Shown here: positions 1 to 64,000 of the stretch, piece by piece
Numbering within the stretch: the first letter of the stretch is position 1
How the letters are laid out: each line of letters starts with the position of its first letter
Assembly: GCF_055900595.2 (NCBI RefSeq)
Contig: NZ_CM148325.1
Reading direction: 5' to 3' (one strand)
Length of the DNA stretch: 64,000 nucleotides
Program-made: the position numbers and the translations under genes
Notes under the pieces: model-generated
Databases searched by the model: none
Told to the model about the DNA's origin: nothing
The model's input: the letters and a program-made list of their open reading frames with translations, nothing else

Positions 1-209
1 CTTTAATACGCTGTAAGTATTACTATACCTGCGCAACCAGACCCTGTGAAAAGTCCAGAATGCCATTTTCTGCATTATTCACATATTTGATAAAAACTCT
101 CTATCAAAGCGACGTTTTGATAAAAAAATATTGTCCCCGAAGTGATGGGAAAAGTCATAGCGGCAATGCAGAATAGAAAGTGCTCATCTTTTATTTCCCG
201 GGAGGGGAA

Positions 210-1418
210 ATGTCCCGCGTGTCGCAGGCGAGGAACCTGGGTAAATATTTCCTGCTCATCGATAATATGCTGGTCGTGCTGGGGTTCTTTGTTGTCTTCC
301 CGCTGATCTCTATCCGCTTCGTTGATCAAATGGGCTGGGCCGCCGTCATGGTCGGTATTGCCCTCGGCCTACGCCAGTTTATTCAGCAAGGTCTGGGGAT
401 TTTCGGCGGCGCAATTGCCGACCGCTTTGGTGCCAAACCGATGATTGTCACCGGTATGCTGATGCGTGCCGCCGGATTCGCCACAATGGGTATCGCCCAC
501 GAACCGTGGCTACTGTGGTTTTCATGCCTGCTTTCGGGACTCGGCGGCACGTTGTTTGATCCTCCGCGTTCGGCGCTGGTGGTGAAACTAATCCGCCCGC
601 AGCAGCGTGGCCGTTTTTTCTCACTATTAATGATGCAAGACAGCGCTGGTGCTGTCATTGGCGCATTGTTGGGAAGCTGGCTGTTGCAATACGACTTTCG
701 CCTGGTCTGTGCCACAGGAGCCGTTTTGTTTGTGCTGTGTGCTGCGTTTAATGCCTGGTTGTTACCGGCATGGAAACTCTCCACCGTACGCACGCCCGTT
801 CGCGAAGGCATGACCCGCGTGATGCGCGACAAGCGTTTTGTCACCTATGTCCTGACGCTGGCGGGTTACTACATGCTGGCTGTACAAGTGATGCTGATGC
901 TGCCAATTATGGTCAACGACGTCGCGGGCGCGCCGTCTGCCGTTAAATGGATGTATGCCATTGAGGCGTGTCTGTCGTTAACGTTGCTCTACCCTATCGC
1001 CCGCTGGAGTGAAAAACATTTTCGTCTGGAACACCGATTGATGGCTGGGCTATTAATAATGTCATTAAGCATGATGCCAGTGGGTATGGTCAGCGGCCTG
1101 CAACAACTTTTCACTCTGATTTGTCTGTTTTATATCGGGTCGATCATTGCTGAGCCTGCGCGTGAAACCTTAAGTGCTTCGCTGGCAGATGCAAGAGCAC
1201 GCGGCAGCTATATGGGGTTTAGCCGTCTGGGTCTGGCGATTGGCGGCGCGATTGGTTATATCGGTGGTGGCTGGCTATTTGACTTGGGTAAATCAGCGCA
1301 CCAACCAGAGCTTCCGTGGATGATGCTGGGCATTATTGGCATCTTCACTTTCCTTGCGCTGGGTTGGCAGTTTAGCCAGAAACGCACCGCGCGTCGTTTG
1401 CTGGAACGCGACGCCTGA
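210..1418 (+). CDS. mdtH: MFS multidrug efflux transporter MdtH
   Basis: ORF 180..1418; product begins [19 protein letters not shown] at internal ATG 210; hydrophobic multi-TM profile; recognised as E. coli MdtH (402 aa). Confidence 0.9.
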
Positions 1419-1433
1419 TTTGATACTCCCCCC

Positions 1434-1480
1434 TGACTCCTCCATACTGAAAGTGAACTGACAGCCAAATGGAGGAGTCA
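1434..1480 (+). promoter_or_regulatory. Perfect 12-bp inverted repeat (TGACTCCTCCAT / ATGGAGGAGTCA) whose 3-prime arm contains the grxB Shine-Dalgarno GGAGG
   Basis: Read directly: 1434..1445 pairs with 1469..1480, 23-nt loop, immediately upstream of GTG start at 1482; no U-tract, so not a classical terminator. Confidence 0.4.
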
Positions 1481-1481
1481 C

Positions 1482-2129
1482 GTGAAGCTATACATTTACG
1501 ATCACTGCCCTTACTGCCTCAAAGCCCGCATGATTTTCGGCCTGAAAAATATCCCCGTCGAATTACATGTTCTGCTCAATGACGACGCAGAAACACCCAC
1601 CCGGATGGTCGGTCAAAAACAGGTTCCCATTCTGCAAAAAGATGACAGCCGCTATATGCCAGAAAGCATGGACATCGTTCACTATGTCGATAAACTCGAC
1701 GGCAAACCGTTACTGACCGGCAAACGTTCACCTGCCATTGAAGAATGGCTGCGCAAGGTCAACGGCTACGCCAACAAACTGCTGTTACCGCGTTTTGCCA
1801 AATCGGCATTTGATGAGTTTTCTACTCCCGCCGCACGCAAATATTTTGTCGACAAGAAAGAAGCCAGCGCGGGTAATTTTTCCGACCTGCTGGCCCACTC
1901 TGACGGTCTGATTAAGAATATCAGCGATGATTTTCGTGCGCTGGACAAACTTATCGTCAAACCGAACGCCGTGAATGGCGAACTTTCGGAAGACGATATT
2001 CAGCTATTTCCGCTCCTGCGTAATCTGACGCTGGTAGCCGGAATCAACTGGCCAAGCCGCGTTGCTGATTACCGCGATAATATGGCGAAACAGACACAAA
2101 TCAATTTGTTATCATCAATGGCGATTTAA
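1482..2129 (+). CDS. grxB: Glutaredoxin 2
   Basis: 215-aa ORF, GTG start, CPYC active site (MKLYIYDHCPYCLKARMIFGL); recognised as GrxB. Confidence 0.93.
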   Translation: MKLYIYDHCPYCLKARMIFGLKNIPVELHVLLNDDAETPTRMVGQKQVPILQKDDSRYMPESMDIVHYVDKLDGKPLLTGKRSPAIEEWLRKVNGYANKLLLPRFAKSAFDEFSTPAARKYFVDKKEASAGNFSDLLAHSDGLIKNISDDFRALDKLIVKPNAVNGELSEDDIQLFPLLRNLTLVAGINWPSRVADYRDNMAKQTQINLLSSMAI

Positions 2130-2262
2130 TCCTGACCCGCCGCGGCAGCCTGTATTCGCGGGTTGCCGCCGTTTTCAGTTTTTTCTGCTGGCGAGTTTAT
2201 CGCTGGTGACACATGCTGCGTTGTGTCAGGATATTGACGCAGATTTCATGTCGAGGACTACC

Positions 2263-2823
2263 ATGAACAAGTTTTTATTTGCCGCTGTATTGTTCGTCAG
2301 TGGCCTGCTCGTTGGCTGTAATCAACTCACCCAATACACCATCACCGAACAAGAAATTAACCAGTCGCTTGCGAAACATAATAATTTCTCAAAAGATATC
2401 GGTTTACCCGGCGTGGCTGACGCCCATATTGTTCTGACAAACCTGACCAGCCAAATTGGTCGCGAAGAGCCGAATAAGGTTACCCTAACCGGAGACGCCA
2501 ATCTGGACATGAACTCCCTGTTCGGTAGCCAGAAAGCGACCATGAAACTGAAGCTGAAAGCGCTGCCTGTGTTTGATAAAGAAAAAGGCGCGATCTTCCT
2601 GAAAGAGATGGAAGTAGTCGATGCGACGGTACAACCGGAAAAAATGCAAACGGTGATGCAAACGTTGCTTCCCTATTTGAACCAGGCATTACGCAATTAC
2701 TTTAACCAGCAACCTGCTTATGTCCTGCGCGAAGATGGCAGTAAGGGCGAAGCAATGGCGAAGAAACTGGCGAAAGGTATTGAAGTGAAGCCTGGTGAAA
2801 TTGTCATTCCGTTTACTGATTAA
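2263..2823 (+). CDS. yceB: Lipoprotein YceB (DUF1439 family)
   Basis: ATG at 2263 inside ORF 2062..2823; MNKFLFAAVLFVSGLLVGC lipoprotein signal with lipobox; 186 aa. Confidence 0.88.
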   Translation: MNKFLFAAVLFVSGLLVGCNQLTQYTITEQEINQSLAKHNNFSKDIGLPGVADAHIVLTNLTSQIGREEPNKVTLTGDANLDMNSLFGSQKATMKLKLKALPVFDKEKGAIFLKEMEVVDATVQPEKMQTVMQTLLPYLNQALRNYFNQQPAYVLREDGSKGEAMAKKLAKGIEVKPGEIVIPFTD

Positions 2824-2928
2824 TCACGAGGGCGCATTTGCGCCCTTTATTTTTCGTGCAAAGGAAAACGTTTCCGCTTATCCTTTGTGTCCGGCAAAAA
2901 CATCCCTTCAGCCGGAGCATAGAGATTA

Positions 2929-3975
2929 ATGACTGCACCATCCCAGGTATTAAAGATCCGCCGCCCAGACGACTGGCACCTTCACCTCCGCGATGGCGAC
3001 ATGTTAAAAACTGTCGTGCCTTATACCAGCGAAATATATGGGCGGGCTATCGTAATGCCCAATCTGGCTCCGCCCGTGACCACCGTTGAGGCTGCCGTGG
3101 CATATCGCCAGCGTATTCTCGACGCCGTACCTGCCGGGCACGATTTCACCCCGCTGATGACCTGTTATTTAACAGATTCGCTGGACCCTAATGAGCTGGA
3201 ACGTGGATTTAACGAAGGCGTGTTCACCGCTGCAAAACTTTACCCCGCAAACGCAACCACTAACTCCAGCCACGGCGTGACGTCGGTTGATGCAATCATG
3301 CCGGTACTTGAGCGCATGGAAAAAATCGGTATGCCGCTACTGGTGCATGGTGAAGTGACACATGCAGATATCGACATTTTTGATCGTGAGGCGCGCTTTA
3401 TAGAAAGCGTAATGGAACCGCTTCGCCAGCGCCTGACCGCGCTGAAAGTCGTTTTTGAGCACATCACCACCAAAGATGCTGCCGACTATGTCCGTGACGG
3501 AAATGAACGTCTGGCTGCCACCATCACTCCGCAGCATCTGATGTTTAACCGCAACCATATGCTGGTTGGTGGCGTGCGTCCACACCTGTATTGTCTACCC
3601 ATCCTCAAACGCAATATTCACCAACAGGCACTGCGTGAACTGGTCGCCAGCGGTTTTAATCGCGTATTCCTCGGTACGGATTCTGCGCCGCATGCACGTC
3701 ATCGCAAAGAGAGCAGCTGCGGCTGCGCGGGCTGCTTCAACGCCCCAACCGCGCTGGGCAGTTACGCTACCGTCTTTGAAGAGATGAATGCTCTGCAGCA
3801 CTTTGAAGCATTCTGTTCTGTAAACGGCCCACAGTTCTATGGCTTGCCGGTCAACGACACATTCATCGAACTGGTCCGCAAAGAGCAACAGGTTGCTGAA
3901 AGCATCGCATTGACTGATGACACACTGGTGCCATTCCTCGCCGGGGAAACGGTACGCTGGTCCGTTAAACAATAA
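2929..3975 (+). CDS. pyrC: Dihydroorotase
   Basis: 348-aa [27 protein letters not shown]; metal-binding HxH motif; recognised as PyrC. Confidence 0.95.
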
Positions 3976-4011
3976 AAATCGTAGCTTCCTGTTGTCATTA
4001 GGTTATTTTAA

Positions 4012-4027
4012 CTGTATAAATAACCAG
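4012..4027 (+). promoter_or_regulatory. LexA (SOS) box CTGTATAAATAACCAG upstream of dinI
   Basis: CTGT-N8-CCAG palindrome-like motif ~20 bp upstream of dinI ATG; matches SOS box pattern CTGT-N8-ACAG with one deviation. Confidence 0.7.
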
Positions 4028-4048
4028 TATATTCAACAGGGGGCTATT

Positions 4049-4294
4049 ATGCGAATTGAAGTCACCATAGCGAAAACTTCTCCATTGCCAGCTGGGGCTA
4101 TTGACGCCCTGGCTGGCGAACTTTCCCGCCGTATTCAGTATGCGTTTCCTGATAATGAAGGCCACGTATCGGTACGTTATGCCGCAGCGAATAATTTATC
4201 GGTTATTGGCGCGACAAAAGAAGATAAACAGCGCATTAGCGAAATTCTCCAGGAAACGTGGGAAAGCGCCGATGACTGGTTTGTCAGCGAATAA
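4049..4294 (+). CDS. dinI: DNA damage-inducible protein I
   Basis: 81-aa product MRIEVTIAKTSPLPAGAIDALAGELSRRIQ from internal ATG of ORF 3917..4294; recognised as DinI. Confidence 0.92.
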   Translation: MRIEVTIAKTSPLPAGAIDALAGELSRRIQYAFPDNEGHVSVRYAAANNLSVIGATKEDKQRISEILQETWESADDWFVSE

Positions 4295-4323
4295 TATGCA
4301 GTGATTTTTGTTTTTGCCGGGTC

Positions 4324-4346
4324 GCCCCGGCTTTTTTATTTTACTT
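4324..4346 (+). terminator. Rho-independent terminator after dinI
   Basis: GC hairpin GCCGGGTCGCCCCGGC followed by TTTTTTA. Confidence 0.7.
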
Positions 4347-4583
4347 ACGATTTTCGAGTACAAAATTCCTACACTTCCTCAAAATAATTGCACAATATGC
4401 TAAAAAAATATGAATGACATGCTGTTTTATTGTTCATATAAATCTTAAAAGCAAAAATTTATCTGTTCCCCCCTTTAAAAATTCGGTGAATACCCTTACT
4501 TATTGGTATACTGAAGTTGCTTCAGATAAAAACGCATTGAACCTCGAATAACGTTGTCTAGTAACACGAATTAGGGGGCCATG

Positions 4584-4838
4584 ATGGAAAAAAATAATGA
4601 AGTCATTCAGACTCATCCGCTCGTAGGGTGGGACATCAGCACCGTTGATAGCTATGATGCGCTGATGTTGCGTTTGCATTACCAGACCCCAAATAAGTCC
4701 GAGCAGGAAGGGACTGAAGTTGGTCAGACGCTCTGGTTAACCACTGATGTTGCCAGACAATTTATTTCGATATTAGAAGCAGGAATCGCCAAAATTGAAT
4801 CCGGTGATTTCCCGGTAAACGAGTATCGGCGTCATTAA
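4584..4838 (+). CDS. bssS: Biofilm regulator BssS
   Basis: 84-aa product MEKNNEVIQTHPLVGWDISTVDSYDALML; recognised as BssS (YceP). Confidence 0.9.
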   Translation: MEKNNEVIQTHPLVGWDISTVDSYDALMLRLHYQTPNKSEQEGTEVGQTLWLTTDVARQFISILEAGIAKIESGDFPVNEYRRH

Positions 4839-4952
4839 CATGACATGACCATCCACCCAAAAGGCACCTCACTGGTGCCTTTACCATTTCTGGGTTGTAT
4901 ATCTGCATTCAGTTAATTACTCTGCTTAAACCATGAGAGCAGAGAGAAAAAA

Positions 4953-6071
4953 ATGAAATACGATCTCATCATTATTGGCAGCGGTTCCGTAGGCGCTGCC
5001 GCCGGGTATTATGCAACCCGTGCCGGTTTAAACGTGCTAATGACCGACGCCCATATGCCACCGCATCAACACGGCAGCCACCACGGCGATACGCGATTAA
5101 TTCGCCATGCTTATGGTGAAGGCGAAAAGTATGTCCCGCTGGTCCTCCGCGCGCAAACGCTGTGGGATGAACTCTCCCGCCACAACGAAGAAGATCCCAT
5201 TTTTGTACGCTCTGGCGTCATTAACCTTGGCCCGGCTGATTCCACATTTCTCGCCAACGTCGCCCACAGCGCCGAACAGTGGCAACTCAACGTTGAAAAG
5301 CTCGATGCGCAAGGGATTATGGCCCGCTGGCCGGAAATACGCGTCCCGGACAACTACATCGGCTTATTTGAGACTGATTCCGGCTTTTTACGCAGCGAAC
5401 TGGCGATTAAAACCTGGATTCAACTGGCGAAGGAAGCGGGTTGTGCGCAGTTGTTCAACTGCCCGGTCACCGCAATTCGTCATGACGATGATGGCGTAAC
5501 TATTGAAACCGCTGACGGTGAGTATCAGGCGAAAAAGGCGATTGTCTGCGCGGGAACATGGGTAAAAGATCTGCTCCCGGAACTGCCTGTCCAGCCCGTA
5601 CGCAAAGTATTTACCTGGTATCAGGCCGATGGTCGCTATAGCGTGAAGAATAAATTCCCGGCGTTTACCGGTGAACTGCCCAATGGCGATCAATATTATG
5701 GTTTTCCGGCAGAAAACGACGCGTTGAAGATTGGCAAACATAACGGAGGCCAGGTTATCCATTCAGCGGATGAACGTGTTCCGTTTGCGGAAGTCGTCAG
5801 CGATGGCTCGGAAGCCTTCCCGTTCTTGCGCAATGTATTGCCGGGTATCGGTTGCTGCCTGTACGGCGCTGCCTGCACCTATGATAATTCGCCTGACGAA
5901 GATTTTATTATCGATACTCTACCCGGCCACGATAATACACTGCTCATTACCGGCCTGAGCGGGCACGGTTTTAAATTTGCGTCAGTTTTAGGGGAAATAG
6001 CTGCCGATTTTGCGCAAGACAAAAAAAGCGATTTTGATTTGACGCCATTCATGCTTTCCCGCTTCCAATAA
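4953..6071 (+). CDS. solA: N-methyl-L-tryptophan oxidase
   Basis: 372-aa ORF with N-terminal FAD-binding GxGxxG ([15 protein letters not shown]); recognised as SolA. Confidence 0.93.
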
Positions 6072-6080
6072 TCATCATTA

Positions 6081-6106
6081 CGGCCTCCAGAATGAGGCCG
6101 TTTTTA
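6081..6106 (+). terminator. Rho-independent terminator after solA
   Basis: Hairpin CGGCCTC-cagaat-GAGGCCG followed by TTTTTA. Confidence 0.65.
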
Positions 6107-6232
6107 CAGGAGTATTTAATGCGTCGGCTGTTGCACTATCTCATCAATAATATTCGCGAGCATCTGATGCTTTATCTTTTTCTCTGGGGACTGTTGGCAA
6201 TTATGGACCTGATCTACGTGTTTTATTTTTAG
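6092..6232 (+). CDS. yceO: Small membrane protein YceO (46 aa; alternative 37-aa start at 6119)
   Basis: Short ORF not in supplied track: [46 protein letters not shown]; hydrophobic C-terminus; first ATG lies inside the solA terminator hairpin, so start is uncertain. Confidence 0.45.
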
Positions 6233-6493
6233 TTTTTCCGCACTGACATAAACTGACAAATATTTAATCTCCCTTTCATTTAGCGTGAAAAATTGAATGA
6301 GATTCTTCCTGCCTCTACAGCACTCACCAGACCTTCCAGATGCTGAACCCACTAAACTTATGAAGATTCTTTCATTATTAATTCAAAATTATTGAAATAA
6401 AAATAAATATCATTCAATTTGTTATTTTTGTGTTGCAATTCATTCTCCGACACGCCATTTTCTTTCTCTCGCAAATTCTTTTTGGATGCACTT

Positions 6494-7060
6494 ATGTCAT
6501 TCACAAATACCCCTGAACGCTATGGTGTTATATCTGCGGCCTTACATTGGCTAAGCGCAATTATTGTCTATGGCATGTTTGCTTTAGGTCTGTGGATGGT
6601 CACGCTCAGCTATTACGATGGCTGGTACCACAAAGCACCCGAATTGCATAAAAGCATCGGCATTTTGTTAATGATGGGGCTGGTTATTCGCGTTCTTTGG
6701 CGTGTCATATCTCCACCGCCGGGTCCGCTGCAAAGTTATTCGCCCATGACTCGTGTTGGCGCAAAGGCTGGACATCTTGCATTGTACCTATTGCTCTTTG
6801 CCATCGGCATCAGCGGCTATCTGATCTCAACTGCCGATGGTAAACCGATCAGCGTTTTTGGCTGGTTTGACGTCCCCGCGACCCTCGCCGACGCTGGCGC
6901 ACAGGCTGACTTTGCCGGTGCCCTGCATTTTTGGCTCGCGTGGAGCGTCGTAGTACTGTCCGTTATGCACGGATTTATGGCCCTGAAGCATCATTTCATC
7001 GATAAAGACGACACTCTGAAGCGCATGCTGGGAAAGTCGTCATCTGACTATGGAGTATAA
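6494..7060 (+). CDS. yceJ: Cytochrome b561-family protein YceJ
   Basis: 188-aa product MSFTNTPERYGVISAALHWLSAIIVYGMFALG from internal ATG of ORF 6419..7060; four hydrophobic segments with conserved His. Confidence 0.88.
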   Translation: MSFTNTPERYGVISAALHWLSAIIVYGMFALGLWMVTLSYYDGWYHKAPELHKSIGILLMMGLVIRVLWRVISPPPGPLQSYSPMTRVGAKAGHLALYLLLFAIGISGYLISTADGKPISVFGWFDVPATLADAGAQADFAGALHFWLAWSVVVLSVMHGFMALKHHFIDKDDTLKRMLGKSSSDYGV

Positions 7061-7063
7061 AAA

Positions 7064-7639
7064 ATGAAAAAAAGCCTGCTTGGTTTAACCTTCGCTTCCT
7101 TGATGTTCTCTGCCGGTTCAGCGGTTGCCGCCGATTACAAAATTGACAAAGAAGGTCAGCACGCCTTTGTTAACTTCCGCATCCAGCATCTTGGCTATAG
7201 CTGGTTATATGGCACCTTTAAAGATTTCGACGGTACTTTTACCTTTGATGAAAAAAATCCAGCTGCCGATAAAGTGAATGTGACAATTAACACCACCAGC
7301 GTCGATACTAACCACGCCGAACGCGATAAACATCTTCGCAGTGCGGATTTTCTCAATACCGCAAAATATCCACAGGCAACATTCACCTCCACCAGCGTGA
7401 AGAAAGACGGTGACGAACTGGATATTACTGGCGATCTGACGCTGAATGGCGTAACCAAACCCGTCACGCTGGAAGCGAAATTAATTGGTCAAGGCGACGA
7501 CCCGTGGGGTGGTAAACGTGCAGGCTTCGAGGCCGAAGGCAAAATTAAGCTCAAGGACTTCAATATCAAAACAGATTTAGGTCCAGCTTCTCAGGAAGTG
7601 GATCTGATTATTTCAGTGGAAGGCGTACAGCAGAAGTAA
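7064..7639 (+). CDS. yceI: Periplasmic polyisoprenoid-binding protein YceI
   Basis: 191-aa ORF with signal peptide [22 protein letters not shown]; 4 bp after yceJ stop (operon); recognised as YceI. Confidence 0.92.
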
Positions 7640-7654
7640 GCGTGAAATGTTGCC

Positions 7655-7682
7655 GGATGACACGCATCCGGCAATGATTTTT
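7655..7682. terminator. Bidirectional hairpin terminator between convergent yceI and trhO
   Basis: GCCGGATG-acac-GCATCCGGC hairpin with flanking T-run. Confidence 0.55.
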
Positions 7683-8733
7683 ATTCTGTTGGATCAGGAA
7701 TGCCCAGTGTTGTATTCAGACGTCCACGAGACTTATTAAAGATCTTATTGCCATTTTCACGTCCTGCCCGACGGCGTCGCTGTTCTTCTGGCGGTAACGC
7801 GCTTTCTTCGCAGCAAATCTCACTGCAACAACCTTTGTATTTTTCTGCACATACTGGACACTGAATAAACAGCAGGTGGCAGCCATCATTTTTACAGTTG
7901 GTATGGCTATCGCACGGCGCACCGCACTGGTGGCAATGCGCGATAATCTCATCAGATATACGTTCGCCCATCCGCTCGTCAAACACAAAATTTTTGCCAA
8001 TAAAACGCACCGGTAAGCCCTGCTCGCGCGCCTTACGGGCGTATTCAATAATTCCGCCTTCGATATGCCAGACTTTATTGAATCCGTTATGTTTCATCCA
8101 GGCACTGGCCTTTTCACAACGAATGCCGCCGGTGCAGTACATAACGATTTTTTTATCTTTATGTTCCTGCATCATCTCGACTGCTTTTGGCAGCTGCTCA
8201 CGGAAGGTATCTGCCGGAATTTCCAGCGCGTTTTCAAAGTGCCCCACTTCATACTCATAGTGGTTACGCATGTCGATAAACAGTGCATCGGGATCGTCAA
8301 GCATGGCGTTCACTTCCGCCGCTTGCAAATACTCACCAACATTACTGGCATCGAAGTGAGGATCGTCAATACCGTCGGCTACGATGCGATCGCGCACCTT
8401 CATGCGCAGTACCCAGAAGGATTTCCCGTCATCATCCAACGCGATATTCAGGCGTAAGCCATCTAAAGCCGGGTCGAAGCCGTATAGCTGTGCGCGAAAT
8501 GTTTCAACATTGCTCGCAGGTACACTGATTTGCGCGTTAATCCCCTCATGCGCCAGATACACTCGCCCAAAAATATTCAGCGCAGTAAACAGCTGATATA
8601 AAGCGTCACGGGTCGCTTTCGGATCGGCGATGTGGAAATACTTATAAAACGAAATGGTGGTGCGCGGTTCGCGCTCAGCCAACATTTTGGCTTTCAGCGC
8701 GTCGTTGGAAATGCGGTTGTGTAACACTGGCAT
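7681..8733 (-). CDS. trhO: tRNA uridine(34) hydroxylase (rhodanese-domain protein)
   Basis: 350-aa product [17 protein letters not shown] from internal ATG of ORF 7681..8787; rhodanese active-site Cys ([11 protein letters not shown]) and C-terminal Cys-rich tail; recognised as YceA/TrhO. Confidence 0.88.
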
Positions 8734-8957
8734 GGTGTACGGTTCCTGCGAGATGGGAAAGTAAAAATCCGCGGCATGATATAGCAATTATCGATAATTA
8801 ACATCCACACATTTTACGCTACATTTGCGCATTAAAAATTATTTATTATTTACAAGCGCGGTAATTTCGCCCAGTCTTCAGCCACAAATTTTGGTTGCGG
8901 GCGAAAAAATGCGACAATACATACAATTGCCCGAATAGGTTGAAAAACAGGATTGAT

Positions 8958-9878
8958 ATGACGAATCTACCCAAGTTCTCCACCGCACTGCTTCATCCGC
9001 GTTATTGGTTAACCTGGTTGGGTATTGGCGTACTTTGGTTAGTCGTGCAATTGCCCTACCCGGTTATCTACCGCCTCGGTTGTGGATTAGGAAAACTGGC
9101 GTTACGTTTTATGAAACGACGCGCAAAAATTGTGCATCGCAACCTGGAACTGTGCTTCCCGGAAATGAGCGAACAAGAACGCCGTGAAATGGTGGTGAAG
9201 AATTTCGAATCTATTGGTATGGGGCTGATGGAAACCGGCATGGCGTGGTTCTGGCCGGACCGCCGAATCGCCCGCTGGACGGAAGTGATCGGCATGGAAC
9301 ACATTCGTGACGTGCAGGCGCAAAAACGCGGCATCCTGTTAGTTGGCATCCATTTTCTGACTCTGGAGCTGGGTGCGCGGCAGTTTGGTATGCAGGAGCC
9401 GGGCATTGGCGTTTACCGCCCGAACGATAATCCACTGATTGACTGGCTACAAACCTGGGGCCGTTTGCGCTCAAATAAATCGATGCTCGACCGCAAAGAT
9501 TTAAAAGGCATGATTAAAGCCCTGAAAAAAGGCGAAGTGGTTTGGTACGCACCGGATCATGATTACGGCCCGCGCTCAAGCGTTTTCGTCCCGTTGTTTG
9601 CCGTTGAGCAGGCTGCGACCACAACCGGAACCTGGATGCTGGCACGGATGTCCGGCGCATGTCTGGTGCCCTTCGTTCCACGCCGTAAGCCAGATGGCAA
9701 AGGGTATCAGTTGATTATGCTACCGCCAGAGTGTTCTCCGCCGCTGGATGATGCCGAAACCACCGCCGCGTGGATGAACAAAGTGGTCGAAAAATGCATC
9801 ATGATGGCACCAGAGCAGTATATGTGGTTACACCGTCGCTTTAAAACACGTCCGGAAGGCGTTCCTTCACGCTATTAA
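8958..9878 (+). CDS. lpxL: Lipid A biosynthesis lauroyltransferase
   Basis: 306-aa product [27 protein letters not shown] from internal ATG of ORF 8895..9878; recognised as LpxL (HtrB). Confidence 0.92.
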
Positions 9879-10049
9879 ATCTCCCATGCCGGATGCTTGA
9901 GAATGGCATCCGGCATTCCCACAGCAAATCCTCCTGATTTAGCGATAAAAGCTCTCTGGATTGCGCCCCCTGGAAGTCGGGCGCATAATTAGTGTGCTTA
10001 TCTTTTCTTCTTATGTTCACCGCGCCTGGCGCACCAACAGCGGATTGCT

Positions 10050-11276
10050 ATGTCACCCTGTGAAAATGACACCCCTATAAACTGGAAACGAAACCTGATC
10101 GTCGCCTGGCTAGGCTGTTTTCTTACCGGTGCCGCCTTCAGCCTGGTAATGCCCTTCTTACCCCTCTACGTTGAGCAGCTTGGCGTTACCGGCCACTCCG
10201 CCCTGAATATGTGGTCCGGTATTGTCTTCAGCATTACATTTTTATTTTCGGCCATCGCCTCACCGTTTTGGGGTGGACTCGCCGACCGTAAAGGCCGAAA
10301 ACTCATGCTATTACGCTCTGCCCTCGGCATGGGCATCGTGATGGTGTTGATGGGGCTGGCACAAAATATCTGGCAGTTTTTGATCCTGCGGGCGCTGCTT
10401 GGTTTGCTTGGCGGATTTGTTCCCAACGCTAACGCACTGATCGCCACACAAGTACCGCGTAATAAAAGCGGCTGGGCGCTGGGTACGCTCTCCACAGGCG
10501 GCGTTAGCGGCGCGTTGCTCGGCCCAATGGCTGGTGGTTTGCTTGCCGATAGCTACGGCTTACGTCCGGTATTCTTTATTACCGCCAGTGTGCTGATACT
10601 TTGCTTTTTCGTCACCCTGTTTTGCATCCGAGAAAAATTCCAGCCGGTCAGCAAAAAAGAGATGCTGCATATGCGGGAAGTGGTGACATCACTTAAAAAC
10701 CCGAAACTGGTACTCAGCCTGTTTGTCACCACGTTAATCATCCAGGTGGCGACGGGTTCAATTGCCCCTATTCTGACGCTGTATGTCCGCGAACTGGCGG
10801 GTAACGTCAGTAATGTCGCCTTTATCAGCGGCATGATCGCCTCGGTGCCAGGCGTGGCTGCTCTGCTGAGTGCACCACGACTCGGCAAACTTGGCGATCG
10901 AATCGGACCCGAAAAGATCCTGATTACAGCGCTGATCTTTTCTGTACTGCTGTTGATCCCAATGTCTTATGTTCAGACGCCATTGCAACTTGGGATTTTA
11001 CGTTTTTTGCTCGGTGCCGCGGATGGTGCACTACTCCCCGCCGTACAGACACTGTTGGTTTACAACTCGAGCAACCAAATCGCCGGGCGTATCTTCAGCT
11101 ATAACCAATCGTTTCGTGATATTGGCAACGTTACCGGACCATTGATGGGAGCAGCGATTTCAGCGAACTACGGTTTCAGAGCGGTATTCCTCGTCACCGC
11201 TGGCGTAGTGTTATTCAACGCCGTCTATTCATGGAACAGTCTGCGCCGTCGTCGGATACCCCAGGTATCGAACTGA
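10050..11276 (+). CDS. mdtG: MFS multidrug efflux transporter MdtG
   Basis: 408-aa [33 protein letters not shown]; multi-TM; recognised as MdtG. Confidence 0.92.
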
Positions 11277-11358
11277 TTTTTCGCCTTTCATACTTGCAAA
11301 AGCGGAGAATCAGCTATCCTTTTCCCTGAAACCTCATCAACTCAAAGGGAGAATCGTG

Positions 11359-11733
11359 ATGACCATGTACGCAACGCTTGAAGAAGCCATTGACGCTGCA
11401 CGCGAAGAATTTCTTGCAGACAACCCCGGCATCGACGCCGAAGACGCGAATGTGCAACAGTTCAATGCCCAAAAATACGTTTTGCAGGACGGCGACATCA
11501 TGTGGCAAGTTGAGTTTTTTGCCGACGAAGGGGAAGAAGGTGAATGTTTACCCATGCTTAGCGGTGAAGCCGCGCAAAGTGTCTTTGACGGCGACTATGA
11601 TGAGATAGAGATCCGCCAGGAGTGGCAGGAAGAGAATACATTACATGAATGGGACGAGGGGGAATTTCAGCTTGAGCCACCGCTGGATACGGAAGAAGGA
11701 CGGGCAGCGGCTGATGAGTGGGATGAACGCTAA
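11359..11733 (+). CDS. msyB: Acidic protein MsyB
   Basis: 124-aa highly acidic product MTMYATLEEAIDAAREEFLADNPGIDAED; recognised as MsyB. Confidence 0.9.
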   Translation: MTMYATLEEAIDAAREEFLADNPGIDAEDANVQQFNAQKYVLQDGDIMWQVEFFADEGEEGECLPMLSGEAAQSVFDGDYDEIEIRQEWQEENTLHEWDEGEFQLEPPLDTEEGRAAADEWDER

Positions 11734-11961
11734 TTACTCATACGGGCCATGATGAATGTCGATCGGCAGCAGTAAAGTATCGAAAACAAGGGAGAATGGC
11801 AGATCAAGGATCGTGACGTAACGCCAGGCGGAGTCACGCACGTCCCATTGCACACCAGGATAATATTGGTTGCCATGCCCCTGCCCCGGTATAGTGCGAC
11901 TAATAATACTGCCGCAGCCACTCAACAAGGTCACCATAATACTGACCATGATGAAACGCAT
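11734..11961 (-). CDS. yceK: Lipoprotein YceK
   Basis: 75-aa ORF MRFIMVSIMVTLLSGCGS with lipobox; stop codon directly abuts msyB stop (convergent). Confidence 0.88.
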   Translation of the reverse strand: MRFIMVSIMVTLLSGCGSIISRTIPGQGHGNQYYPGVQWDVRDSAWRYVTILDLPFSLVFDTLLLPIDIHHGPYE

Positions 11962-11977
11962 TTGATACCTCTCCCGT

Positions 11978-12009
11978 AAAAAAATACCGGCATAACGCCG
12001 GTATTTTTA
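11978..12009. terminator. Bidirectional hairpin terminator between yceK and opgH
   Basis: A-run, hairpin TACCGGC-ataa-GCCGGTA, T-run. Confidence 0.55.
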
Positions 12010-12130
12010 TTGGCTCGTTGTTTTTGCCAGATGCAGCGTGAACGCCTTGTCCGACCTAAAAAATATTGCAAAATCAATACATCGTAGAACGTAGTGGCCT
12101 GATAAGCGTAGCGCATCAGGCCACTACGTT

Positions 12131-16313
<4,183 letters not shown>

Positions 16314-16595
16314 TCAGCACGCTGGCTCATGGATTAAGCACCTGATTGCAACCGTTTTCACTTTCCGTGCTTCTCCTAAAGACAGAAGCATCGACTTCGT
16401 GTAGGGTTTGCCAGCAAATTTATTTATCAACCGTCTTACAGACGCTTCCATTCTGGTTAGTGGTAGCGATGATGCTATGCATAAAAACCTTGAAGCCTGC
16501 GTCTGGCGCGGTCAGGTCGGTGTCGCTATGGCAACAAGCCTAAAGGCATAACCCGACAGGGATAAGACGAAAAATCCGAGATTAGTTAACCATAT

Positions 16596-17753
16596 ATGAA
16601 TCCAGTACCCGCGCAACGTGAATATTTCCTCGACTCCATCCGCGCCTGGCTGATGTTGTTAGGGATCCCTTTTCATATTTCTTTAATCTATTCGAGCCAT
16701 ACATGGCATGTGAATAGCGCCGAACCGTCATTGTGGCTGACCCTTTTTAATGACTTCATCCACTCGTTCCGCATGCAGGTATTTTTCGTTATATCCGGGT
16801 ACTTTTCTTACATGCTTTTTTTACGCTATCCCTTGAAAAAATGGTGGAAAGTACGTGTCGAACGTGTAGGGATCCCGATGTTAACAGCCATCCCCCTACT
16901 GACATTGCCGCAATTTATTATGCTGCAATACGTCAAAGGGAAAGCGGAAAGTTGGCCTGGGCTGTCATTGTATGACAAATATAATACGTTGGCCTGGGAA
17001 TTAATATCACACCTGTGGTTTTTACTGGTGTTAGTGGTCATGACGACGCTATGCGTATGGATATTTAAACGCATCAGAAATAATTTAGAAAATTCTGATA
17101 AAACGAATAAAAAATTCTCGATGGTAAAATTATCGGTGATTTTTTTGTGCCTCGGCATCGGTTATGCGGTAATAAGAAGAACGATTTTTATTGTGTATCC
17201 ACCCATTCTGAGTAACGGCATGTTCAATTTTATTGTCATGCAAACGTTATTTTATTTGCCGTTCTTTATCCTCGGCGCACTGGCTTTCATTTTCCCTCAT
17301 CTTAAAGCCTTGTTTACCACGCCGTCTCGTGGCTGTACCCTTGCAGCAGCATTGGCGTTTGTCGCTTATTTACTCAACCAGCGCTATGGCAGTGGCGATG
17401 CCTGGATGTACGAAACCGAGTCGGTGATCACCATGGTCCTCGGTCTGTGGATGGTGAATGTGGTCTTCTCCTTCGGCCACCGTTTCCTTAACTTCCAGTC
17501 AGCGCGGGTGACTTACTTTGTTAACGCATCGCTATTTATCTATCTGGTTCACCACCCGTTAACGCTGTTTTTCGGCGCGTACATTACACCGCACATCACC
17601 TCCAACTGGCTTGGTTTTCTCTGTGGCCTGATATTCGTAGTAGGGATTGCGATAATTCTGTATGAAATTCATTTACGCATCCCGTTACTGAAGTTTTTGT
17701 TCTCTGGTAAACCGGTTGTTAAGCGTGAGAACGATAAAGCACCAGCCCGTTAA
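16596..17753 (+). CDS. opgC: OPG succinyltransferase (acyltransferase-3 family membrane protein)
   Basis: 385-aa [33 protein letters not shown]; multi-TM; recognised as OpgC (MdoC). Confidence 0.9.
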
Positions 17754-17760
17754 GCCGCGT

Positions 17761-19191
17761 TTACAATAACCATTCCACAGGCAATATCGACGCCAGTCTG
17801 ACCATAACCCGCTTCCAGAAACTGGTAGCGGGTTCTTTTTTGAGAACAATTTCTTTCTTTGCATGACGATCAACCCAGTTGATCCGCCCCCACCTGTCCA
17901 GACGGAGCTGCCAGGCCGCATCATACTGGCTCTGAATAAAGCGTTTATCAATTAACTGTGCCAGCGTTTCGCTCTCTATCACGAACCCCATTTCAGTATT
18001 GAGCAATGTCGAACGTGGATCGAAATTGAAAGAGCCAATAAACACCGTTTTACCATCGATGCTAAAGGTTTTAGCATGCAGGCTGGCACCGGAATTACCG
18101 GTTATGCCGCGATCGTGTAACGTACTACTTTGTTCACGCGTCGGCTTGAGTTCATATAATTCCACGCCGTAGCGGAGCAATTTTTTGCGCCAGCGCGCGT
18201 ATCCGGCATGGACGACAGCAACATCGTTAGCGGCAAGAGAATTGGTTAGGATCGCAATCTTTACCCCTTTTCTCACCATCCGTAAGAGTTGCGCCACACC
18301 TGCGCGTGTCGGTACAAAATAGGAAGAGATAATATCGATGCGTTCACTGGGTGAGCCCATGATATCGAACAGGCGCTGCGGTAACAGTGAATGCCGTTTT
18401 GCCTTGCCTTCCCCTTTCGCCGGATCATCACTTAATAAACGTGTTTTCGCCCAGATAAGCGGCAACGTTCCATCAACCAGATGATTTATAAACGGGCTGG
18501 ATTCCATTTTGCGTAAATAACGATGCGTCATGGCATCGTCATGCCAGGAGGCGGGTAACTCGATGCGATCCGCCATTTCACCTTCCGGGACATCCAGCAC
18601 CTGCTGTAAGGGTGAAACCGATTTACAATACCAGTAGCGGGCGAAATCATCGGCAACGTCCTCTACAACTGGTCCTATTGCCATGACATCTAAATCCGAA
18701 AAAAGTGGCTCTTCCCCTGCACCAAAATAGGCATCACCAATATTTCGTCCCCCCACCAGAGTCACCACACCATCGACGGTGAAACTTTTATTGTGCATAC
18801 GGCGATTGAGACGGGAAAAGTCGGTGATATAACCAAGCGGACGTAGCAGTCGAAACGAAAAAGGATTAAAAAGTCGGACTTCAATGCGGGGATGACTGTC
18901 AAGCAAGCGTAAAATGTCGTCAAGTCCGGGTGTATTGTTGTCGTCCAGCAACAAACGGACGCGAACGCCACGCTTTGCTGCGGCTAACAGGGCGGAAAAC
19001 AGTAACCGACCCGACATATCGTCCTGCCAGATGTAATACTGAACATCCAGCGTATGCTCTGCCATTTCGGCCAGACGATACCGGGCGGCAAACGCATCCA
19101 GACTTTTCTCCAGAGGAAAAAGGCCACACTGACCGGGATGTTGCGAACACAGTGGCAGCACCGCGCTCGCCAGCCGGGGCAAATCATTCAT
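17761..19191 (-). CDS. clsC: Cardiolipin synthase C (phospholipase D family, two HKD motifs)
   Basis: ORF 17761..19251; start placed at [17 protein letters not shown] 19191, 2 bp after ymdB stop; HxK(x)4D motifs ([15 protein letters not shown]); recognised as ClsC (YmdC). Confidence 0.85.
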
Positions 19192-19717
19192 CTCCTTGTT
19201 GGGTAAGGAGTCTTTCGTAGAGGTGGGCGTTTTCTTCATCATAACAGACAAAGTATACCTGTTCGGGTAAAGCGTGACGGGTAATAAATTCTGAAACGGT
19301 TTTTACTGCGATTTCAGCCGCTGCCGCGCGAGGGTAACCATAAACCCCAGTACTAATTGCAGGAAAAGCCACTGACGTATAGCTGTTTGCCGCCACCAGT
19401 CGTAGGCTATTGAGATAGGCATCCTGCAAAAGCTGGTCTTCGTTTTGTTCACCACCACGCCAGACTGGGCCGACGGTGTGCACTACGGCTTTCGCGGGAA
19501 GATCGCCTGCAAGCGTAATAACGGCATGCCCCGTAGGGCAATCGCCCTGCTGTTGCCTGACTTTTAAACAGGCATCCAGAAGGGCCGGACCCGCTGCGCG
19601 ATGAATGGCTCCATCGACGCCGCCGCCTCCCATTAATGACGGATTAGCCGCATTCACAATCACATCAACGGCCAGTTTGGTAATATCACCCTGCACAACA
19701 TGAATACGCGTTTTCAT
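19184..19717 (-). CDS. ymdB: Macrodomain O-acetyl-ADP-ribose deacetylase
   Basis: 177-aa [46 protein letters not shown]; macro domain motifs; recognised as YmdB. Confidence 0.93.
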
Positions 19718-19811
19718 AACGCCTCCTTACACCTTCTTGTTTCTTAAGTGTACAGCAGGCTTTTTGGTTAAATCGCATTTTTCTGCTCAGCAAGGTGAGT
19801 TGTTCAGAAAC

Positions 19812-20191
<380 letters not shown>

Positions 20192-20192
20192 C

Positions 20193-20229
<37 letters not shown>

Positions 20230-20230
20230 T

Positions 20231-20576
<346 letters not shown>

Positions 20577-20634
20577 ATTCTTCTCCCGAAAAAAAACAGG
20601 GCTTGCGCCCTGTTTCTTTAATACAGAGGATGTA

Positions 20635-21090
20635 TTAGTACTGATGAGCGGTCGCGTTGTTACCAAAGCCAACCTGAGTGACGTTAACGCTGGAGTTAGA
20701 TGCAGTCTGGTCAACAGCAGCACCGTTACCGCCACCGAACTGTTTAACAGTCATAGTAGAATCTTTACCATTCCACTGATCAAGAGTGGCGCTGTTACCG
20801 AAGCCACGCTGAGTCAGATCGATTGAGCTGTCATCTGAGCCCTGACCAACATCTGCACCGTTACCACCGCCATGCTGGGTAATAGTCAAGTCAGAGTTAC
20901 GGGCATCAGTTTGCAGAGCAAGTGCAGAGTTACCGCCACCGTACTGGTAAATGTTCAGCTCTGAATTTGGGCCGCTATTATTACCGCCACCACCGTGGTT
21001 ACCGCCGCCGCCGTACTGAGGAACAACACCTGCCAGAGCGCTACCAGAGAATACGATTGCTGCAATTGCTGCTACTTTTAAAAGTTTCAT
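20635..21090 (-). CDS. csgA: Major curlin subunit CsgA
   Basis: 151-aa ORF with signal peptide and five imperfect S-x5-Q-x-G-x-G-N-x-A amyloid repeats; recognised as CsgA. Confidence 0.95.
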   Translation of the reverse strand: MKLLKVAAIAAIVFSGSALAGVVPQYGGGGNHGGGGNNSGPNSELNIYQYGGGNSALALQTDARNSDLTITQHGGGNGADVGQGSDDSSIDLTQRGFGNSATLDQWNGKDSTMTVKQFGGGNGAAVDQTASNSSVNVTQVGFGNNATAHQY

Positions 21091-21130
21091 GTAAAACCCC
21101 CATCGGATTGATTTAAAAGTCGAATGGAAA

Positions 21131-21586
21131 TTAACGTTGTGTCACGCGAATAGCCATTTGCGACTGTCTCTGCACTACAATTGCCGTTTTTTGAGTACCA
21201 TACTGTGTAATATTTGCTTTATTACCAGAACCTTTCTGGATAATCATCGCAGTATTACCATAAGCACCTTGCGAAATACTGGCATCGTTGGCATTGCCCG
21301 CCTGATCAATATATGCAAGGTTATAATCTCCTGTCTGGTCAATCTTTGCCCGGTTGCTACTACCTTCTTGCGCAACAACCGCCAAAAGTTTTGAGCCTCC
21401 CTGCCGTAACTGAGCACTATTATTAGTCCCAGCTTGACCAATTATGGCTGCCTGATTAAATGAAGACTTACTCAATTCATTTACCGCGAAGTTATATTCT
21501 GAATTAGCTAAATCATAACCTGCTGCGGCTGCAATCCCAGGCGCACCCAGTATTGTTAACATCATAAATAACAATTTGTTTTTCAT
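21131..21586 (-). CDS. csgB: Minor curlin nucleator CsgB
   Basis: 151-aa product MKNKLLFMMLTILGAPGIAAA from internal ATG of ORF 21131..21613; curlin repeats. Confidence 0.93.
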   Translation of the reverse strand: MKNKLLFMMLTILGAPGIAAAAGYDLANSEYNFAVNELSKSSFNQAAIIGQAGTNNSAQLRQGGSKLLAVVAQEGSSNRAKIDQTGDYNLAYIDQAGNANDASISQGAYGNTAMIIQKGSGNKANITQYGTQKTAIVVQRQSQMAIRVTQR

Positions 21587-22340
21587 GTTGTCACCCTGGA
21601 CCTGGTCGTACATTTAAGAAATTAAATCATTTCAACTTGGTTGTTAACGCAACCTGTATTTTGTTAACGCCGCGTTACGATGGAAAGTATGTCTGCGGAA
21701 ATATTTTTAATAACTCACCTGCGCGTTGTATTTTTCTTTTTTTGTTCATACCAAAGTATTAAAACCCACGTAAATACGCTGTTATCTACGCAAAAAAATA
21801 TTTTGTTTTCTTTTAAATTTCGGTTTTCCGCAATCAAAAATCACCAGACAGTCATTCTTCTTGCCCGTCGCTGATTGCTGCGATATGTCTTGCGCACAAG
21901 CCGTGACAAACCTCGTCTTTTTGCAGTAAAAAATTGTCCACGGAGGTGTGGAGAAAAAACAAGAACGTTTTACATGACGAAAGGACTACACCGAAATATT
22001 TTTTATATGCATTATTAGCAAGTTAGCACCATTTGTATGATTTTTTAAAATTGTGCAAGAAAAACCAAATGTACAACTTTTCTATCATTTCTAAACTTAA
22101 TAAAACCTTAAGATTAACATTTTAATATAACGAGTTACATTTAGTTACATGTTTAACACTTGATTTAAGATTTGTAATGGCTAGATTGAAATCAGATGTA
22201 ATCCATTAGTTTTATATTTTACCCATTTAGGGCTGATTTATTACTACACACAGCAGTGCAACATCTGTCAGTACTTCTGGTGCTTCTATTTTAGAGGCAG
22301 CTGTCAGGTGTGCGATCAATAAAAAAAGCGGGGTTTCATC
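21587..22340. promoter_or_regulatory. Divergent csgBAC / csgDEFG control region (AT-rich, ~750 bp)
   Basis: Long AT-rich intergenic region between divergent csgB and csgD; by established knowledge it carries the RpoS-dependent csgD and csgB promoters and a long csgD 5-prime UTR; individual binding sites not resolved by eye. Confidence 0.7.
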
Positions 22341-22991
<651 letters not shown>

Positions 22992-22995
22992 AGCC

Positions 22996-23385
22996 ATGAA
23001 ACGTTATTTACGCTGGATTGTGGCGGCAGAATTCCTGTTCGCCGCAGGGAATCTTCACGCCGTTGAGGTAGAAGTCCCGGGCTTGTTAACTGACCATACT
23101 GTTTCATCAATTGGCCATGATTTTTACCGAGCCTTTAGTGATAAATGGGAAAGTGACTATACGGGTAACTTAACGATTAATGAAAGGCCCAGTGCACGAT
23201 GGGGAAGTTGGATCACAATAACGGTCAATCAGGACGTTATTTTCCAGACTTTTTTATTCCCGTTGAAAAGAGACTTCGAAAAAACTGTCGTCTTTGCACT
23301 GATTCAAACTGAAGAAGCACTAAATCGTCGCCAGATAAATCAGGCGTTATTGAGTACGGGCGATTTGGCGCATGATGAATTCTAA
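22996..23385 (+). CDS. csgE: Curli secretion specificity factor CsgE
   Basis: 129-aa ORF with signal peptide, 5 bp after csgD; recognised as CsgE. Confidence 0.92.
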
Positions 23386-23409
23386 ATAAAAAATTGTTCG
23401 GAGGCTGCA

Positions 23410-23826
23410 ATGCGTGTCAAACATGCAGTAGTTCTACTCATGCTTATTTCGCCTTTAAGTTGGGCTGGAACCATGACTTTCCAGTTCCGTAATCCAAACT
23501 TTGGTGGCAACCCAAATAATGGCGCTTTTTTATTAAATAGCGCCCAGGCACAGAACTCGTATAAAGATCCGAGCTATAACGATGACTTTGGTATTGAAAC
23601 GCCATCAGCGTTAGATAACTTTACCCAGGCCATCCAGTCACAAATTTTAGGTGGGCTACTGTCGAATATTAATACCGGTAAACCGGGCCGCATGGTGACC
23701 AACGATTATATTGTCGATATCGCTAACCGCGATGGTCAATTGCAGTTGAATGTGACGGATCGCAAAACCGGACAAACCTCGACCATCCAGGTTTCGGGTT
23801 TACAAAATAACTCAACCGATTTTTAA
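23410..23826 (+). CDS. csgF: Curli assembly component CsgF
   Basis: 138-aa [41 protein letters not shown]; recognised as CsgF. Confidence 0.92.
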
Positions 23827-23852
23827 GCCCCAGCTTCATAAGGAAAATAATC

Positions 23853-24686
23853 ATGCAGCGCTTATTTCTTTTGGTTGCCGTCATGTTACTGAGCGGATGC
23901 TTAACCGCCCCGCCTAAAGAAGCCGCCAGACCGACATTAATGCCTCGTGCTCAGAGCTACAAAGATTTGACCCATCTGCCAGCGCCGACGGGTAAGATCT
24001 TTGTTTCGGTATACAACATTCAGGACGAAACCGGGCAATTTAAACCCTACCCGGCAAGTAACTTCTCCACTGCTGTTCCGCAAAGCGCCACGGCAATGCT
24101 CGTCACGGCATTAAAAGATTCTCGCTGGTTTATACCGCTGGAGCGCCAGGGCTTACAAAACCTGCTTAACGAGCGCAAGATTATTCGTGCGGCACAAGAA
24201 AACGGCACGGTTGCCATTAATAACCGAATCCCGCTGCAATCTTTAACGGCGGCAAATATCATGGTTGAAGGTTCGATTATCGGTTATGAAAGCAACGTTA
24301 AATCGGGCGGTGTTGGTGCAAGATATTTTGGGATCGGTGCCGACACGCAATACCAGCTCGATCAGATTGCCGTGAACCTGCGTGTCGTCAATGTGAGTAC
24401 CGGTGAGATCCTCTCCTCGGTGAACACCAGTAAGACGATACTTTCCTATGAAGTTCAGGCGGGGGTCTTCCGCTTTATTGACTACCAGCGCTTACTGGAA
24501 GGGGAAGTAGGTTACACCTCGAACGAACCCGTTATGCTGTGCCTGATGTCGGCTATCGAAACAGGCGTCATTTTCCTGATTAATGATGGTATCGACCGCG
24601 GTCTTTGGGATTTGCAGAACAAAGCAGAACGGCAGAATGACATTCTGGTGAAATACCGCCATATGTCGGTTCCACCGGAATCCTGA
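23853..24686 (+). CDS. csgG: Curli outer-membrane secretion channel lipoprotein CsgG
   Basis: 277-aa ORF MQRLFLLVAVMLLSGCLTAPPKE with lipobox; recognised as CsgG. Confidence 0.95.
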   Translation: MQRLFLLVAVMLLSGCLTAPPKEAARPTLMPRAQSYKDLTHLPAPTGKIFVSVYNIQDETGQFKPYPASNFSTAVPQSATAMLVTALKDSRWFIPLERQGLQNLLNERKIIRAAQENGTVAINNRIPLQSLTAANIMVEGSIIGYESNVKSGGVGARYFGIGADTQYQLDQIAVNLRVVNVSTGEILSSVNTSKTILSYEVQAGVFRFIDYQRLLEGEVGYTSNEPVMLCLMSAIETGVIFLINDGIDRGLWDLQNKAERQNDILVKYRHMSVPPES

Positions 24687-24693
24687 TAGATAA

Positions 24694-24722
24694 AAATGCC
24701 GGAATTATCATCCGGCATTTTA
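24694..24722. terminator. Bidirectional terminator between csgG and ycdZ
   Basis: AAAATGCCGGA-attatca-TCCGGCATTTT: perfect hairpin flanked by A- and T-runs. Confidence 0.7.
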
Positions 24723-24749
24723 CTGTTCAAGCGAAAGCGTGAGTGCCCC

Positions 24750-25241
24750 TCACGCTTTATTTTTGATTTGCTGCTCACGGTGAGCCGTCTTTGCACTACG
24801 CGCCGCCAGCCACAAGCCGCTGTTTTTCATTGCGTAACCAAATATCAACCCGAGCGCCAGCGAAGGTAACACCAGTTTCCAGTCACCCTGCCCGGCAAAC
24901 GTCGCGCATGCGCCTATAAACGTCCCCGGAACAAATGAAAGCAGCAGCTGTTTCGCCTGAATACACATCAGAAACGCGACAATACCGGTTATGACATAAC
25001 CGAGAATTTCCAGATGTGGTGCCAGTGCACTACCGTAAATAATGACCATCGCCCACACCACGCCACTAAGCAGGGTTGCAGCGGAGATCGCCAGCCCTTT
25101 CAGCCCACCTTGCGGGCAGGCAAAGTAGGCCGTACAGCCCAGGAAACCCGCCCAGCTTAGTAAGCCCAGGGAAACAGCCACCCATCCCCAGATACCGGAG
25201 AGAATGCCTGTTGTGATTGCAATAGAGAGAAGTATGTTCAT
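24750..25241 (-). CDS. ycdZ: Inner membrane protein YcdZ (DUF1097)
   Basis: 163-aa product MNILLSIAITTGILSGIWGWVAVSLG from internal ATG of ORF 24750..25289; multi-TM. Confidence 0.85.
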   Translation of the reverse strand: MNILLSIAITTGILSGIWGWVAVSLGLLSWAGFLGCTAYFACPQGGLKGLAISAATLLSGVVWAMVIIYGSALAPHLEILGYVITGIVAFLMCIQAKQLLLSFVPGTFIGACATFAGQGDWKLVLPSLALGLIFGYAMKNSGLWLAARSAKTAHREQQIKNKA

Positions 25242-25342
25242 GCCGCGCATGATAGCAGAAAACGCGGCCATGAATGAGATCGAGCACACATTTTATGCAA
25301 CAACAAATTATCTGTTGCAGTTATGAGTGATGGAGATCACAT

Positions 25343-25897
25343 TTACTCTTCAGAATCTTCTTCAAGCTCGTCCCACATTGCACTAATAGCATCGCGGGTT
25401 AGCGGTGCCATGGTGCGCCAGAAAGGCGTAGTTGCATGGGCCTCCACTTTGCCAAGGAACGCACCACACCAGGGTAACAGATACTCACTGAACAGTGTTT
25501 CCAGTGCTTCGCTCTCATCTTCCGTTGACTGATCTTCCAGCCAGGAAGCCGCGAGCAGCAATGTACCGATGTGATCGGCTGGCGTATCCGCTAATGGCAT
25601 CCCTCGTTCGGAAAGAAAAGCGCGCACTTCCGCTTCCGTCGCGCCCTCAACCCATGCGCTACGATATGGCGGCACAGCACATTCATCGCCGATAAACAAC
25701 GCATTGTAATCGGCAGAGACTTGCGCCATATCACAGCTTTTCTGTAAACGTATCAGTAACTCATCCTGCTCCAGTGGCCAGTTCGCAGCCAGTTTCCCTT
25801 CACGAATCAGGGTAAACAGCGGCACCAGTAAAGGGTCTTGCGGTTGGCGGTAATAGAGCGAACCCAGCACACGACAGAGGATAGAAAACTCGTTCAT
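25343..25897 (-). CDS. ycdY: TorD-family redox enzyme maturation chaperone YcdY
   Basis: 184-aa ORF MNEFSILCRVLGSLYYRQPQDPLLVPLF; recognised as YcdY. Confidence 0.9.
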   Translation of the reverse strand: MNEFSILCRVLGSLYYRQPQDPLLVPLFTLIREGKLAANWPLEQDELLIRLQKSCDMAQVSADYNALFIGDECAVPPYRSAWVEGATEAEVRAFLSERGMPLADTPADHIGTLLLAASWLEDQSTEDESEALETLFSEYLLPWCGAFLGKVEAHATTPFWRTMAPLTRDAISAMWDELEEDSEE

Positions 25898-25920
25898 TAA
25901 TATATTTCCATTACTAGTAA

Positions 25921-26658
25921 TTAAAGGTCTGCAAATTCCGCAATCGGTGCCATACCGCGAGATTCAAGGAAGTTCAGTAAGCGGCGTGGAGAAACATTCA
26001 AAATGCGCTCTGGCGGAAAATCTACCGCGTCGAGGATTTTAAGACACTCTTCAAATTCACCCATGGTAAACGCGGTGTGAGAATCCGAGCCTAATGCCAC
26101 CCAACCTCCAGCGTCACGTACCGCTGCGGCTACCGCACGACAGTTGTCTTCACTGCCCTTACGTGAGTGTAAAAATGAGGAATTATTGATTTCCAGCGCC
26201 ACCTGATGTTTCGCAGCTGCTTCAGCAACGGCTTTAACATCTATTTCATATTTCGGATTTCCGGGATGGCTTATTATATGCACATTGCCGCTGGCGATAG
26301 TGGCGATCATCGCTTGCGTATTGGTCGCTTTGTCATGCGGCGCAAACACCGGCTCATGAAAACCGGCAATAATCAGATCCAGCGAATCAAACATTTTGCC
26401 ACTGCAGTCAATTTCACCGTCAACATTTTTAATGTTAGCTTCGATGCCGCGCAGGATCCCAACCCCATCAACCACTCGCGGCCAGATACGCATGTTAATG
26501 AAGTGCCAGTGATGCGGCGCATCTTCCATATCTGGGCCATGATCGGTGATCGCAAAAAGTTTAATGCCCTTTTGTTTGGCCTGGGCAATGTAATCACTCA
26601 ATGTGCTATATGCATGCGTGCTGGCAACGGTATGCATATGAAGGTCGACGGGATACAT
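25921..26658 (-). CDS. ycdX: PHP-family zinc phosphatase YcdX
   Basis: 245-aa [29 protein letters not shown]-domain His motifs. Confidence 0.92.
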
Positions 26659-26715
26659 AACTCTCTCCTGTATTCAATTCCCGCCAAGGATAGCAGGAAA
26701 CCTGATGCTTTATTA

Positions 26716-27159
<444 letters not shown>

Positions 27160-27182
27160 TTATCAAAATCATTAAGTTAAGG

Positions 27183-27244
27183 TAGATACACATCTTGTCA
27201 TATGATCAAATGGTTTCGCCAAAAATCAATAATCAGACAACAAA

Positions 27245-27252
<8 letters not shown>
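27183..27252 (-). ncRNA. IS10 antisense RNA-OUT (position inferred from the canonical IS10 map, not independently delimited)
   Basis: By established knowledge IS10 pOUT produces a ~69-nt antisense RNA overlapping the 5-prime end of the transposase mRNA near the outside end; coordinates are approximate. Confidence 0.4.
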
Positions 27253-29028
<1,776 letters not shown>

Positions 29029-29222
29029 TTATCGTTATGATCTACAAAGGCCACCAGCATAACAAATCCGTGGTCGGTGGCAAAAAAAGCAGATTTCGCT
29101 TATTAAAACTGCATATTGATTGAAGTTTGAATAAACGCGCGATTTTTTTAAAAAGTTTGTTGACCTCAGGTCATGATTTCCCTAAATTAGCGCCCGTTCC
29201 AGCAAGACAGGAACGACAATTT

Positions 29223-29310
29223 GGTGAGGTGTCCGAGTGGCTGAAGGAGCACGCCTGGAAAGTGTGTATACGGCAACGTATCGGGGGTTCGAATCCCCCC
29301 CTCACCGCCA
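29223..29310 (+). tRNA. serX: tRNA-Ser (anticodon GGA)
   Basis: GGTGAGGTGTCCGAGTGGCTGAAGGAGCACGCCTGGAAAGTGTGTATACGGCAACGTATCGGGGGTTCGAATCCCCCCCTCACCGCCA: cloverleaf with long variable arm, anticodon loop CTGGAAA, encoded CCA. Confidence 0.93.
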
Positions 29311-29413
29311 TCTTTAAAGAAGAGCTCGTACGAAGGTACGGGCTTTTTTTTCGTATATTGCACACACCGGGGGATGAAAAGCCCCGACCGGGGTTCGACA
29401 ACTGGCGACAAAC

Positions 29414-30781
29414 TCAATCATCATCCTTGCAGTTGATAAGAATTTCTGCCTCTTTTACAACTATCTTATTACGTCCGGTTTCTTTCGCTTCATATAGTGC
29501 ATTATCAGCCATTCGATAGATTTCATTCGGATTTAACGCACTTCCCTGAGTCACCACAGCGCCAATGCTAATCGTCACTTTTTGCGGTATGGCGTATTCA
29601 GGATTATCGCCTGTCAAACGCTCTACATTTGCCCTTATCCTTTCGGCTAAAACTTTCGCGCTTTCAGTATCGGTCTCCGTCAGCAAGACGCCAAACTCTT
29701 CGCCGCCAACGCGTGCTAAAAGGTCATTTGGTCGTATGCTTTTCCCAATGATGCTCACCACTGTTTTTATCACCTGATCGCCAACCGGATGCCCCCACGT
29801 ATCGTTAACTTTTTTAAAGTGATCGATATCCATAATCATGACACAATAAGACGTTTTTTGGGCTGATGCTGATTGAGCCTTCAGTTCATTGAAAAAATAA
29901 TTCCTGTTAAATATATTAGTTAATGGATCGCGATGGGCAATGTTCTTTGTTACTCGTAGCGCACTGAAAATATGGCACATAAATATTACCATAACGGTTA
30001 ATTTACTGACTACTTCAATAGTGCGGCTAATATACCAAGTGGACACACTATACCTGCTCATAAATAACAGAGAGATATTATACAGCACGGCACAGAAAGC
30101 AATCACTGATACTCCATTCCAGATATCACAGCGTAAACCATTAAAGTATAGATTAACCAAAAGCAAGATTAACCACATGAAAATCATTATGGTAACATAT
30201 GAGGTTTTCCAGACTACCTGACCATTTTCATTTGTTAACTCGGCAATATGTAAACTGTAGTCATCATAATGACTACTTAGCATGTGAGCAACTGCCGCCC
30301 CCCCAAAAATAAAAAATAGGCTTATACACAATGTCATTTTTTTGGAAAAAAAACAGCGTTTCTTATTGTTTTCACTAACTTTATTCACCAGCGCTAGCAA
30401 TATTAACATGCACAAACTCATCTGACGAAACAAATAATAAATTGCAATATCATTTTGTACAACGCTGCTTATCAAATGCCCCTCAATAAATTGCTGAATG
30501 ATAATGGCAGTTTTAACAAAGTAAATCAAACAACTCAGAAACGCTAAACTAAGTATACAGTTTGAAAATTGCACACGATCATAAATGAAATACAATTGCA
30601 TGAAAATAAATGCAACGGTATCGATAAAAAATAAAGCAATCATAACCATTAGATAGGTTGATCGTGGAACAACCTCCTCAACGGTTGGCTGATTAAACCA
30701 ACTATTTACCAAAACGAATGCAAGCCCAAACAATAAGCTCACCAATACAGTACTACTAATTCCCAAATAGTCTTTTTCCAT
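29414..30781 (-). CDS. dgcT: Membrane-anchored diguanylate cyclase (GGDEF; active-site variant GGEEF)
   Basis: Product MEKDYLGISSTVLVSLLFGLA from internal ATG of ORF 29414..30871; N-terminal multi-TM domain; C-terminal GGDEF domain (RVGGEEFGVLL); recognised as DgcT (YcdT). Confidence 0.88.
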   Translation of the reverse strand: MEKDYLGISSTVLVSLLFGLAFVLVNSWFNQPTVEEVVPRSTYLMVMIALFFIDTVAFIFMQLYFIYDRVQFSNCILSLAFLSCLIYFVKTAIIIQQFIEGHLISSVVQNDIAIYYLFRQMSLCMLILLALVNKVSENNKKRCFFSKKMTLCISLFFIFGGAAVAHMLSSHYDDYSLHIAELTNENGQVVWKTSYVTIMIFMWLILLLVNLYFNGLRCDIWNGVSVIAFCAVLYNISLLFMSRYSVSTWYISRTIEVVSKLTVMVIFMCHIFSALRVTKNIAHRDPLTNIFNRNYFFNELKAQSASAQKTSYCVMIMDIDHFKKVNDTWGHPVGDQVIKTVVSIIGKSIRPNDLLARVGGEEFGVLLTETDTESAKVLAERIRANVERLTGDNPEYAIPQKVTISIGAVVTQGSALNPNEIYRMADNALYEAKETGRNKIVVKEAEILINCKDDD

Positions 30782-41591: not shown

Positions 41592-42422
41592 TTACGCGGA
41601 GCGAGACGCTGTCGCCCCTGCGCGCGGCGGCAGAGCAAATGCCACCAGCGCCGGGATGAGATAAATAAACCAGACGGCGACTTCGCTGACGCTCGGCGCT
41701 TCCTGATAACCAAAGATACCTTCCATCAGCGTACCGAAAAGCGAGTGAGTTGAGAGCACCGCGCTCATATCGAAGGCGATTTCCTGAAAGTGGTTCCACA
41801 GCCCGGCTTCATGAAACGCGCGAATAGCACCTGCCGCCAGCCCTGCGGCGACGAAGAGAATAAAGAGGCTGGTCCATTTAAAAAACGCGCCAAGATTGAG
41901 GCGAATACCGCCCCAGTAGAGCAGGAAGCCGAGCACCACGGCTGTAGCAAGACCGAGCATTGCACCCAGCGGAGGCCAGATCCCGACATCTTGTTGAAAC
42001 GCCGCCAGCAGGAAAAAGACCGACTCCAGCCCTTCCCTTGCAACGGCAAAAAAGACCATCATCACCAGCGCCCAGCCATGATGATTCCCACGCTGCAATG
42101 CGCTATCGACTGCCTGTTCCAGTTGCACTTTGACGTTGCGCGACACTTTACGCATCCAGAAAACCATCCAGGTGAGGATCACCACGGCAATCACCGCCAC
42201 GATACCTTCGAACAATTCCTGCTCTTTTTGCGGAAATTCGCCGGTGGTTTCATTAATGAAGATACCCAGCCCCAGGCACAACGCAGCGGCTAGCAACACG
42301 CCAATCCACATGACACCAATCCATCGACCTCGCTGGGTACGCTTAAGATAGCTGGCAATCAGGCTGACAATCAGCGCGGCTTCAAGTCCTTCGCGCAACA
42401 TAATGAGAAACGGAACAAACAT
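41592..42422 (-). CDS. efeU: Ferrous iron permease EfeU (Ftr1 family), intact
   Basis: 276-aa product MFVPFLIMLREGLEAALIV from ATG 42422; two RExxE iron-binding motifs (REGLEAA, REGLESV); single uninterrupted frame. Confidence 0.9.
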   Translation of the reverse strand: MFVPFLIMLREGLEAALIVSLIASYLKRTQRGRWIGVMWIGVLLAAALCLGLGIFINETTGEFPQKEQELFEGIVAVIAVVILTWMVFWMRKVSRNVKVQLEQAVDSALQRGNHHGWALVMMVFFAVAREGLESVFFLLAAFQQDVGIWPPLGAMLGLATAVVLGFLLYWGGIRLNLGAFFKWTSLFILFVAAGLAAGAIRAFHEAGLWNHFQEIAFDMSAVLSTHSLFGTLMEGIFGYQEAPSVSEVAVWFIYLIPALVAFALPPRAGATASRSA

Positions 42423-42476
42423 GCCACCCACCCTTAAACGTTTTTCTGAGTCAATCTATGCAAAGAAAGGTAAATC

Positions 42477-42540
42477 GCAGTGATAGCGATTATCATTACG
42501 GTGAAGAAAAACACAAGCGGAATGTAGTGATAATGATGAG
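42477..42540. promoter_or_regulatory. efeU promoter region with Fur-box-like sequences
   Basis: GTGATAGCGATTATCATTAC and GTGATAATGATGAG resemble Fur consensus GATAATGATAATCATTATC. Confidence 0.6.
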
Positions 42541-42641
42541 GAAATGTAAATTTTTTTTGAGAGAAAATGCAGAGGGCAATCACTGATTGCCCTCTGCCTG
42601 CTTCTGATTATGACGTGGGATTTTCGGTAAAACGCCTTCCC

Positions 42642-44150
<1,509 letters not shown>

Positions 44151-44572
44151 CTAAAGTCTCCAAAAAATTATTATCGGCAATGTCGAAACTTGCCGTTATA
44201 TCTGCCACCGGAACGGGGTAACAGAGTTTATGTTTTCCCAGGGCGACCGTATCCTGCCGGAAGCGCTGGTTATTCACAATCGATTTAACACACCATTTAC
44301 ATTAAATTTTAGTGCTCAGCGATACTATTTTTCATCAGGTTGCACTCCCTCACATTTTTTGCGGTTGCACCTTTCAAAAATGTTAACTGCCGCAGAGAAA
44401 AAGTCTGAGTTATTTTTTTAATCCCTGTCATATCGATTTCTTTTATTAACATTTCATTCATTTTTAAGCTTGCTACGCAGGTCACATTTAACATGGTTGC
44501 ACAAAGTTGCAACATCATGGATATTTCACGATAACGTTAAGTTGCACCTTTCAGAACAACAGGAGTAATGGC
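44151..44572. promoter_or_regulatory. put control region with five GTTGCA PutA operator motifs between divergent putP and putA
   Basis: GTTGCA at ~44338, 44364, 44496, 44507 (inverted pair GTTGCACAAAGTTGCAAC) and 44540. Confidence 0.75.
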
Positions 44573-47500
44573 ATGGGAACCACCACCATGGGGGTTAAGC
44601 TGGACGACGCGACGCGTGAACGCATTAAGTCTGCCGCGACACGTATCGATCGCACACCGCACTGGTTAATTAAGCAGGCGATTTTTTCTTATCTTGAACA
44701 ACTGGAAAACAGCGATACTCTGCCGGAGCTACCTGCGCTGCTTTCTGGCGCGGCCAATGAGAGCGATGAAGTACCGAATCCGGCAGAGGAACCACACCAG
44801 CCATTCCTCGACTTTGCCGAGCAAATTTTGCCACAGTCGGTTTCCCGTGCGGCTATCACCGCCGCCTATCGCCGCCCGGAAACCGAAGCGGTTTCTATGC
44901 TGCTGGAACAAGCTCGCCTGCCGCAGCCGGTTGCTGAACAGGCGCATAAACTGGCGTATCAACTGGCCGATAAACTGCGTAATCAAAAAAATGCCAGTGG
45001 TCGCGCAGGCATGGTTCAGGGGTTACTGCAGGAGTTTTCGCTGTCATCGCAGGAAGGCGTGGCGCTGATGTGTCTGGCGGAAGCGCTATTGCGTATTCCC
45101 GACAAAGCCACCCGTGATGCGTTAATACGCGACAAAATCAGCAACGGTAACTGGCAGTCACATATTGGTCGTAGCCCGTCGCTGTTTGTTAATGCCGCCA
45201 CCTGGGGGCTTCTCTTTACCGGCAAACTGGTTTCTACCCATAACGAAGCCAGCCTCTCCCGTTCGCTGAATCGCATTATCGGTAAGAGTGGCGAACCGCT
45301 GATCCGCAAAGGTGTGGATATGGCGATGCGTCTGATGGGCGAGCAGTTCGTCACTGGTGAAACCATCGCGGAAGCGTTAGCCAATGCCCGCAAGCTGGAA
45401 GAGAAAGGTTTCCGTTACTCCTACGATATGCTGGGCGAAGCCGCACTGACCGCAGCGGACGCGCAGGCATATATGGTTTCCTATCAGCAGGCGATTCACG
45501 CCATTGGTAAAGCATCTAATGGTCGTGGCATCTATGAAGGTCCGGGCATTTCAATCAAGCTGTCGGCGCTGCATCCGCGTTACAGCCGCGCCCAGTATGA
45601 CCGGGTAATGGAAGAGCTTTACCCACGTCTGAAATCATTAACCTTGCTGGCGCGTCAGTACGATATTGGTATTAACATTGATGCCGAAGAGGCCGATCGT
45701 CTGGAGATCTCCCTCGATCTGCTGGAAAAACTCTGTTTCGAGCCTGAACTGGCAGGCTGGAACGGCATCGGTTTTGTTATTCAGGCTTATCAAAAACGCT
45801 GCCCGTTGGTGATTGATTACCTGATTGATCTCGCCACCCGCAGCCGTCGTCGTCTGATGATTCGCCTGGTGAAAGGCGCGTACTGGGATAGTGAAATCAA
45901 ACGTGCGCAAATGGACGGCCTTGAAGGTTATCCGGTTTATACCCGCAAGGTGTATACCGATGTTTCTTATCTCGCTTGTGCGAAAAAGCTGCTGGCGGTG
46001 CCGAATTTAATCTACCCGCAGTTTGCAACGCACAACGCCCACACGCTGGCGGCGATTTATCAACTGGCAGGTCAAAACTACTATCCGGGCCAGTACGAGT
46101 TCCAGTGCCTGCATGGTATGGGCGAGCCACTGTATGAGCAGGTCACTGGGAAAGTTGCCGACGGCAAACTTAACCGTCCGTGTCGTATTTATGCTCCGGT
46201 TGGCACACATGAAACGCTGTTGGCGTATCTGGTGCGTCGCCTGCTGGAAAACGGTGCTAACACCTCGTTTGTTAACCGCATTGCCGACACCTCTCTGCCG
46301 CTGGATGAACTGGTTGCCGATCCAGTCACTGCTGTAGAAAAATTGGCGCAACAGGAAGGGCAAACTGGATTACCGCATCCGAAAATTCCCCTGCCGCGCG
46401 ATCTTTACGGTCACGGGCGCGACAACTCGGCAGGGCTGGATCTCGCCAATGAACACCGACTGGCCTCGCTCTCCTCAGCCCTGCTCAAAAGTGCACTGCA
46501 AAAATGGCAGGCCATGCCAATGCTGGAACAACCGGTCGCGGCTGGTGAAATGTCACCCGTTATCAACCCGGCGGAACCGAAAGATATTGTGGGCTATGTG
46601 CGTGAAGCCACACCGCGTGAAGTAGAACAGGCGCTGGAAAGTGCAGTTAATAACGCGCCAATCTGGTTTGCCACGCCTCCGGCCGAACGCGCGGCGATTT
46701 TGCATCGCGCTGCCGTACTGATGGAAAGCCAGATGCAGCAACTGATTGGTATTCTGGTACGTGAGGCCGGAAAAACCTTCAGTAACGCCATTGCCGAAGT
46801 GCGTGAAGCCGTCGATTTTCTCCACTACTACGCGGGACAGGTGCGGGATGATTTCGCTAACGAAACCCACCGTCCATTAGGGCCTGTGGTGTGTATCAGC
46901 CCGTGGAATTTCCCGCTGGCGATTTTCACCGGGCAAATCGCTGCCGCACTGGCGGCAGGTAACAGCGTACTGGCAAAACCGGCAGAACAAACGCCGCTGA
47001 TTGCCGCACAAGGGATTGCCATTTTGCTGGAAGCGGGTGTACCGCCAGGCGTGGTGCAGTTGTTGCCCGGTCAGGGTGAAACCGTAGGCGCGCAACTGAC
47101 GGGTGATGATCGCGTGCGCGGGGTGATGTTTACCGGTTCAACCGAAGTCGCTACGTTACTGCAACGCAATATCGCCAGCCGCCTGGACGCTCAGGGCCGC
47201 CCCATTCCACTCATTGCGGAAACCGGCGGCATGAACGCGATGATTGTCGATTCCTCCGCCCTGACCGAACAGGTCGTCGTGGATGTACTGGCCTCGGCCT
47301 TCGACAGTGCAGGTCAGCGTTGTTCGGCACTGCGCGTGCTGTGCCTGCAAGATGAGATTGCCGACCACACGTTGAAAATGCTGCGCGGCGCAATGGCCGA
47401 ATGCCGGATGGGTAATCCGGGTCGCCTGACCACCGATATCGGTCCGGTGATTGATGGCGAAGCGAAGACCAATATTGAGCGCCATATTCAGACTATGCGT

Positions 47501-48535
47501 AGTAAAGGCCGTCCGGTGTTCCAGGCGGTGCGGGAAAACAGTGAAGATGCCCGCGAATGGCAAAGTGGCACCTTTGTCGCCCCGACGCTGATCGAACTGG
47601 ATGATTTTGCCGAATTGCAAAAAGAGGTCTTTGGTCCGGTGCTGCATGTGGTGCGTTACAACCGTAACCAGTTGCCGGAACTGATCGAACAGATTAACGC
47701 TTCCGGTTATGGTCTGACGCTTGGCGTCCATACGCGCATTGATGAAACCATCGCCCAGGTCACTGGCTCGGCGCATGTCGGTAATCTGTACGTTAACCGT
47801 AATATGGTGGGCGCAGTGGTTGGGGTGCAACCGTTCGGCGGCGAAGGGTTGTCCGGCACCGGGCCGAAAGCAGGCGGTCCGCTCTATCTCTACCGTCTGC
47901 TGGCGAATCGCCCGGAAAGTGCGCTGGCGGTGACGCTCGCGCGTCAGGATGCGGAGTATCCGGTCGATGCGCAGTTGAAAGCCGCATTGACTCAGCCGCT
48001 AAATGCACTGCGGGAATGGGCGGCAAACCGTCCAGAATTGCAGGCGTTATGTACGCAATATGGCGAGTTGGCGCAGGCAGGAACACAACGATTGTTGCCA
48101 GGGCCGACGGGTGAACGCAACACCTGGACGCTGCTGCCGCGTGAGCGCGTGTTGTGTATTGCGGATGATGAACAGGATGCGCTGACTCAGCTCGCCGCCG
48201 TGCTGGCGGTGGGTAGCCAAGTGCTGTGGCCGGATGATGCGCTGCATCGTCAGTTAGTGAAGGCATTGCCATCGGCAGTCAGCGAACGTATTCAACTGGC
48301 GAAAGCGGAAAATATAACCGCTCAACCCTTTGATGCGGTGATCTTCCACGGTGATTCGGATCAGCTTCGCGCATTGTGTGAAGCCGTTGCCGCGCGGGAT
48401 GGTGCAATTGTTTCAGTGCAGGGTTTTGCCCGTGGCGAAAGCAATATCCTGCTGGAACGGTTGTATATCGAGCGTTCGCTGAGCGTGAATACCGCTGCCG
48501 CTGGCGGTAACGCCAGTTTAATGACGATCGGTTAA
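44573..48535 (+). CDS. putA: Bifunctional proline dehydrogenase / P5C dehydrogenase and transcriptional repressor PutA
   Basis: 1320-aa product MGTTTMGVKLDDATRERIKSAATRIDRTPHWLIKQAIFSYLEQ (RHH DNA-binding N-terminus) from internal ATG of ORF 44507..48535; recognised as PutA. Confidence 0.95.
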   Translation: MGTTTMGVKLDDATRERIKSAATRIDRTPHWLIKQAIFSYLEQLENSDTLPELPALLSGAANESDEVPNPAEEPHQPFLDFAEQILPQSVSRAAITAAYRRPETEAVSMLLEQARLPQPVAEQAHKLAYQLADKLRNQKNASGRAGMVQGLLQEFSLSSQEGVALMCLAEALLRIPDKATRDALIRDKISNGNWQSHIGRSPSLFVNAATWGLLFTGKLVSTHNEASLSRSLNRIIGKSGEPLIRKGVDMAMRLMGEQFVTGETIAEALANARKLEEKGFRYSYDMLGEAALTAADAQAYMVSYQQAIHAIGKASNGRGIYEGPGISIKLSALHPRYSRAQYDRVMEELYPRLKSLTLLARQYDIGINIDAEEADRLEISLDLLEKLCFEPELAGWNGIGFVIQAYQKRCPLVIDYLIDLATRSRRRLMIRLVKGAYWDSEIKRAQMDGLEGYPVYTRKVYTDVSYLACAKKLLAVPNLIYPQFATHNAHTLAAIYQLAGQNYYPGQYEFQCLHGMGEPLYEQVTGKVADGKLNRPCRIYAPVGTHETLLAYLVRRLLENGANTSFVNRIADTSLPLDELVADPVTAVEKLAQQEGQTGLPHPKIPLPRDLYGHGRDNSAGLDLANEHRLASLSSALLKSALQKWQAMPMLEQPVAAGEMSPVINPAEPKDIVGYVREATPREVEQALESAVNNAPIWFATPPAERAAILHRAAVLMESQMQQLIGILVREAGKTFSNAIAEVREAVDFLHYYAGQVRDDFANETHRPLGPVVCISPWNFPLAIFTGQIAAALAAGNSVLAKPAEQTPLIAAQGIAILLEAGVPPGVVQLLPGQGETVGAQLTGDDRVRGVMFTGSTEVATLLQRNIASRLDAQGRPIPLIAETGGMNAMIVDSSALTEQVVVDVLASAFDSAGQRCSALRVLCLQDEIADHTLKMLRGAMAECRMGNPGRLTTDIGPVIDGEAKTNIERHIQTMRSKGRPVFQAVRENSEDAREWQSGTFVAPTLIELDDFAELQKEVFGPVLHVVRYNRNQLPELIEQINASGYGLTLGVHTRIDETIAQVTGSAHVGNLYVNRNMVGAVVGVQPFGGEGLSGTGPKAGGPLYLYRLLANRPESALAVTLARQDAEYPVDAQLKAALTQPLNALREWAANRPELQALCTQYGELAQAGTQRLLPGPTGERNTWTLLPRERVLCIADDEQDALTQLAAVLAVGSQVLWPDDALHRQLVKALPSAVSERIQLAKAENITAQPFDAVIFHGDSDQLRALCEAVAARDGAIVSVQGFARGESNILLERLYIERSLSVNTAAAGGNASLMTIG

Positions 48536-48574
48536 GCAGGTTGCCGGAGGATGCTATAACCTCCTCCGGCATCA

Positions 48575-49213
48575 TTAACGTGGTCGAATCCCCTCAAGAA
48601 TAATCCGCTGCACGTTTTCAACCGTTTGATTGAAAAACACTTCATCGCGCAACGTGGCACCTGTCACCGCCTCCACCTGAGGGGCGAAATCGGCGTAATG
48701 TTGAGTGGAAGCCCAAATCATAAAAATCAAATGCTGCGGATCAATCGGCGCGAGTTTGCCGCTTTTAACCCAACCGGCAATCAGCGCCGATTTCTCATCA
48801 ATTAATGCCTTCAAATCGCCCGTCAGTTCATCCATTAACAGCGGCGCGCCTGCCAGCATCTCCATACAGAACAGGCGCGAAGCCTGCGGATAATCGCGGG
48901 AAACTTCCAGCTTCAGACGGATGTACTCTTTGATCGCTGCCAGTGGGGCGAAATCTTCACGAAACGCCTTCAATGGTGCCAACCAGATATCCAGAATTTG
49001 CCGCAGCACGGCAATATACAGCGCCTCTTTAGACGGGAAGTAATACAGCAGATTAGTTTTTGAAACGCCCGCCAACTCTGCGATCTGCTCCAGCCTTGTG
49101 CCGTGAAAACCGAATTGTGAAAAAGTGTCCAGTGCCGCGCTAAGAATCGCTTTTTTCTTCGCGCTTACTGCGCGCGAACGTTTACCCGTTGTTTTCACTG
49201 CGCCTTGCGTCAT
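48575..49213 (-). CDS. rutR: TetR-family pyrimidine utilisation repressor RutR
   Basis: 212-aa product MTQGAVKTTGKRSRAVSAKKKAILSAALDTFSQFGFHGTRLEQIAELAGVSKTNLLYYF (TetR HTH) from internal ATG of ORF 48575..49240. Confidence 0.92.
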   Translation of the reverse strand: MTQGAVKTTGKRSRAVSAKKKAILSAALDTFSQFGFHGTRLEQIAELAGVSKTNLLYYFPSKEALYIAVLRQILDIWLAPLKAFREDFAPLAAIKEYIRLKLEVSRDYPQASRLFCMEMLAGAPLLMDELTGDLKALIDEKSALIAGWVKSGKLAPIDPQHLIFMIWASTQHYADFAPQVEAVTGATLRDEVFFNQTVENVQRIILEGIRPR

Positions 49214-49318
49214 GCGCTCTCCCCTCTTGTTGATTGGCAACAGGATAGCAAAACCCCCGCCCGGCCTCGACCTTCTGCACTCTCATCGCGCACGAATGCA
49301 TGTTTTATGTGCAACTGT

Positions 49319-49334
49319 TTTGACCGTTTAGTCC
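49319..49334. promoter_or_regulatory. Putative RutR operator TTGACCGTTTAGTCCA
   Basis: Imperfect palindrome resembling RutR consensus TTGACCAnnTGGTCAA, between rutR and rutA. Confidence 0.45.
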
Positions 49335-49399
49335 ACTTTTTTCCAGGCATTTTAGACAACTTAATATTAACACATTAATAACATTCACTTTTTAAAAAC

Positions 49400-49415
49400 T
49401 GGCATCCGCTTTGCT
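49400..49415 (+). promoter_or_regulatory. Sigma-54 (-24/-12) promoter TGGCATCCGCTTTGCT upstream of rutA
   Basis: GG and GC dinucleotides at the canonical -24/-12 spacing (TGGCAC-N5-TTGCW-like), ~30 bp upstream of rutA ATG. Confidence 0.65.
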
Positions 49416-49443
49416 AACTAGACATTACGCGGCTGAAAAGGAT

Positions 49444-51284
<1,841 letters not shown>

Positions 51285-51295
51285 GGAGTTTAATG

Positions 51296-51682
51296 ATGCC
51301 GAAATCCGTAATTATTCCTGCTGGCAGCAGCGCACCGCTGGCCCCCTTCGTTCCCGGCACGCTGGCTGATGGCGTGGTGTATGTCTCCGGCACGCTGGCT
51401 TTTGATCAACATAACAACGTGCTGTTTGCCGATGACCCAAAGGCGCAAACCCGCCACGTTCTGGAAACCATCCGCAAGGTCATCGAGACGGCGGGTGGCA
51501 CGATGGCGGATGTGACCTTCAACAGCATCTTTATTACCGACTGGAAAAATTACGCCGCGATTAACGAAATCTACGCCGAGTTTTTCCCTGATGATAAACC
51601 GGCGCGATTCTGCATTCAGTGCGGACTGGTAAAGCCTGACGCGCTGGTGGAAATCGCCACGATTGCGCATATCGCCAAGTGA
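51296..51682 (+). CDS. rutC: Aminoacrylate peracid reductase RutC (RidA/YjgF family)
   Basis: 128-aa product [33 protein letters not shown]. Confidence 0.92.
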
Positions 51683-51689
51683 GGCCGCG

Positions 51690-52502
51690 ATGAAACTTTC
51701 ACTCTCACCTCCCCCGTATGCTGATGCGCCCGTAGTGGTGTTGATTTCGGGTCTTGGCGGTAGCGGCAGTTACTGGTTATCGCAACTGGCGGTGCTGGAT
51801 CAGGAGTATCAGGTAGTCTGTTACGACCAGCGCGGTACCGGAAATAATCCAGATACGCTGGCGGAAGACTACAGTTTGGCGCAGATGGCAGAGGAACTGC
51901 ATCAGGCGCTGATGAGTGTGGGGATTGAGCGTTATGCGGTGATCGGCCATGCGCTCGGGGCGCTGGTGGGAATGCAGCTGGCGCTGGATTATCCCGCATC
52001 GGTCACTGCACTGGTCAGCGTTAACGGCTGGCTACGAATAAACGCCCATACCCGCCGCTGTTTTCAGGTTCGCGAACGATTACTGCATAGCGGCGGCGCG
52101 CAGGCATGGGTGGAAGCGCAGCCGTTGTTCCTCTACCCCGCCGACTGGATGGCGGCCCGCGCCCCTCGCCTTGAAGCGGAGGACGCGCTGGCACTGGCGC
52201 ATTTTCAGGGCAAAAACAATTTACTGCGTCGACTTAACGCCCTCAAACGTGCTGACTTTAGTCGCCATACGGATCGCATCCGCTGCCCGGTGCAAATCAT
52301 CTGCGCCAGTGATGATCTGCTGGTGCCCTCAGCCTGTTCCAGTGAACTTCATGCCGCCCTGCCCGATAGCCAGAAAATGGTGATGCGCTATGGCGGACAC
52401 GCCTGCAACGTGACCGATCCCGAAACGTTTAATGCTCTGTTGCTCAACGGGCTTGCCAGCCTGTTACATCATCGTGAAGCCGCCTGTAAGGAATTGCTAT
52501 GA
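51690..52502 (+). CDS. rutD: Aminoacrylate hydrolase RutD (alpha/beta hydrolase)
   Basis: Product [29 protein letters not shown] from internal ATG of ORF 51663..52502; GHALG nucleophile elbow. Confidence 0.9.
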
Positions 52503-53089
52503 ACGAAGCCGTTAGCCCTGGTGCGCTTAGCACCCTGTTTACCGACGCCCGAACTCACAACGGCTGGCGGGAGACACCCGTCAGCGATGAGACGTTACGG
52601 GAGATTTATGCCCTGATGAAATGGGGGCCAACGTCAGCCAACTGTTCTCCGGCGCGCATCGTATTTATCCGCACTGCAGAAGCAAAAGAACGTCTGCGCC
52701 CGGCGCTTTCCAGCGGCAATCTGCAAAAAACCCTGACCGCGCCCGTCACTGCTATCGTCGCCTGGGATAGCGAATTTTATGAACGGTTACCGCAACTGTT
52801 TCCCCACGGCGATGCCCGCAGTTGGTTTACCTCCAGCCCAAAACTTGCTGAAGAAACGGCGTTTCGCAACAGTTCCATGCAGGCGGCCTATCTGATCGTC
52901 GCCTGCCGGGCGCTGGGGCTGGATACCGGCCCGATGTCCGGCTTTGACCGTCAACACGTGGACGACGCCTTTTTTACGGGCAGCACGCTGAAGAGCAATC
53001 TGCTGATTAATATCGGCTATGGCGATAGCAGCAAGCTTTATACGCGCCTGCCACGTCTGTCCTTTGAAGAAGCCTGCGGGCTGTTGTAA
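52499..53089 (+). CDS. rutE: Malonic semialdehyde reductase RutE (nitroreductase family)
   Basis: 196-aa [26 protein letters not shown]; 4-bp overlap with rutD. Confidence 0.92.
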
Positions 53090-53099
53090 GGAGCAAACT

Positions 53100-53594
53100 A
53101 TGAACATTGTCGATCAACAAACTTTTCGCGATGCGATGTCCTGCATGGGCGCGGCGGTCAATATCATCACCACGGACGGTCCAGCCGGGCGCGCCGGGTT
53201 CACCGCCAGCGCCGTCTGCAGCGTGACCGATACGCCGCCCACATTACTGGTGTGCCTGAATCGTGGGGCGTCCGTCTGGCCGGTATTCAATGAAAATCGG
53301 ACGCTGTGTGTAAATACACTTAGCGCCGGGCAGGAGCCGCTTTCAAACCTTTTTGGCGGTAAAACGCCCATGGAACACCGCTTTGCCGCCGCCCGCTGGC
53401 AGACTGGTGTGACCGGATGCCCGCAACTGGAAGAAGCACTGGTTTCGTTTGACTGCCGTATCAGCCAGGTGGTGAGCGTCGGCACTCACGACATTCTGTT
53501 TTGCGCCATCGAAGCGATTCATCGTCACGCTACTCCCTACGGACTGGTGTGGTTTGATCGCAGTTATCACGCGCTAATGCGCCCTGCTTGTTAA
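53100..53594 (+). CDS. rutF: FMN reductase RutF (flavin reductase family)
   Basis: 164-aa product [27 protein letters not shown] from internal ATG of ORF 53019..53594. Confidence 0.9.
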
Positions 53595-53614
53595 CCTCCT
53601 TAAGGAGACAGCTG

Positions 53615-54943
53615 ATGGCAATGTTCGGTTTTCCTCACTGGCAGTTAAAATCGACCTCTACAGAGAGCGGCGTGGTCGCGCCGGATGAACGATTGCCGTT
53701 TGCTCAAACGGCAGTGATGGGTGTTCAACACGCGGTGGCAATGTTTGGCGCGACAGTGTTAATGCCGATTCTGATGGGGCTGGATCCCAACCTTTCCATT
53801 TTAATGTCGGGGATCGGCACGTTACTGTTTTTCTTTATTACCGGCGGGCGCGTCCCCAGTTATCTCGGTTCCAGCGCGGCTTTTGTCGGCGTGGTGATCG
53901 CCGCGACGGGCTTTAATGGTCAGGGAATTAATCCGAATATCAGCATCGCGCTGGGCGGGATTATCGCCTGTGGGCTGGTTTATACCGTCATTGGCCTGGT
54001 GGTGATGAAAATCGGTACGCGCTGGATTGAACGACTAATGCCGCCGGTTGTGACGGGTGCGGTGGTGATGGCGATTGGCCTGAACTTAGCGCCTATCGCA
54101 GTGAAAAGTGTATCGGCTTCGGCCTTTGATAGTTGGATGGCGGTAATGACGGTGCTGTGTATTGGGCTGGTGGCGGTGTTTACCCGTGGCATGATCCAGC
54201 GATTATTGATTCTCGTAGGATTAATTGTCGCCTGTCTGCTGTATGGCGTGATGACCAACGTTTTAGGGCTGGGAAAAGCCGTCGATTTTACTCTCGTCAG
54301 CCATGCTACCTGGTTCGGTCTGCCACATTTTTCCACTCCTGCTTTTAATGGTCAGGCAATGATGCTGATTGCGCCCGTGGCGGTGATTCTGGTGGCGGAA
54401 AACTTAGGTCATCTCAAGGCGGTCGCCGGGATGACCGGACGCAATATGGATCCATATATGGGGCGGGCATTCGTGGGCGATGGGCTGGCAACGATGCTTT
54501 CCGGCTCTGTCGGCGGTAGCGGCGTAACCACCTATGCTGAAAATATCGGTGTGATGGCTGTGACAAAAGTCTACTCGACGCTGGTGTTTGTTGCTGCTGC
54601 CGTCATCGCCTTGCTGTTGGGCTTTTCGCCGAAATTTGGCGCGCTGATCCATACCATTCCTGCACCGGTGATTGGTGGTGCTTCAATTGTTGTGTTCGGG
54701 CTGATTGCCGTCGCAGGCGCACGGATCTGGGTACAAAACCGTGTCGATTTAAGCCAGAACGGTAATTTGATTATGGTCGCAGTAACCTTAGTGCTGGGCG
54801 CGGGTGATTTTGCTCTCACGCTGGGCGGTTTTACGTTGGGAGGGATCGGTACAGCAACCTTTGGCGCGATTTTACTCAATGCGTTGTTGAGCAGAAGGTT
54901 GGTTGACGTTCCTCCGCCAGAAGTTGTTCATCAGGAACCATAA
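53615..54943 (+). CDS. rutG: Pyrimidine permease RutG (NCS2 family)
   Basis: 442-aa product MAMFGFPHWQLKSTSTESGV from internal ATG of ORF 53588..54943; multi-TM. Confidence 0.9.
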   Translation: MAMFGFPHWQLKSTSTESGVVAPDERLPFAQTAVMGVQHAVAMFGATVLMPILMGLDPNLSILMSGIGTLLFFFITGGRVPSYLGSSAAFVGVVIAATGFNGQGINPNISIALGGIIACGLVYTVIGLVVMKIGTRWIERLMPPVVTGAVVMAIGLNLAPIAVKSVSASAFDSWMAVMTVLCIGLVAVFTRGMIQRLLILVGLIVACLLYGVMTNVLGLGKAVDFTLVSHATWFGLPHFSTPAFNGQAMMLIAPVAVILVAENLGHLKAVAGMTGRNMDPYMGRAFVGDGLATMLSGSVGGSGVTTYAENIGVMAVTKVYSTLVFVAAAVIALLLGFSPKFGALIHTIPAPVIGGASIVVFGLIAVAGARIWVQNRVDLSQNGNLIMVAVTLVLGAGDFALTLGGFTLGGIGTATFGAILLNALLSRRLVDVPPPEVVHQEP

Positions 54944-54949
54944 ACAGAA

Positions 54950-55150
54950 AACCGCCGGGATTACCGGCGGTGCAGATTGTTGACAACGTGCGCATTGTTC
55001 ATGCCGGATGCGGCGTGAACGCCTTATCCGGCCTATAAAACAGTGCAAATTCAATATATTGCAATCTTCTGGTAGGCCTGATAAGCATCGCGCATCAGGC
55101 AAGCTTACATTTGTCATCAGTATCAACCGCCGGGGTAACCGGCGGTGATG
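54950..55150. repeat. REP/BIME cluster with flanking hairpins downstream of rutG
   Basis: ACCGCCGGG(A/G)TTACCGGCGGTG hairpin at both ends (54951..54975, 55126..55148) bracketing inverted REP units (GCCGGATGCGGCGTGAACGCCTTATCCGGCCTA; GTAGGCCTGATAAGCATCGCGCATCAGGCA). Confidence 0.8.
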
Positions 55151-55200
55151 GTTTTTTGACGAGCTACAGACAAAAATGCATGCGTCATTGATTAGCCCGG

Positions 55201-64000: not shown

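Follow-up and report, generated by a model that had tools for sequence, protein, structure and literature searches.

Which of two in-frame ATG codons opens yceO, and what becomes of the start site when the first of them lies inside a hairpin that follows the upstream gene solA? YceO is a poorly understood membrane peptide with reported links to acid stress and to biofilm formation. The whole stretch analysed here, referred to below as the window, comprises 64,000 nucleotides of E. coli DNA. Its segment 5900-6500 is 100% identical to that of strain Z0117EC0005 and shares 95-99% identity with nearly all of 5,424 complete genomes, while 4,163 of 5,413 genomes agree fully over a 70-nt region. According to the ORF list and the RefSeq annotation, the genes bssS, solA, yceO, yceJ and yceI follow one another in this order on the plus strand. 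The features needed for the argument are the following:

4953..6071, plus strand: solA, N-methyl-L-tryptophan oxidase (ORF list; RefSeq annotation of the identical strain and of MG1655)
6069-6071, plus strand: solA stop codon TAA (sequence)
6081-6087, plus strand: 5' arm of the hairpin, CGGCCTC (sequence)
6088-6093, plus strand: hairpin loop, CAGAAT (sequence)
6092-6094, plus strand: ATG1, first codon of the 46-aa K-12 annotation (b1058) (sequence)
6094-6100, plus strand: 3' arm of the hairpin, GAGGCCG (sequence)
6101-6105, plus strand: TTTTT after the stem (sequence)
6108-6112, plus strand: Shine-Dalgarno (SD) motif AGGAG, 6 nt upstream of ATG2 (sequence; SD:anti-SD duplex)
6119-6121, plus strand: ATG2 (sequence)
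6119..6232, plus strand: yceO coding sequence as favoured by the evidence, 37 aa (PGAP coordinates; Pfam PF10968; conserved start; pN/pS)
6230-6232, plus strand: yceO stop codon TAG (sequence)
6233..6494, plus strand: yceO-yceJ spacer, AT-rich and devoid of terminator-like structure (best terminator score in 6225-6500, -52)
From 6495, plus strand: yceJ coding sequence (RefSeq)

Counted from the solA stop codon, the hairpin begins after 9 nt and ATG1 after 21 nt, the A and T of this triplet being in the loop and its G being the first base of the 3' arm. In MG1655, ATG1 and ATG2 correspond to 1119447 and 1119420 of the minus strand. The open reading frame 6092..6232 encodes 46 residues, and 37 when read from 6119. 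An earlier note on this DNA had placed ATG 6092 within the loop and 3' arm of the solA hairpin, and a second ATG, opening a 37-aa product, at 6119; the coordinates of the former match the sequence, and reading the frame confirms the latter. The same note had proposed that the shorter form might be the real one, the small protein having been mis-delimited, a proposal that is now strongly supported by the SD motif, the family profile, conservation across genera, the pattern of substitutions and a natural stop variant, each described below.

At the protein level, the 46-aa translation matches the Pfam family PF10968 (DUF2770) with a score of 79.1 bits, where the gathering threshold is 25 (E = 2.4e-22), positions 1-36 of the profile aligning with residues 10-45. 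The profile, which has 36 positions, begins exactly at Met10, the residue encoded by ATG2, and most representative DUF2770 proteins begin at profile position 1. The maximum of the Kyte-Doolittle hydropathy in a 19-residue window is 2.15, at residues 25-43 in the numbering of the 46-aa form. YceO is thus predicted to be a small single-pass membrane protein of the DUF2770 family, with one hydrophobic segment. In every RefSeq genome inspected, PGAP annotates a CDS of 114 nt and 37 aa, WP_001253418.1, named 'YceO family protein', whereas the K-12 record NC_000913.3 (b1058) and the UniProt entry YCEO_ECOLI hold 141 nt and 46 aa. The product read from 6119 is identical to WP_001253418.1 and matches the full 36-position profile, and the sole difference is the nine extra N-terminal residues of the curated K-12 entry (b1058, YCEO_ECOLI). 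No NCBIfam model matched the 46-aa query, even though the name given by PGAP is that of a YceO family, and a literature search by the family name DUF2770 found no publication. The 37-aa form is therefore already that of RefSeq/PGAP and Pfam; what is left is a mismatch with the curated entries of K-12 and UniProt, and no new biology is involved. A similar situation is found nearby, as the longest ORF of yceJ starts at a TTG at 6419 (213 aa) and RefSeq places the start at ATG 6495 (188 aa); yceJ is another case where the annotated ORF is not the longest one.

The two candidate starts differ sharply in their ribosome binding signals. The AGGAG motif upstream of ATG2, with its 6-nt spacer, forms a duplex of -6.9 kcal/mol with the 3' end of the 16S rRNA, and an SD as good as this one precedes just 2% of 400 random ATGs drawn from the window. 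The corresponding value at ATG1 is -1.7 kcal/mol, against a mean of -1.76 for the random ATGs, so that ATG1 is without an SD. Thermodynamic accessibility was also considered as a discriminator between the two starts and was rejected: the opening energies of the regions from -19 to +16 are 15.4 and 15.6 kcal/mol for ATG1 and ATG2, respectively, and the mean unpaired probabilities are similar. The measure is uninformative because the ATG2 window clips the hairpin and because its SD pairs weakly with context-dependent partners. In structural terms, bases of the stem flank ATG1 on either side, and for the SD of ATG2 partial pairing is predicted, with partners that vary with the context.

Conservation across genera was assessed on a set in which one genome per species was scanned with two peptide patterns, yielding 35 loci from Escherichia, Enterobacter, Lelliottia, Leclercia, Atlantibacter, Kluyvera, Citrobacter koseri, Huaxiibacter, Intestinirhabdus, Pluralibacter and Pseudenterobacter. 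All 35 matches begin at residue 1 of the 37-aa form. The core start is kept throughout (33 ATG and 2 GTG), and the aligned start reads MR[RKH] in 35 of 35 loci. Running the check that had been suggested for the first nine codons, we found that the extension is not conserved: identity to the commonest residue averages 0.27 over codons 1-9 and 0.79 over codons 10-46, and when Escherichia is left out these values become 0.23 and 0.80. Genera share no resemblance in the nine upstream codons; among 29 loci outside Escherichia, five have an in-frame stop inside them and one has a start codon at position -9. The same scan, with one genome per species and two peptide patterns, returned no locus from Salmonella, Klebsiella or the Citrobacter freundii group, and the family may be patchy or its divergent copies may have been missed by the two patterns.

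Within the genus, 12 Escherichia sequences were compared, with six E. coli genomes and the cryptic clades sampled. The core has a pN/pS ratio of 0.08 and the extension one of 0.59; changes in the core are mostly at third positions, and the synonymous rate is lower in the extension. Such a pattern is what is expected if the stem, the T-tract and the SD are constrained, and not the peptide. E. albertii and the majority of E. coli retain ATG1; three lineages of the genus (genomes of cryptic clades or of E. whittamii) have TTG in its place, and outside the genus it is absent. In E. coli S87, the spacer TATTTA has become TATTAA, which puts an in-frame TAA at extension codon 9, just ahead of ATG2, without affecting the 37-aa ORF. 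This strain (locus L041, NZ_CM151376.1) carries three substitutions within the 18 nt corresponding to 6101-6118, namely a T to C change in the T-tract, AGGAG to AGGGG, and TATTTA to TATTAA, which jointly weaken the terminator tail and the SD. Variation of another kind is seen in the 3' half of yceO (6170-6232), where many E. coli assemblies show frameshifted C-termini, for example ...SMCFIFSFPH, ...ITCFIFSFPH or a duplicated LYLY. These changes adjoin T-runs (CTTTTTC, GTTTTATTTTT), and they could be homopolymer sequencing errors or true length variation.

From this evidence, all of it read from sequence, we predict with high confidence that ATG 6119 is the functional start of yceO and gives a protein of 37 residues. 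Its calculated monoisotopic mass is 4715.55 Da (4743.55 Da if N-formylated), compared with 5893.15 Da (5921.14 Da) for the 46-aa form. The view that the real, or at least the principal, E. coli product is instead the 46-aa protein, with initiation at ATG 6092 on read-through transcripts, appears extremely improbable to us. It can call on the curated entries (NC_000913.3 and UniProt), on an ATG1 that is intact and a frame that is open in most E. coli, as the 4,163 of 5,413 genomes identical over 70 nt illustrate, and on the fact that the long ORF could be expressed from a plasmid (PMC12529367). It nevertheless asks for initiation at a triplet that has no SD (-1.7 kcal/mol) and lies inside a hairpin of -12 to -14 kcal/mol, and for a peptide whose first nine residues are unconserved outside Escherichia, are lost to TTG in three lineages and to TAA in S87, precede the first position of the family profile at Met10, and correspond entirely to stem, T-tract and SD.

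Use of both starts, with the 37-aa protein as the major product and a minor, lineage-specific 46-aa proteoform arising by re-initiation at ATG1 after the solA stop codon, is in our estimate very unlikely, if less so. The short distances are in its favour, ATG1 being 21 nt and the hairpin 9 nt from the stop, as are the retention of ATG1 by E. albertii and the majority of E. coli and the existence of other E. coli small proteins with dual in-frame starts, such as YibX (10.1101/511675). A used proteoform sits poorly, however, with an extension that bears no sign of selection (pN/pS of 0.59, TTG in three lineages, the stop in S87), and the hairpin would re-form behind the terminating ribosome.

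We accordingly return to a single start at 6119 and judge ATG 6092 to be a fortuitous in-frame triplet that is non-functional as a start. An in-frame ATG less than about nine codons upstream of a true start is not improbable by chance; the hairpin is real, as is the position of ATG1 inside it, and no design behind ATG1 is claimed. The 46-aa form is an artefact of the longest-ORF rule, by which terminator, SD and spacer were taken as codons. Cases of this kind are known from the TetRP and Ribo-RET studies of mis-annotated starts (Nakahigashi 2016, PMC4909307; Meydan 2019, 10.1101/520783), with which yceO shares an SD-less upstream ATG in the original K-12 annotation and a conserved downstream ATG with a strong SD; it differs from them in that the evidence for yceO is comparative throughout. 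Among the start-site profiling and TSS tables covered, those of these two studies included, none lists yceO, probably as a result of very low expression, and the main texts of preprints 10.1101/511675 and 10.1101/520783 do not mention it.

The hairpin that surrounds ATG1 consists of a stem of 7-8 bp with 6 GC pairs and a loop of 6 nt, with a folding energy of -12.3 kcal/mol for the 7-bp form and of -14.0 kcal/mol for the 8-bp form that includes the optional pair A6080-T6101. It folds with a probability close to 1 whichever of three transcript contexts is used. Counting both strands, the 64-kb window holds five perfect 7-bp stems that have 5 or more GC pairs and run directly into T5; 30 block-shuffles give none. 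The hairpin scores d = +9.9 on a d'Aubenton-Carafa-type terminator scale. The built-in terminator scan did not list the hairpin at 6081-6105, likely because the A-T extension of the stem leaves only 4 T in the tail. In comparison with intercistronic Rho-independent terminators and attenuators, the element has the same GC-rich stem of 7-8 bp, the 6-nt loop and the T5 right after an upstream stop codon, with the SD of yceO 8 nt past the stem; unlike in those terminators, a short run of just 5 T precedes ACAGGAG, and some half of the orthologous loci have no T-tract. Another strong hairpin of the window, GTTGCCGGATG...CATCCGGCAAT at 7649-7675 on the plus strand, after yceI, has an energy of -17.5 kcal/mol and a poor T-tail, and we take it to resemble a REP-type palindrome more than a canonical terminator.

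The stem-loop is found in every genus of the set. It begins 3-13 nt (median 8) past the solA stop codon in 36 of 36 loci, within a solA-yceO gap that measures 43-89 nt across loci, and its end is separated from the yceO start by 18 nt here, by 16-32 nt elsewhere and by 64-67 nt in Atlantibacter. Its sequence varies widely, with 16 distinct innermost 6-bp arm pairs among the loci. When the entire gap was aligned with MAFFT, in an alignment unfitted to structure, and fed to RNAalifold, the stem was recovered with compensatory changes in 5 of its 7 pairs. Of the cells, 94% are paired, and 41 carry double changes, compared with 14.7 +/- 4.6 in shuffles (reached by 0 of 500) and at most 5 in slid registers. 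The covariation score is likewise 0.408, against 0.182 +/- 0.022 in shuffles (again 0 of 500) and 0.10 or less in slid registers. A search of Rfam for a known RNA family gave nothing but a sub-threshold chance match.

The features that make a terminator of this stem are less constant. By the d'Aubenton-Carafa-type formula, the terminator score is above 0 in 19 of 36 loci and at or below 0 in the other 17, and six of the seven Escherichia loci score from +9.9 to +17. The T-tract is missing in Kluyvera (at most one T in 8) and in the Enterobacter cloacae complex. The conserved element is hence the stem-loop, and a role as terminator, which is plausible for Escherichia, is not universal. The conservation and covariation of the stem in all genera, where the T-tract is not conserved, raise the question of whether the hairpin serves chiefly in RNA stability or processing, by protecting the solA 3' end or capping the 5' end of a processed yceO mRNA, and not in termination. 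We hold this to be rather unlikely, as a perfect T5 follows the stem in Escherichia and six of the seven loci of this genus have terminator scores; the two roles can moreover coexist. In the part of the Term-seq tables of PMC7815308 that was covered, no 3' end is listed at the hairpin.

How, then, would yceO be transcribed? In the reading that we prefer, the Escherichia hairpin would act as a moderate intrinsic terminator, with its stem of 7-8 bp and T5, and low-level read-through of this leaky terminator would provide the yceO mRNA. solA and yceO would form an operon with an attenuating intercistronic hairpin, at which most transcripts would be stopped or destabilised and a minority would pass. 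On the latter, translation would start at ATG 6119 by means of AGGAG at 6108-6112 and yield the 37-aa single-pass membrane protein, the nine extra codons of the long form corresponding to terminator stem, T-tract, yceO SD and spacer. The anatomy of the locus, the conserved start, the covariation of the hairpin and the coding signature are shown here; termination in vivo by the hairpin, and read-through as the source of yceO mRNA, are what we infer. Read-through is the most likely route because only 18 nt separate the stem from the start and because the 3' end of solA contains no promoter that is conserved or above chance. The very low level reported for YceO would be accounted for by a hairpin that stops or destabilises most transcripts. 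Taken together, we find it very probable that yceO starts at 6119, that ATG 6092 is accidental, that the hairpin is conserved and that yceO is expressed via read-through.

The earlier note had left the choice between read-through and a promoter of its own for the small gene. For the short form, read-through probably holds, and a promoter lying wholly downstream of the hairpin does not, as there is no room for it in 18 nt; for the long form, a downstream promoter is excluded by the position of ATG1 inside the hairpin. A start at 6119 could still be served by a promoter located in the 3' end of solA or overlapping the hairpin, instead of by read-through, with as candidate a -10 element made of the loop CAGAAT (6088-6093) and a transcription start around 6100, so that ATG1 would not be part of the mRNA. 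In three expression studies yceO is among the genes listed as changing and solA is not, in one of them beside the gad/hde acid-stress genes, and such an embedded promoter is for this reason kept as a live rival, possible although not probable in our view. The Escherichia loops CAGAAT, AATCAT, TAAGTT and TAAATT share the A at position 2 and the T at position 6 of a -10-like hexamer, and weak sigma-70-like matches (7-8/12) are present at 5883, 5931 and 6070. These candidates are nevertheless at chance level, a lenient sigma-70 scan giving 2 matches at 8/12 or better compared with 0.9 +/- 1.0 in shuffles, the built-in scan finds no sigma-70-like site on the plus strand, and the loop sequences of the other genera are not -10-like. 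Over the last 50 solA codons, the synonymous measure is 0.45-0.52 for a gene mean of 0.487, so that synonymous change is not suppressed, nor synonymous conservation raised, across genera. A conserved promoter in the 3' end of solA was consequently rejected, on both the unsuppressed synonymous sites and the chance level of the sigma-70 matches.

In each of the 35 loci, the gene immediately upstream of yceO is solA; five loci from Pluralibacter and Kluyvera (L032, L033 and L036-L038) have no yceJ homologue within 2.5 kb downstream of yceO. As solA is always upstream and yceJ is sometimes missing, yceO travels with solA and not with yceJ-yceI. A further idea, that the yceO SD pairs with the final codons of solA (UUCC/GGAG) and so couples translation of the two genes, was rejected as a conserved mechanism because the loci are inconsistent: the mean accessibility is 0.44 versus 0.53, with a clear drop in 9 of 36 loci.

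Two further observations concern the interior of solA. The Term-seq supplement of PMC7815308 reports a bicyclomycin-sensitive 3' end within the gene, on the minus strand of MG1655 at 1120419. This site corresponds to about position 5120 of the window, some 167 nt into solA, and is presumably Rho-dependent; if real, it would further limit the transcription that reaches yceO. Separately, the stretch around 5610-5750 (codons ~220-250) is the sole part of solA with raised synonymous conservation (0.57-0.62 versus 0.487, z of 2.0-3.1), and it overlaps a terminator-like hairpin on the minus strand (5671-5658) and a 124-aa minus-strand ORF (5388-5762).

The position of the stem, 3-13 nt past the solA stop codon and 16-32 nt before yceO in most genera, with or without a T-tract, could also be read as that of a ribosome-sensitive valve, in which the ribosome that ends solA covers the 5' arm and briefly blocks its folding. 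This is a speculative reading, to which we attach a low probability. If true, read-through into yceO, and with it the amount of YceO, would be set by the closeness of translation to transcription on solA, and the E. coli hairpin would in addition hide a lineage-specific alternative start.

Protein evidence for YceO comes from a 2025 mass spectrometry study (PMC12529367). A chromosomal YceO-SPA fusion was seen there by immunoblot at a level estimated to be at least 10,000-fold below that of pBAD induction, and YceO is listed as detected by top-down MS. The authors cloned the annotated ORF, and one of the two targets chosen for native YceO was an 11-residue N-terminal peptide, which was detected by MS only from the pBAD24 construct of the annotated 46-aa ORF. 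This detection has no bearing on the native start, since the vector drives the first ATG.

The practical value of the correction is small, as it opposes the 46 aa of b1058 and UniProt to the 37-aa core of RefSeq/PGAP and Pfam, and it has some consequences for experiments. If Met10 is the true start, the 11-residue target peptide cannot occur in wild-type cells, and constructs for deletion, tagging or complementation that are built on the long ORF also take in the solA terminator. Furthermore, the corrected start makes the layout of the locus plainer: the hairpin stands between solA and yceO, and past it a separate promoter would not fit. This bears on studies of YceO regulation.

Follow-up and report, generated by a model that had tools for sequence, protein, structure and literature searches.

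An empty serX-dgcT junction in a rare lineage of Escherichia coli, compared with the K-12, O157:H7 and CFT073 layouts

The serX region of the E. coli chromosome is a documented variable spot, and an empty junction between serX and dgcT (ycdT) is already known biology. In O157:H7, a segment next to dgcT has been described in the literature as O-island 47 (OI-47), the vmpA/pdeT island (PMC4076661, PMC4287979). The tRNA gene serX is itself a proven attachment site for other islands, and OI-43/OI-48 as well as the Shigella SRL island are flanked by direct copies of a 14-bp core formed by the end of the gene, with TGGCGGTGAGGGGG given as its complement (PMC3064760). Furthermore, some strains are entirely without pga-ycdT (PMC5635171).

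In K-12 MG1655 (NC_000913.3), dgcT ends at 1094234 and is followed by IS3D (1094245-1095502), the ymdE pseudogene, ycdU and serX (1097565-1097652). The dgcT-serX distance is 3,330 bp, which is taken up by IS3D, ymdE', ycdU and ~3.4 tandem 181-bp repeats. A sequence-only reading of the DNA studied here had placed IS3, the ymdE fragment and ycdU between these two genes in K-12, and the K-12 annotation showed this to be correct.

The serX-dgcT junction in the window

The window, i.e., the whole stretch of DNA that was analysed, is 64 kb long, and its features around serX are listed in the table. When it was aligned with K-12 over its whole length, the two were collinear at 94-98% identity except for the dgcT-serX interval and an IS10 element. 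The flanking genes have the same order and orientation as those of the K-12 b1025-b1032 interval (pgaABCD, dgcT, serX, ghrA, ycdXYZ, csg). In contrast to K-12, the window is without IS3D, ymdE' and ycdU, contains a partial repeat unit rather than ~3.4 units, and encodes a DgcT tail that reads ...KEAEILINCKDDD rather than ...RDVVNFCESP. The absence of the K-12 block, as claimed in the sequence-only reading, was therefore borne out by the alignment, and K-12 does not share the spacing between serX and dgcT, which is 3,330 bp in K-12 versus 103 bp in the window. The latter value had been estimated at about 100 bp, and the range originally singled out, 29223-29413, corresponds to serX plus the entire spacer. 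No pdeT, ymdE, ycdU or IS3 was found between dgcT and serX in the window, where homology with K-12 and O157 consists of serX with the repeat unit and of the body of dgcT. Homology with K-12 runs from ghrA through serX to 29410/29411 and resumes in dgcT at 29457, the 46 bp between these points being specific to the window type.

Table. Positions of the features at and near the serX-dgcT junction of the window
Feature	Coordinates	Strand	Evidence or description
ghrA, split by IS10 near codon 174	26713..28989	-	5' part 28467-28989, 3' part 26713-27137
IS10 (annotated ISVsa5 in matches), 1,329 bp, in ghrA	27138..28466	+	9-bp duplication and terminal repeats
serX, tRNA-Ser(GGA)	29223..29310	+	ARAGORN, sole tRNA in the window; Rfam tRNA model
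Partial 181-bp RtT-type unit, first 119 bp	29292..29410	+	19 bp of serX 3' end plus 100 bp; sole copy
14-bp attachment core CCCCCTCACCGCCA, last 14 bp of serX	29297..29310	+	single copy in the window, unoccupied
serX-dgcT spacer, cargo-free	29311..29413		exactly 103 bp, direct sequence read
Putative intrinsic-terminator hairpin	29316..29351	+	A-tract, GCTCGTAC-GAAG-GTACGGGC, then T8
Ancestral-type dgcT 3' end, tail ...KEAEILINCKDDD and stop	29414..29456	-	K-12/O157 homology stops at 29456/29457
dgcT (ycdT), diguanylate cyclase, rare divergent allele	29414..30781	-	ORF and translation, 455 aa from the K-12-equivalent start codon

The Rfam tRNA model matched serX with a score of 53.8 bits (E = 1.2e-10; gathering score 29), as a cloverleaf with a GGA anticodon. 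The gene adjoins ghrA, and its neighbours on the two sides, ghrA and dgcT, are those found in K-12 and strain AST85 by alignment, which identifies it as serX and not as the identical serW, whose context at separate loci is between infA and clpA. At the serW loci (L039 8927-9232, L040 8927-9055), the sequence that follows the tRNA gene corresponds to that downstream of serX for the first 55-111 bp, so that the duplicated tRNA context includes the beginning of the repeat unit.

Within the spacer there is nothing but the putative terminator hairpin of serX and the beginning of one RtT-type repeat unit. The spacer is also 103 bp long in AST85, where it is 100% identical to that of the window, and 104 bp long in PEC1013. 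The hairpin, a GC-rich stem-loop, folds over 35 nt with -18.3 kcal/mol (z = -5.4 versus shuffled sequences). Since the terminator scan flagged the identical stem on the minus strand as well, it is possible that this hairpin serves both genes, in which case it may end both of the convergent transcripts, of serX and of dgcT. Sub-threshold Rfam matches in the spacer (sX4, Thr_leader and Plastid-psbl-rps4) were regarded as chance matches, as they scored far under their gathering scores and overlapped the tRNA or the terminator. Open reading frames spanning the spacer (29127-29519 on the plus strand, 29171-29401 and 29187-29417 on the minus strand) were not regarded as genes, as they overlap the tRNA.

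As in the rtT repeats (RF00391), the sequence downstream of serX begins a unit that is headed by the 3' end of the tRNA gene and that is tandem in K-12. The sequence of the partial unit in the window matched K-12 four times with a spacing of 181 bp, and between serX and ycdU, K-12 carries the terminal 19 bp of serX three more times, in each case at the head of a 181-bp tandem RtT-type repeat. The Rfam RtT model gave three matches on K-12 (46.3, 46.3 and 36.1 bits versus a gathering score of 45). Unlike K-12, the window has 119 of the 181 bp, and no RtT match was found within positions 28900-29700 at E <= 1. Repeats of a similar kind, 178 bp in length, are present at the tyrT locus. The number of 181-bp units was 0.66 in the window, ~3.4 in K-12 and three in L009, a divergent Escherichia locus described below, one without linker (L001 12962-13583 versus L009 11371-11778). 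In both the window and L009, a CAACTGGC/GCCAGTTG hairpin marks the end of the last unit, which breaks off within the hairpin loop.

Judged by its domains and its position, the product of the gene convergent with serX is DgcT (YcdT), with a predicted diguanylate cyclase activity. Its stop codon is a TGA at 29414..29416 on the minus strand, and pgaA starts at 31371 on the opposite strand, forming a divergent pair with dgcT. MASE4 (PF17158) and GGDEF (PF00990) are the precomputed Pfam domains of a database protein (P0005) that is 99% identical to the window DgcT. The dgcT allele of the window shares 89-90% nucleotide identity with the alleles of K-12, O157, O104 and PEC1013, versus 95-99% identity among those four. 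The flanks of dgcT are 96-98% identical to K-12, indicating that the hyper-divergence is local to the dgcT allele.

On sequence identity, the window strain is placed in a rare lineage. Only 26 complete genomes matched the junction at 99% identity or more. For the 16-kb put-rut-agp stretch (44000-60000), only 17 records were at least 99% identical, most E. coli being ~94.9% identical. The closest genomes were AST85, Z0117EC0005, E400634, E500002, E600003 and 100117. The lowest identity to K-12 in the window, 84-90%, was observed in the yccE region (58001-60000).

The IS10 element interrupting ghrA had been noticed in the sequence-only reading and was confirmed, with the correction that it is not 0.3 kb away: the end of IS10 is 756 bp from serX, and the feature at ~0.23 kb is the start codon of ghrA (~28989). 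The 9-bp target duplication, CGCCAGGCC, is found at 27129-27137 and 28467-28475, and the transposase ORF encodes 402 aa (27245-28453). The copy shares 99.5-99.9% identity with elements annotated as IS4-like ISVsa5, which we take to be equivalent to IS10R, and its terminal sequences presumably match the outside and inside ends of IS10. By alignment, ghrA is intact in K-12 and AST85, and only ORF fragments of it are present in the window. No IS10 was found at this ghrA site in any of the 5,426 complete genomes (0/5,426), and the insertion is considered strain-specific and predicted to inactivate ghrA.

The OI-47 segment and the ancestry of the empty junction

In O157:H7 ATCC 43894, the first gene beyond dgcT is the EAL gene pdeT/vmpA. 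It is followed, in order, by a regulator, a fimbrial operon, genes for a two-partner secretion pair, a fatty-acid-synthase-like cluster that includes ABC transporter genes, the ACP S-malonyltransferase gene in full length, and ycdU. Between ycdU and serX there are a partial copy of the repeat unit and, nearer to serX, an island with a tyrosine integrase. The match between K-12 and O157 extends 11 bp beyond the stop codon of dgcT and starts again within the ACP S-malonyltransferase gene; in K-12, IS3 stands in place of the intervening 31,727 bp (O157 locus positions 1441-33167). From this pattern of matches around IS3, the IS3-ymdE'-ycdU block of K-12 is identified as an IS3-truncated remnant of OI-47, the ~33-kb segment of O157:H7. 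In BL21, ymdE'-ycdU is also lost and IS3 alone is left.

The borders of the ~33-kb segment are at position 80 of the repeat unit and inside dgcT at codon ~441, ~45 bp before the ancestral stop, and therefore the last 14 codons of dgcT are rewritten. Genomes with OI-47 or its remnant encode the K-12 type of DgcT tail, while the window-type tail is kept in PEC1013, CFT073, L009 and a tra-adjacent copy of pga-dgcT. On this basis, two DgcT C-termini, and two kinds of dgcT 3' end, are recognised in E. coli. The K-12/O157 and CFT073-type dgcT sequences show 0-3 differences per 50 bp until ~45 bp before the stop and then become unalignable. Because these alleles are near-identical up to a sharp break, the possibility that homologous recombination with foreign dgcT sequence brought in the filled haplotype was rejected; the tail alone accounts for the drop in identity in the final 150-bp bin of the dgcT comparison. 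Displacement of the ancestral tail to the far end of the insert was also ruled out, as the 46-bp tail had no match in the K-12, O104 or O157 loci.

The distribution of the junction types was determined by counting BLAST matches that covered at least 80% of a junction-spanning query in 5,426 complete E. coli genomes. In this collection, which is skewed to clinical lineages so that percentages are not population frequencies, the empty-type repeat unit-dgcT junction was present in 1,480 genomes (the ghrA-serX-dgcT stretch being contiguous in 1,143 of them), the dgcT-IS3 junction in 2,293 and the dgcT-pdeT junction in 386. These counts agree with the suggestion that the junction is strain-variable. 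The ycdU gene was present in 2,608 of the 5,426 genomes. The three junction types add up to 4,159, close to the number of genomes in which the dgcT 3' end was matched at all (4,143); ~1,270 genomes are apparently without it, which fits the report of strains that lack pga-ycdT (PMC5635171).

A scan for DgcT in GTDB genome contigs yielded one Escherichia locus, L009 (NZ_JAATUR010000045.1), the other 26 being unrelated GGDEF proteins. L009 consists of dgcT, three repeat units and serX without cargo, and over 18 kb it shares 79-92% identity with both the window and K-12. The point at which its last unit meets the dgcT stop is that of the window, and its DgcT tail, ...TEAENLMNWKDDD before the stop, is of the window type at a dgcT identity of ~79%. 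L009 is filed as Escherichia coli strain SCPM-O-B-8794; given its 79-92% identity to both the window and K-12, it probably represents another Escherichia species.

A pgaABCD-dgcT module that is 87% identical to the window adjoins TraG/TraT/TraI/TraX and Rep3 genes on three NCBI contigs (DABKAV010000036, AAIXTW010000035 and ABEDHQ010000022; L041-L043, locus positions 1-7540), and the PGA operon has apparently been transferred to a conjugative plasmid. The module keeps the window-type tail and 72 bp of the repeat unit, and would therefore have been captured from a chromosome with an empty junction. Its homology stops at GCACTGTTGCAAA, an IS-like end which we take to resemble an IS6-family end. 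No close copy of the tra-adjacent module was found in PLSDB, where the matches at 88-89% were chromosomal-type sequences filed as plasmids.

Within E. coli, the junction is common, base for base, to the window type and the CFT073/PEC1013 type of dgcT, two haplotypes that differ by ~10%. The database relatives of DgcT are graded, at 93, 90, 85 and 77% identity. YcdU, unlike DgcT, is 98-100% identical among E. coli, with one shortened copy at 92%, and its next relative is at 73% with no intermediates; the gene of this relative closes the same biosynthetic cluster, which there occupies an unrelated locus, and lies beside genes for a TonB-dependent receptor and a LysR-type regulator. Such an identity gap fits a single recent acquisition of the segment.

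Because the junction and the tail recur in 1,480 genomes, in a divergent Escherichia and in a mobilised copy of pga-dgcT, the empty layout is regarded as the best candidate for the ancestral one, on the evidence of one chromosomal outgroup rather than of a tree. The suggestion in the sequence-only reading that the empty state is possibly ancestral is supported to this extent. It is very probable that the window has the original junction, which was altered elsewhere by the ~33-kb segment or by islands inserted at the serX core, neither of which is present in the lineage of the window.

Alternatively, the E. coli ancestor might have had the ~33-kb segment, which the lineage of the window and the other empty-type lineages then deleted. 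The region is deletion-prone, as seen from the 31.7 kb taken out by IS3 in the K-12 lineage, the loss of ymdE'-ycdU in BL21, the ~1,270 genomes without the dgcT 3' end and the strains without pga-ycdT altogether (PMC5635171), and the filled states (2,293 + 386) outnumber the empty one (1,480) in the collection. However, a deletion would not restore the 46-bp coding tail, which none of the examined filled-type loci contains and which is conserved both in a species with ~79% dgcT identity and in the tra-adjacent copy. Secondary loss also has to be set against a junction that is the same base for base in haplotypes ~10% apart, a window without any scar of IS3, ycdU or pdeT, and a diversity of YcdU far below that of DgcT, all of which make it improbable.

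The serX attachment core and tRNA-targeted islands

No second copy of the 14-bp core was found in the 64-kb window when one mismatch was allowed, and serX runs into its native downstream sequence without an intervening island. Because the core was found only once, the serX attachment site is read as unoccupied, that is, as a candidate receptor for the serW/serX-targeting islands with P4-family integrases. In Esc8, O104:H4, O157 and CFT073, integrase islands have (T)CCCCCTCACCGCCA, the final 14-15 bp of serX, as their distal boundary. The direct repeats of the serX 3' end whose presence in strains with inserts had been proposed as a check were accordingly recovered, as the core repeat bounds the islands in CFT073, Esc8 and O157.

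CFT073 has the same empty-type repeat unit-dgcT junction and tail type as the window, but differs from it by a 113.6-kb island between serX and the repeated core, where the window has nothing. This island, presumably PAI-CFT073-serX, contains an integrase gene together with foc/sfa, iro, Ag43 and CbtA/YeeU genes. In SUISSEKPC3NDM5, an island of the serX-targeted kind follows serX directly, as judged from the serX-proximal part of the island. In the serX islands of three loci (L005 7638-9001, L008 34713-36076 and L047 11423-12904), the integrase gene adjoins the distal repeat, on the dgcT/ycdU side, and not the intact tRNA gene. The usual arrangement of such islands is the tRNA gene followed by the integrase gene, which is reversed in the serX islands. 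The OI-48 or SpLE1-type tellurite-resistance island occupies the same slot, and its 14-bp core is intact in the window (PMC3064760, PMC4076661, PMC4287979).

Another explanation is that the K-12 block is a degraded integrative element which entered through the serX 3' end and left the repeated serX 3' ends as attachment scars. In line with this idea, the 19-bp 3' end of serX recurs three times between serX and ycdU in K-12, and serX is of proven use to other islands (PMC3064760). However, the extra copies head the 181-bp tandem repeats, and L009 has three such units and no cargo. The border of the K-12 block lies 80 bp downstream of the serX 3'-end copy that heads the last, partial repeat unit, and the other border is in dgcT, both away from the 14-bp core. 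The two ends of the ~33-kb O157 segment showed no terminal direct or inverted repeats of at least 10 bp and no integrase, and therefore no transposon or integrase signature marks its arrival; no IS ends were found there either. Moreover, the integrase island that lies between serX and the ycdU block in O157 and O104:H4 is a separate element with its own repeat. Since its borders are off the core and both an integrase and flanking repeats are lacking, the K-12 block is not regarded as tRNA-targeted, and its origin as a degraded serX element is very improbable. OI-47 and OI-48 of O157:H7 differ in the same respect, OI-48 being bounded by the tRNA core and OI-47 not; the window has neither. The view of the tRNA 3' flank as an integration site, put forward in the sequence-only reading, consequently holds for OI-48 and the CFT073 serX island, but the origin that it implied for the IS3/ymdE/ycdU block of K-12 does not.

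An assembly artefact, in which repeat collapse or a mis-join shortened the spacer, might be suspected from the tandem repeats in this region of other strains and from the nearby IS, but its probability is negligible given the 26 complete genomes that are at least 99% identical across the junction, the 1,480 genomes with the same architecture and the 99.97% identity of AST85 across 28467-35000.

Proposed history of the locus and its implications

With the empty junction as the original state, the changes at this locus would have been insertions and not losses, a direction that we infer from the comparisons above. The ~33-kb segment, with pdeT/vmpA, the fimbrial operon, the secretion pair, the fatty-acid-synthase-like cluster, full-length ymdE and ycdU, would have entered the junction, probably by a route that was not site-specific. 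It would have replaced ~85 bp, starting at position 81 of the repeat unit and reaching into the final 14 codons of dgcT, giving the OI-47 layout of O157:H7 and parting dgcT from the serX terminator. In the K-12, BL21 and O104:H4 lineages, IS3 would then have replaced 31.7 kb, leaving IS3-ymdE'-ycdU, or IS3 alone in BL21. In separate events, islands with P4-family integrases, such as OI-48 and the island taken to be PAI-CFT073-serX, would have entered site-specifically at the last 14 bp of serX. Neither kind of event would have taken place in the lineage of the window, so that its attachment site stayed free and its DgcT kept the ancestral C-terminus.

The difference in the DgcT tail or in the number of repeats might alter the stability or expression of DgcT, or remove a small RNA derived from serX, so that PGA and c-di-GMP are regulated differently in strains with the ancestral layout. 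We consider such an effect unlikely; if it is true, strains with the ancestral layout could differ in their PGA/c-di-GMP regulation.

In conclusion, the significance of these results is small beyond the annotation of the serX-dgcT locus, and only two points are mildly new, namely that the OI-47 insertion appears to have replaced the C-terminus of DgcT and that the dgcT allele of the window is unusually divergent. The window strain would have a serX attachment site that is free for islands of the tellurite-resistance and uropathogenic types. The ymdE and ycdU genes of K-12 are best read as leftovers of OI-47 of O157:H7, and the presence of two DgcT C-termini may be a small, possibly unremarked consequence of the OI-47 insertion. 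K-12 would represent a derived state at the serX-dgcT junction, which makes it unsuitable as a baseline for this locus.

Follow-up and report, generated by a model that had tools for sequence, protein, structure and literature searches.

We found that the 64-kb window, that is, the whole stretch of DNA analyzed here, which covers the torA-rut-putAP-efeUOB-phoH-pga-csg-mdoGH-pyrC segment of the E. coli chromosome, in all probability carries the efeUOB (ycdNOB) operon of an E. coli other than K-12 in its ordinary wild-type form, with a working EfeUOB system. The observations established directly were the integrity of the genes, their family membership, the identity of EfeU with the protein of O157:H7, the conserved sequence of the proximal promoter, and the lesion of K-12 together with its distribution in the species. 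The features of the locus are collected in Table 1.

Table 1. Coordinates in the window of the efeUOB genes, their motifs and the neighboring sites.
Feature	Position	Strand	Remark
REP325/naRNA4 tandem array, 100-bp period, 2.6 copies	38867..39122	-	Tandem Repeats Finder; two Rfam naRNA4/CssrE matches above the gathering score
efeB, DyP-type haem peroxidase/deferrochelatase, 423 aa	39130..40401	-	Pfam Dyp_perox_N and Dyp_perox_C
efeO, periplasmic cupredoxin and imelysin (M75) protein, 375 aa	40407..41534	-	Pfam Cupredoxin_1 and Peptidase_M75
efeU, Ftr1-family inner-membrane iron permease	41592..42422	-	intact, 276 codons and TAA (ORF list and raw sequence)
RExxE motif 2, REGLE, residues 129-133	42024..42038	-	
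Site of the K-12 frameshift	42315..42319	-	window GGATTGGTG, K-12 GGATT-GTG; missing base is window 42317, codon 36
RExxE motif 1, REGLE, residues 10-14	42381..42395	-	
CpxR-type box GCAAAGAAAGGTAAA	42460..42474	+	candidate; private spacer base at 42469
Fur-box-like site TGATAATCGCTATCA	42481..42495	-	59-73 bp upstream of the efeU ATG
Hairpin, 13-bp stem, then T-rich tail	42569..42597	-	upstream limit of the compact putP-efeU spacer

The open reading frame list and the raw sequence agreed on efeU, which begins with an ATG at 42422 and ends with a TAA at 41594-41592 on the minus strand, with no internal stop codon. The initial annotation had described a single unbroken frame of 276 codons, and its coordinates, strand and length were all confirmed; a check for an overlooked stop or frameshift, by alignment with K-12 and by translation, also found the frame whole, with the G at nucleotide 106 of the gene in place. 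An alternative GTG start at 42431, three codons upstream, would give a protein of 279 aa, but the ATG, not the GTG, is the start in the RefSeq annotation of the near-identical strain Z0117EC0005. The product matched Pfam FTR1 (PF03239, E=1.8e-89, 300 bits against a cut-off of 25.3, residues 1-275), the NCBIfam EfeU equivalog (NF041756, 331 bits, cut-off 255) and TIGR00145 (352 bits, cut-off 304). Both RExxE motifs that had been reported from the first reading are present, each as REGLE; the first lies within a hydrophobic 19-mer (residues 5-23, Kyte-Doolittle), and the segment surrounding the second was below the Kyte-Doolittle threshold used. No relative of solved structure came up when EfeU was searched by sequence against the PDB.

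The genes efeU, efeO and efeB are adjacent on one strand, with gaps of 57 bp (efeU-efeO) and 5 bp (efeO-efeB), and the same gaps were found in O157:H7 and Z0117EC0005. The two partner genes, which had likewise been called intact, are indeed full frames, and both products match NCBIfam equivalog models (EfeO equivalog, 773 bits; tat_substr_1 equivalog for EfeB, 614 bits). EfeO has a signal-peptide-like sequence at its N-terminus and HRLE at residue 217. EfeB has the twin-arginine motif SRRRLLKG at residues 13-20 and retains D235, H329 and R347, which we take, from the EfeB/YcdB structure literature, to be its DyP haem residues; 11-13 residues of EfeB differ from K-12, O157:H7 and ABU 83972, none of them at these three positions, and the differences from O157:H7 also spare the twin-arginine motif. 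Directly downstream of efeB, at what is likely the 3' end of the efeUOB operon, is a REP325/naRNA4 array (nucleoid-associated noncoding RNA); a terminator scan of the efeB-phoH interval for a simple hairpin followed by a T run found none.

The initial annotation had also stated that efeU is a frameshifted pseudogene in K-12, and this proved correct. In the K-12 strain BW25113, efeU is 830 bp long and is flagged as a frameshifted pseudogene in RefSeq, so the K-12 reference is not intact at this locus. Pairwise alignment showed that one G is missing at gene nucleotide 106, after which the translation reads W-I-V-stop and ends at codon 37. PMC2808357, citing Grosse et al. 2006, describes the EfeU transporter of MG1655 as non-functional through this frameshift. 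Among 5426 complete E. coli genomes, efeU was found in 5417, and the K-12 deletion allele was present in 367 (exact match of a 50-mer across the deletion). The 60 genomes listed among these 367 are mostly K-12 laboratory strains or genomes of K-12-like size, and the strains among the matches listed include MG1655, W3110, DH10B, MC4100, BW25113-type evolved lines, TOP10, XL1-Blue and JM83. To see whether other inactivating alleles are common, we took an even sample of 40 of the 5417 efeU matches, in which the only 1-bp length changes were those of its three K-12-type members. The sample also included a pig isolate, E. coli F2_81, with an efeU of 816 bp (L005 1001-1816) that has an in-frame 15-bp deletion and that the annotation still treats as an intact CDS, an example of rare natural length variation outside K-12. 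In E. coli, efeU is normally intact, K-12 being the exception; since this is the species default, intactness tells little beyond "not K-12".

We compared the locus with K-12 (MG1655, BW25113), with O157:H7 (ATCC 43888) and with ABU 83972, which stands for the B2 group; the strain of Grosse et al. 2006 was Nissle 1917, and our B2 comparison rests on ABU 83972 instead. K-12 has the same locus and neighbors as the window (putA-putP-efeUOB-phoH-pga). The EfeU of O157:H7 (EFEU_ECO57) is identical to that of the window at 276/276 residues, and the 40 nucleotide differences in 831 between the two genes are all synonymous. When the deleted G was restored, the K-12 protein was also identical to the window protein, again with only synonymous nucleotide differences (37 in number). 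Because all of these differences are synonymous, there is a clear sign, at the level of sequence, that EfeU is under purifying selection. In O157:H7, gene order, gene lengths and intergenic spacing within efeUOB are as in the window, EfeO differs at 1 residue and EfeB at 13. Between putP and efeU, O157:H7 contains an additional gene of 1.3 kb, and its distal promoter sequence is not that of the window. In ABU 83972, efeUOB is intact, with ~6% nucleotide divergence in efeU and 3, 3 and 11 amino-acid differences in EfeU, EfeO and EfeB, respectively. The efeU of Z0117EC0005 equals that of the window base for base, and its RefSeq protein, WP_000497942.1, bears the same accession as that of O157:H7. 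The exact EfeU sequence was found on at least 1000 contigs, and the representative of its UniRef cluster is EFEU_ECO57.

The window is clearly not reference K-12, as had been claimed from the first reading: efeU is ~95% identical to K-12, and most of the window shows 94-98% identity, with ~97.5% in its first part (1-27 kb) and 94-96% further on (38-64 kb). Divergence from K-12 amounts to 4-6% from efeB to torA and reaches 13% at 58-60 kb (yccE region). Thousands of other positions already set the window apart from K-12, so the intact efeU adds nothing as a strain marker. Over 30-54 kb, eight complete genomes were nearly identical to the window, the next best was 98.4% identical and the bulk of the species was at ~96%. 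The haplotype at 38-64 kb, which includes efeUOB, is a rare one that could belong to a deep lineage or have been imported by recombination; in the latter case the donor may have been a deep Escherichia lineage, and EfeU would have stayed free of amino-acid changes. Z0117EC0005 differs from the window by scattered SNPs, by lacking the IS10 copy described below, and by a prophage in ycdX (L007 4186-32000) that is missing from the window.

Several other elements were observed in the same segment. An IS10 copy of 1329 bp (window 27138-28466), with a transposase ORF of 402 aa and an Rfam RNA-OUT match, is inserted in ghrA and splits the gene; a direct repeat of 9 bp, CGCCAGGCC, borders it at 27129-27137 and 28467-28475, and the site is uninterrupted in K-12 and Z0117EC0005. 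Gene content near tRNA-Ser(GGA), window 29223-29310, varies between strains: between dgcT and this tRNA, K-12 carries IS3 and ycdU (3.2 kb), which are absent from the window (junction 29411-29456). Rfam matches above the gathering score were obtained for Ysr251 (37609-37802, 191 bits), ES056 sRNA (22194-22285), ES036/CssrF sRNA (55037-55079) and the PyrC leader (2879-2928), all on the plus strand.

Previous studies described efeU as Fur-regulated (PMC3832793, PMC4145685), and the initial annotation had pointed to Fur-box-like sequences in its promoter. Such a site is present: TGATAATCGCTATCA has two mismatches to the 7-1-7 Fur consensus TGATAATNATTATCA, and no second match of this quality occurs in the 64-kb window, where 0.23 would be expected. 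The classical 19-bp Fur consensus gave no match at up to three mismatches, and by eye the box has four mismatches to this 19-mer (15/19). The box is identical in the window, K-12, O157:H7 and ABU 83972, and the final 88 bp before the efeU ATG are identical in these four as well, bar one base. Since the box is unique in the window and conserved, it is very likely, judging from these comparisons, that Fur control of efeUOB has been retained.

The assignment of CpxR to efeU alongside Fur is also published (PMC4145685). The CpxR-type box of Table 1, at -38, has the highest score among the CpxR boxes predicted for the efeU promoter of K-12 in a genome-wide PSSM list (PMC9600279 supplement). We used CpxR consensus matches only together with this list, and GTAAA-N5-GTAAA with one mismatch, which gave 6 matches in the window against 4.5 expected, has no statistical weight alone. 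Both predicted CpxR boxes have conserved pentamers. In the variable part of the putP-efeU spacer, the curated CpxR site known from K-12, GGAATGTTTATAAAA, reads GGAATGTAGTGATAA in the window and ABU 83972, unlike in K-12 and O157:H7. At 42469, gene-strand position -47, the window reads C where all comparators read T; this base belongs to the N5 spacer of the CpxR-type box and is outside its GTAAA-type pentamers. The 61-bp segment holding the Fur and CpxR-type boxes was found in 5413 of the 5426 genomes with few mismatches, and a 61-bp query centered on 42469 had no exact match among these 5413. With about one SNP per 4 kb between the window and its nearest relatives, a private SNP at this base is unremarkable by chance, and the spacer is the position where a change is least likely to matter.

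The spacer between putP and efeU (42423-42641) is of a compact 219-bp type, and its hairpin is likely the putP terminator. In K-12 this spacer is 542 bp long, with a TRIP1b repeat and a REP-like element, both of which the window lacks, whereas ABU 83972 has the compact spacer with the terminator hairpin, as in the window. Only the last ~128 bp before the ATG form the universal part of the efeU upstream region, and the compact type is common to 1206 of the 5417 genomes, including ST131 and APEC O1.

These differences bear on a rival reading in which the genes are intact and the operon is poorly expressed or misregulated, through the 42469 SNP, the B2-type curated CpxR site or the compact spacer without TRIP1b/REP. 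We consider this reading improbable. The SNP is unique, lies in a very conserved segment and is inside the top-scoring CpxR box, and the curated CpxR half-site is unlike that of K-12 and O157:H7; yet the changed base is in the N5 spacer and not in a pentamer, and there is no change in the Fur box, in the ribosome-binding region or at the other proximal bases. Moreover, 1206 genomes, B2 strains such as ST131 and APEC O1 among them, have this compact spacer together with the variant CpxR site, and the fully synonymous pattern of efeU differences from O157:H7 (40/40) indicates that the gene is still under selection. That the 42469 base itself alters Cpx/pH control of efeUOB, for instance by lifting repression when the pH is neutral, is conceivable at long odds. 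We keep to the ordinary, regulated operon: Cpx/pH control is likely retained, and given the variant curated site its details may not match those in K-12 and O157:H7.

Previous studies indicate that in O157:H7 and Nissle 1917 EfeUOB is functional at low pH and under Fur control (PMC3832793; PMC3852070). For O157:H7, function at low pH is credited to Cao et al. 2007 in PMC3852070 and PMC3832793. Since the window encodes the identical EfeU and the system works in O157:H7, the functional prediction is stronger than the initial annotation could know; we infer, with good support, a working EfeUOB system, and for the coding part of efeUOB the grounds for predicting function are very good. Expression, regulation and transport activity in this strain are what we infer from the comparison of sequences, with expression and acid induction predicted from the conserved promoter.

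In the proposed mechanism, EfeU would act as an Ftr1p-like permease, with the two REGLE motifs as its proposed iron-binding sites. EfeB would be exported by the Tat pathway and act with EfeO in the periplasm, where Fe2+ would be oxidized by EfeB/EfeO. According to the prevailing model (PMC3832793), which draws on yeast Ftr1p/Fet3p and on EfeUOB of B. subtilis as analogues, Fe3+ would then be bound by EfeO and handed to EfeU for import. Fe2+-Fur would be expected to repress transcription at the conserved box upstream of efeU, and CpxAR to modulate the operon, so that it would be expressed when pH and iron are low. The genes for Fur, CpxAR and the Tat machinery lie outside the 64-kb window.

It is also conceivable that the main role of the system is not Fe2+ import, and that EfeB acts as a deferrochelatase on periplasmic haem or the system takes up Fe3+; if so, an intact efeU alone would not predict ferrous-iron uptake. 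EfeB and its paralogue YfeX may extract haem iron in K-12, where efeU is broken, and EfeU may carry Fe3+ after oxidation (PMC3852070); B. subtilis EfeUOB imports both ferrous and ferric iron (PMC3832793), and the NCBIfam name for EfeB is deferrochelatase/peroxidase subunit. However, such a role is compatible with Fe2+ uptake, and low-pH growth dependent on Fe2+ was reported for the O157:H7 system with the identical EfeU (Cao 2007, as cited in PMC3852070 and PMC3832793), as was EfeU activity in Nissle 1917 (Grosse 2006, as cited in PMC2808357, PMC3852070 and PMC3832793). We regard a main role of this kind as very improbable indeed, and retain ferrous-iron uptake as the predicted function.

An intact efeUOB is nothing new: publications of 2006-2007 had already described the lesion in K-12, a functional system in O157:H7 and Nissle 1917, and regulation by Fur and CpxAR, and all three are built into the RefSeq annotation. 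The result has little weight beyond annotation, namely that the strain has the standard gene set for low-pH ferrous-iron uptake, and it calls for caution in extrapolating K-12 phenotypes to natural isolates, K-12 being atypical. Like yeast Ftr1p/Fet3p and B. subtilis EfeUOB, the system in the window combines an FTR1-family permease having two RExxE motifs with an extracytoplasmic iron-oxidizing partner; in the window, however, a cupredoxin/M75 protein and a DyP peroxidase take the place of a multicopper oxidase as partners.

Follow-up and report, generated by a model that had tools for sequence, protein, structure and literature searches.

GTTGCA operator sites of the Escherichia coli put control region and a covarying hairpin in the putP leader

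The divergent genes putP and putA share a short intergenic region, and this locus raises the question of whether that DNA holds the operators through which PutA controls both genes, and whether it holds any further layer of control. In the window (the whole 64-kb stretch of DNA analysed here), the region lies between the following features:

42642–44150, − strand: putP, sodium/proline symporter, 502 aa, NCBIfam NF011948 equivalog
44151–44572, no strand: put control region, divergent putP–putA intergenic DNA, 422 bp
44573–48535, + strand: putA, trifunctional repressor / proline dehydrogenase / P5C dehydrogenase, 1320 aa, NF008772 equivalog
44573–44728, + strand: RHH DNA-binding domain of PutA, residues 1–52, assigned by identity to PDB chains

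The original prediction placed a put control region here, and its limits are those of the exact gap from the putP start codon (44150, − strand) to the putA ATG (44573). The gap has a GC content of 38.9%, against 49.3% for the whole window. The putP product matches NF011948 at 1137.7 bits (cut-off 955) over residues 1–501, and the gene also carries that name in an identical E. coli record. The putA product matches NCBIfam NF008772 at 2658 bits (cut-off 1750) over residues 1–1320. Its first 52 residues are 100% identical to the crystallised RHH domain in PDB entries 2GPE and 2RBF, whose chains are labelled ‘Bifunctional protein putA’, and the putA adjacent to the gap is thus of type C (trifunctional) with an N-terminal RHH domain.

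The window is from E. coli. The 422-bp gap matches NZ_CP043414 at every position, and the region is found at 95–100% identity in 5420 of the 5426 complete E. coli genomes; seven of the hits to the intergenic DNA come from plasmid-typed records. When the gap is set against the control region of K-12 MG1655, where the put operators have been characterised (NC_000913 1078883–1079304; window coordinate = 1123455 − K-12 coordinate), 417 of 422 bases are the same. The five substitutions, at 44237, 44323, 44348, 44480 and 44553, leave all five GTTGCA cores intact, with one lying 4 bp 3′ of the site-1 core and another 7 bp 3′ of the site-5 core, and are expected to make no functional difference.

A local cluster of GTTGCA hexamers

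The five copies of GTTGCA that had been predicted in the gap are all present, on the + strand, and are numbered 1–5 in what is reportedly the order of Zhou et al. 2008:

44339–44344, + strand: operator 1, GTTGCA, in the context GGTTGCACT (44338–44346)
44364–44369, + strand: operator 2, GTTGCA, in the context GCGGTTGCACCTTTCAAA
44496–44501, + strand: operator 3, GTTGCA, first unit of a tandem pair
44506–44513, + strand: operator 4, GTTGCA embedded in the palindrome GTTGCAAC (8 bp), one 10-bp step from operator 3
44541–44546, + strand: operator 5, GTTGCA, 32 bp upstream of the putA ATG

Since 44506–44513 is a palindrome, it also contributes a sixth copy of GTTGCA on the − strand (44508–44513), overlapping the + strand copy at 44506. 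Sites 3 and 4 together make up the 18-mer GTTGCACAAAGTTGCAAC (44496–44513), 60 bp before the putA ATG, which had been singled out as a close inverted pair just upstream of putA. That description is valid, because the second GTTGCA sits in the palindrome and the 18-mer can be read as GTTGCA-N6-TGCAAC; the + strand copies at 44496 and 44506 are equally direct repeats with a 10-bp period, and both descriptions are right.

The excess over chance also bears out the original prediction. Counting both strands, the 422 bp hold 6 copies against 0.33 expected from the rate in the rest of the window (Poisson P = 1.2e-6); on the + strand alone, 5 are found against 0.12 expected (P = 1.8e-7). No other 422-bp window in the stretch holds more than 4, and among 20,000 first-order Markov simulations with the region’s own composition, none reached 6 and three reached 5. 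Ranked by enrichment, GTTGCA comes first among the region’s hexamers (Bonferroni-corrected P = 0.003), with TGTTAA and AAATGT among the most enriched after it. Over the whole 64 kb, by comparison, 55 copies are observed against 55.9 expected. The hexamer alone therefore carries little information, and the signal lies in its local clustering.

Conservation of the sites and known put operators

We scanned one genome per species from Escherichia to Yersinia and Rahnella, which gave 80 loci, 77 of them (all Enterobacterales, from about 30 genera) with enough upstream DNA for assessment. In all 77, putP lies divergently upstream of putA. Their intergenic regions contain 395 copies of GTTGCA in 33,992 bp, against 315 in 637,736 bp of flanking DNA, a 23.5-fold difference in density (11.6 versus 0.49 per kb).

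Sites 1–4 keep their sequence and spacing across genera. In an alignment of 19 genera, GGTTGCACT at site 1 and GGTTGCACAAAGTTGCAAC, which spans sites 3 and 4, are invariant, and GGTTGCACC at site 2 is kept in 18 of the 19, the exception being Shimwellia with GTTGTA; the DNA between these three blocks diverges freely. Sites 1 and 2 stand 25 bp apart in 55 of the 77 loci, and the tandem GTTGCA-N4-GTTGCAAC of sites 3 and 4, with its 10-bp step, recurs in 75. The distance from site 2 to site 3 is 130–136 bp in most loci. Shimwellia pseudoproteus (L074) has three tandem GTTGCA in place of two, 10 bp apart, in AAGTTGCACAAAGTTGCACAAAGTTGCAAC, approximately 67–87 bp upstream of putA.

Site 5 behaves differently and is kept within E. 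coli only. Its surrounding 30-mer is present in 5373 of the 5426 complete E. coli genomes, and GTTGCACCTTTCA, the site with its flank, is in E. coli an exact 13-bp copy of the operator-2 core and flank. An exact GTTGCA at this position occurs in none of the non-E. coli loci sampled, including that of E. albertii, which has CGCTATACC there. In roughly a dozen loci an additional copy, in one orientation or the other, is found instead approximately 100 bp upstream of putA; these loci include E. albertii, Salmonella, Kluyvera, Pseudocitrobacter, Mangrovibacter and some Pantoea. These extra GTTGCA or TGCAAC sites fall at about −100 to −105 from putA (L003, L022 and others; about 44468–44476 of the window), where E. 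coli has the one-mismatch CTTGCTAC. As site 5 is not conserved outside E. coli, conservation speaks for sites 1–4 only. The ‘fifth operator’ is evolutionarily labile, being fixed in E. coli and absent in the other genera sampled, some of which have the extra upstream site.

Five GTTGCA operators have reportedly been mapped in the E. coli put control region by gel shift (Zhou et al. 2008, J Mol Biol 381:174), of which three are said to be needed for repression of putA and two for that of putP. The same work is said to have crystallised PutA52 on operator 2, with contacts to the hexamer and three flanking base pairs, and we take the operator-2 context of the window (GCGGTTGCACCTTTCAAA; TTTGCGGTTGCACCTTTCAAA) to match the 21-bp operator-2 duplex in that crystal (PDB 2RBF). 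The K-12 put control DNA with its operators 1–5 (Zhou et al. 2008; PDB 2RBF) shares species, genes, 422-bp region and RHH domain with the window. A search of full-text literature, to which the text of Zhou et al. 2008 did not belong, returned nothing joining PutA with GTTGCA.

Other published work supplies the biochemistry. The divergent putA and putP genes are both repressed by PutA, whose operators lie in the DNA separating them (PMC5879082; PMC5293562). In the trifunctional proteins an N-terminal RHH domain is responsible for DNA binding and the operators are occupied at low proline, whereas reduction of the flavin by proline raises the affinity of PutA for the membrane and takes it off the DNA (PMC5293562; PMC5879082). 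A Kd of about 45 nM has been published for E. coli PutA on 420-bp put control DNA, and PMC11213340 credits the repression of putP by PutA to Zhou 2008.

Salmonella enterica (L022), whose put control region is the subject of work by Hahn et al. 1988 and by Ostrovsky de Spicer and Maloy, has the same divergent putP–putA arrangement, and its sites 1–4 are the same in sequence and spacing as here. Its PutA makes the same switch from repressor to membrane protein (PMC5293562). Salmonella differs at site 5, where it lacks GTTGCA and has instead the inverted TGCAAC about 105 bp upstream of putA.

A more distant relative is the RHH domain of Pseudomonas putida PutA (2JXG, 2JXH and 2JXI), from a distant genus and homologous over 45 residues (E = 2.3e-20), which reportedly also recognises GTTGCA. 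The RHH repressors Arc, MetJ, CopG and Mnt use short operator units repeated approximately one helical turn apart, and read the major groove with a beta-sheet. Sites 3 and 4, 10 bp apart, resemble such tandem units. Unlike in those repressors, the RHH domain of PutA is fused to a 1320-residue enzyme and its sites are spread over approximately 200 bp and serve two promoters; release of PutA is a relocation to the membrane and not the loss of a co-repressor.

Promoters, repression and competing accounts

The intergenic region contains several further elements, two of which can be placed as features:

44471–44486, + strand: putative CRP-like site TGCTACGCAGGTCACA, two mismatches to TGTGA-N6-TCACA
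44309–44335, − strand: ymdG, small translated upstream ORF, 8 aa in K-12 RefSeq (K-12 b4737, 1079120–1079146)

Two candidate promoters may serve putA. Candidate A combines TTAACA (44488–44493) and CAACAT (44510–44515) across 16 bp, and candidate B combines TTGCAC (44497–44502) and GATATT (44520–44525) across 17 bp. Either would put sites 3 and 4 inside the promoter, and site 5 would then lie either at the transcript start (about +10 to +20) or immediately after the −10 hexamer. In the putP direction, a promoter may be formed by TTAACA (44386 to 44381) together with an A-rich element resembling a −10 box (44361 to 44356); site 2 would then fall in the spacer, and site 1 just past the start. Since a promoter consensus scan of the region gave no support above chance, returning one weak − strand match, these placements are ones that we infer from the sequence.

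The CRP-like site coincides with a conserved block, TGC[AT]A-N6-TCACA, just upstream of operator 3; because matches to the consensus occur at chance level across the window, it is this conservation that speaks for it. The IHF consensus WATCAANNNNTTR has no exact match in the region. TTAACA (TGTTAA) occurs four times, at 44286–44291, 44381–44386 (− strand), 44446–44451 and 44488–44493, each copy conserved across genera, and these repeats may be −35-like promoter elements or sites for a further factor. The ymdG reading frame runs in the same direction as putP and starts 4 bp from operator 1; its product was first reported as a SPA-tagged 40-aa protein (PMC6001520). Most E. coli records also carry a 69-aa ‘hypothetical protein’ annotated by PGAP at 44309–44518 (− strand), across operators 1–4.

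We consider the five GTTGCA hexamers to be almost certainly operator sites of the put regulon. What comes from this analysis is that the sites are present, enriched, conserved in sequence and spacing, and placed beside a PutA whose RHH domain matches the crystallised one exactly; for PutA binding, repression and the redox switch we rely on the literature. Together, the putP and putA family models, the RHH identity, the identity with K-12, the conservation and the literature support the autoregulation by the PutA RHH domain that had been proposed, and the view that this is expected biology is right, as the sites match the known PutA operator set.

In such a scheme, the RHH domains of a PutA dimer would act as one DNA-binding module, whose beta-sheet would read GTTGCA and its flanks in the major groove. 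At low proline, PutA would occupy its operators: sites 3, 4 and 5 would cover the putA core promoter and the DNA immediately after it, and sites 1 and 2, about 190–215 bp upstream of the putP start codon, would cover a putP-direction promoter, such that occupancy would block transcription both ways. When proline is available, the FAD of PutA would be reduced and the protein would move to the membrane and act as an enzyme, emptying the operators and allowing expression of putA and putP.

The same hexamers could have been conserved mainly as promoter elements, or as sites of a different regulator (CRP, for example), and not through PutA binding. TTGCAA and TTGCAC are close to the −35 consensus TTGACA, the TTGCAC of candidate B stands 17 bp upstream of a GATATT that is conserved as part of GGATATT, and the CRP-like site abuts site 3. 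A −35 role, however, cannot account for several features: five copies, one of them 32 bp from the start codon; the invariant flanking G and C (GGTTGCAC); and the fixed 10-bp and 25-bp spacings. The literature, moreover, assigns these sites to PutA, and we regard the promoter or CRP account as very unlikely. It is not really an alternative either, because repression operates through just such an overlap between operator and promoter.

It is more improbable still that the conserved stretches are coding sequence of the 69-aa PGAP protein or of YmdG. The annotation of the 69-aa frame, the detection of its C-terminal 40 aa as SPA-tagged YmdG, and similar peptides found by tblastn in many genera all favour a coding origin. 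As a conserved gene, however, the 69-aa ORF was rejected, its frame being broken by stop codons elsewhere, E. albertii, Salmonella, Citrobacter, Klebsiella and Enterobacter included. Peptide conservation is confined to MLQLCAT and GAT..V.ECNL, which are in-frame translations of the operators, with unconserved sequence between them, and the 8-aa ymdG of K-12 RefSeq covers no operator. Least credible of all is a chance pile-up of a common hexamer in AT-rich intergenic DNA. The window-wide count, exactly at chance, would suit it, but the local P of about 1e-6 survives correction over all hexamers, and chance is already refuted by the recurrence of these sites at matching positions across the 77 loci, drawn from about 30 genera. 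The reading as PutA operators is the one that we retain.

A hairpin in the putP leader

On the putP side of the operators, three elements of the leader can be delimited:

44201–44225, − strand: hairpin 1, 9-bp stem in E. coli, 7-nt loop N-CGUUCC (44216 to 44210)
44203–44223, − strand: conserved 7-bp core of hairpin 1
44175–44195, − strand: hairpin 2, CGGCAAG...UUGCCG, between hairpin 1 and the putP Shine–Dalgarno, from the minimum-free-energy fold

In E. coli, hairpin 1 reads CUCUGUUACC-CCGUUCC-GGUGGCAGA (44225 to 44201), about 50–75 nt upstream of the putP ATG, and lies within the minimum-free-energy fold of the leader. The motif GGAACG with species-variable arms is found within 160 nt of putP in 70 of the 77 loci. 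The seven without it are Serratia L061 and L063, Erwinia L065, L071 and L076, Shimwellia L074 and Rahnella L080. Across 60 distinct sequences, the CGUUCC of the loop is invariant and the next GG is at least 90% conserved.

The stem covaries. Over its nine pairs, 80.4% of the alignment cells can pair, against 63.1% in shuffles, and 128 cells have changes on both sides, against 44 in shuffles; none of the 500 shuffles was as high on either measure. Controls in which the partner was slid by 1–3 columns give only 30–48% pairing. RNAalifold independently predicts the 7-pair core, with compensatory changes in all seven pairs. Within the core, 89.8% of cells pair on the putP-sense strand, 59 of them as wobbles, against 77.6% and 8 wobbles on the opposite strand, and all seven pairs are standard in 34 of the 60 sequences in the putP sense versus 9 on the other strand. 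This strand bias of pairing and wobbles therefore points to an RNA in the putP transcript. A 45-aa ORF over the hairpin (44140–44277, − strand), in which the loop would encode Pro-Val-Pro, was rejected as the source of the conservation: none of the frames stays open across species, and a coding constraint therefore does not explain the invariant loop.

An Rfam cmscan of 44050–44650 at E ≤ 10 gave five matches, all at E of about 6–9 and far below the gathering score, with none over 44201–44225; among them, PutA_thermometer (E = 7.1) is at chance level. No description of hairpin 1 was found in the literature.

Hairpin 2 is conserved in structure and not in sequence. Of 70 loci, 55 have a comparable predicted hairpin built on other stem sequences; it is missing where the intergenic gap is shorter. 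Term-seq places an RNA 3′ end at K-12 1079260 (Adams et al. 2021), which is position 44195 of the window, 6 nt beyond hairpin 1 and still 45 nt upstream of putP. In that dataset the end scores 1.08 for Rho (‘No’) and 1.14 as an intrinsic terminator (<3), and is flagged as downstream of the ymdG uORF (Adams et al. 2021).

A further strongly conserved block, GGCGACCGTATCCTGCCGGAAGC, occupies 44242–44264 and reads GCUUCCGGCAGGAUACGGUCGCC in the putP sense. It presents a GGA in a possible short stem-loop, CCGNCAGGAUACGG, similar to a CsrA site, and repeats the UUCCGG of the hairpin-1 loop.

Beyond the known operators, the put region may have, though we hold this with less than even confidence, a second, post-transcriptional layer of control, in which a trans-acting factor would read the loop and closing pairs of the putP-leader hairpin (CGUUCCGG). 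The sRNA GcvB, which acts on amino-acid transport, is a concrete candidate for this factor, though as a lead and not a result: its nucleotides 11–18 complement the hairpin motif, and a microarray hint concerns putP in Salmonella. In K-12 GcvB these nucleotides (L084 207–214) are CCGGAACG, the exact complement of CGUUCCGG at 44208–44215 of the window; a given 8-mer would turn up in a 206-nt RNA with a probability of about 0.003. The stretch falls in an internal-loop region of stem-loop 1 in the Rfam GcvB consensus. Miyakoshi et al. state that microarrays suggested regulation of putP by GcvB in Salmonella, and the dependence that has been reported was on region R1. A duplexfold of full-length GcvB with the leader pairs everything and does not beat shuffled sequences, 7.7% of which do as well.

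The operator set is already characterised, hence already known, and the operators add nothing new: PutA is the textbook case of an enzyme that doubles as its own repressor, and the window repeats the arrangement of the E. coli reference. To our knowledge, only two points go beyond described work, the restriction of site 5 to one lineage and the putP-leader hairpin. The lability of site 5 bears on its weight in the repression of putA. The hairpin, covarying and beside a mapped RNA 3′ end, would, if it does act in this second layer, make post-transcriptional control of proline uptake directly testable.

Follow-up and report, generated by a model that had tools for sequence, protein, structure and literature searches.

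The rutR–rutA control region of an Escherichia coli chromosome: a sigma-54 promoter, a RutR operator, and predicted NtrC and IHF sites

Through which DNA elements is the pyrimidine catabolic operon rutABCDEFG of Escherichia coli controlled, and how could those elements act together? Here, we consider this question for a 64-kb stretch of DNA, called the window, in which an earlier note, made from the sequence alone, had read a sigma-54 promoter and a RutR-like operator upstream of rutA. The window is part of an E. coli chromosome and carries the gene order putP-putA-rutR<>rutABCDEFG, followed by ymdF and wrbA. The gene order at the rut locus is the same in strain K-12. The rut promoter, its dependence on sigma-54 and NtrC, and the RutR operator are already known, both in the literature and in databases. 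In what follows, these elements are located in the window, compared with their K-12 counterparts, and traced across the Enterobacterales.

The rut locus and its sigma-54 promoter

Gene annotation was taken from RefSeq for strain Z0117EC0005, which is 100% identical to the window over a 2.2-kb query around the rutR–rutA control region. The same query was matched in 5421 of 5426 complete E. coli genomes. Seven of 5425 matches to the rutR–rutA region lie on records labelled plasmid rather than chromosome.

Window positions 49214–49500 are the divergent rutR/rutABCDEFG control region of E. coli. On its left, rutR (48575–49213, minus strand) encodes the TetR-family, uracil-sensing regulator of 212 aa, divergent from rutA in the RefSeq annotation. 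The protein shares 211 of 212 residues with K-12 RutR, and the gene has no internal stops. On its right, rutA (49501–50592, plus strand) encodes a protein of 363 aa beginning MKIG if counted from the start chosen by PGAP. Six further genes annotated by RefSeq follow on the plus strand, each full length and free of internal stops: rutB (50592–51284), rutC (51296–51682), rutD (51690–52502), rutE (52499–53089), rutF (53100–53594), and rutG (53615–54943). The successive junctions from rutA to rutG measure −1, +11, +7, −4, +10, and +20 nt. All eight rut genes are open, begin with ATG, and, with the exception of rutD, have the K-12 lengths. Thus, the earlier description of an intact rutR-rutABCDEFG unit with overlapping or tightly spaced reading frames holds, with eight open ORFs and junctions that range from −4 to +20 nt.

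RutD has 270 aa in the window versus 266 aa in K-12. The window has lost one nucleotide from a run of C shortly ahead of the K-12 rutD stop (window 52480–52502), which shifts the last codons, such that the protein ends in ...REAACKELL in the window and in ...REAAL in K-12; rutD overlaps rutE by 4 nt. Among the rut proteins, RutD also shows the greatest divergence, with 250 of 266 residues identical.

The sigma-54 (RpoN) promoter, TGGCATCCGCTTTGCT, occupies positions 49400–49415 on the plus strand, 101 bp before the conserved rutA ATG at 49501. Specifically, it consists of the −24 element TGGCAT and the −12 element TTGCT, an exact match to the consensus. The GG (49401–49402) and the GC (49413–49414) stand at canonical spacing, one helical turn apart. 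Across both strands of the 64-kb window, TGGCAY-N5-TTGCW is matched exactly by TGGCATCCGCTTTGCT alone, compared with 0.34 matches expected from shuffled sequence. At least one exact match per 64 kb arose in 30 of 100 shuffles. A lone match somewhere in the window is not rare, whereas a correctly oriented match about 100 bp upstream of rutA is.

Published evidence for occupancy of this promoter comes from K-12. Bonocora et al. (2015) reported a sigma-54 ChIP-seq peak upstream of K-12 rutA, site OS10, with the sequence CTGGCATCCGCTTTGCA, and genomic SELEX with the RpoN holoenzyme recovered the rutA/rutR spacer both with and without NtrC (Shimada et al. 2021). Compared with the K-12 rutAp element, 15 of 16 bases are identical in the window. 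The exception is the last base, immediately after the −12 GC, which is T in the window, whereas K-12 and six other E. coli lineages have A; both bases fit the consensus W. The window element is the counterpart of the K-12 rutA sigma-54 site, for whose K-12 allele occupancy has been published.

Conservation was assessed by scanning one genome per bacterial species with RutA, which yielded 80 rutA loci from Escherichia, Enterobacter, Klebsiella, Kosakonia, Buttiauxella, Pantoea, Erwinia, Serratia, Yersinia, and other genera. One locus that lacks upstream sequence was left out. The 79 usable loci plus the window make up the 80 sequences that serve as denominator. Upstream of rutA, an exact sigma-54 consensus exists in every one of the 79 other Enterobacterales loci, and rutR is divergent in 76 of the 80 sequences. 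The claim that the GG/GC pair at −24/−12 spacing marks a sigma-54 promoter is upheld by the uniqueness of the exact match, by its correspondence to the K-12 ChIP-seq and SELEX site, and by its presence in 79/79 loci. The element had also been placed just upstream of rutA, which is right as to its plus orientation and its position; the distance depends on whether rutA starts at 49444 or at 49501.

The start of transcription can be predicted from the promoter. By the rule of Bonocora et al., which counts 19 bp downstream from the center of the 17-mer (here 49407), the rutA transcript would begin at 49426 on the plus strand. This position lies 75 nt from the conserved ATG (49501) and 18 nt from the K-12 ATG (49444), and the latter value reproduces the "distance 18" that Bonocora et al. 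give for the K-12 start codon. The same authors noted that the status of the rutA promoter in EcoCyc was "predicted," without experimental confirmation. A literature search found no experimentally mapped rutA transcription start, and thus none that contradicts the −24/−12 element.

A second sequence with a published sigma-54 signal lies at the far end of the operon. Located 48 bp past rutG and directed back toward the operon, CCGGCATGAACAATGCG (54991–55007, minus strand) is the weak sigma-54 ChIP-seq site OA02, classified as "intergenic antisense" (Bonocora et al. 2015). It adjoins REP-like repeats and a match to Rfam family ES036 at 55037–55079. The other RNA matches in the window, taken at the Rfam gathering threshold, lie at 27183–27252 (minus), 2879–2928 (plus), 29223–29307 (plus), 37609–37802 (plus), 22194–22285 (plus), and 38945–39122 (minus). 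Families among these window matches are RNA-OUT, PyrC leader, one tRNA, Ysr251, ES056, and two naRNA4 (REP-derived). The RNA-OUT match implies an IS10 copy in the window.

The RutR operator and predicted NtrC and IHF sites

The RutR operator, TTGACCGTTTAGTCCA, spans 16 bp at positions 49320–49335 and is centered about −98.5 from the predicted start. It is the exact reverse complement of TGGACTAAACGGTCAA, the intergenic rutA site of Shimada et al. (2008, Table 1), which is listed there with a score of 11/14. TGGACTAAACGGTCAA was bound in ChIP-chip, ranks among 16 high-affinity gel-shift targets, and coincides with a previously known RutR site (Shimada et al. 2008). The imperfect palindrome TTGACC..GTCCA, which the earlier note had likened to a RutR operator, is that operator, and the published bound site is where the note put it. 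From the end of the box to TGGCA, the gap is 64 bp, in keeping with the "about 65 bp" given before. The span proposed for the promoter and operator together, 49319–49415, is correct at its end and starts one base early, the box beginning at 49320.

Compared with the RutR consensus TTGACCAnnTGGTCAA, the box has three mismatches (11/14), with A4 and T13 present. Operator positions 4 and 13 are critical (Shimada et al. 2008), and both are consensus in the window. By composition alone the box is not significant, because RutR-like matches with three mismatches occur at chance frequency in the 64-kb window (4 found versus 2.9 expected). The box derives its weight from its identity to the published operator and from its conserved position. 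Shimada et al. (2008) place the operator at −114.5 relative to the start codon, versus −116.5 when counted to the ATG at 49444, a two-base difference in convention. For the rutA–rutR fragment, Nguyen Ple et al. (2010) determined a KD of 8.6 nM and found that uracil releases RutR with an I0.5 of about 9 nM, whereas thymine hardly does so. An intact gene for the cognate regulator, rutR, adjoins the operator.

The number of boxes differs between families. Enterobacteriaceae have a single RutR-like box that ends 63–65 bp before TGGCA. In Erwiniaceae, Yersinia, and Serratia there are mostly two, ending 72–74 and 52–55 bp before TGGCA, that is, approximately one helical turn to either side of the single Enterobacteriaceae box. 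The tandem boxes in the Erwinia, Pantoea, Serratia, and Yersinia loci are 19 bp apart.

Upstream of the operator lie two predicted NtrC-like enhancer sites. Site 1, TGCACTCTCATCGCGCA (49276–49292), matches the consensus TGCACCAnnnTGGTGCA at 10 of 14 positions and is centered at about −142, while site 2, TGCATGTTTTATGTGCA (49297–49313), matches it at 9 of 14 and is centered at about −121. The distance from center to center is 21 bp, equivalent to two helical turns. Singly, such matches are common: the window contains 25 with at most four mismatches and 151 with at most five. Across the 80 sequences, and allowing five mismatches, site 1 recurs at the homologous position in 72 and site 2 in 46, with the right half-site of the latter, GTGCA, present in 78. 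Among eight E. coli lineages, site 1 is invariant save for one spacer base and site 2 is invariant. In the window, 6 bp separate site 2 from the RutR operator. In the two-box families, the NtrC-like sites are displaced 9–10 bp further upstream, which keeps a constant 6–7 bp between the proximal site and the distal RutR box. This displacement also preserves helical phase.

An IHF-like site, TATTAATGTGTTA (49368–49380, minus strand), is predicted between the NtrC-like enhancer and the sigma-54 promoter. It is centered at about −52 and has one mismatch to WATCAANNNNTTR. Like the NtrC-like sites, it is a weak consensus match when taken singly. With at most one mismatch, the site recurs at the same position and on the same strand (−32 ± 1 from TGGCA) in 56 of the 80 sequences, with several perfect matches, while the chance expectation is about 0.002 per locus. 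We infer two NtrC sites and one IHF site at rutA from these comparisons.

Direct binding of NtrC or IHF at rutA is undocumented in the literature examined. Specifically, we found no published IHF binding data for the rutA control region, the rutA spacer is absent from the genomic SELEX table for NtrC alone at a 40% cut-off, and rut goes unmentioned in the main text of the NtrC ChIP-seq study of Brown et al. (2014). Several papers report that rut expression under nitrogen limitation is NtrC dependent, and a figure in a 2024 paper draws the rutA–G promoter with sigma-54, NtrC boxes, and a RutR box. NtrC/sigma-54 control of pyrimidine catabolism, as had been proposed for the window, agrees with this published dependence and with the sigma-54 ChIP-seq and SELEX site.

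In an anchored alignment of the loci, discrete conserved blocks alternate with free spacers. The same pattern exists within the species: in eight E. coli lineages, substitutions fall between, not within, the five elements. The alignment to K-12 extends over 331 bp without an indel, with identical RutR box and identical spacing. Twelve substitutions distinguish the two control regions, and the 11 besides that in TTGCT lie in spacers or in the early leader.

The 161-bp control region (49270–49430) is a hotspot of within-species variability in E. coli. Most E. coli genomes are 80–95% identical to the window over these 161 bp, versus 95–99% over the 2.2-kb region. Identity of at least 99% over the 161 bp is found in only 9 of 5420 E. 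coli genomes, and thus, the window allele is rare.

On the rutR side, the interval from the rutR start codon to the NtrC-like sites holds a further block, ACAGGATAGCAAAAC (49240–49254), that is near-invariant in Enterobacteriaceae. Other genera carry CAGCATAGCAAAA in its place, and the rutR strand reads TTTTGCTATSCTG. The block might serve as an extended −10 element (TGcTATcCT) or belong to the rutR 5′ UTR. A consensus scan revealed no sigma-70 promoter for rutR, and a TAAAAT candidate, picked out by eye, is not conserved.

Control of rutA and competing explanations

Model promoters that combine NtrC, IHF, and sigma-54, namely glnAp2, glnHp2, and astC, have an enhancer at approximately −100 to −150, an IHF bend, and a −24/−12 element. 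Analogous to these promoters, rutA combines a consensus −24/−12 element with a predicted IHF-like site at about −52 and a pair of predicted NtrC-like sites that face the same side of the helix. Unlike them, rutA has a TetR-family operator between the enhancer and the bend. Through the RutR operator, the substrate uracil adds a second, specific input of its own to the nitrogen signal. Read against the predicted start at 49426, the order is NtrC-like site 1 (about −142), NtrC-like site 2 (about −121), RutR (about −98.5), IHF-like (about −52), and sigma-54 (−24/−12).

A second useful comparison is the RutR operator of carAB P1, which involves the same protein, the same 16-bp motif family (the carA site, TTGACCATTTGGTCCA, scores 13/14), and comparable affinity. 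At carAB, however, RutR binds far upstream of a sigma-70 promoter and acts positively through antagonism of PepA, whereas at rutA it binds inside a sigma-54 enhancer region and acts negatively. Compared with the carAB site, the rutA site is the poorer match to the consensus (11/14) and the more sensitive to uracil. Reportedly, RutR controls the rut operon negatively.

We propose the following sequence of events. Sigma-54 RNA polymerase holoenzyme would form a closed complex on the −24/−12 element (49400–49415). Upon nitrogen limitation, phosphorylated NtrC would assemble on the enhancer sites at about −142 and −121, and a bend at the IHF site (about −52) would let NtrC~P contact the polymerase, enabling open complex formation and transcription from near 49426. 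When uracil is absent, a RutR dimer on 49320–49335, between the enhancer and the bend, would damp activation of rutA. RutR most likely would do so by hindering assembly of the NtrC oligomer at the adjacent site or by stiffening, and so impeding, the enhancer–promoter loop. RutR would also autoregulate rutR, and uracil would release it. Within this scheme, the start point at 49426 is predicted, and anti-activation by RutR is the mechanism that we infer.

For the K-12 allele, the literature documents several of these steps, namely binding of sigma-54, binding of RutR to exactly the TTGACCGTTTAGTCCA site, its release by uracil, and NtrC-dependent expression. Publications likewise describe RutR as a repressor both of rutA–G and of rutR. 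In LB cultures in exponential phase, rutA mRNA was no higher when rutR was deleted. This result is compatible with repression by RutR because NtrC is inactive in LB, and from it, RutR repression of rutA is conditional. The fixed 6–7 bp gap between the RutR box and the NtrC-like site, together with the helically phased distance to the promoter, suggests that the repression would occur by anti-activation. The best overall explanation of the rut control region, in our estimate with a probability of about 0.9, is a sigma-54/NtrC promoter combined with a RutR operator in the anti-activation model.

Other readings of the same elements deserve weighing. One is that the RutR box mainly serves to autoregulate rutR as a roadblock; the sigma-54 promoter of rutA would then be under the control of NtrC alone and hardly be affected by the box directly. 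According to Nguyen Ple et al., RutR autoregulates by binding beyond the transcription start, where it may be a roadblock, and a −10-like hexamer, TAAAAT (49354–49349, minus strand), would give a rutR transcript in which the RutR box spans about +7 to +22. However, a consensus scan uncovers no sigma-70-like promoter, and the presumed rutR −10 region is variable. In exponential LB, RutR acetylation, like rutR deletion, left rutA mRNA unchanged, but that experiment is blind to repression of a promoter that needs active NtrC. Moreover, publications name RutR a repressor of rutA–G, and the fixed, helically phased distance between box and promoter and the 6–7 bp gap to the NtrC-like site point to a constraint on the rutA side. 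We consider a predominantly autoregulatory box unlikely.

Far less probable still is a positive role, in which RutR would not repress the sigma-54 promoter but co-activate it, for instance by lending architectural help to the enhancer loop. One paper does word its role as "in the activation" of rutABCDEFG, and strict helical phasing would suit an architectural function. Against this, RutR is termed a repressor of rutA–G elsewhere in the literature, also in the paper that defined its regulon, and uracil, which is the substrate, releases RutR, as repressor logic for a catabolic operon would have it. That the sigma-54 and RutR motifs are functionless chance matches to their consensus sequences has next to no probability, even though nearly a third of shuffles produced an exact sigma-54 match and RutR-like matches with three mismatches occur at the chance level. 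The motifs have the correct position and orientation with respect to rutA, match sites that are experimentally bound in K-12, are kept in 79/79 loci spanning several families, and are invariant in E. coli while the spacers vary. Conservation and the published binding data refute the chance reading. The sigma-54/NtrC promoter with a RutR operator that would act by anti-activation is the reading that we retain.

The start codon and leader of rutA

Two start codons have been assigned to rutA: the K-12 annotation uses the ATG at 49444 (382 aa), versus the ATG at 49501 (363 aa) chosen by PGAP. Both the 382-aa and the 363-aa forms of RutA have been crystallized. The long K-12 start is probably mis-annotated, and 49501 is probably the true start, because the 19-codon extension does not stay in frame across genera, because it contains an in-frame TGA in E. 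coli SCPM-O-B-8794, because the spacing from the GGA to the ATG at 49444 is only 1 nt (0–2 nt), and because a Shine-Dalgarno sequence is conserved ahead of 49501 in all loci. Translation from the ATG at 49444, either as a leader peptide or as a long RutA N terminus, was considered and largely rejected, as the frames are split among 40, 13, and 12 loci. A coding leader was likewise disfavored: the CAG and GCA codons do not vary at their wobble positions, whereas the residue encoded by codon 5 varies freely.

With the start at 49501, the predicted leader comprises 75 nt (49426–49500). It contains a conserved mini-hairpin, UGC-AGGAU-GCA (49445–49455, plus strand), with CAGGAUG at 49447–49453. The core, UGCAGGA(U/A/C)GCA, is strongly conserved, including at the would-be codon wobble positions. 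Of 66 loci with long leaders, 57 have CAGGA[ACT]G at +21 to +27, whereas none of the 14 with short leaders (30–54 nt) has it. Short leaders of this kind occur, for example, in the Enterobacter cloacae complex, Buttiauxella, and Yersinia.

The arrangement resembles a binding site for CsrA. In the centroid fold of the E. coli leader, AGGAU occupies the loop of a 3-bp UGC/GCA stem, and a second GGA exists at 49440–49442, about 10 nt upstream of the GGA in the mini-hairpin. The leader thus displays the CsrA-site pattern of a GGA in a hairpin loop plus a second GGA within a spacing of 10–63 nt. As in the repeats of CsrB, a CsrA-sequestering RNA, the leader core is exactly CAGGA(U/A/C)G, in the same three variants at the same position and in a hairpin loop. 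The rutA motif, a candidate CsrA site, does not lie at the Shine-Dalgarno sequence of rutA.

Structural conservation beyond the core is limited. RNAalifold applied to 54 leaders yields only a 2-bp mini-hairpin core (−0.55 kcal/mol). A 7-bp outer stem, drawn by hand, is 83% paired and has one covarying pair at the level of a clade. The E. coli leader folds less well than shuffled sequences (z = +1.8), and an E-value scan of 49200–49650 against Rfam returned no family match up to E = 10.

Data on CsrA exist for K-12. In the CLIP-seq supplement of Potts et al. (2017), peak_110 (1074528–1074704) falls within the rutR coding sequence. Converted to window coordinates, this peak lies at 48751–48927 on the minus strand, in rutR. 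The CsrA CLIP-seq and RNA-seq supplements, which derive from LB cultures in which rutA is silent, have no rutA entry, and a literature search found no paper that links CsrA to rutA. We tentatively suggest that the rutA leader, rather than being a mere untranslated spacer or, as the K-12 annotation has it, the N terminus of RutA, may hold a post-transcriptional control element that would tie pyrimidine catabolism to carbon status by means of CsrA or another RNA-binding factor; by our reckoning the odds are against this notion. The CsrA-type leader motif is a possible novelty, and it represents a lead, not a result.

For the strain from which the window derives, confirmation of the promoter and operator means that it has a normal, probably functional locus for scavenging nitrogen from pyrimidines, nothing more. 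Phylogenetic footprinting pins likely NtrC and IHF sites at rutA, where the literature yielded no footprint. The CsrB-type leader motif ranges from Escherichia to Pantoea, Erwinia, and Serratia. If its proposed role is true, the CLIP peak in rutR and the leader of rutA would together connect the Csr system to the rut regulon at two levels, atop control by NtrC and RutR.
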